Positions 1-44,862 are shown, numbered from the stretch's first letter. The stretch: DNA of 44,862 nt from Macrostomum lignano (GCA_002269645.1 NIVC01000058.1:1-44862); one strand, 5' to 3'. Notes: generated by a model from the sequence alone, not told the origin. Numbers and translations: made by a program.

Positions 1-61
<61 letters not shown>

Positions 62-118
62 TTGTGTCTATCTATCCGTCTGTCTGTCTGTCTGTCTGTC
101 TTAGTGTCTGTCTTAGTA

Positions 119-149
<31 letters not shown>

Positions 150-262
150 TTGTGTCTGTCTATCCGTCTGTCTGTCTGTCTGTCTATCCGTCTGTCTGTC
201 TGTCTGTCTTAGTGTCTGTCTTAGTGTCTGTCTGTCTGTCTGTCTGTCTTTGTGTCTGTCTA

Positions 263-301
<39 letters not shown>

Positions 302-353
302 TTGTGTCTGTCTATCTGTCTGTCTGTCTGTCTGTCTTTGTGTCTGTCTTAGC

Positions 354-395
<42 letters not shown>
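1..395. repeat. (TCTG)n microsatellite, degenerate
   Basis: Direct reading; it generates the spurious SVCL-repeat ORFs. Confidence 0.97.
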
Positions 396-536
396 GTATT
401 TTTTGTCTGTCACCTAATGCTTTATTATCTTTCATTGTGTCCATCAGCTCACAATGTATTATATTTGAAAAAGCGTCAGATTAAAAAAGCAGACACAATA
501 GGGCACAGTCGCTCAACCGCATATCTCGCCCTCCAG

Positions 537-964
537 TCGCCGAGCCGACCGAGGCCGAGCAGGCTCACTATGCCAGCGCCGTGGCCGTGCTGGCCCGCAC
601 AGACGAGATCATGCGCTCGATGCGCGAGTATCCAGGCGCCGCTAACGAGATTCGGAATGCTCTCACAGATCCCAACAATGAGGAGCTGCAGGAACGGGCC
701 TGGGCCAGCGTGCAGGACCTCGTCCGCCGCCTGCAGGAGGCCTACAGCTTCGGCCAGGAGTTGGAGACCCTCATCAGCAGCCTGCTTGAGTCGCTGTGCT
801 CAGCTGAGAAGACCGCTAAAGAGCATCTTGAGCAGCAGCAGGCTCTGTTCACGCAGTTCGCCCTCATCATTGACTTTGTTATCAAGTTTGACGAGGTCAA
901 AATGAAGACTCCCACCATGACCAACGATCTCAGCTATTATAAGCGGGTGCACCGGCGCCACAAG
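537..964 (+). CDS. CYRI: CYRI/FAM49 (CYFIP-related Rac1 interactor) homolog, internal coding exon; the 5' exon(s) are not identified in this window
   Basis: Acceptor ctccag|TC at 536/537; donor AAG|gtttgt at 964/965. Translation AEPTEAE...AWASVQDLVRRL...QFALIIDFVIKFDEVKMKTPTMTNDLSYYKR matches FAM49 motifs (QFAEILHFTLRFDELKM..PAIQNDFSYYRR). Confidence 0.92.
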
Positions 965-1028
965 GTTTGTCTTTGTCTGCCTGTCCGTCTGGCTATCTGT
1001 TTTTTTAGTTTGTATGTATCTGGATATC

Positions 1029-1038
1029 CATCTATCTG

Positions 1039-1077
<39 letters not shown>

Positions 1078-1092
1078 GACTATGTATCTATG

Positions 1093-1173
<81 letters not shown>

Positions 1174-1216
1174 GTCTATCTATCTATCTATCTATCTATC
1201 TGACTATGTATCTATG

Positions 1217-1277
<61 letters not shown>

Positions 1278-1350
1278 GACTATGTATCTATGTATCTATC
1301 TATCTCTCTATCTATCTATCTATCTATCTGTCTATGTATCTATCTATCTA
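1029..1350. repeat. (TCTA)n microsatellite in CYRI intron
   Basis: Direct reading. Confidence 0.97.
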
Positions 1351-2161
1351 TATAAGTATCAGTGTATTCTATCTCTCATATCTGTTTATCAATCAATGCT
1401 TGCCTACTCTGAGCAAGAACTATCAGTCGCCAGTCGGTATAATGATATTGTATTATGAAGATGTCTGTGCAGTAAATTCCGTTTAGCATAAATTAGTCCG
1501 CAACGCGCCGAGGTCAGCCTTGCTGTTGCCTTCTACCTTAAGCGTTTCTTGCTATCTACCTTGACTTAACAAGCCGTGCAAAGTTGAATAGAAGTTTGTA
1601 AATAAACCAGCACAATAATTTCGTGATGCAATGCGCGCAAATATGCCTCGCAAGTGGTCGCAAGGATTCACCTAATCTTGACTGGATGCGTCAGTGCTAC
1701 CTTGGAGCTGTGAAGAGAGAGAGAGAGAGAAAGAGAGCCAGGAGCGCTTCAAGTAAATAATAGTTCCTGCCGTGATTCTATTTCCGGCTGTGCAATCTTC
1801 AATTTAGCTTCACCGAATGCAACTGTGGTGTACACAGCCGAATGCGTGCATGCGTTCAAAGTATTAATTGTTTGCTCTTCATTTAGCCAAGATGACTATT
1901 TTTTACAGACAAGTTGTTTCTGCAGTTTTAACAGTTGGAATTTTGCTGATACGAAGTATTATTAGCTCTGTGAACACTTTTAGCCAGCTGCAAGCAAGGC
2001 TGTCTTATCGGAGTAACGAATGGCGCATTAGCAAAGCTTCTCTTGATACGTGTTTTAACGGCAAGGCTGGTGAAATCTTTGTCTGTCAAACAGACAGGTG
2101 CAAAAGCAACGAAAATGCTTACTTATAATAATTGATTAAACTTTTCAGTACAACCGATAGG

Positions 2162-3041
2162 CACTGAACAGTTGTTGAATACTCACTGAAATACGCATTG
2201 AACAGTTGCTGAATACTCACTGAAATACGCATTGAACAGTTGCTGAATACTCACTGAAATACGCATTGAACAGTTGCTGAATACTCACTGAAATACGCAA
2301 TAAACAGTTGCGTCGGGAGAGGGAGGGAATACGCACTGAAATACGCAATAAACAGTTGCTGAATATTCACTGAAATACGCAATAAACAGTTGCGTCGGGA
2401 GAGGGAGGGAATACGCATTGAAATACGCAATAAACAGTTGCTGAATATTCACTGAAATACGCATTGAACAGTTGCTGAATACTCACTGAAATACGCATTG
2501 AACAGTTGCTGAATACTCACTGAAATACGCATTGAACAGTTGCTGAATACTCACTGAAATACGCATTGAACAGTTGCTGAATACTCACTGAAATACGCAT
2601 TGAACAGTTGCTGAATACTCACTGAAATACGCATTGAACAGTTTCTGAATACTCACTGAAATACGCATTGAACAGTTGCTGAATACTCACTGAAATACGC
2701 AATAAACAGTTGCTGAATACTCACTAAAATACGCATTGAACAGTTGCTGAATACTCACTGAAATACGCATTGAACAGTTGCTGAATACTCACTGAAATAC
2801 GCATTGAACAGTTGCTGAATACTCACTGAAATACGCATTGAACAGTTGCTGAATACTCACTGAAATACACAATAAACAGTTGCTGAATACTCACTGAAAT
2901 ACGCAATAAACAGTTGCTAAATATTCACTGAAATACGCAATAAACAGTTGCTAAATATTCACTGAAATACGCAATAAACAGTTGCTGAATACTCACTGAA
3001 ATACGCAATAAACAGTTGCTGAAAATCTACTGAAATACGCA
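2162..3041. repeat. 34-bp minisatellite (TGAACAGTTGCTGAATACTCACTGAAATACGCAT), about 25 copies
   Basis: aacag recurs at 2201, 2235 and onward. Two variant units carry cgtcgggagagggagggaat. Confidence 0.95.
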
Positions 3042-3118
3042 ATGTGCAGTCGCGAAAATGCAAACTGAAAAGCAGTCGAAACTCTTTGTAAACCATTTTA
3101 CCAAAAACACGTCCGCAG

Positions 3119-3340
3119 ACCGAAGGCGCCCTATCTGACGAAGAAGTGAGCAAGATGAGCATTTTCTATGCACAGCACACGCCAATGATGCGCCTGCTCA
3201 CTGAATGCACCGGCGCTTTTATGTCCGCGCACAAAAATCTGCCAGTGAACACCACTTCGGAGTGCTTAGCCGCCATCGCTGACATTTGCCGCGGCTTGGT
3301 GGCTAATCCAGATCTGCGGCAGAGGCTTAAGAAGCCGGAG
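3119..3340 (+). CDS. CYRI: CYRI/FAM49 homolog, internal coding exon (phase 0/0)
   Basis: Boundaries ccgcag|ACC and GAG|gtgcgt; 222 bp. MSIFYAQHTPMMRLL...KNLPVNTTSECL matches FAM49 MSLFYAEATPMLKTL...KNLPIENTTDCL. Confidence 0.92.
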
Positions 3341-3415
3341 GTGCGTATCTGCTGTTTGGTGGGGGTTGGGAACTGACGTTTCTTAGTTCAGTTAAGATAT
3401 GGATATATTTTTGGT

Positions 3416-3607
3416 CCTCAGTTTACAGTTGGGATCTGGAAATCCCCTCAGTTTACAGTTGGGATCTGGAAATCTCCCATTGTTCCTCGGTTTACAGTTG
3501 GCATCTGGAAATCCCTCATTGTTCCTCAGTTTACAGTTGGGATCTGGAAATCCCCATTGTTCCTTAGTTTAGAGTTGGGATCTGGAAATCCTCACTGTTC
3601 CTCAGTT
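3416..3607. repeat. 30/39-bp tandem repeat (CAGTTTACAGTTGGGATCTGGAAATCCCCATTGTTCCT), about 5 copies
   Basis: Direct reading; fills most of the last CYRI intron. Confidence 0.85.
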
Positions 3608-3644
3608 GAAACGTACTTTTAAATCCCACAATCCCCATTACCAG

Positions 3645-3908
3645 GAAACGGTGCCACTCTGCCTTCGCGTCATGGTGGGCGTGTGCGTCCTCTACGACTA
3701 TGTGCACCCATTGGGAGTGTTCGCTCGCGGCTCCCTGGTGGACATCCGGGCTTGCATCCGGGTGCTGCGCCCCGACCAGCATCACCAGGCGCAGCAGCCG
3801 GGCGAAAAGCAGCTGTGCGAGGCGCTGCTCAACGTGCTCAAGTACAGCACCAGGACGCTGAATAATCCGAGCACGCCGAAGTCTCTGCAGGCGCTCCTCT
3901 CCGACTAG
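3645..3908 (+). CDS. CYRI: CYRI/FAM49 homolog, terminal coding exon
   Basis: Acceptor taccag|GAA. [26 protein letters not shown]...[13 protein letters not shown] matches FAM49 [26 protein letters not shown]...LLNALRYTTKHLN. Stop TAG at 3906-3908; AATAAA at about 4047. Confidence 0.93.
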   Translation, partial: [87 protein letters not shown]

Positions 3909-5432
3909 AGCTGGCAACAGTGTTCAGTGTTCCACTGGTCACAAGATTTGTGCTGCTGCCGGTTTTTAAAGATTTTATTCCAAGGCGAGATTGCGCGTCT
4001 CCGTTTTCGTTGAATTTCTCTGGCAAAACAAACCAACTTAAAACGTAATAAATATTCTAACATTATGAGAGAGGATTTCAAAGACCAAACAATGTGTAAA
4101 GTAATTCCAGCGGTAGATTAACAGTAGTGTAACTTCAGATTCACGTGTCAGACAGTCGCTCGCTGTTCGGGGTTAATCTATATAAAATACATTAAAATGC
4201 TTACTATTTTAACTTACTACTGAACTATAAGTAGCTTATACGCAAATCTGACGAGTGACCCAACTAGGTAGTATTGTATCTATAATTAAAAAAATGAGAG
4301 ATTAATGGGGCTTCAGGTTTATTTTGTTGGTATTACAGGTATAAATCATCAAGTTACCAGCCACTCACCCCCTCCCCCTTACTCAAAATCTACTCAATCA
4401 TGCCAGTGCTTCCAGATCATTCGCACAGAAATCTGCTGTCACACACAATTTTCCACACTCCTCACAGCCATGCTGCGCCCTTTTTGTTTCATCCAGTCGG
4501 TGCTGCCAAGTGTTTTTTTAATTATTAGATCATTGTTTAATTTGCCTGTTTTATCAGTCTAGCAGCGGAGGCTAAATCGTGTGTTTGTAATTACTCAAGC
4601 TAATTCGTATTCGCTTTTTTAATTAATTAAGTTTTTTACTCAATTTCAAAAAAAATTATCTTGTTTTTCTATTCTTGGGTAAATAAGTACGCATAACTCA
4701 AAACTGTTTCATACCCTCTTGGCCTTGTTATTGCTAAGTTTTGCCAACAAAAAACCAAATTATTATGAATATATGTACATGTTAAGAAGAGCAGAGTTTA
4801 CTGGCGGCATAGAGAAATAAACTTTCTTACCCGACCGCAACACTCGGCCAGACTTTACTTAAGAAGATAAGTACTCCTGAGTACATACTCTAATTTTTGG
4901 TGCATGATTTTATGAACTCAAGGAATTCCAATGAGAAGGCTAAAATGTGTTTAATCAGATTGTCTAGGTAGTTACTCAGAGTTGATTTTATTAAGGAGCA
5001 ATCGATAACCAGGCTCTATACTGTAGTTGTAATTATGATGTAGTGCATGCAATACGTGTGTAACACTATAATTAAAGTAATAACAGTTACTACCGTAATA
5101 GTAAGCAAGGTACATAACAAACAACGTATGCTGCTTCCAGTTAACCAATCAGTTCCAGCCTACAGCTGTCAAAATGTGTGTATATAGTGCTTGCATAAGA
5201 ACTTCATATATGCAGAGTCCTCTCATTAAACCGATGGATGATCAGCTCCCGAGCACGCGCGAATACCGGCTGAAACTGTTGGGTAAGTCTGCTTCACAAC
5301 CACCTGAAATCAGTTTTGTTTGGGGTTAAGCAGTCATCGCCTTGGGAATAATAAGTAGCCCAAATGTTTAATCTTTTACTTAATGACACGAAGAAGGAAA
5401 AAAATATTAATGTTAATTCCCCAACAACTCAC

Positions 5433-5903
5433 GTCGCAGCCTCGATCAGACATTTCTAATCCGACGGAGGACAGAAACGGTGCTTTCAACGTTTGTCTGA
5501 CAACGTCCAACTCGGCGTCCTTAACAACCTGCTGTCCTCCGTGACCGCGCCTCAGGCTTGGCAGCCAAGCAACGTTTACCTGGTTGCCGTCGGTGACGCC
5601 GACTTGGCACACCGGGTGACTTCGTCGGGGGCGCCGCTCGCGACGAGTTGAACTCCAAGACTGCGGGCATTCCGGCATCGGCTGCGAGATCCGCGTCCTG
5701 AGATTTAGCGAGAAATTGAGAAATATTTTTGAGTCTCTTGCTGAGCTTTTCCAGGATACAGAAACACTGAAAAGCTTTCTGGTGGTGGGTGGGTTGGAGC
5801 TTAGGGAACTACATGTACAAGTTGAACTTATCCGCGACTTCCCGGACCTTTTAGTCGAAGAAAAGTTTTCCCCATTTTTGAGGAAACTTTTCCATGAAGC
5901 CAA
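5433..5903 (-). CDS. Candidate downstream exon of the minus-strand repeat-protein gene
   Basis: 471 bp open frame bounded on the minus strand by ttttcag|TTG and GAC|gtgagt (phase 0/0). No recognisable homology. Confidence 0.3.
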
Positions 5904-6148
5904 CTGAAAAACTCTCCCTAGCTGGTTTATTACACAAAAAGTGTTGATTTGGAAACCGCCTTTTCAGATGTTTCTGGATTCGTAGACCTGACCTTTGGTG
6001 GATGCACCTACATGTAAGGGAAAGGCGGACCAAGACCCTTGCATTGGGCAAGAGCTAGGTCTTACGAACTACGAGTACATGTGTGCGATTCTTGTACCGG
6101 TATTTGCTATTGAGTTTAAAAAAGCGTTTAGCCAACTGCGCAGGCAAC

Positions 6149-9100
6149 TCACACTGATACCGTGCGTCCGTTGAACTCGTGCCACTCTTCTTGCTCCTCG
6201 GCGGTTGATGCTGATGAGCACACGCTCGACCGAGCTGCTGCTCCATCCGCAGGCGGAGCCTCACTGATATCGTTGGCTTCCACCAGTTCTCCGTTGCGGT
6301 AAACCCGACAGCTGAACTTCGATATCTTGGGCGAGTTCGTTGCAGCTGTATCTGCGCCAGCTTCGTCGGTGTCTGAACGCGAACGGACGCTGGACGCGCA
6401 GCTGTTTCCCCGTTCGACGTGGCAGGCAAAATTCGCCATCACGGGTGGCGTAGCGGCCCCGCCGCGCTGCTCCGAAGGATGCTTAGCATGCTTCCTGTTA
6501 ATTGGGGGCTGATTCGAGTCCCGAAGTAGATCTGGTCGAAGCTCGTTTGCGGAAGATTCCGACACCTCGCTAGACGGAGATGAGTTTTCAGGACGATCCG
6601 AGTTCAGCGAGTTGTCGATTCGCTGCAGTTGCTTTGCTTTCAACGCCTGTTCGCGATGTTCTGCTGAATGAGGAGACATTGCAGTGTACTCGTGTTTGAC
6701 GGGTTCAGTAGTGAGCTCTTCCTCATGGGACTGAGCCTGTCCACCAGTTTCTGGCGAGCTTTCACTTTGCTTGTGAAACATCGCTCCCAATGCGTCGGTT
6801 CGATTCTCGTGAGCTGGTTCAAGCTCCAATGAAAGCGCACTGAGCTCATCTTGGGTATCTGCACTCCCAGAAGGCGGATTAAGTCCTTGCTCTACGCCAC
6901 CGACATGATGTGCGACAGGTGCCAAGTCCTCATCTCGCGTCTCAGATGGAGGTCTCAGGTCCGATGACATGCCGCTCGTCTGGTGTTTGACAGGTGCCAA
7001 GTACTCATCTCGTGTCTCAGATGGAGGTATCAGGTCCGATGACATGATGTTCGTCTGGTGTGTGACAGGTGCCAAGTACTCATCTCGCGTCTCAGATGGA
7101 GGTCTCAGGTCCGATGACATGCCGCTTGTCTGGTGTATGACAGGTTCCAAGTCCTCATCTTTTGTCTCAGATGGAGGTCTCAGGTCCGATGACAAGCCGC
7201 TTGTCTGGTGTATGACAGGTGCCAAGTCCTCATCTCGCGTCTCAGATGGAGGTCTCAGGTCCGATGACATGTCACTCGTCTGGTGTGTGGCAGGTGCCAA
7301 GTCCTCATCTTTTGTCTCAGATGGAGGTATCAGGTCCGATGACATGCCGCTCGTCTGGTGTGTGACAGGTTCCAAGTCCTCATCTTTTGTCTCAGATGGA
7401 GGTCTCAGGTCCGATGACATGTCACTCGTCTGGTGTGTGACAGGTGCCAAGTCCTCATCTTTTGTCTCAGATGGAGGTATCAGGTCCGATGACATGCCGC
7501 TCGTCTGGTGTGTGACAGGTTCCAAGTCCTCATCTTTTGTCTCAGATGGAGGTCTCAGGTCCGATGACAAGCCGCTTGTCTGGTGTATGACAGGTGCCAA
7601 GTCCTCATCTCGCGTCTCAGATGGAGGTATCAGGTCCGATGACATGCCGCTCGTCTGGTGTGTGACAGGTTCCAAGTCCTCATCTTTTGTCTCAGATGGA
7701 GGTCTCAGGTCCGATGACATGTCACTCGTCTGGTGTGTGACAGGTGCCAAGTCCTCATCTTTTGTCTCAGATGGAGGTATCAGGTCCGATGACATGACAC
7801 TTGTCTGGTGTTTGACAGGTGCCAAGTACTCATCTCGTGTCTCAGATGGAGGTCTCAGGTCCGATGACATGCCGCTCGTCTGGTGTGTGACAGGTGCCAA
7901 GTACTCATCTCGTGTCTCAGATGGAGGTCTCAGGTCCGATGACATGCCGCTCGTCTGGTGTGTGACAGGTGCCAAGTACTCATCTCGTGTCTCAGATGGA
8001 GGTCTCAGGTCCGATGACATGCCGCTCGTCTGGTGTTTGACAGGTGCCAAGTACTCATCTCGTGTCTCAGATGGAGGTCTCAGGTCCGATGACATGACAC
8101 TCGTCTGGTGTGTGACGGGTGCAAAGTCCTCATCTCGCGTCTCATAAGAAGGTCTCAGGTCCGATGACATGCCGCTTGTCTGGTGTGTGACAGGTGCCAA
8201 GTCCTCATCTTGTATCTCAGGAGAAGGTCTCAGGTCCGATGACATGCCGCTCGTCTGGTGTGTGACAGGTTCCAAGTCCTCATCTTGTATCTCAGGTGGA
8301 GGTCTCAGGTCAGATGACATGACACTCGTCTGGTGTGTGACATGTGCCAAGTCCTCATCTCGAATCTCAGGTGGTGGACCCAGCTCTGATGATATGCCAC
8401 TCGTCTGCTGTGCTACAGGTTCTAGCATATCTTCGGTTACTTCATTTGGTTCCTCATTCTTGTCTTTTTCTATAATTTGCTGATAGCCCATAGCAGCTAG
8501 CGATTCGGTATGGGTCCGTTCAGCGGTTGGTGGGTCCAGTTCCACTGACAACGCGATGTCCTGGTGCTCAGCTTCTTCCAGCTCATTCTTACTGGTCTTA
8601 AATGGTGGTTCAAGCCTCCACTGCGGTTTCTTGGCCGGAATCAACTTCTCGGTTTCTGCTTTAGCATGAGGTTCAAACTCCGATGATAGATGCTCTCTAG
8701 GTGTCACTTCGTCATCGCGGATGTCAGGTGGTGGTTCAAGCTCCAGTGACAGCGCACTGCTCTGATGTGCCACAGGTGTCGGTTTATCTTCGTTGTCTTT
8801 TATTTTGCTCTGCTGATCTGCCCTGCTAAGCACTTCCAACGGCTCTTCATTGAATCCCGCAGCTGGGGCGTTCAGTTCCACTGACAGTAAGCTGTCTTGT
8901 ACATGTAGCTCAGCCTCACTTTTCTCAGCAGGTGGCTCAAGCTCAGATATCGGCGCCCCTTGCCTATCAGGTGCCGAATCTTTATCAGGGATTTCAGCAG
9001 GCCCTTCAAGATTCAATGACATGCCACTTGGCTGATATGCGGCAGGTGCAAACTGGTCTTCATTGGCTTCAGCTGGTTCCTCATCCATGTAGCTAAGCGC

Positions 9101-10558
9101 TGCCAAGGACTCTTTATGGTCCTCTTCAGGTGGGGCGTTCAGTTCCACTGACAGCACGCTGTCCTGGTGCTCGGTTGTGTCCGCATCCTTTTCGTGCGGC
9201 TCAATTTGAGAGTGAAGTTCACCTGGCACTTCTCTGTGCTGAAGCTTGACAGCTTTCAACTCCTGCTGACGATACTCGCTAACCAGGGCAGGGCTTTCCT
9301 GCCCTGGCACTGCCTCCGCTGGCAGCTGATTGCTTTGTACCTCGTCGATCTCACCTGTCTGTTGTTCTTGTCTTCTGACAGCTTCCAAGAGAGCTTCATC
9401 AACTAGAGTATCTGCTAGTAGACAAATAGCCCGCAAGTCTTCTTTGGGTATAATCCGTTGAGTGCTTGAGGCCTCCTGGTGCTCTGACGGTGGCGTTGCC
9501 TGCGCCAAGAGGCACTCATCTTCAGAATCGGGGCGCTTGTGGTCGCGTCGTTTTGCCAGCACATCGTCGAGAATCTCAGACGAAGCTCCGTTGCCATCGC
9601 TATTGAAGTCTGGCAGCTCGATTGACAAGCTCGCGAACTGAGCGCCTTCTCGATTGCCATCGGTCTCTGGGCGCTCAGCAGCCAAGCTGTCGCTGTAGTA
9701 CCTGGGATGCACCGCAGTGGACAAATAGGACTCTACGGCCATCAGCTGGTGCTCTTGATCGCCTAGAGTCCATCGTTCTTCTTCGACATCACTGCTTGTA
9801 GTTTCCTTTGTTGAACCGGACAGATCGACGGACTCTGGCGTGGCGGCTCGCTCGGCGCGGCACACGAACGGTGAGATCGTCGGAGCGGTGCGGCGGCTTC
9901 TGCGCAGCGGCGGCAGCAACTGCGGAGCCGGCTGTCGACTGTCTGGAGACTGCTGAAGCTTGCTGACGTTGTCCTTTTTGGAATCTTGAAGCTCAGGTTC
10001 TCGAGGCGATGCAAGCTGTTCGATGGACAGCGAGCTGTCATTGGCTTTGGGGGTTTCATTGAGCTCAGCCAGTTTGACTGGCTGCAGCAGCTGCTGATGC
10101 TGCTGGCTAGGGTCGCCAGGCTCGTCAGTCAGGGGCGGTGGTGACAGCAGGTCGCTGCTCAGTGACGCATCGCACCGCTCCGCATGGCTCAGAATCAGCG
10201 ACTCGTCCAAAGACTGCACTTGGGGATGAAATTCATCGCCTGATTGACCAGCGAGCGTTGAGTAATTCTCAGCAGGTGGCTTCACGCCCGAAGGTTCCGC
10301 CCGAGTCAGGGTCACTTTGCACAGCTGATCCGCACCGCTGTTCCAGTCTCCCGTCGGCGGGGCGGCCATCGGCATCAGAGTGTCTGCCGCCACGGCTGGC
10401 TGCGAGTCGCCGACGTCGTCACCATCGACACCTTCGATGTTGACTTTCACTTTCAACAGCAGCAGCTGGTTGGCAGCGGCCAGGAAGTCTTTGTCGTTGA
10501 GCCCCACTGACATCTGGAGCGTCAGCAGCGACTCGGCTGAGCAATCTGCGGCCTGAGT
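6149..10558 (-). CDS. Giant (~4.4 kb) coding exon of an uncharacterised acidic, Ser/Pro/Glu-rich protein with a 25-aa tandem repeat
   Basis: The 1454-aa ORF extends 15 codons upstream of the Met at 10513 to an acceptor ccctctccag|ACT (10559/10558). All repeat units are 75 bp with no frame-breaking indels. Confidence 0.8.
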   Translation of the reverse strand, partial: TQAADCSAESLLTLQMSVGLNDKDFLAAANQLLLLKVKVNIEGVDGDDVGDSQPAVAADTLMPMAAPPTGDWNSGADQLCKVTLTRAEPSGVKPPAENYSTLAGQSGDEFHPQVQSLDESLILSHAERCDASLSSDLLSPPPLTDEPGDPSQQHQQLLQPVKLAELNETPKANDSSLSIEQLASPREPELQDSKKDNVSKLQQSPDSRQPAPQLLPPLRRSRRTAPTISPFVCRAERAATPESVDLSGSTKETTSSDVEEERWTLGDQEHQLMAVESYLSTAVHPRYYSDSLAAERPETDGNREGAQFASLSIELPDFNSDGNGASSEILDDVLAKRRDHKRPDSEDECLLAQATPPSEHQEASSTQRIIPKEDLRAICLLADTLVDEALLEAVRRQEQQTGEIDEVQSNQLPAEAVPGQESPALVSEYRQQELKAVKLQHREVPGELHSQIEPHEKDADTTEHQDSVLSVELNAPPEEDHKESLAALSYMDEEPAEANEDQFAPAAYQPSGMSLNLEGPAEIPDKDSAPDRQGAPISELEPPAEKSEAELHVQDSLLSVELNAPAAGFNEEPLEVLSRADQQSKIKDNEDKPTPVAHQSSALSLELEPPPDIRDDEVTPREHLSSEFEPHAKAETEKLIPAKKPQWRLEPPFKTSKNELEEAEHQDIALSVELDPPTAERTHTESLAAMGYQQIIEKDKNEEPNEVTEDMLEPVAQQTSGISSELGPPPEIRDEDLAHVTHQTSVMSSDLRPPPEIQDEDLEPVTHQTSGMSSDLRPSPEIQDEDLAPVTHQTSGMSSDLRPSYETRDEDFAPVTHQTSVMSSDLRPPSETRDEYLAPVKHQTSGMSSDLRPPSETRDEYLAPVTHQTSGMSSDLRPPSETRDEYLAPVTHQTSGMSSDLRPPSETRDEYLAPVKHQTSVMSSDLIPPSETKDEDLAPVTHQTSDMSSDLRPPSETKDEDLEPVTHQTSGMSSDLIPPSETRDEDLAPVIHQTSGLSSDLRPPSETKDEDLEPVTHQTSGMSSDLIPPSETKDEDLAPVTHQTSDMSSDLRPPSETKDEDLEPVTHQTSGMSSDLIPPSETKDEDLAPATHQTSDMSSDLRPPSETRDEDLAPVIHQTSGLSSDLRPPSETKDEDLEPVIHQTSGMSSDLRPPSETRDEYLAPVTHQTNIMSSDLIPPSETRDEYLAPVKHQTSGMSSDLRPPSETRDEDLAPVAHHVGGVEQGLNPPSGSADTQDELSALSLELEPAHENRTDALGAMFHKQSESSPETGGQAQSHEEELTTEPVKHEYTAMSPHSAEHREQALKAKQLQRIDNSLNSDRPENSSPSSEVSESSANELRPDLLRDSNQPPINRKHAKHPSEQRGGAATPPVMANFACHVERGNSCASSVRSRSDTDEAGADTAATNSPKISKFSCRVYRNGELVEANDISEAPPADGAAARSSVCSSASTAEEQEEWHEFNGRTVSV
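6905..8420 (-). repeat. Coding 75-bp tandem repeat, about 20 units (DLAPVTHQTSGMSSDLRPPSETRDE)
   Basis: ccgatgaca recurs every 75 bp from 6961 to 8236; degenerate units lie at 8311 and 8386. Confidence 0.96.
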
Positions 10559-11095
10559 CTGGAGAGGGTGCTCAACTCGAGGCAGGGACAGTCGGCACCG
10601 CCAGAGGCTCTCTTCGCCCCAGGCATCCGGCTGGCTGCTGAATGGCTCGCCTGGAAATTGCAGTTTCAGTTTTTACCGATATCTGACTGCTTTGAACACG
10701 TTCGCTTGATGTTTCTAGCACATTCGAAGCTTTTGCACGATTCAAGCTCACAAGGGCCAATACCCAGGGCGCAGAGAGTGTACACTGTCTGACGACGAGA
10801 AAATCTGGGCTGCTGTACACCCTGTGTGAGTGTGTGCGTGCTCAGAGGTCAGCGTAATGGCACGCGCCCTCGGATACCTCAGCGGCCCTCACAAGCATGA
10901 TTTACGGCACAAGACCAGGGTCAAATCACTGTGGCCGCACAGAATCAAAACCTTGGTACTTAACCGATAAATCAATATTCGCAGGAGAGCTCCTCTGGCG
11001 CAACGTCTTTGTTGACGTCGTCTGACAACTCACCAACCGTCGTCTCATCGTCTCACCAATCGTCGTCTGACGGCAATTCTGCCCATTTCTCTGTA

Positions 11096-11988
11096 CGCGG
11101 GCACGCCCTGACTTTCTAACCGTTATAATCGTCAGGCATGTACACTCTGTGAGCCTTGCGGTTGGCCCTCGAGGGTTTGAATCGCACGACAATTTCCTCC
11201 CAGCCTCGATCGCTAGTCACAAAAGTGGCGAGCGAAGAGCTGACACTTACTGAACAACTTATAGTACAGACTGGCGTCTTCGTCTCTGCATTCGATCTCT
11301 CTGAAGTCGGCCGCTCCGCTCAGCAGAAGTCTAGTAAAGTTCTTGAAAGTGTGGCGATGCAGGAACCTGGCTAATTGGCTCTCATTGACGCTGGCGTCGC
11401 TTCGGATACAGATCTGCATGCGAGAGTGGAGCGAATGCTGTGTTCGAGTCCTTTCTCTGACGGGGTCATGACAGGAGTTGTTAGACAAGCGAGGGCTTAA
11501 TCACCTGTTAGACAGGGGTACTAGTTATGTGTTACAAGACACAAGTGGGTTATCATCTTTTGGAAATAAGTGCGGTTCGTCACCTATCACCCTGTAGATA
11601 AGGGTGAGATTAGTGTCCTGCTAGACATGGATTGTTAACCTGTTAAAAAGGTTTTAGTCACCCGTTAGACCAGGGTTAATCGCTTATTAAACTATTGTAG
11701 TACCCAGTACATTGGTGTTGTAGATAAAACAACTGTTACACAAGGATGTTACTAGTTACACAGCGACGCTTGACCCTTTTTCTGGGGGGGGGGGCATATC
11801 CCAGTGGTCTAGCCCGGCGCTCTGATGTGCCAGCGGCCCAGGCTTGATTCCAAGTGCAGTCGCATTAATTTAGGGCTAAATTGGAATCTCAGCTTGGCTC
11901 TGCTCGTGCAATTAACGCCCTTTGAGGGCCAACCCGCAAGCCACAGTGAAGTGTACATGCCTAACGATACCTAAAGTCAGGGCTGTTG
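11096..11988. mobile_element. Non-autonomous TIR element, ~890 bp, degenerate ~75-bp TIRs, probably TA-flanked
   Basis: Left gccctgacttt...aggcatgtacactctgtgagccttgcggttggccctcgaggg is the inverse of right ccctttgagggccaacccgcaagccacagtgaagtgtacatgcct...aaagtcagggc. TA lies at 11094-11095 and 11989-11990. Confidence 0.6.
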
Positions 11989-12205
11989 TACACTCCTGAG
12001 TGTGTGCCTGTGCGTATGACTGCGTACGTGTCCGCGCGCTTGTGTGCCTGCTCAGGGGAGTCGGCGGAATGGGCAGTAATGCCTCTCGCCGGTTGTGTGA
12101 CAATGTCGCTTAAAGTGCACCAGGGTGCACACAGCTCCCTGCCTCTAATAAATAATAAAGAAGTACATTTCCTGATCGCATCAGGAAGATCTAATATCGG
12201 CTCAC

Positions 12206-12476
12206 TTCGTAGCAGGTTTCTCCGATGCCGAACCGCAGCGAGAAGCCGCACTGCGACACCTGCACCTGCTGAAGCGAGTGGCCAGCACTCTCAACTCCGT
12301 GCGCGCGCCGACCGATTCCCGCCCAGCTGCCCTGCTCCATCGCCAGCAGACGGCCGCCGGGGCCTCGATGGGCGGCTTCGAAAACTGCGGCTGGGTTGGT
12401 GACGTCATCAAGCGCGTCAGTCAGCTCTACTCGAAGGCTTCCGGTATCCTGTGTGGACAGCAGAGTTGCTGACACG
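12206..12476 (-). CDS. Upstream exon of the repeat-protein gene
   Basis: Boundaries ccccattccag|C and GAA|gtgagc. The phase-0 donor joins in frame to the phase-0 acceptor at 10558 (…GETCYE|TQAADC…). GC-rich codon bias. Confidence 0.65.
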
Positions 12477-12520
12477 CTGGAATGGGGCAAAGTTTTATCT
12501 TTGCAACGAATCTGTAATAA

Positions 12521-13060
12521 GGTTTACCTTAGATACGGGACCTAATCCCTGCACCATAGCAACGAATGGTTTACCTTAGATACGGGACCTAATCCCTGCA
12601 CCATAGCAACGAATGGTTTGCCTTAGATACGGGACCTAATCCCTGCACTATAGCAACGAATGGTTTACCTTAGATACGGGACCTAATCCCTGCACCATAG
12701 CAACGAATGGTTTACCTTAGATACGGGAACTAATTGTTGTTATTGCAAAGGCATGCAATGCGTAGGGATAGTTCGGGGACAGGGTTTCTAGAAACTTCCA
12801 CAACAGGACTTGTTTACGCATAGTTCCAGAAGTTTCTTCTCCCGGTCTTTCTAGAACTTTCCTTCCCCGCTTGCATAATATACGAGCCGCCCTCCTATTG
12901 GCCAAGCCCTCTTTTGGTGCCACTGGGCGCCCGGATAATTATCGATCTTGTTTCTGCGTTCGTTAATTCAACAACAGAACACTAATCCCTGCACCATAGC
13001 AAGGGATGGTTTACCTTAGATACGGGAACTAATCCTTACACCATAGCAACGTATGGTTCA
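12521..13060. repeat. 47-bp minisatellite (GGTTTACCTTAGATACGGGACCTAATCCCTGCACCATAGCAACGAAT), interrupted
   Basis: ggttt at 12521, 12568 and onward; the array resumes at 12982 after an insertion. Confidence 0.92.
12735..12981. mobile_element. Probable solo LTR (247 bp)
   Basis: Begins TGTT and ends AACA; flanked by a 5-bp direct repeat CTAAT (12730-12734, 12982-12986) that occurs once in an intact repeat unit. Confidence 0.7.
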
Positions 13061-13656
13061 CATATAGTACCACAAGTACATATAAGCGTATTACAAAAAT
13101 AAAAAAGCTTTATTTTATGTACTTTAAACCTCAGGGATCTTACCGAGAACCCAGCAGACTGCCGTGCACAATAACATCGCTGCCGGGTCTCAATGGTCTC
13201 GGCAAAGCGATCAGCAGTTTTGTTTCCTGTTGTAAATAATTTTTTGTAGTGGAAAGAGATTCAGGAATTTCCAGGTGCATGCACTAATTGTTGCCTAATT
13301 GGTCTTATAAGGCGGTAGACTGAGTGACCAAAATCTCCAACCTAAACCCGATATACCGCGTAGGTAGAAGGAATCAGTGAACGTTGCTACATTGATATGC
13401 GTTTTGCGTCGGGGACAAAGGATTTAAAAATGAATCATCGTAAAAATTTACAAATGTACATTTACATGTAGCTATAATAGCCATAGAAAACTTGGGTCTA
13501 AAAAGAGAGCAGTTTCTGCCGACTTTCTTTGGCGCCATGCAGGGGCTTTAGCACCAAGGGGCTTTAGCACCAAGGGGCTTTAGCACCAAGGGCGCCAAGG
13601 GCCTGACGAGACAATACAAAGCCAGTCTTGTAGTGGTTAAAACTCGATCAACTCAC

Positions 13657-13711
13657 CGCTCCACCAGCAGCTCTGCGAGCTGACTGCTCCAACTCGAGCA
13701 TGATTTATAAC
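13657..13711 (-). CDS. Candidate 55-bp exon of the repeat-protein gene
   Basis: Boundaries ggatag|GT and CG|gtgagt; encodes YKSCSSWSSQLAELLVE. The phase-2 end matches the start of the 12476 exon (CG+C = Arg). Confidence 0.45.
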
Positions 13712-14484
13712 CTATCCGTGTGTATAATTCCTTAGCTGGTTGCCACCCAAGATTGGGTGAATTTGTATGCTGCAGCAACTTTTAACTTGTGGCAAGCAGT
13801 GCAAGCGTTTGGCAACAGGCTGAGCTGTATAAATACCTGCATATATAGCCAAAAGTCATTAAGCAAATATTGCAAGTAATTTGTGTGTTAGAAAAATTCG
13901 CAAAAAGGCACAGACCAAAGCTGAGCACTGACCGCCAGTACTGTACAGACTCGATGCAACTTCGCAATAACAAAGTTTACCATTAGCCATTAGCCCTGTA
14001 GCCACATGTAGGTCCGATTTCGATGCTCATGCGATTCGAGCACACAATACCAACTCAAAACGCGGCCTTATCGGCAAAAACTCGACCTGAGTTTCTGCCT
14101 CTCCTGCAGCGCTGCAGCGATAAGGTGCGCGAGCAAATTTAGATAGAAATTGTGTTTAATTTTTACCTGCCTTAAGCTGTATACGGCATGTCTTTCTGTG
14201 GATGTCTCGCTTCAACAAAGTTTTCTAAAGACGCCCTAAAACTCGATTTTGTCCAGCTTATTTCGATAAAGATAAAACAAAAAGCTATTAGCGGCAAATC
14301 ACAAACAATTAAAGGCATCAATTGCGTTAATCCGTTAAAATTAACTTTTTTAACTGGAGTTGGCCAACTCCGGCCCGCGAAACTTCTCTAAACCGGCCCT
14401 CGGGTGGAGCAGACAGTTCACAGTGGAAATGCGGCCCGCTCAATGTTTGTCTCTTCTCAGCTGTCTTTCTCTAATTCATTATCT

Positions 14485-14935
14485 TGCTTTCTCTTCCCTC
14501 TCTCCCCTCTCTTCTCTCCTATCCTTCTCCTCACCTCTCTTCTCTCCTATCCTACTCCTCACCTCTCCTGTCCTCTCCCCACCTCCCCTATCTTCTCCCC
14601 TCATCTCTCCTCTCCCCATCTCTCTTCTCCTCTCCTCTCCTTTTCTCCCCTCTCCTCTCCTCTTCTCTCCTCTCCTCTTCTCTCCTCTCCTCACCTCTCC
14701 TCTTCTCTTCTCTCCTCTCCTCACCTCTCTTCTCCTCTCCTCTCCTCTCGTCTCCTCTTCTCTTCTCTCCTCTCGTCAGATCTCCTCACCTCACCTCTCT
14801 TCACCTCTCTTCTCCTCTCTCTTGTACTCTGTACCGTTCTCTCTGTATTCTCTCTCATTGTCTCTCTCTCATTCTCTCTAATGTCCTTTCTTCTCTATTT
14901 CCTCTTCTCTCTGTCTTTTTCTCTTTTTCTCTGGC
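14485..14935. repeat. Polypyrimidine (CT-rich) low-complexity tract
   Basis: Direct reading; CTCTC/CCTCT/CTCAC units. Confidence 0.93.
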
Positions 14936-15628
14936 TATTGAGCTAAAAAAGATTGACCGACTCCGCAAAAAGTAAATTTTTCAATTTTTTTGGTTGCAAA
15001 CGTATTTTAGATTAAAAAACCACTGCTTGGCTCATTCTATTTATTACTAAATTACACATACTATAAACTAAAAGTGCAAGCAGATCGAATCAGCTGGATG
15101 CAGCTCAAGCTCCGAGCAGCCATCCAGACTGCAGGTTTTCTCAGGCAGTTAAAAAAGCGTTCGTTAAAGCCGTTTTTAACTGGAAGCAAGCGTGCGCCAA
15201 CCATGCAGTCCTGGCTATGCGATGTCGTTAATAATTTACACGGCAAATGAAACAGCCAGAGAGTTGGGGGGGGGGGGGACAACGGCATGAAAGGCTGCAG
15301 ACGGAGTCTGATTCTCTTCTAACTAAATACAGGAGAAGAGCTACCAGGAGCCATAGCTTGCCCTAGTGTGGGTCCAAGCCTGGGGTATAATGGCTATTTT
15401 TATAACAAAAATTAGATTTATTCAACTTCGCAGCTTGGAAACGTTTGGCATTTCTAGCACAAATTTTTATTCACAATACATATAGTTCTACTAATTAACT
15501 GTTTTCGATCGAATAAAATGCTAGAAAATCTTACTGTAAAAGATGAAGCCTACAGCTGGTTTGGTAGGGTTGTGGCAGACCACAAATCCTATACAAAACA
15601 GTATAAGGATTGGACAAAAATTTCTATG

Positions 15629-15924
15629 TAATAATAATTGATCACATCTGCCTAGGGCAGATGTGCAACCGACAGCTCTGCCGGCGCGGCGCATTTGAAG
15701 GCTGCGTACGGCTGTTCAATCCAAAGACCAGGGGAGGGGGGTCGCCACGCACACCCTCAATTACCCCAGCTAATGCTGGCACCCATTTTACAGCTGGGTG
15801 AACTGAAGCAATGCAGAGTTACGTGTCTTGCTCAAGGACGCAAATTGTTCCAGTGGGATCGGGAATCGAACCCCCGACCTTCAAGTCGTGAGTCCGACGC
15901 TCTAACCACTGGGCTACAACAACC
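15629..15924 (-). mobile_element. tRNA-derived SINE with CORE-like central domain
   Basis: Minus strand: A box TAGCCCAGTGG, B box GGTTCGATTCC, then CCTTGAGCAAGACACGTAACTC...CAGTTCACCCAGCTGTAAAATGGG (MIR/CORE-like), and a (TTA)n tail. Confidence 0.8.
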
Positions 15925-16098
15925 CCTCTATGTATTACCTGTAAACCTGTACCTGTGACTTTAAAACGATAAGCAGCAAAAACACAAAACTTCATACTCT
16001 TCTTCTTTGGCATCTTTCCACTCAAGGAATGCACCCTTAGCCTACACACGCACTTCTGCCCACGCCACACGAGCCCTGCACCTCCTCCTCCGTGAAAC

Positions 16099-18333
16099 AA
16101 ACAACAACAACAACAAAATACGCGACCCCGCATGCACAGTCACAGTTAAAGCAGGGCGCGTCAGATGGCGCGCCGCAGAGCCTGGCAGAGAACAAAGTCC
16201 GCTCCGTTGGCAGTGTCGGGCGCCCCAGCGTCGCACAGCAGGCAGTCCACGTATCGACGGGTTCAGGCCTGACATCGCCTGAAGAGACCCTGCAAGGTAA
16301 GCAGCAGGACGTCCTGAACAGGTTGGGGGCAGTAGCCCTCGGCCCGGATCACGTGGCCCGCCAGTTGATGTCGCCGCCGGCGCAGGATGATGGACGGGCG
16401 CTGCAGCTTGGCCCGATCGTACAGGGCCTCGGTCCCGACGCTCTCGTCAGTTTGAAAGGCCGCACGGAGCAGCCCTGAGTGCGCCGAGTCCAGATGCCGC
16501 TCCAGCGTAGCCGTCAGCGTCCACGTCTCGGCGTTGCAGGACGGTTTCGACCACCACCTGCCACAGTCGAGCCCTCTGGCGGTCGGGCAGCGCTTCGGAC
16601 TGGAGGACGGCTCGGATCGAACGAAAAGCCACCCAGGCAAGTCCTCTGCGCCGCCGGAGGTCCTCTTCCACGTGGGGCACCAGACCGCCGATGTAGGTGA
16701 ACCGCTGGCAGCGTGCGAGCCTGGTCGTCTGCCCGTCTGCGCCGCGGCACGTCAGGTCCGCTGGGATGTCGGCCGGCACAGTCAGCACCTCGGTCTTCAG
16801 CGTGTTGACGATCAGACCGACGCTCGATGCCACCTCGACCAGCCTGTCGATATGGCGCTGGGCGCCTTCAACGGACGAGGACAGGAGGGCGAGGTCGTCG
16901 GCGTAGCCAAGCACGCTTAGGCGCTTTTCACCGTGGCAGCGACCGATGCGTCTGCGCAGCAGGAAGCCGTCATTAGCCGAGGGGAGTGCGGTCCGAAGCA
17001 CCCAGTCCAGCAGCAGCACGAAGAGGAACGGCGCTAGCGTGTCGCCCTGCAGAACTCCTGATGAAGTATCGAACAGGTCAGACAGGCCGTCCGCCGTCAC
17101 CACAGCAGCTCGAGTATCGCAATACAGCGCCATGACTGCGTCTACTAGCTGCTGGGGTACCCGGTAGGCTCGAAGGACAAAGGGGAGCGCGGCTCTCAAC
17201 ACCGAGTCAAACGCCTTTCGAAAGTCAACGAAGACAATGATCAGCGTAGACTGGCGGATGCGCGCCTCCTCGATGACACGGCGGAGTGCGAGGATCTGTG
17301 TCACTGTACCTCGTTGTGGCCGGATTCCGTTCTGCTCGTACCGCAGGTACGGGTCCAGCACCGACTGCAGACGATCAAGCAGCAGCCGGTTGAAGAGCTT
17401 CGCGGTGCAGGACATCAGCGAGATCCCGCGGTGGTCTTCCTTCCGCGTTGTCCGTGTCTTCTTCGGGATCGGCACGATGTGCGCGACGGTCCACTCGGTA
17501 GGCGCAGGAGCGCCGGCGAGCACGCGGTTCATGACGCCTGTGACCTGGGAGGCCACACAGCGGAGCCGCAGCACTTCGACCGGGACTTCGTCGGAGCCGA
17601 GCGCCTTGCCGCCTGATGTTTTCCGAGCGTACAGCACAACGTCCTCCGTGGTGACTGGTCTGGTGCAGAAGTCCTTCTCAGCTGGGAGCGGCGTGTCCAG
17701 TGGGAGCGCAAAGCTGGCGGGCAGCGGCGACGCGGGCGCGTTCACGATGCCGGCAAGAAGTCGCGCAATTCATTCCTGCGCTCCTCCAGGGTGTCGCCGG
17801 CCAGGTTCAGCGCCACGCGCTTTTTGCTCCCCGTCAGAGTCCGGACGGCCGTCCACACTGCGCGGCTCTTCACGTCGGGGCCGGCTGCAGTGATGGACCT
17901 AATGGCGTCGTCGACAGCGGCCTGCTGCTGCTCGTCAAGAAGGTGCTCAAATGCGTCTTCAGCGTCGCCTGTGGGCCTCCGGTTTCTGCGGAGTCGCTCG
18001 ATGTTGAGCTGCGCCAGCCTGATGGTCGGGTCGCTCTGCCAGACAGGCAGCGATTTCTGCGCTGGCCGCATCAGTGGGACCGTCTACTCCGCAGCGGCTC
18101 TAACGGCGGTGCTGATGTCGGAATACTCCGCCTCGCGCTGGTCTCCAAGCGCGCCGACGAAGGCGCCCGTGAATTGACGCTTCGTGAAAAGTCGCAGATC
18201 AGGAGTCGGTGGTCTGACCGGAGAGCCAGCGGAGCTATGGTGTCGCAGTTGGTGACGGGGCGGTGCTCGCGAGTGCGAACCAGCGCATGATCGAGTTGCG
18301 CCAGTCTCATCGTGGCGTTTTGCCCGCGTGCGT
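16099..18333 (-). mobile_element. 5'-truncated RTE-group non-LTR retrotransposon (end of APE endonuclease plus reverse transcriptase)
   Basis: QLDHAL and SDHRLL (APE C-terminus); RT motifs HRGISL, FVDFRKAFDSV, GVLQGDTLAPFLF, YADD; (TTG)n tail. Imperfect TSD tccgtgaaac (16089-16098) / tccgtgagaac (18334-18344). Confidence 0.93.
16263..18310 (-). pseudogene. Disrupted APE-RT ORF of the LINE
   Basis: Split over four ORFs (18071-18310, 17742-18071, 16447-17745, 16263-16640), implying three frameshifts. One near 17750 is repaired by a single added base (RDFFAGIVNAP). Confidence 0.88.
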
Positions 18334-19004
18334 TCCGTGAGAACTTAATTCATAAAACAATCTTGAGGCGAAACCGACATTTTATTTCTGGAAACAAGCC
18401 AAAAAGTGACCATTTTTATATTGTTGACTTTTACCGAAACATTTGAAATCAAGATCGAATAGAGATTAAAAACGGATCCAGACACCTCCTTGTCGAGGCT
18501 CAAGACAAGCCAGCACAAAGCTATTTTGAGCTTGCCACAACTGCCAAAGCTACTCAGCAGCAATGTAGATACTAAGCTCATTAAAAGCGTTGACTATAGC
18601 TACCAGAGTAAAAAAAGTTTAAAAAATCCCTTTGTTCGCCCAAAATCGGCTTGAGGCAGAATGAGTTGATTACTGATGCAGAGGGGAGTCCCGTTTGGCC
18701 GCAGCATCCCGCAACTTCCCATCCCATTGAGAATGCTCAATGCCACCAATTTACTCTCAGCTGCCGCATGACGGGCAAAGTTTCTCTCTCCATCCCGAAG
18801 CTAATTAGCTACTGTCGTGGGATGGTTTCCATGGAGACGAGGACAACAAATTCTATTCACTGGATAGCCCAGCCAGCCAACAGGAAAATGCAGCTGAGAC
18901 ACTATATTTAGAGCTGCAACTGCTCACTGGCTTAGCGACTTTCCTGGCTTAGAAGCATCTACCAATCTACCTCGACAACCAAGCCCTGCTGTCAGCGTCT
19001 TGGA

Positions 19005-20055
19005 ATGACACTTCACGAAGCTGCCATAACCTTGGCAGTGCTGATTTCATTCGCCGACGGTACATCTTTTGTCTTCGACAAGAGGCCGGACTTGTGTCAC
19101 AATGCTGAGACTGCAGCTGACGGTCCGCGCAAACTGCTCGGCATTGTCGATTCTCAAGTGTGCGCTGTCGAATGCGCGAGCATCACGACTCTGTGCTCAG
19201 TGTATGAGTACTCGCCTAGCAACAGGTCGTGCATTCTTGGAAACAGCTGCGACCTGCTGCATTTCTGGCAACTCAGCGGCGGACCGGCCTGCAACACGCA
19301 GGTGCTGCGAGGCGCAGCAGACTGTGAGACTACGTCAGTAACTCCGACTACGACTTCAATTCTGACGACCCCGACTTCGACTACCTCGACTCCGACTGCG
19401 ACTACGACCATTACGACTCCGACCACTACGATAACAACCACGACTCCGACTACCACAACCACCGCTACTCCGACAACCACCACGACTCCGACTACTACAA
19501 CCACCACGACTCCGACAACCACCACGACTTCGACAACCACCACGACTCCGACTACCACAACCACCGCTACTCCGACAACCACCACGACTCCGACTACCAC
19601 AACCACCACTACTCCGACAACCACCACGACTCCGACTACCACAACCACCACTACTCCAACTACCACAACCACCACTACTCCGACAACCACCACGACTCCG
19701 ACTACCACAACCACCACGACTCCGACAACCACCACGACTCCGACTACCACAACCACCACGACTCCGACAACCACCACGACTCCGACAACCACCACTACTC
19801 CGACAACCACCACGACTCCGACAACCACTACGACTCCGACAACCACTACGACTCCGACTACAACCACCACACCGACTACAACAACCACGACTCCGACTAC
19901 GACCACCACACCGACTACAACAACCACGACTCCGACTACGACCACTACGACTTCGACTACGACAACCACTACGACTCCGACTACGACAACTACTACGACC
20001 CCGACTACGACCACTACGACAACCACTACAACTCCTGCTCCAATGGTAGTAACAG
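19005..20055 (+). CDS. Gene A exon 1: signal peptide, PAN/apple-like Cys domain and Thr/Pro mucin stalk
   Basis: Hydrophobic N-terminus [19 protein letters not shown]; [26 protein letters not shown] fits the PAN C-x3-C-x5-C-x2-Y-x-Y-x6-C-x-L pattern; (PTTTT+)n; phase-1 donor ACA G|gtaggc. Confidence 0.85.
19330..20035 (+). repeat. Coding Thr/Pro repeat (PT4-6) of gene A
   Basis: Direct reading; mixed 15/18/21-bp units. Confidence 0.93.
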
Positions 20056-20678
20056 GTAGGCATAAAATGAATTTTAACATACGGAAGTATTAAGAAACTA
20101 AAGTTTTTTAAACCGAGCATTCAGCTGGAAATACTGACAGAAAAAGCTTAAGGTTGGTCTCGCAGTCATACGGCTTAAGCTTTTCCATAAGGAAATGTTT
20201 TTAAACCACTGGTTCTGAGCGCGTCCATAGAGAATCATTCAATCACCCGCAACAAAATTGCTCTTAGTTAAAGCTAAATTAAAAAAGAGATATCCAGAGC
20301 TGGACAAAGGACAGGCGGCTTAACTTGTGGCTCCTCTTGGATGTGACATCCGCCAGCAGGGGGAGACAGGGGCGCCCGCAGAGCTCATGAAGCCATTTGC
20401 ATATTTCAAAGACTCAAACATCGTACTTTCAATCTTCAGTTTTCACGATTTTTTGCTAGAAATTTCCTATACATATTGAAATTGAAATTTCGAATTTCAA
20501 ATGAATCAAGGGTCTGTTTTGTACGAGGCGCACACAAAAGTTTATCAAGCAGTTTTTTTCTCTGAAAATACATTTTTTCTACAGTACATGCATTTTTTAG
20601 TGCAGCGTCCATCTAATTTTGTTGTCCAATGAATTTATATTTATTGCATAACTTCGAATCGTCAATTTAAATTTTCAG

Positions 20679-21421
20679 TGCCAACCTCGGGTTCAAAACA
20701 ACATGGAACGCCGGTGACCTACACGCCCCCTATGGACAATGCCTGCTATCGTTTCGAAGCGCGTGGCGCCAAAGGAGGTTCCGGCGGAAGCGCAGCCGGT
20801 GGCAACGGGGCTATAAAAATTGCCCACTTTATCCTGACCAGCTCTCAGACGTTGACTATTGTTGTCGGAAAACCCGGAAACGATGGCGATGGCGGCGGCG
20901 GAGGAGGCGGCACTTTCGTCTACACGAGTGGCGGCAGTCCCGTCCTGCTGCTGGCGGCCGGAGGAGGAGGCGGTGGAGCAGACGTCAGTTCGGCTACAGG
21001 CAGCCCTGGAATCAGTTCGACCGGCGGCTGCTCCGGAAACGCGGGAAGCAACCCGTCCGGAAATAACTGCGGCGCCAGTGGTGCAGGATGGCAATCATCT
21101 GGAACTTCACCAGGTAGCAGTCAATGTGGCGCCGTTGGAAGTGACATGGCAGGAGGTGATGGCGCATCAGGCGACGGCGGCTTTGGTGGCTACGGTGGTG
21201 GAGGCGGTGGAGGCCGAACAGCTGGAGCAAATAAGGCCGGAGGCGGCGGCGGCGGTGGCTACTGCGGCGGCTCCGGCGGCGAATCGGGCAGTCCAGGTGG
21301 CGGCGGCTCCAGCTATGCAGCTTCTTTAGCTAAGCAAGTTTCAGGATCGGATGGAGGCAACACCGAATCTGATGGCAAGGTAGACATATCTATCGTGAAT
21401 GGCTCCTTCTGCACACCGTGA
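20679..21421 (+). CDS. Gene A exon 2: glycine-rich domain of the ALK/LTK ectodomain type; the spliced product is 597 aa
   Basis: Acceptor attttcag|TG completes GTG in frame. YRFEARGAKGG...GGNGA.I...F.L...L.IVVGKPG...GGGGGTFV...LLLAAGGGGG follows the GRD pattern. Stop TGA at 21419-21421. Confidence 0.87.
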
Positions 21422-21495
21422 GCACCGGTTGAAAACGTTAACATGACTTTATTCGCTAAGAACTCACTGCAAGCAACTCTCTTATGACTTTAGCA

Positions 21496-21697
21496 CAGGG
21501 GTTGGCAAACTCTTTTTACCTCAAGGACCAAAAGAGAACCTAAGCGCATGACTGCGGGCCAGAGAAGGGGGGAGAAAACAGAACAGTGGGATGGCTAAAT
21601 TGTAGAGTTTTAAAGGACCCGATCCGCGAGGCCCCGATAGATGAGGCTTTGCGGACCTCATGTGGCTCACGGGCGGGAGTCTGCCGACCCCTACCTG
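21496..21697. mobile_element. hAT-like MITE (202 bp)
   Basis: CAGGGGTTGGCAAACTC ... GAGTCTGCCGACCCCT(acct)G; 8-bp TSD ctttagca/ctctagca with one mismatch. Confidence 0.7.
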
Positions 21698-23569
21698 CTC
21701 TAGCAACGCTGAGGTGACTCTTGTAAATTTTAACGACTCAAATGCAACGGAGAGGCGATTGTGGAGTACAAAAAACGTGCGTCACGTGATCGTTGTAGAT
21801 TCGTAGAAGAGTCATGGAAGAGTCGTTGCGTTAGCGCTTAACTTTCTACTAACTTTTTGCCTATTATTAACCCTTTTTTACCGGTTTTTGCGTGACGCGT
21901 GACTCTGGGGACCTTGGCCTGGGTACCGTTTTCATCGGGTCAGGTAGAATCTCAGCAGTCGTGCAGCTGTAGCTCTTGAGATTTGGAGTTCAATATTATA
22001 TATGCAGATTTCATGTAAAACTAAATTAGGAGGTAGGAAGTTTTAAGTTTTAATCTTGAAATTTCCAATATTTTGTTTCTTTTTGCTAATTTGGCGCTTT
22101 TCCCGAGGTGCAGCACTCAACAAGTTAGGCGAGAAATCAAGTTCAGCCATCGAAAAATAAGTTATTTTTCTAGACTCTTACTACTAGAAGTAGCTCAACT
22201 TTGAGCTATAATTCCCCTATGTTTTTAATGTGACATATGTTTTCTGACTAACAAACTTTCTTTTCTATATAAATTTAAACGACAAAAAATAAAGCTACTT
22301 TTTAGAAACAAAACTGCTGTCAAAATCGAAAATTTAAACTTTTTTTTACCTTTCTCTCAATCGATTCTTATATTCTTATATTTCTTAAAAATATCGCTAT
22401 ATTTTCTATACAGAATCAAGCTATATTTTTACTAGTATGATCCTACTAAACTACATAATTACTACTAAATGACACTAAAAGAATAAACTGTGTGACACCG
22501 AAAAAATCTATCCATATTCGATAAACTTTTATATTCGTTTTGCCTTTCTTCGGATTTTTTACAATTTTTACGGACACAAGTATAGCCGCATATTTTAATT
22601 TAGCCGATCGTTAAACAACAACTACAGAAGGGGGGAGGTGTCAGTCAGAACCTGTAACATTAACAGTCCTGCACATACAGACCGTTATTAATTGTATCAA
22701 TTGCAGGAGGGTTGCGGGCACCTTGGCGGAGCAACGCCTTCGGCGGTGACATCGTCACACAATTCCAGCGCTAGCTGGGGCATGCAATTCTACCCATATC
22801 GCTGACTCCTGAAAACAGACAAGCGCACCAGTGCGGCCCTGACTGTACTTTCTATTCTTCAGGCCAGCACTCTCCCGACCTTATATCGCTAAGATTACGC
22901 ATGATACAATGGACCATAGACGTAAGTTGTGATGCTCACACTTACGATTTGCTTAAACATGTCGCAGTTCGGCCTTGCGTAAGTGAGCGCAATTTTATGA
23001 GCTTGCAATTTTGCGAAAGATGCAGTTTCTCGAAATGTTCGCATGTCTATGGTACGTCTTTCGTAAGGTTAATGATCCTAACTCTACGACTGCTCTCGGG
23101 ATCAATCTGAGGGACGATTCTTTAATGCTGCAAGTGACAGCTAAGATCATGGCGACCAAGCGTCAACCCAACTTCCAAGAAACATTAGAAGAAGAAGGAC
23201 GGGACACTTCGTTTCTTGGAAAATTTATTAAAGGCTGATTTTCGCGGAAAAATGTGAGGTGGGGGCAAAGAAAAGAAAATTTGGTGGGGGTGTTTGGGCG
23301 GTTTCTAGAACTTTGAATTCCCGCCTTCGTTAACTCGGCACTCGTAAAGCCGGAAAGTTGCACGGACTTGTTCAAGTCGCTTTTCTCCTTTGATACTCCG
23401 TCTGCCGGGTCCTCAATTCCGCGGGTGGGTAGTCGTAATCGCAGTCGAGCGGTCTTGAGCAGGCACGGTCGTTCAGATTGTAGACACAGCGGTCTTGACA
23501 CCGTAAATTTCACTGTTCGCCTATTTGCTTAACTGTTTACTATAACAGTAGTAGAGTACAAGGCCCACT

Positions 23570-24525
23570 CACCTCTCCTCTCTTACCTCTCTTCTCCTCC
23601 CCTCTCCTCTCCTCTCCTCACCTCTCCTCTCCTCACCTCTCTTCTCCTCTCCTCACCTCTCTTCTCCTCCCCTCTCCTCTCCTCACCTCTCTTCTCCTCT
23701 CCTCACCTCTCTTCTCCCCTCACCTCTCCTCTCCACATCTCTCTTCTCCTCTCCTCTCCTCTCCTCTTCTCCCCTCTCCTCTCCTCACCTCTCTTCTCCT
23801 CCCCTCTCCTCTCCTCTCCTCACCTCTCTTCTCCTCACCTCTCCTCTCCTCACCTCTCTTCTCCTCCCCTCTCCTCTCCTCACCTCTCTTCTCCTCTCCT
23901 CACCTCTCTTCTCCCCTCACCTCTCCTTACCTCTCCTCTCCCTATCTCTCTTCTCCTCTTCTCCTCCCCTCTCCTCTCCTCTCCTCACCTCTCCTCTCCT
24001 CACCTCTCCTCTCCTCACCTCTCTTCTCCTCTCCTCTCTTCATCTCTCCTCTCTTCACCTCTCTTCTCCTCTCCTCACCTCTCTTCTCCCCTCACCTCTC
24101 CTCTCCACATCTCTCTTCTCCTCTCCTCTCCTCTCCTCTTCTCCCCTCTCCTCTCCTTACCTCTCCTCTCCCTATCTCTCTTCTCCTCTTCTCCCCTCTC
24201 CTCTCCTCTTCTCTCCTCTCTTCACCTCTCCTCTCCTCTCCTCTCTTCATTTCTCCTCTCCTCTCCTCTCCTCACCTCTTTTCTCCCCTTACCTCTCCTC
24301 TCCTCTCCTCTCCTCTCCTCTCTTCACCTCTCTTCTCCTCTCCTCTCCTCTTCTCCACTCTCCTCCCCTCTCCTCTCCTCTCTTCACCTCTCCTCTCCTC
24401 TCCTCTCCTCACCTCTTTTCTCCCCTTACCTCTCCTCTTCTCCCCTCTCTTCTCCTCTCTTCACCTCTCTTCTCCCCTTACCTCTCCTCTTCTCCCCTCT
24501 CTTCACCTCTCTTCTCACCTCTCTT
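23570..24525. repeat. Polypyrimidine (CT-rich) low-complexity tract, ~950 bp
   Basis: Direct reading. Confidence 0.95.
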
Positions 24526-25085
24526 CTCGAATCAGCTTGATACAGCGCAGGCTCCGAGCAGCCATCCACACTTTGCCAGGTTTTCTCAGGCAGTTAAAAA
24601 AGAGTTCGTTAAAGCCGGTTTTAACTGGAAGCAAGCGTGAGCCAACCATGCAGTCCTGGCTATGCGATGTCGTAAATAATTTAAACGGCAAATGAAACAG
24701 CGAGAGAGTTGGAGTGGACGACAGCATGAAAGGCTGCTCCAGACGGAGTCTGGTTCTCTTCTAACTAAATAGGAGAAGAGCTACCATCAGGAGCCTCTCG
24801 TTTGTCCCTATAGTGCGGGGCCAAGCCTGGAGTGTGGCTATTTTATAACAAAAAATTAGATTCATTCAAATTTTCTCAGCTTGGAAACGTTTGGCATTTG
24901 TAGCACAAATTTATTCACATTACAAATAGTTATAATTAACTGTTTTCGATCGAATAAAATGCTAGAAAGTTTTACTGTAAAAGATGAAGCCGATGGTAGG
25001 GCTGAATGTAGGGGTTGTGGCACTATAAGGATAATAAGGATAAATCCTTGAAAAACACTATAAAGATAGGACAAAATTTTCCATG

Positions 25086-25390
25086 TAATAATATAATAAT
25101 TGATTACTCCTGTCCTAATGGGCAGATGTGCAACCGACAGCTCAGCCGCAGCTATTGCAAGGCGCATCTGAAGGCTGCGTACGGCTGTTCAGTTCAATGA
25201 CTGGGGAGTCGCCACGCACACCTTTAATTACCCCAGCTAATGCTGGCACCCATTTTACAGCTGGGTGAACTGAAGCAACGCAGAGTTAAGTGTCTTGCTC
25301 AAGGACATAAATTGTTCCAGGGGGATCGGGAATCGAACCCCTGACCTTCAAGACATGAGTCCGACGCTCTAACCACTGGGCTACAACCCC
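25086..25390 (-). mobile_element. tRNA-derived CORE-like SINE, paralogous to 15629-15924
   Basis: Same A/B boxes, core and flanks as the copy in block A. Confidence 0.8.
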
Positions 25391-26241
25391 TCTGCATGTA
25401 TGCATTACCTGTAAACCTGTACCTGCAACTTCAAAACATAAGCAGCAAAAACACAAAACTTCATACTCTTCTTCTTTGGCATCTTTCCACTCATAGAATG
25501 CACCCTTAGCTTACACACGCACTTCTGTCAACGCCACACGAGCCCCGCACCTCCTCCTCCATGAAAACTTAATTCATAAAACAATCTTGAGGCGAAACCG
25601 ACATTTTATTTCTGGAAACAAGCCAAAAAAGTGACCAGACTTTTATATTCGACTTTTATTTTCGACTTTTATCGAAAAATTTGAAATCAAGATTGAATAG
25701 AGATTAAAAACGGATCCAGACACCTCTTGTCGAGGCTCAAGACAAGCCAGCACAAAGCTATTTTGAGCTTGCCACAACTGCCAAAGCTACTCAGCAGCAA
25801 TGTAGATACTAAGCTCATTAAAAGCGTTGACTATAGCTACCAGAGTAAAAAAAGTTTAAAAAATCCCTTTGTTCGCCCAAAATCGGCTTGAGGCAGAATG
25901 AGTTGATTACTGATGCAGAGGGGAGTCCCGTTTGGCCGCAGCATCCCGCAACTTCCCATCCCATTGAGAATGCTCAATGCCACCAATTTACTCTCAGCTG
26001 CCGCATGACGGGCAAAGTTTCTCTCTCCATCCCGAAGCTAATTAGCTACTGTCGTGGGATGGTTTCCATGGAGACGAGGACAACAAATTCTATTCACTGG
26101 ATAGCCCAGCCAGCCAACAGGAAAATGCAGCTGAGACACTATATTTAGAGCTGCAACTGCTCACTGGCTTAGCGACTTTCCTGGCTTAGAAGCATCTGCC
26201 AATCTACCTCGACAACCAAGCCCTGCTGTCAGCGTCTTGGA

Positions 26242-26968
26242 ATGACACTTCACGAAGCTGCCATAACCTTGGCAGTGCTGATTTCATTCGCCGACGGTAC
26301 ATCTTTTGTCTTCGACAAGAGGCCGGACTTGTGTCACAATGCTAGCACTGCAGCTGACGGTCCGCGCAAACTGCTTGGCGTTCCCGATCCTCTAGAGTGT
26401 GCTGTCAAATGCGTGAGCAACACGACTCTGTGCTCAGTGTATGAGTACTCGCCTAGCAACAGGTCGTGCATTCTTGGAAACAGCTGCGACCTGCTGCTTT
26501 TCTGGCAACTCAGCGGCGGACCGGCCTGCAACACGCAGGTGCTGCGAGGCGCAGCAGACTGTGAGACTGCGTCAGTGACTCCGACTACGACTTCAATTCT
26601 GACGACCCCGACTTCGACTACCTCGACTCCGACTGCGACTACGACCACAACGACTCCGACTACGACCACTACAACTCCGACTACGACCACTACAACTCCG
26701 ACTACGACCACTACGACTCCGACTACGACCACTACGACTCCGAGTACGACGACAACAACTCCGCCTACGACAACCACTACGACTCCGACTACGACCACTA
26801 CAATTCCGACTACGACCACTACAACTCCGACTACGACCACTACAACTCCGACTACGACCACTACGACTCCGACTACGACGACGACAACTCCGCCTACGAC
26901 AACCACCACGACTCCGACTACGACCACTACGACAACCACTACAACTCCTGCTCCAATGGTAGTAACAG
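26242..26968 (+). CDS. Gene B exon 1: signal peptide, PAN/apple-like domain and shorter mucin stalk
   Basis: Paralog of 19005-20055; phase-1 donor ACA G|gtaggc; 727 bp. Confidence 0.85.
26570..26950 (+). repeat. Coding Thr/Pro repeat (mostly 21-bp PTTTTTT) of gene B
   Basis: Direct reading. Confidence 0.93.
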
Positions 26969-27006
26969 GTAGGCATAAAAAGAATCTTAGCATACGGAAT
27001 TATTAA

Positions 27007-29030
27007 CAGTAGAAAGTCCATGGGGGTGTATTTCAAATACACACATTTTTCCTTTGTCTGGATCTCCAAAAATATTCAACAACCAATTGCCATGAAAATC
27101 CAGAACACGGGCTAAAATTTTCCCTTCTGTTCGATGAAGCAACTTTGGGAATCACTAAAAATCGGCATCGTTGGGAGATATTCAACGATTCTCCTCGGGG
27201 TGTCTGGTGGCAAAAATCACCAACTGATGTGTTCCTTACTACCAAGACTAATCAAAGAACAATCACTTCTAGCTACTGCTAGGCAACCCAGTAATCAAAT
27301 GAAGATATCTCTTACCTTGAGTCCTGTCTTGGAGAGCTCTTTCTTGTTTTGCAGTTCTCGAACTTCTTGGCTCGTTAGACGTCTATGTTTCGTAAACTAG
27401 GTCCGCGTTCCTTTACTTCCACTGAAGTCGTTTCCGGCCGGTATCTGTCGTTTGGAGCAATCAGAAGCTTCGTGTTATCAATGGGGATCCCTGCGCCTTA
27501 ATGCGGTTTCAAATAAGCCTCCTCCCTCTAGCGGTGTCTTAATGCACCCTAGGTATAGCTCCGGTATTCACTGATAGTCTGAGATCTATCAGGGTAGTCC
27601 TTCTGGAGACTACAACCAATGGAGTCTCAAATAGACTCAAGAGTCTCAACAGACTCAAGCACAACCACAATAATGAGTCGACTCAAACAACGGGCGCAAA
27701 TGAGTAAGGCTTTCCGCAAGAACTCAGCCGAGTCTCGGTTGACTTGGTCTGCAGGAAGTCCTCCTAAGGCTTCCTCTTCGGAGCTTCTCCTTCTGGAGGT
27801 TCGGTTGTTGGCTCCGGGTCCGCTTCGCTTCGGACCACTTGTATTTATAGGCAACCTTTGCGACGTATATAAATAGCAGCATGATTCATCTTTTTTGGTA
27901 ATAAATAGTAACATGACTCTTCTTTGCGTTATAAATAGCAACATGATTCTTTTTGTGCTATAAATAGTAAGGTGATTCATTGTTCGTAAAAAATAGTAAC
28001 ATGCTTCATGGTTTTCGATAAAATAGTAACTTGACTCACGGTTTAAGTTTCGCTGCGCATTTTTGCATTAGTCTACTTAAAGTAGCATTCTATGAATAAA
28101 CCTCTACATTAACAATTTTGTGATCTTTTGTGGGAAGTAAAACACTCTACACAACATTGGCAAAATGTTTCTGCTCACAAAATCTCATCGTGAAACCACG
28201 TCGGCTCAACAAACTTTGGTTATCAGTCGCAGGAACTTTTGCTCTCAGCATCCCAGGCACCAGAGTCCTCTTTATCGCCGTCTGGAGCATCGGCGGCGAC
28301 CGTCGGGACCTTCAACAAAAGCACCCGATCGGCATCTCAGAGACCGCTGCGTTCCCAAAACTCTCAAATTTAACATGGTGCAAAAGCATTGTATAATATG
28401 CAGACATGCCTGGTTTGGTGCCTTGATAGAAAAACCACGATGTTGGGGGTGCCCGCTCGTCAGGGCCGCGTGGTGGCACTCCGTTGAAGCTCCTGAAGGT
28501 CGCCTGTATGTCTACAGGTCAGCCTAGAGGGTCGCCATCGTCCATTTCATTCACAGATTATGTCTACTGACTGAATGCTTCATGCAGAAGAGGATTCTTC
28601 CACTTCAGTTTTGGGAACGCAGCCGTCTCTGAGATGCCGATCGGTGCTTTTGTTGAAGGTCCCGACGGTCGCCACCGATGCTCCAGACGGTGATGAAGGG
28701 GACCCGGTGCCTGGGATGCTGAGAAAAAAGGCCTCTACGACAGATGGACCCAAATTATTGAGCCAATATGGATTCACCATAAAGGTTTATACAGTGTAGT
28801 GTTGGTTGGCCTTGCCACCAGTGTCTTCGACAAGAATCGTTGAATATCTCGACGATGCTGACGTCGGATGACTTTGAAAGTTAGTTCGTCGGAAAGGGCG
28901 GAAAATTTTGATCCATGTGGTGGACTTCTACGAAAATCGGTTTGCGAGCTATCGTGAAATGGGTCGTGTGTATTTGTAATACACCCCGTGGTTTTTCCCC
29001 ATGGGGAAAAATGGCGTGGTCTTTCTACTG
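27007..29030. mobile_element. Non-autonomous DNA transposon (2024 bp) in a TTAA site
   Basis: TTAA|CAGTAGAAAG ... CTTTCTACTG|TTAA. Further inverted matches lie at 27018-27045/28965-28991 and 27165-27191/28833-28860. The paralogous intron in A has a single TTAA at 20090-20093. Confidence 0.9.
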
Positions 29031-29619
29031 TTAAGAAGTAAAGTTTATATTTAAACCGAGCCTTCAGCTGGAAATACTGACAGAAAAAGCTTAAGGTTGG
29101 TCTCGCAGTCATACGGCTTAAGCTTTTCCATAATGAAATGTTTTTAAACCACTGGTTCTGAGCGCGTCCATAGAGAATCATTCAATCACCCGCAACAAAA
29201 TTGCTCTTAGTTAAAGCTAAATTAAAAAAGAGATTTCCAGAGCTGGACAAAGGACAGGCAGCTTAACTTGTGGCTCCTCTTGGATGTGACATCCGCCAGC
29301 AGGGGAGACAGGCGCGCCCGCAGAGCTCATGAAGCCATTTGCATATTTCAAAGACTCAAACATCGTACTTTCAATCTTCAGTTTTTAGGATTTTTAGCTA
29401 GAAATTTCCTATACATATTGAAATTGAAATTTCGAATTTCAAATGAATCAAGGGTCTGTTTATCAAGTTTATCAAGTTTATCAAGCTGCATTTTCTCTGA
29501 AAATGCTGCACAGGAGACTACAGTACATGTATTTTTTAGTGCAGCGTCCATATAATTTTGTTGTCCAATGAATTTATATTTATTGCATAAAATTTCGAAT
29601 CGTCAATTTCAATTTTCAG

Positions 29620-30362
29620 TGCCAACCTCGGGTTCAAAACAATATGGAACACCGGTGAACTACACGCCCCCTGTGGACAATGCCTGCTATCGGTTCGAAG
29701 CGCGTGGCGCCAAAGGAGGTTCCGGAAGCGCAGCTGGTGGAAACGGGGCTATAAAAATTGCCCACTTTGTCCTGAACAGCTCTCAGACGTTGACTATTGT
29801 TGTCGGAAAATCCGGAAACAATGGCGATGGCGGCGGCGGCGGAGGCGGCACTTTCGTCTACACGAGTGGCGGCAGTCCCGTCCTGCTGCTGGCGGCCGGA
29901 GGAGGAGGCGGTGGAGCAGACGTCAGTTCGGCTACAGGCAGCCCTGGAACCAGTTCGACCGGCGGCTGCTCCGGAAACGCGGGAAGCAACCCATCCGGAG
30001 GCAACTGTGGCGCCGGCGGTGCCGGATGGCAATCATCTGGAACTTCACCCAGTGGCAATAATTGTGGCTCAGTTGGAAGTAACTTTGCAGGAGGTGATGG
30101 CGCATCGGGCGACGGCGGCTTTGGTGGCTACGGTGGTGGAGGCGGTGGAGGCCGAACAATGGGAGGCAATAAGGCCGGAGGCGGCGGCGGCGGCGGTGGC
30201 TACTGCGGCGGCTCCGGCGGGGCGCAAGACAATCCAGGTGGCGGCGGCTCCAGCTATGCAGCTGCTTCAGCTAAGCAAGTTTCAGGATCGGATGGAGGCA
30301 ACACCGAATCTGATGGGAAGGTAGAAATATCTATTGTGGCTAGCTCCTTCTGTACACCGTGA
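29620..30362 (+). CDS. Gene B exon 2: ALK/LTK-type glycine-rich domain; the spliced product is 489 aa
   Basis: Acceptor aattttcag|TG; paralog of 20679-21421; stop TGA at 30360-30362. Confidence 0.87.
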
Positions 30363-30436
30363 GCACCGGCTGAAAACGTTAACATGACTTTATTCGCAAA
30401 GAACTCATTGCAAACAACTCTCTTATGACTTTAGCA

Positions 30437-30653
30437 CAGGGGTTGGCAAACTCTATTAGCTCAAGGGCCAAAAGAGAACCTAAGCGCATGCATGACCGCG
30501 GGCCAGAGGAGGGGAGAGAAAAAACAAAAATGAGTTAAGAAGGTAAATTCCAATTGAGCGGGCGGGATGGCTATATTGTAAAGTTTCGAAGGACCTGATC
30601 CGTGAGGCCTGATAGAGAAGCTTTGCGGGCCGGCCCACGGGCCAGAGTTTGCC
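30437..30653. mobile_element. hAT-like MITE, paralog of 21496-21697, right end deleted
   Basis: Left TIR and ctttagca are intact; about 35 bp covering the right terminus and TSD are missing relative to A. Confidence 0.6.
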
Positions 30654-32449
30654 TTGTAAATTTTAAAGACTCAAATGCAACGGAAGAGGCGAGTGTGGAG
30701 TACAAAACGCGCGTCACGTGATCGTTTTGTATTCTAGATTCGAGACACGGAAGAGTCGTTGCGTTAGCGCTTAACTCTCTACTAACTCAAGCAGGCCAAT
30801 TAGAGTTTAATAGTCTTAGACAATCAAACGCCTTATAGTGACTCTTTAGGCGACTTTTACCGTGACATCTCGTGTTACAGTCGTCAGTACACTTTTCTCT
30901 CGTATTTTACCTGTGTTACCTGCAACAACTCGACCGGGCGGGATGCAAGCGACTCTGGGGACGCTTCTTGGCCTGGGGTGCCGTTTTCATCGGGTCATGT
31001 AGAATCTCAGCAGTCGTACAGCAGTATAGCTCTGGAGATTTTGATTTCAATATTATATGCAGATTTCATGTGAACCTAAATTAGGAGGTAGGAAGTTTTC
31101 AGTTTTTTATCTTGAAATTTCTAATATTTTGTTTCTTTTTTGTTTTGCGCTTTTCCCGAGTTGCAGCACTCAACAAGTTTAGCGAGAAATCGAGTTTCGA
31201 CATCGAAAAAATTCGGTCGAAAGTAAAAGAAACTAATTGATTGTGATAAGTTTGATTGTACTTCGAAGTAAATTATGTACTAGTGGAAGATAAAACACAC
31301 CTTTTGAGGGGGATATTTGTATAAAATTATACAATTTATGAAAATAGCTCCCGAAAAGGGCACGTTTTATCTCATAAATCATACATAAAAATTTACGGGA
31401 TATTATTGAATAATATCACCCAATAAAATGCTGAGTAGTTTGTTTTATCAGTAAACAAATAACACAAAATCCTGACCTTGCCAGTGCGATTAAGTTATCT
31501 TTCTAGAATCTTACTACTATAAGTAGATAAACGTTGAGCTATAAAAATTCCCAATGTTTTTTTAATGTGACAATTATGTTTCCCGACAAAATTATAATAC
31601 ATTTAAACAAAAAAATCAAAGCATCTCTTTATAAGCGAAACTGCTGTCAAAATCGAAAACTTTATTTTTTTTGCTTTTTCTCCAACATTTTTTCTCTCAA
31701 TCGATTCTTATATCGCTATATTTTCTATACAGAATCAAGCTATATTTTTACTAGTATGATACTACTAAACTACATAGTTTCTACTAAATGACACTAAAAG
31801 AATAAACTGTGTGACACCGAAAAAATCTATCCATATTCGATAAACTGCAGCGTTTTGCCTTTTTCTTCGGGTTTTTTTACAATTTTTACGGACCCAATCG
31901 TTTAACAACAACTACAGAAGGGGGGAGGTGTCAGTCAGAACCTGTAACATTAACGGTCCTGCACATACAGACCGTTATTAATTGTATCAATTGCAGGAGG
32001 GTTGCGGGCACCTTGGCGGAGCAACGCCTTCGGCGGTGACATCGTCACACAATTCCAGCGCTAGCTGGGGCATGCAATTCTACCCATATCGCTGACTCCT
32101 GAAAACAGACAAGCGCACCAGTGCGGCCCTGACTGTACTTTCTATTCTTCAGGCCAGCACTCTCCCGACCTTATATCGCTAAGATTACGCATGATACAAT
32201 GGACCATAGACGTAAGTTGTGATGGCCACACAGTTTGACTATGCGTACGAGTGATCGCAATTTTACGAAAGATGCAGTTTCTCGAAACGTTAGTATGTTT
32301 ATGGTCTTTCGTAAGGTTGATCTTAACCCTACGACTGCTCGGGACCTGTCGTAAGAAGCACTTATGGGACCTATCTGAGGGGCGCTATCGTCAATGCTGC
32401 AAGTGACAGCTAAGATCATGGCGACCAAGCGTCACCCCAACTTCTTCAG

Positions 32450-32672
32450 AATCTGTGGAGATCAAGGAAAGAAAGCTCAAATATTACGGACATCAGACGA
32501 GGAATTAGGGAGCCATGGCAAAGTTCTGTATTTAAGGAGAAATAATAGACCGGATGGACAGTGGAGAGGCTATGAAGAGCAGCGAAGGACAGACAGTGAT
32601 GTCGGAAGCTGGTGCATGCATGGATGCGCTCATGGATCATGGATGCGGCCATGACGGCTACGGTAAAGAAGA
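32450..32672 (+). mobile_element. Degenerate 3' fragment of an RTE-like LINE
   Basis: Broken frames read EIKERKLKYYGHQTRN and WTVERL*RAAKDRQ*CRKLVH, resembling the RTE ORF C-terminal IK.RKL.YFGH and A.DR..WR.LV motifs. Confidence 0.5.
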
Positions 32673-33270
32673 TACCATTTTCAACATAATTTGCGAGGTT
32701 TTCCTTTCCGAGTTGACTAAGAAGTCCTTGACTTCTATTTTTCTCTGGTCGAAAACCACAGCAGCCAGTCCGCTCAGGATGTCTATGGCCAAAAGTCTGA
32801 GGAAAAATCAAACTTGGCGCTGTATAAAAACACAAATATAGAAATGAAAAAGGCAGACCAGCACAAATTAATATAAACAAATATTTAATAATTATAATTT
32901 TATTTCTAACAGTAGAACATACCGAGGTGTTGAATTAAAGTTAGCATATTCAGGTACTGTTCTCGCTTATATTTCTCCACCACAAACAGATTAGCACAAG
33001 GATAAAAACACGAACCTTGAGTTTATAGTTTGTTGAGATGATATATATTATTCTAGAAAGTTGGTTCCGAGTCTCTTCTCTTTCAACTGACACTGCACTT
33101 GTCGTACGCAGCGAGTTTTTTATATATTCACTACAATGACAATAATAGCTAATAGTATAGTCTTAGTTGTAACAGATTTATAGGCAGAGTTTCTAATTGA
33201 TAAATTCAATCAATATTCCAAAGCAAAAAGCCCACTAATTAAGAGTTTCGAATTCATCATCATCTATCGA

Positions 33271-33669
33271 TCAAGCAGTCTTCGGCGCCAGAGCTCGCAG
33301 TTCGCGGATGCACTGCTGGATAGCCTCTTTCTCCTGTTGCGGCGTGATGCTCTTCGTCACGCCGTCCAGCACCCACTGGACCAGGTGCTGCTGCTGGAAG
33401 CTCTTCTTGGCAGCGGCCAGCTCCACGTGGTAAGTCATCCGGCGCTCCACGGTGCGGGCGACCTCGGCGAGGCGGCGGCGATACTCCTCCTCCAGCTGGA
33501 GGTCGAGAATCTCCCGCTTGGCTTTGAAAGCCTCCTCAAAAACGATGGGGGAGCTCTGTAGCTGGGACTCGGTGAGCCGCACGAGATCCCTGCCGGAGTC
33601 TTTGGCGGCCTCTATCGGGCGGACAATGACGGACTCGTTGAGCTCGTTGGCCTTCTTGGCTTCCATTTC
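33271..33669 (-). CDS. ATP5PB: Mitochondrial ATP synthase F0 subunit b, exon 3 (terminal)
   Basis: Acceptor ccgcgcag|GAA. LQLEEEYRRRL...QQQHLVQWVLDGVTKSITPQQEKEAIQQCIREL matches the subunit b C-terminus. Confidence 0.93.
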   Translation of the reverse strand, partial: EMEAKKANELNESVIVRPIEAAKDSGRDLVRLTESQLQSSPIVFEEAFKAKREILDLQLEEEYRRRLAEVARTVERRMTYHVELAAAKKSFQQQHLVQWVLDGVTKSITPQQEKEAIQQCIRELRALAPKTA

Positions 33670-33789
33670 CTGCGCGGTTTTTTTGATGGTTCAGTCAGCA
33701 TTTTCTTAAGATTTAATAATCCTTTCTGACCTACTTTAAGTAGAATGCATGCACACACTTTGCAAAGCTGCATTTTAAGCATCAGAATC

Positions 33790-34125
<336 letters not shown>

Positions 34126-34499
34126 TCGAAAATTTTTATCAAAGAGTCGTCAAGAGTCAATTTTTAGCGTTTTAATGTCCGCGAATCGAAAACCACTTTG
34201 GGCCGTAGAGTCGCTATAGAATCACTGAGTTGCGTCTAAAGCGCATCGTTATGAATGATTTTATGAACTAGAATTGCATTTATAACAACTCTATTTAGTC
34301 TACTTGTGTTAGTAGAAAGCTAAGCGCTAATACAACAACTCTTTAAACGAATTTTCGCGACTGTAACGTTTCTACAACTATTGCGACTCAAATTTCGCCT
34401 CTCTGTCACATTGCAGTCGTTTGAGTCGTTAAAAAGTCACAAGAGTAACGTAAACAAAGAAACGAAGATGCTGACTTAAAAACACATTTGAGCGCAAAC

Positions 34500-34954
34500 C
34501 TTAATCCGTTGACCGTATTTCTTAACGAAAGCAATAAGGGCTGGAACGGACACGAGCAGCACCATGCCCTCGGGGTCCAGCACCCAGTACTCTTTGCTGA
34601 TTAGAAAGGTGGGCACGCCGAGGGCCAAGATGTAGGGGCCTAGGACTCCGGTCTTGTTGTAGAAGGCCTGGAACCAGGAGTCCGGCAGGATGCCCAACCG
34701 CACTTTGGGCATGTGCGGCTGCATCTTCACTGGCGGATAGTTGGTGAAGTCGCGGTCCTTGCCGTAGTAAATCTCGTGCAGCCGTTCGAATCGTTCGGTA
34801 ACGCTGCTCAGACCGGTCTTGGTCTGCTCCTTCCAGGCCTCCATGGACTTCAGTATCTTGGCCGAGCCCTGATCGATGAACTCCTCGCGCTCCGGGCCCT
34901 TGGGGATGGCCAGGGCGGCGCGGGAGGTGTGCAGCAGCCGGGCGCTCAGGGACA
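34500..34954 (-). CDS. ATP5PB: Mitochondrial ATP synthase F0 subunit b, exon 2
   Basis: Boundaries ccggcag|TG and AAG|gtttgc. KVRLGILPDSWFQAFYNKTGVLGPYILALGVPTFLISKEYWV matches VR.G.IPE.WF.F.Y.KTGVTGPY. Confidence 0.94.
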
Positions 34955-37879
34955 CTGCCGGGGATTGAACAAAGCATACACATAATTAACAGGTGTACAT
35001 TGGCCCAGACTTTCTAATAGTCAGGCAGACAAACTTTCAATGCCTTGGGTGTAGGGATGGCCCTCATGGGTTTGAATTGCACAGCCCCAATTTTTGAGTA
35101 CAGTATTCAATTTAATGTTATACAATCATGTTAGCCAAATTGGCCATGTGAGATGGTAATTGTGCCTTATATAATATACTAGATTAAGTCAAAAAGTCTA
35201 TTCATATTCTTAAGAACTTCACTGAAGCCATAGGCTAGACAAAAACCTCTTCAACAAAAGGTTGTATTCTGAGCAGCAGTACAACACAAAGGCTAAGTTT
35301 ATACATTGCTACTAGGCGCATAGCCAGGATTTACATCAGGGGGGGGCAGAGACATAAATCCATCTCCAATGGAAGCAATGGAAGCAAAATACAAAGGCAG
35401 TAAACCAACCCCTCCAGGGGGACATGTCCCCATTGTGCCCCTTGACTAGGCCCCTGATTGTTAAATTGATTTTTGATTTGTTACTAGTCTACTTATAGCT
35501 TACTTTACTTATTTTAAATCAAACTTTTGAACCCATTTAATTAACTTTAAATACATTTGAACCACACTGACTTAAGAATCATTTGTCTTTGCTTATTTTA
35601 AAATGGCTACCCAGTATATATTAACACATTAGCTTAGCTACTGCATAGTTCACCTATAGCATATCACCCAATATTTATCATTAAGATGTCAGCATAAACT
35701 TGTTGGCAATGGTCTATACATAATATTATCAACTCATAATAAAAACATGCCTATGGTATTATATATTATATAATACTTTTATCATCTATTAATATTTTAA
35801 TATACATTTAATATACATTTTAATATTATACATTTTTTATATTCATCTAATAATATTTATATTATTATATAATATTTTAATCATCTTTTAAGTTAGGACA
35901 AAAACTATTAGTAAAACAACTTCCTTTGACAAATTAAATTTTGTTTTATGAATCAACTCATAAAAGGACTTTATAGTAAATTTTAAAATAAATTTATGAA
36001 GAAATAGCAACATTGCTATTGCTATTGCTATAGGCAGTTAATAAAGGACATGATAGCTAATAGATAGCCTTTTCTCCAATATAATAAAAATGATATCCTA
36101 ATAATAGTTTACTATCTATTATTGTTTGTCAACTTTTTATTTACTAGGCCTATATGAACATATGCTAGGATGCAACCTAGGAATTTACCTAGCTATTTTT
36201 ATTGGAAACACATATATAACTTGATATTGGACAGAATAGTAGTTGTGACAATGTCGTTATAATATTTTTTAGTTTTTATCTGATTTTTTAGTGTACTTAA
36301 ATTGATTTTTTGTAATAATTATGGGGGGTAGGGGGAAAGCACTTGTTATAGGAAAATTATGTCTATTATTTCATCTACTGTTTTATTATTTTTGTTACCA
36401 CATTTTTGAAGTTAGTATTGAAGGTTTTAGTGGAGCAGTTTTGCTGCAGTTTTGAGTGCGGGTGTTTTGTGTTTTTGGTGTAGGCTCTTCCTCTCCCTCC
36501 TCACGCTTGGCGTGTCTCGTTACCTTAGTCCAGTGATACCAGACAAGACTATTTGAAATAATTTTGCTCTATAGGCTATAGAGCCAACCAAACCAAATTA
36601 ACATTAGATTATATTTAGTATATTAGACTTAGTCACTCTGCTACTGCCAAGACTGTGCCCCTAGGCCTAGTAACTTTAAATATAAGTTATATTATTTTTT
36701 GTCAAGTTCTACAACTAAATAAATAACCTAGAATAATTAATAATAAATTTAATAGTTAATTTAAGTCACCGCTATTTCTTTCTTTCTATTTGAATTGTAT
36801 TAAGTGCTCTGCTACAGTAGTCATATGACTACTTTTAGCCATTAATGACTTACATATGTATTGCCAACATGATTCCTAATCATGTTGGATCAAGAATTAG
36901 GAATCAGGCTAGGTGATATATAAATAATGATATATAAAAATATCCCAGCCTTGAACTTAGGCCAAATAATTAGCATTTTGCTGTAGCCATAGCTATGGCA
37001 AATATGGTAAAATAGGTGCCTATGGAAGCTACAAATATGCCTACAGTAGCTAGCTGCTCTTACGGCTATGTCTACAGAAATATGGTAGTTGTTGTCACAT
37101 TCTGTAGATTCCTATAGCCATAGTTATTAATGTTAAAAAATTGAAAAATATTAGAAACAGGTAGAGTAAAACAAAGATACTTTTAGTAAACTGTATTATC
37201 AACTTAGAAACTTTTAAAATATACCTAAAAAAAGTACAATAAAACACTAGCAAACATTAATTTTTATTAATGTGAAAACGTTTAGCATTAGTACTCTCAG
37301 TAACGATAAAGTATTATTGCTTTGAAAAAAGACAAAATATAATCTTACAAAGGCAATTGAGTGTTTCTTTTATTTTCTAACTTAATTTGCAATTGTTTAA
37401 GCACTAGGTTATCTTCTTGATTCAAAATATTTTGTTTTCTAGACTTTTTGTTAAAACTATGGCTACAGCTATGGGAACTATAGGAATATAGGGGTATAGG
37501 GGTATAGGGGAATATAGGAATAGGGGTCCCTATGGCTATGGAATACAGAGAATTGGAATAAGCCATAGTTTTGCATATGGCTATGGTATATGGACCCTCT
37601 TTATGGCGGAACACTACAAAAAACCTAGACTGTATATAGTTTTGCTAGTCTTAAACAAAGAATAAGGACTAATAAGATTTTTAAAAATTATTTTCTTATA
37701 TTTTTTCAATTTTTATTCTAGTTGATAAATCTCATTTGCCTAAAAGACACATTACTTTCAAAAATTGGTCAAGTTATAAAGTTGACCATAAGTTGACCAA
37801 AAGGTGTTTTAAAAGAAATAGATAAGAATATAACTCATTTATCTTTAAAAGGATAAATTTATAATCAAATACATTGTTA

Positions 37880-38444
37880 TCATAGTCAGGAAGGTGGCAT
37901 GTGCATGCTAGAATTAAATTTGGGAAAAGGTCTCTATGATGCCAAATTACGCCAAAAATTGGATGTGATTGTCATGTATGCCAAAATTAAAAAATTATGC
38001 AACTTTACTTTTGCACTACAACAATAAAGGACCTTTTTCCATTTTTCCATTTGACATTTATATTTAGATTATAACAAAATAAGTTTCGTGTCTATTTTTC
38101 AATTATAATAACTTGTAGTTATATGAAGTCCTGGTACTTAAATTGTTTTAAAATAAATAGCATAATCACATTTTATAAATTTTTTTGCACTCTTATCATC
38201 TTTGAACTGCAACCTTTCTTTGAAATGTTGATACCTTTTGTAACAGAAACTGACAATACTTGCATTTTTAAATAGCTTTTTGTATACTACTTTTTTGTAT
38301 GCCAAATGCAATTTTGTTGTATATGCAATATTCCAAATGCAATTTTTTTTAAGATTTGAGCACACTAAATGCACACCAAATGAACTATGAAGAGCTTATG
38401 CACACTGGAATTTTCAAGCAAAAAGGTCACCTTCCTGACTATGG
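37880..38444. mobile_element. MITE, CCATAGTCAGGA family, copy 1 (565 bp)
   Basis: Perfect 16-bp inverted repeat catagtcaggaaggtg/caccttcctgactatg; 8-bp TSD cattgtta (37872-37879, 38445-38452). Confidence 0.82.
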
Positions 38445-39136
38445 CATTGTTAAAATTACTATTATATAATATTTAAAACTAGTCTTTATATTAGCTACTG
38501 TATAAATAACAATAGTACTATTTATATAGTATCATGCAAATAACAAATGCCATCATTTTTAACTTCATTATCTATATATCCATGCTTATTAAAAAGAATA
38601 AGTCTAATAGTAGTAATATCGCTAGATTTTTACCACACTAGATCATATAAATTATAATATATGCCCAAAAATTTGGGTATGCATTGGCCTTGCAAGCCAA
38701 AAGTGGACATGTATAGTTGGCGTGCATCAGTCCTAAGAAAATATACCTGGTGTGCACTGCATAGAATCACGCAGAAGAGTAATTGTGAAGTAGAAAAAAT
38801 GTGAAAAAAGTTCATTTTTAAGCAAAAATTTCCCACTTTACAAGTTTTTAAGCTTGTAATAAGGCATTTAAACAAATCTTTGCATGTATCAATTTTCTAA
38901 TATAAATAGTATTGCCAAAAAAAGCAGAAAAATTAACTAAATTATCTGTCAAAAAGGGCTTTTTACACAATGAAAAAAGGTCATTTATTGTCACAATGTA
39001 AAAAAGGTTATTTATTATTGCAATACCAACTGAGTTTTAATAATAGGTATGCACTCAATTTTTTGGCATGCATTTGTACTTATTGATTTTTGTTTGGGCA
39101 TGCACCAAGCATGATCCAGACTATACATAGTCCAAA

Positions 39137-40374
39137 TGGTTCCAGGTCATTTTGTCAAATACCATTTTGTCAAAAGCCTTTTTGTCAAATAGTAAATTGG
39201 TCATTTTGTCAAACGGTAGATAAAATAGAGCCCACTGTAATTAATTTTTAAATAATTTAATTAGTTTTTAAAATAAATAATTTAATGTCAAGATAAATCT
39301 ATATCAAAAGGACATCACTACCTTTTGTTTAAGCAAAGTGTTTCTAAGAATGAAACATGAAAAAGGATAACCCTAACCTTAACTTTTAATTATTTCCTTT
39401 ACATCTTGATTCTTAGCTTTGTGATGAACACAGTATTTTACTTAGTGAAATTATGCTCTTATTATATTATTTCATTAATATTAATATCAATAATGGTACA
39501 ATTGCATGGTTTTGATATTTTACTATGCAAATTATGAATAATCTGACTAGCTAACTACTACAATTTGTGCCTTTTCTTAGAAATGTTATTTTAAACAAGC
39601 AGTATACTTCTTTTTTAATGCTAACCTATTGAGTATACATGTGACTAATCTAGAGCCATAGTCAGGATGATATACATTATGCCAAAAATTTCCAGCATAC
39701 AATTGAAAATTTTTCTTTTTTTTGGCATATAATTAATTGGCATAAAAAAATGAGGCAAAATATATTTGCATATTTTTTGGTGATGTTGTGGCATAAATAT
39801 GCCAAGCAGCATATGCCAACTCCAACCTTCATGCCAAAGTTAATATTAATAATTGTTGGCATAACGCCGTAACCTCAGAATCTTATTATAAAATCATAAA
39901 AAGCATAAAACTTGTAAGATGAAAGTTCATAACTATTTGTGATTTATAAAAATTTAAAATTCCATGCAAACTAATTGTGTTAATTTTCTAAAAAATAGTT
40001 AAACAAAAAATTGATTTTTGTTGGCATTACTATAAGCCAATTTACTTTAAATGAAAACCACACATTTGTTAAATTTTTATTGTTAAAAATGTGTAACATG
40101 CAAAAAGGTCATTTATTGTTGCAAAGCCTAGAAAACCTGGCGTAAGTTCCTAGGACCTCCTTGGTGTACATTTCAGTATGAAGTGGCGTAGATTTTTTAG
40201 GGGACTTTTTATTCTGGCGTATACCATAACATGATCCTGACTATGGATCTAGAGTAACTTCAATTTACATTTGAAACTATGCACACACTTTGACGAACTG
40301 ACCAAATGACTATTTGACGAAAAGGCTTTTGACTAAAACTAAAAGGTTTTTGACGAAATGACTAGTCACCATCC
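39137..40374. mobile_element. Non-autonomous element with ~80-bp degenerate TIRs built of TTTTGTCAAA / TTTCGTCAAA motifs
   Basis: 39137-39215 is the approximate inverse of 40289-40374; no clear TSD. Confidence 0.6.
39656..40246. mobile_element. MITE, CCATAGTCAGGA family, copy 2 (591 bp), nested in 39137-40374
   Basis: 13-bp TIR ccatagtcaggat/atcctgactatgg; perfect 8-bp TSD atctagag (39648-39655, 40247-40254). Confidence 0.85.
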
Positions 40375-40896
40375 ATATATGGCCCAGGCATTTCTAGAAT
40401 AGGCCTTAGCTTAAACCTTTGCAATGCCTAAAAAATTGCCTTAAACTTATATTTAAAATTAAATTTGCCTGAAATTAAATATCAGGATTGCATATTGGCA
40501 AGGGATCTTTATTAAAGGCCTTTTAAAGAATCTTTGAAACTTACTATGTTTCTTAGTTTCATTGCAGGAAACAATACAAGTTTCCTTATATTGCAAGGAT
40601 GCTACTTTGTCTTTGGATTCTAGAATAAATATTTGAAAGATGTTACAGTGGAAAATAGACAACTGGAATCTTTGTAGGTGGCTTTGGCATTAATAATTAA
40701 TAGGCTATGACTCATGGATACATTGGTTGCATATTTATTAAGCAAAATACTTTGCAAATATGCTTAAGGTAAAAGTAATTAATAAAACTAAACAAAAAAT
40801 ATAAGATATTGCATGCCTGGGCAAGCATTAATTGGTGATTTGCTGTTAGTGTAGGTAGGCCAAGTGCATAAAAATTAGAAATGATTAGAAGCTTAC

Positions 40897-40936
40897 ACTG
40901 CTTAGGAAGAAAAACCCTGGAAGCCAATGAGGCCAT
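40897..40936 (-). CDS. ATP5PB: Mitochondrial ATP synthase F0 subunit b, exon 1 (start of targeting peptide); full CDS 894 bp, 297 aa
   Basis: ATG GCC TCA ... CAG T|gtaagc. Phase 1 matches exon 2 (T+TG = Leu), giving the presequence-like MASLASRVFLPKQLSLSARLLHTSRAALA. Confidence 0.8.
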
Positions 40937-41867
40937 TTCTTTATTAGCTGCTTAAATTACGCAAAATGTAGGCAATCAATTCGAAATAAAAAGTTAGGAG
41001 TTTATATCTAGACAAGATGCAGATCTGCACTGCTGTGCTGCACTGATGGTAAAAATTAATATTAAAAAGTAATAAAAAACTGCAACCAAAAAATTTGCTA
41101 AGCACCGTCTGCAGAAGTATATTATCTAAAAAACCTAGTAAAATAAAAATACCATTGACTTCTGTTTACATTTAGTAGATTAACTGTGTCGTTTGCATTA
41201 CTTGTATAGTGTTGTTTGTTAAAATGCGTACAAGTTCGGCTTTTCCAGATTTTTTAGGTAAACATACTTTAGATATATTTTTAGTGGCGAAGATATTTAA
41301 ATTCATCATATATTGATAAATCTAAAGGACTAATACACACTATCAAATAACGTTTGCTTATTATTGCATTTTATCACCACTGCATGTAGCGCCTATTTAA
41401 AAACCAATGACATCCATCATGAAACTTTTCCAAGCACAAATTTAAGTACTAATTAAGTTTTCATATTTTTTTGCATCCACATGCATAAAACTGTATTTTG
41501 ATGACTATCCACATAGCTTGTTAAGTAAATAATCAACAAATCAACAAGCATGTAGCTCGAGATTGCACATTCAAATGAATCGTTCATAATTAAATAGTAA
41601 CGACTAGACAACTGCAGTAGTGAATTAATTTACATATATTAAGTAGCTTTCTTACACTGAGAACTATAGTCCAGGACAAAGATAGCCATTGAATTTCTAA
41701 ACCATTGATAATAGGTGCCGAAATAAGTTATGCAAAGAAAAACTGACTAAAGCAGTGAAGCCTTCGTATCGAGTACATGTAAATACATTTTAGCAAAACA
41801 AGTCGCCTTCTGCGGCTATATTTAATGCACAAAGTCAACAAGATATTGTGGTAGCAACGAAATACAG

Positions 41868-42134
41868 TCAGACAAGCGACACCAGTTGGTACTCGGCCTT
41901 GAGCTCGTCTTCCGGCATGCGTACCACGTGCACAAAAACTTTTTCAAATGCCTGGCCAGATTTCACAAGCTCGTAGAGCGGACTGTCCGGCAGCGGATCC
42001 AGCAGCTCGGTGGTCAGCAACAGACGGCCGTTGGACTCGGCCACGAGGTCCCAGTTGTCCCTGTTCAAGCGTACATTCTCGCCAGGATAAAATTGAAGCC
42101 CGATTTGGCGCAACACGACGTCGTTTGTTCGCAC
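41868..42134 (-). CDS. MRPL27: Mitochondrial ribosomal protein L27 (bL27m), exon 2
   Basis: Acceptor ccacgccag|GTG. VVLRQIGLQFYPGENV matches the bL27 RQRG..FHPG.NV motif; EKVFVHVV...YQLVSLV matches the animal MRPL27 C-terminus. Confidence 0.87.
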   Translation of the reverse strand: MRTNDVVLRQIGLQFYPGENVRLNRDNWDLVAESNGRLLLTTELLDPLPDSPLYELVKSGQAFEKVFVHVVRMPEDELKAEYQLVSLV

Positions 42135-42189
42135 CTGGCGTGGTGGAGCGGTGAGTTGAGGGGAAGCTAGGTACTATGCGGTTCGGCCG

Positions 42190-42810
42190 AGGGACCATGA
42201 TGAGGTGGGTGCACCTGAGGGATCATGATGAGGTGCAGCTGAGGGACTATGATGAGGTGCAGCTGAAGGATCATGATTTGGTGCAGCTGAGGGATCATGC
42301 TGAGGTGCAGCTGAGGGATCATGCTGAGGTGTAGCTGAGGTATCATGATGAGGTGCAGCTGAGGGACCATGATGAGGTGCAGCTGAGGGATCAGAATAAG
42401 GTGCAGCTGAGGGACCATGATGAGGTGCAGCTGAGGGACCATGATGAGGTGCAGCTGAGGAATCATAATGAGGTGCAGCTGAGGGATCAGAATAAGGTGC
42501 AGCTGAGGGAGGGACCATGATGAGGTGCAGCTGAGGAATCATAATGAGGTGCAGCTGAGGGATCAGAATAAGGTGCAGCTGAGGGACCATGATGAGGTGC
42601 AGCTAAGGGATCATGATGAGGTGCAGCTGAGGGATCATGATGAGGTGCAGCTGAGGGATCATGTTGACGTGCAGCTGAGGGATCAGAATAAGGTGCAGCT
42701 GAGGGACCATGATGAGGTGCAGCTGAGGGACCATGATGAGGTGCAGCTGAGGAATCATAATGAGGTGCAGCTGAGGGACCGTGATAAGTTTCAGCTGAGG
42801 GGACCATAGC
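42190..42810. repeat. 24-bp minisatellite (GAGGTGCAGCTGAGGGACCATGAT) filling the MRPL27 intron
   Basis: Direct reading; about 25 units. Confidence 0.95.
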
Positions 42811-42874
42811 GAGGAGCAAAAGATTCCAAAGAAGACTTCAAGGTAAAACAAATCGGCCCCAAAAAAGGTTTTAC

Positions 42875-43113
42875 CCTGGAGCCCTCGTTAACAGTGAAGC
42901 CGCGGTATTGGCTGTTGGGAATCGGTGAACGTGACGGCCCTTGCGCCGTTTCGGATGATCCTCCAAATCCGGCACCTTCTTGACGCCGCCCGGGTAGCCG
43001 CGCCGCTGGCAGACGGAGGCAGCGGGATAAGCCGCCGCTGTCGCCGAAGCAAGCGGCGCTAGAAACAGGAGACGACGCAGCGCACAGCCGCAGTGGCTCG
43101 CGATAGCAGACAT
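42875..43113 (-). CDS. MRPL27: MRPL27 exon 1 (targeting peptide plus start of L27), with an apparent 1-bp frameshift
   Basis: The ATG at 43113 opens a presequence-like frame. The conserved YRGFTVNEGSR and the donor AGG|gtaaaa lie in another frame. The exon is 239 bp, one short of a multiple of three. Confidence 0.75.
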
Positions 43114-43211
43114 GCGAGCATTTAGTAGATCGGTTGTGAGCGATCTGGATTGCCAGCTCCCACCATTGGCCTAAGCATCTAGACTAGAATCTGGGTTAAA
43201 TGAGCTGAGAG

Positions 43212-43630
43212 AGTGCCGTTAACACCCAGAGAGGATCTGGGAGAGTGCCATTAGCACCCAGAGAGGATCTGGGAGAGTGCCATTAGCACCCAGAGAGGAT
43301 CTGGGAGAGTGCCATTAGCATCCTAGAGAGAATCTGGGAGAGTGCCATTAGCACCCAGAGAGGATCTGGGAGAGTGCCATTAGCATCCTAGAGAGAATCT
43401 GGGAGAGTGCCATTAGCATCCTAGAGAGGATCTGGGAGAGTGCCATTAGCACCCAGAGAGGATCTGGGAGAGTGCCATTAGCACCCAGAGAGGATCTGGG
43501 AGAGTGCCATTAGCACCCAAGGAGGATCTGGGAGAGTGCCATTAGCACCAAGAGAGGATCTGGGAGTGCCATTAGCACCCAGAGAGGATCTGGGAGAGTG
43601 CCATTAGCACCCAGAGAGGATCTAGGAGTG
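43212..43630. repeat. 32-bp minisatellite (GAGAGTGCCATTAGCACCCAGAGAGGATCTGG), about 13 copies
   Basis: gaggat recurs at 43263, 43295 and onward. Confidence 0.95.
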
Positions 43631-44319
43631 TCATTTCAAGCCTATAAACCAGCTACTGACCGAAAGAAAGAACAAATTCCACAATAGCAAATTAACAAAC
43701 TTGCAGTCAATTGTAATAATTTTTATATTTTACAATTTTAATAAAAATTTTTGATAATTTTTGAACGACAATACACAAAGCGGGTACAACACAAATGTTA
43801 ACTGAATTTGCTGCTAAAAACAATCAGACAATTTAAACAGATTATGAATTGAATAGCTTTAGTATAATTAGTACTGTACGTTGCCATTGTTTCAAAAAGC
43901 AAGAAATACTTTTTAAATTACCTTGGATGTAAATTTTGGTTGATTTATAACTGAAGCTGTACCGTTCTTGGAAAACGCTTTTTGTGACGATTCTGACAAA
44001 CAAAATATCTTCAGTTTCAAAGAAGTTCAAAGATAAATTAAAATTATTTTTAGACACTGGAAATTAAACAATAGAATGCATTCAGAAAAATCAGGATTGC
44101 ACAAGCAACCGGCAGTTGAGTAAAGAAGATTTTCTAGCAACGAATGTGTGTATCTGCTGCATAACAGACGGTGCAACTTCCAGGTAAATTTGAAGTTGTG
44201 CGTTATTTTATTACACTTAACTGTAAGTAGAAGTTGCGGAGTCAGCGCAAGCTGACAGAAAAACGTTCGACATAATGCAGTTTTTTGGTAATTAATTTTT
44301 TACGAAGATTTAACCTAAA

Positions 44320-44575
44320 CTGAGCTATCTATGACCTTACCTGAGAATCTGAGATGTCTATGACCTAAACCGAGCTATCTATGACCTAAACTGAGCTATC
44401 TATGACCTAAACGAGCTATCTATGACCTAAACGAGCTATCCATGACCTAAACTGAACTATCTATGAGCTAAACCAAACTATCTATGAGCTAAACCGAGCT
44501 ATCTGACCTAAACCGAGCTATCTATGAGCTAAACCGAACTATCTATGACCTAAACTGAGCTCTCTCACCTAAACT
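44320..44575. repeat. 20-21-bp minisatellite (GAGCTATCTATGACCTAAACT)
   Basis: Direct reading; about 12 units. Confidence 0.92.
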
Positions 44576-44862
44576 ATGTTTTAAGTAATAACAAAAATCC
44601 AAGCGCAAATTAAATCGCAGAAAAATTTAATTTACCTTATATGGCAAGCGACAAGTATAAAATGAAGCAGGGAATTTATAAGCCGCTTGGCATGCTAAAT
44701 TAGAAAAAGCAAAAGCGATTTAAAACTCAACTAAAAACAGTCAGCCTACGCTCACAACACGGGAATAGAATAATTAAATAATACGACAATACGATTGCTA
44801 CGGATAAAATCAAAAGCTACACCAGAATGTCCAATAAAAAAACACAAAAAAGGAAAGCGAAA

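Follow-up and report, generated by a model that had tools for sequence, protein, structure and literature searches.

A tandem pair of genes for predicted secreted PAN-mucin-glycine-rich-domain proteins in the flatworm Macrostomum lignano

The window, a stretch of 44,862 nucleotides of M. lignano DNA, was found to contain two intact two-exon genes in tandem on the plus strand, gene A at 19005-21421 and gene B at 26242-30362 (Table 1). The predicted spliced proteins are 597 aa for gene A and 489 aa for gene B, and the reading is uninterrupted across the exon join. An earlier reading of the sequence alone had placed ORFs at these positions and had joined them into two intact genes with a conserved phase-1 intron and products of these lengths. 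The ORFs were found where they had been placed, and the two genes use the same GT-AG sites with a continuous frame. The four long ORFs have splice sites, frame and all 14 cysteines in common, which is unlikely to have arisen by chance.

Table 1. Positions of the two genes, their parts and the duplicated units that contain them (numbered from the first nucleotide of the window)
Feature	Position	Strand	Details
Gene A, exon 1	19005-20055	+	donor ACAG/GTAGGC
Gene A, start codon and predicted signal peptide (aa 1-20)	19005-19064	+	first in-frame ATG, 24 codons past a stop
Gene A, PAN/apple-like 8-Cys module (aa 21-111)	19065-19337	+	Pfam PAN_1, E 0.0016, 18.7 bits
Gene A, Thr/Pro mucin-like stalk (aa 112-346, 235 aa)	19338-20042	+	80% Thr, 14% Pro
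Gene A, intron	20056-20678	+	623 nt, phase 1, GT...AG
Gene A, exon 2, TNF-like/glycine-rich (TG-type) domain	20679-21421	+	acceptor TTTTCAG/TG; stop 21419-21421
Gene B, exon 1	26242-26968	+	donor sequence same as gene A
Gene B, signal peptide and PAN-like module (aa 1-111)	26242-26574	+	Pfam PAN_1, E 2.8e-5, 24.3 bits
Gene B, Thr/Pro stalk (aa 112-238, 127 aa)	26575-26955	+	108 codons fewer than in gene A
Gene B, intron	26969-29619	+	2651 nt, phase 1
Gene B, exon 2, TG-type glycine-rich domain (247 aa)	29620-30362	+	acceptor same as gene A; stop 30360-30362
Duplication unit, copy 1	14489-22941		contains gene A; self-BLAST
Duplication unit, copy 2	23564-32231		contains gene B; self-BLAST

A look-up of the exon-2 ORF returned no record. 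An independent M. lignano gene model from a paralogous gene (UniProt A0A1I8GWL7, here P0001) has a glycine-rich domain (GRD) that is 97% identical. The model is frame-shifted, and it crosses the same exon junction unbroken in another frame (...NS/ANLGFKTTW, encoded by AAC AG/T GCC AAC CTC GGG). The intron of gene B carries ~2 kb of additional sequence relative to that of gene A, at 27007-29030. When the window was scanned for Rfam families and tRNAs, only a marginal tRNA-like element came up, and the conserved region upstream of the genes was empty.

The gene pair lies inside a ~9 kb tandem duplication, the two units of which are 85-92% identical by self-BLAST. Copy 1 is broken at 16097-18334 by a GC-rich insertion with a reverse-transcriptase ORF (RVT_1, E 2e-30). 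Between the copies, the upstream DNA is 98.2% identical, which is above the 92.6-95% identity of the exons.

Both proteins begin with a leader that lacks a basic n-region, for which, in gene A, we infer a putative cleavage site of the form A-x-G/T. When the whole protein was scanned with the Kyte-Doolittle scale, only one 19-residue window scored at least 1.6, at aa 6-24. The C-terminus is hydrophilic in both proteins, and no hydrophobic segment is present beyond the leader. Neither protein gave a Pfam match to a kinase or an EGF domain. Thus the transmembrane helix, the cytoplasmic tyrosine kinase and the membrane-proximal EGF-like domain that mark the ALK/LTK receptors are all absent, and the hydropathy scan and Pfam agree with the earlier claim that neither product has a membrane-spanning segment or a kinase. 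With a lone N-terminal hydrophobic segment and a hydrophilic C-terminus, both products are predicted to be soluble and secreted. In the flatworm proteins the GRD runs right up to the stop codon, as in the coral and bacterial homologues described below. N-glycosylation sequons occur in the flatworm proteins. Each protein has eight cysteines in the N-terminal module and six in the GRD. The leader, 8-Cys module, stalk and 6-Cys GRD of the secreted architecture originally proposed are all present in both.

The N-terminal module resembles the PAN/apple type. The gathering score of Pfam PAN_1 (PF00024) is 21.4 bits; copy B lies above this value and copy A just below it (scores in Table 1), which makes the earlier assignment a reasonable one. 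All eight cysteines of the module in copy A are kept in copy B. A core motif, C..C...C.S.Y/N...C.L.N, can be aligned with the PAN domains of coral proteins, where four of the cysteines are invariant in the alignment and hhalign aligned a core of 35 columns. No relatives of the module were found in a search of 5.8 billion proteins, nor by phmmer against the PDB, and the AlphaFold2 model, built from an alignment of two sequences, had a pLDDT of 35. PAN domains commonly bind carbohydrate or protein. The region encoding the signal peptide and PAN module is 95% identical in nucleotide sequence between the copies, with 11 amino acid changes clustered at aa 35-60. The dN/dS ratio of the PAN region was 1.43, a value not significantly different from 1 (p = 0.77).

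The module is followed by a stalk that is 76-80% Thr and 14-16% Pro over both copies. In both copies it is built from imperfect repeats of 18-42 nt, in gene A from 18/21/42-nt tandem repeats through which the ORF is open. The stalk of gene B is shorter by exactly 108 codons; the frame is therefore kept. A leader together with a long Ser/Thr/Pro-rich tandem-repeat region, the usual mark of a mucin-like protein, was found in both products. The stalk is expected to be densely O-glycosylated and extended, O-glycosylation being judged here from composition only.

The domain encoded by exon 2 of gene A comprises 247 residues, of which 32% are Gly and six are Cys. Its ordered motifs (Y.I...GA.GG; L.IVVG; GGGGGGTFV; AAGGGGG; GGFGGGGG; GGGGGGY.GG; GGGGS.Y; GDG.V.I) were compared with those of 12 PF12810-type proteins. 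The order of the Gly-run motifs is collinear with all 12, and the alignment has 38 invariant columns. An AlphaFold2 model of the gene A domain (pLDDT 74.6, pTM 0.81) was searched against the PDB with Foldseek. Ranks 1-21 were all ALK/LTK TG domains, with E values of 1.6e-10 to 1e-5 and TM scores of 0.54-0.65, and the next match had an E value of 0.027. The collinear motifs and the structural matches bear out the assignment to the ALK/LTK GRD type, and the comparison of a model with ALK/LTK structures, which the sequence-only reading had proposed, came out in its favor. On the predicted model, the fold of the flatworm domain was thus shown to be that of the TNF-like plus glycine-rich ("TG") supradomain of ALK/LTK, a beta-sandwich with an inserted polyglycine lattice.

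The sequence match of the same domain to ALK was marginal. By phmmer against the PDB, ALK was matched at an E value of 3e-4 and ~24 bits. The Pfam family ALK_LTK_GRD (PF12810) matched copy A at 13.4 bits (E 0.078) and copy B not at all, against a gathering threshold of 24.5 bits; the correction for low-complexity bias lowers the score. The flatworm domain begins ~35 residues later than the coral, bacterial and ALK domains and is missing their N-terminal Y.FT..G..G..GP strands. No coding piece for these TNF-like strands was found in the intron of gene A or in that of gene B. Between the two genes, the GRD exon is 92.6% identical in nucleotide sequence with a dN/dS of 0.56 (Fisher p = 0.04), and the ~27 substitutions between the two domains all fall outside the five invariant Gly-run motifs.

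A profile made from the GRD alignment retrieved 13,565 protein clusters at an E value of 1e-3 or below. Many of these are giant multi-GRD proteins, with up to nine copies of the domain in one protein. The domain is joined to PEP-CTERM and FN3 in bacteria and is found also in giant-virus proteins and in virion and tail proteins of cyanophages and Caulobacter phages. In the database of 5.8 billion proteins, the best sequence matches of the flatworm domain were "glycine rich proteins" of bacteria, phages and giant viruses, with E values of 1e-13 to 1e-9. Its scores against non-receptor bacterial and metagenomic GRDs were 50-66 bits, compared with the ~24 bits for ALK. The absence of a receptor had been presented as remarkable, a judgment that does not stand, as the domain is mostly a non-receptor one. 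The flatworm GRD probably belongs to this broad PF12810 superfamily and is not a fragment or a decoy of an ALK receptor. Horizontal transfer from bacteria was considered for the GRD exon, and no single closest donor lineage stands out among the matches. The only paper mentioning PF12810 that was found in the literature describes three such proteins, without known function, in a nematode-killing fungus.

Taken together, the domain composition and the structural model suggest that the genes encode a pair of soluble secreted glycoproteins that probably act as two-headed binders or cross-linkers and in which the GRD is not a piece of ALK. The protein would be released into an extracellular secretion, which may be mucus, the glycocalyx or a gland product. 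The PAN head would bind a glycan or a protein, while the GRD head would bind a second partner through the variable loops between its invariant Gly runs, a mode of binding seen in ALK and presumed for the virion proteins of phages and the surface proteins of bacteria. The glycosylated stalk would serve as a hydrated spacer, of 235 aa in one protein vs. 127 aa in the other. The paralogues differ mainly in the surface of the PAN module, the loops of the GRD and the length of the stalk, which suggests that binding specificity and reach may be diversifying. The literature was searched for M. lignano glycine-rich, loricrin or PAN proteins with nothing relevant found, and no link came up between the gene pair and in situ or proteomic data for M. 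lignano.

The possibility was considered that the proteins are a reproductive secretion, that is, fast-evolving products of a sex gland (prostate, cement or shell gland) that are under sexual selection and are transferred or deposited when the worms mate or lay eggs. Such a role, taken as a whole, would be unlikely. The tandem duplication and the rapid divergence of the N-terminal module (the 11 clustered changes and the dN/dS of 1.43) are what it would predict, as is the absence of detectable homologues of this module outside the species. Moreover, the prostate-limited candidate seminal fluid proteins of M. lignano are mostly secreted and without recognisable homologues (PMC5977470). However, the excess in dN/dS is not significant, and the available part of the supplementary files of the M. 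lignano seminal-fluid screen contained no matching term. A lectin for immune or microbe recognition would be slightly less likely still. In its favor, the same fold has relatives among the virion and tail proteins of phages and the surface proteins of bacteria. In such a lectin the GRD, the PAN module or both would bind glycans on microbial surfaces and the stalk would tether the microbes in mucus; the binding habits of PAN domains and the variation of the paralogues in loops and surface residues are in keeping with this role. However, the functions of the phage and bacterial GRDs are mostly uncharacterised, and the three known copies (A, B and P0001) do not amount to a large diversified family.

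The duplicates may instead be silent or on the way to becoming pseudogenes, with ORFs that are intact only because the duplication is recent. The identity of the exons is no better than that of the intron and upstream DNA (93.8-98.2%), the neighboring DNA is full of repeats and retroelement debris, and the sole database relative, P0001, is a frame-shifted model. Relaxed constraint would likewise account for the dN/dS ratio of the PAN region and for the higher conservation of the upstream DNA relative to the exons. Nevertheless, both copies retain the start, the splice sites, every cysteine and every Gly motif and an identical stop, and the frame survives a hypervariable repeat in both. The GRD has a dN/dS of 0.56 (p = 0.04), and the frameshifts of P0001 may be assembly errors. 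Decay is therefore improbable. The last alternative is a soluble ALK decoy, a free GRD that would sequester a ligand of the ALKAL/Jeb/HEN-1 type and so tune ALK signalling. The fold does match the ligand-binding TG region of ALK/LTK. However, the similarity to ALK is marginal and falls below that to bacterial and metagenomic GRDs, the cysteine pattern differs from that of ALK, and both the ~35 N-terminal TNF-like residues (YxFTxxGxxGxxGP...) and the EGF-like domain are lacking, also within the introns. The difference in bit scores makes a decoy unlikely, and with the missing parts added this idea of the earlier reading becomes highly improbable.

The gene pair by itself reveals no new mechanism. 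The GRD of ALK/LTK has been studied almost only within an oncogenic receptor, and the same fold recurs in uncharacterised proteins of bacteria, phages, giant viruses and invertebrates, which number in the thousands. An animal GRD that is small, soluble and tandemly duplicated, in a flatworm tractable for RNAi and in situ hybridisation, would be a handle on what the domain binds and on the role of its polyglycine lattice. The names "ALK tyrosine kinase receptor-like", "loricrin-like" and "receptor protein-tyrosine kinase", where they are given to kinase-free proteins, are annotation artefacts of the GRD.

Among known secreted proteins of the same animal, the adhesive proteins Mlig-ap1 and Mlig-ap2 are likewise repetitive and glycosylated, with protein- and carbohydrate-binding modules (PMC6410801). 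Both are very large, with Lys/Arg-rich regions that by themselves are longer than 3,600 aa in Mlig-ap1 and with 46 repeats in the center of Mlig-ap2. Their domains are vWD, C8, TIL, C-type lectin, EGF, LDL-receptor and TSP-1, and neither protein has a PAN module or a GRD (PMC6410801). The identification of the present genes with these adhesives is ruled out by the difference in architecture.

The "glycine rich protein" family of bacteria, phages and giant viruses (PF12810), which includes proteins of Archangium gephyra, the PEP-CTERM and FN3 fusions and structural proteins of cyanophage virions, has the same motif order and consists of extracellular or surface proteins. Unlike the flatworm proteins, its members have neither PAN nor mucin parts and often carry many copies of the GRD; their functions are largely unknown. 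The TG supradomain of ALK/LTK (PDB 7N00, 7NX1, 7LRZ, 7LIR) is built in the same way, with a beta-sandwich formed from N- and C-terminal strands and a long Gly-run insertion in which GGGGGGTFV, AAGGGGG, GGFGGGGG, GGGGGGY.GG and GGGGS.Y follow in the same order. The flatworm domain differs in that its identity to ALK/LTK is ~22-25%, the first ~35 TNF-like residues are lacking, the cysteine pattern is different and a mucin stalk leads up to the domain, in proteins without the transmembrane helix, kinase, EGF-like, MAM or LDLa parts of the receptors.

The closest likeness in overall plan was found in stony corals, which have predicted secreted PAN-EGF-GRD proteins of ~435 aa that are kinase-free and all uncharacterised. 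Examples are Montipora XP_068722524.1, named "ALK tyrosine kinase receptor-like", Stylophora XP_022786737.1, named "loricrin-like", and Oculina LOC144649705. The sequence-only reading knew of no characterised protein with the flatworm architecture; literally this still holds, but these predicted coral proteins are a precedent. Like the flatworm proteins, they start with a signal peptide and a PAN-type module (PAN_1 in the corals), carry one PF12810 GRD at the C-terminal end and stop directly after it, and they too lack a transmembrane segment and a kinase. Furthermore, in both the corals and the flatworm the GRD is encoded on one exon with a phase-1 intron ahead of it. Between the two modules the corals have an EGF domain or a COLFI-like piece, whereas the flatworm has the mucin stalk. 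The coral GRD retains the N-terminal YNFTTLGA.G..GP strands that the flatworm GRD lacks, and the PAN modules share only a generic core (hhalign probability 3.9%, E 0.011). The flatworm GRD scores 50 bits against the coral domain and 56-66 bits against bacterial and metagenomic ones; common descent of the architecture is therefore not established. Orthology with the coral proteins was rejected as unsupported on the same two counts, the PAN alignment and a GRD no closer than the bacterial ones. A larger proposal would be that the flatworm and coral forms are what survives of an ancient metazoan family of soluble PAN-linker-GRD proteins, in which the GRD is a free extracellular recognition head with its own ligand, a pre-receptor state that preceded its recruitment into ALK/LTK; this history is doubtful. 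Specific to the flatworm are the mucin stalk and the lost stretch of ~35 residues at the start of the TNF-like part.

The four open reading frames described in the sequence-only reading are present in the window and assemble into two plus-strand genes, A and B, each with two exons and a phase-1 intron. In silico joining of the exons by script gave proteins of 597 (A) and 489 aa (B) with uninterrupted reading frames. The ATG chosen is the earliest in its frame and lies 24 codons past a stop. In database searches, UniProt A0A1I8GWL7 of Macrostomum lignano matched the C-terminal domain best (97% identity over the in-frame part); this entry models a third copy, with frame shifts, and holds the PAN end, a short out-of-frame stalk and the glycine-rich domain (GRD). 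This model runs across the predicted junction (…NS/ANLGFKTTW = AAC AG/T GCC AAC CTC GGG, one base out of frame) and indirectly supports the predicted splice.

The secreted-type layout noted previously was found in both proteins: a hydrophobic leader, an eight-cysteine module, a Thr/Pro stalk and a six-cysteine C-terminal domain, with cysteine positions matching between A and B. N-glycosylation sequons are present. Strong hydrophobicity is confined to residues 6-24 in both proteins, and since the C-terminus (…ISIVNGSFCTP) is hydrophilic, there is neither a transmembrane helix nor a GPI-type tail. The stalks (235 and 127 aa; 76-80% Thr, 14-16% Pro) are encoded by imperfect 18/21/42-nt repeats; the longer has exactly 108 more codons, which preserves the frame across a hypervariable repeat.

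The Pfam ALK_LTK_GRD profile gave a sub-threshold score for copy A (13.4 bits, cut-off 24.5) and no match for copy B, and a phmmer search of the PDB with the GRD returned ALK ectodomain chains alone (E 3e-4). When 12 database relatives were aligned, the whole domain was collinear; 38 columns are invariant, and the characteristic motifs GGGGGGTFV, AAGGGGG, GGFGGGGG, GGGGGGY.GG and GGGGS.Y are present. The AlphaFold2 model from this alignment (pLDDT 74.6, pTM 0.81) is a sandwich of N- and C-terminal strands around a long non-regular Gly-rich insertion. In a Foldseek search of the PDB, ranks 1-21 were all ALK/LTK TNF-like/GRD structures (E 1.6e-10 to 1e-5, TM 0.54-0.65), and the next match had an E of 0.027. 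The collinear alignment, the model and these ranks together make the predicted ALK/LTK-type fold a sound assignment, as originally proposed. The first ~35 residues of the ALK, coral and bacterial domains (Y.FT..G..G..GP…) are missing from the flatworm GRD; they were sought in the introns of A and B and are absent there. The N-terminal module passed the Pfam PAN_1 threshold in copy B (24.3 bits, E 2.8e-5) and was slightly under it in copy A (18.7 bits). No relatives were detected by sequence search of 5.8 billion proteins or in the PDB, and AlphaFold2 with a two-sequence alignment gave a pLDDT of 35. The module is probably a divergent PAN/apple-like domain.

Self-comparison of the window revealed a ~9 kb tandem duplication. 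Nucleotide identity between the copies is 98.2% in the 670 nt preceding the ATG, 95.0% in the signal peptide and PAN, 93.8% in the shared part of the intron and 92.6% in the GRD exon. The upstream region is thus more conserved than exons or intron, possibly reflecting gene conversion, a constrained promoter/5'UTR or some small element that has escaped recognition; a search of it gave no match to Rfam. The copy 1 insertion is a retrotransposon fragment that inserted upstream of gene A following the duplication, and the extra sequence in the gene B intron is probably a transposable-element insertion. The tRNA-like element, with no counterpart detected in copy 1, could be either a SINE of tRNA origin or the decayed remains of a tRNA gene. 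Elsewhere in the window, the 1,454-aa ORF probably represents one large exon of a gene for an acidic repeat protein rich in Ser and Pro, and the two minus-strand segments near 34 kb likely belong, as exons, to a gene for the mitochondrial ATP synthase B chain.

Coordinates of the gene pair, the duplication and other features of the window
Feature	Position	Strand	Detail
Gene A exon 1	19005-20055	+	donor end ...ACA G/GTAGGC
Gene A exon 2	20679-21421	+	acceptor start TTTTCAG/TG CCA
Gene B exon 1	26242-26968	+	donor string as in gene A
Gene B exon 2	29620-30362	+	acceptor string as in gene A
Duplication, copies 1 and 2	14489-22941; 23564-32231
Conserved upstream pair	18334-19004; 25558-26241
86-aa ORF in upstream pair	18651-18911; 25888-26148		identical
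Insertion, copy 1 only	16097-18334		GC-rich (64%)
Reverse transcriptase ORF in insertion	16447-17745	-	432 aa; RVT_1 E 2e-30
Extra sequence, gene B intron	27007-29030		~2 kb extra vs gene A
Inverted repeat pair in extra sequence	28190-28362; 28607-28777		86% identity
tRNA-Met-like element, in duplicated segment	25318-25392	-	ARAGORN; Rfam tRNA 30.2 bits (gathering score 29)
C/T-rich minisatellite arrays	14489-14830; 23564-24528; 2157-3056; 42157-42807; 43202-43635		strand-skewed, GC skew to -0.55; second is expanded counterpart of first, between the gene copies
Uninterrupted ORF	6149-10513	-	1,454 aa; Pfam match none
Repeat array in this ORF	6906-8422	-	~twenty 25-aa (75-nt) tandem repeats, HQTSGMSSDLRPPSETRDEDLAPVT
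CYRI/FAM49 exon	581-~970	+	Rac1-binding domain (Pfam CYRIA-B_Rac1-bd, E 1e-41); ORF continues into satellite
Simple-sequence satellite	1013-1394; 33787-34123
Mt_ATP-synt_B match	33271-33666	-	E 1e-16
Second segment, with presequence-like N-terminal start	34476-34955	-	Pfam match none
Low-GC block	35000-41000		6 kb, 27-31% GC vs 45-64% elsewhere; without long ORFs

From the leader, the two Cys-stabilised compact modules, the variable Thr/Pro stalk and the sequons, we infer a secreted, heavily O-glycosylated protein that would act as a two-headed binder or cross-linker in mucus or gland secretion. The GRD would provide a rigid scaffold, with contacts made by its loops; the ~27 GRD substitutions all lie between the invariant Gly-run motifs and none within. 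By the Nei-Gojobori method, dN/dS was 0.56 for the GRD (21.7 synonymous, 34.3 non-synonymous changes) and 1.43 for the signal peptide and PAN (3.2 and 13.8, clustered at aa 35-60). Fisher tests showed a weak departure from neutrality in the GRD (p = 0.04) and none in the PAN (p = 0.77). A minor alternative is that the recent duplicates are decaying. The binder or cross-linker reading could be narrowed to reproductive secretion or to microbe recognition, but the data do not separate these; for the former, the seminal-fluid screen (PMC5977470) gave no link to either gene. The sequence-only reading is therefore confirmed in its observation of the genes and their layout, and its interpretation is supported in part.

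The possibility was also considered that the proteins are decoys for ALK ligands. Against bacterial or metagenomic proteins the flatworm GRD reaches 50-66 bits, compared with ~24 bits for ALK, whose ligand-binding region includes an EGF-like domain (PMC10605310) that the flatworm proteins lack, which makes a decoy unlikely. Nor is a receptor-free GRD special, as had been supposed: searching 1.84 billion representatives with a profile of the GRD alignment returned 13,565 clusters (50% identity) with E<=1e-3, of which 2,310 reached E<=1e-30. Many matches are giant proteins in which the GRD occurs as many as nine times, and annotated relatives include a myxobacterial 'glycine rich protein' and PEP-CTERM, FN3 and Ig-like fusions. 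A search against predicted viral structures gave 60 matches at E<=1e-3, including cyanophage and Caulobacter-phage virion/tail proteins and giant-virus proteins. RefSeq/UniProt names such as 'ALK tyrosine kinase receptor-like', 'loricrin-like' and 'receptor protein-tyrosine kinase' occur on kinase-free GRD proteins, phage and giant-virus proteins among them (database relatives P0213 and P0306, BFVD matches); the glycine-rich domain systematically gives rise to such names, which are annotation artefacts.

The architecture had been thought to lack a characterised counterpart. The same profile search found kinase-free stony-coral proteins of ~435 aa with a single C-terminal GRD, annotated 'ALK tyrosine kinase receptor-like' in Montipora capricornis and M. 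foliosa, 'loricrin-like' in Stylophora pistillata and uncharacterised in Oculina patagonica. Pfam detected an N-terminal PAN_1 in these proteins (30.3, 22.2, 18.7 bits), followed by an EGF or COLFI-like piece and the GRD. Receptor-less pairing of PAN and GRD is thus already present in public predictions, none of them characterised. A coral-type GRD exon also lies beside a rhodopsin-type GPCR gene at 5999-6813 of L001, a contig of an ENA metagenome assembly; its GRD clusters with the Montipora proteins, so this contig is animal (coral) DNA. As in the flatworm genes, a phase-1 intron precedes the GRD exon in the coral-type contig. The flatworm and coral PAN modules have only a generic core in common (hhalign probability 3.9%, E 0.011) and the flatworm GRD is no closer to coral than to bacterial GRDs, leaving common descent of the two architectures unsupported. 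The known M. lignano adhesives Mlig-ap1 and Mlig-ap2 (PMC6410801) were rejected as candidates for these genes, their domain sets being quite different. The gene pair is a flatworm-specific variant, with a mucin stalk and a truncated TNF-like part, of the kinase-free GRD proteins, a widespread class that is for the most part uncharacterised; the main value of the pair is as a tractable entry into the role of free GRDs.
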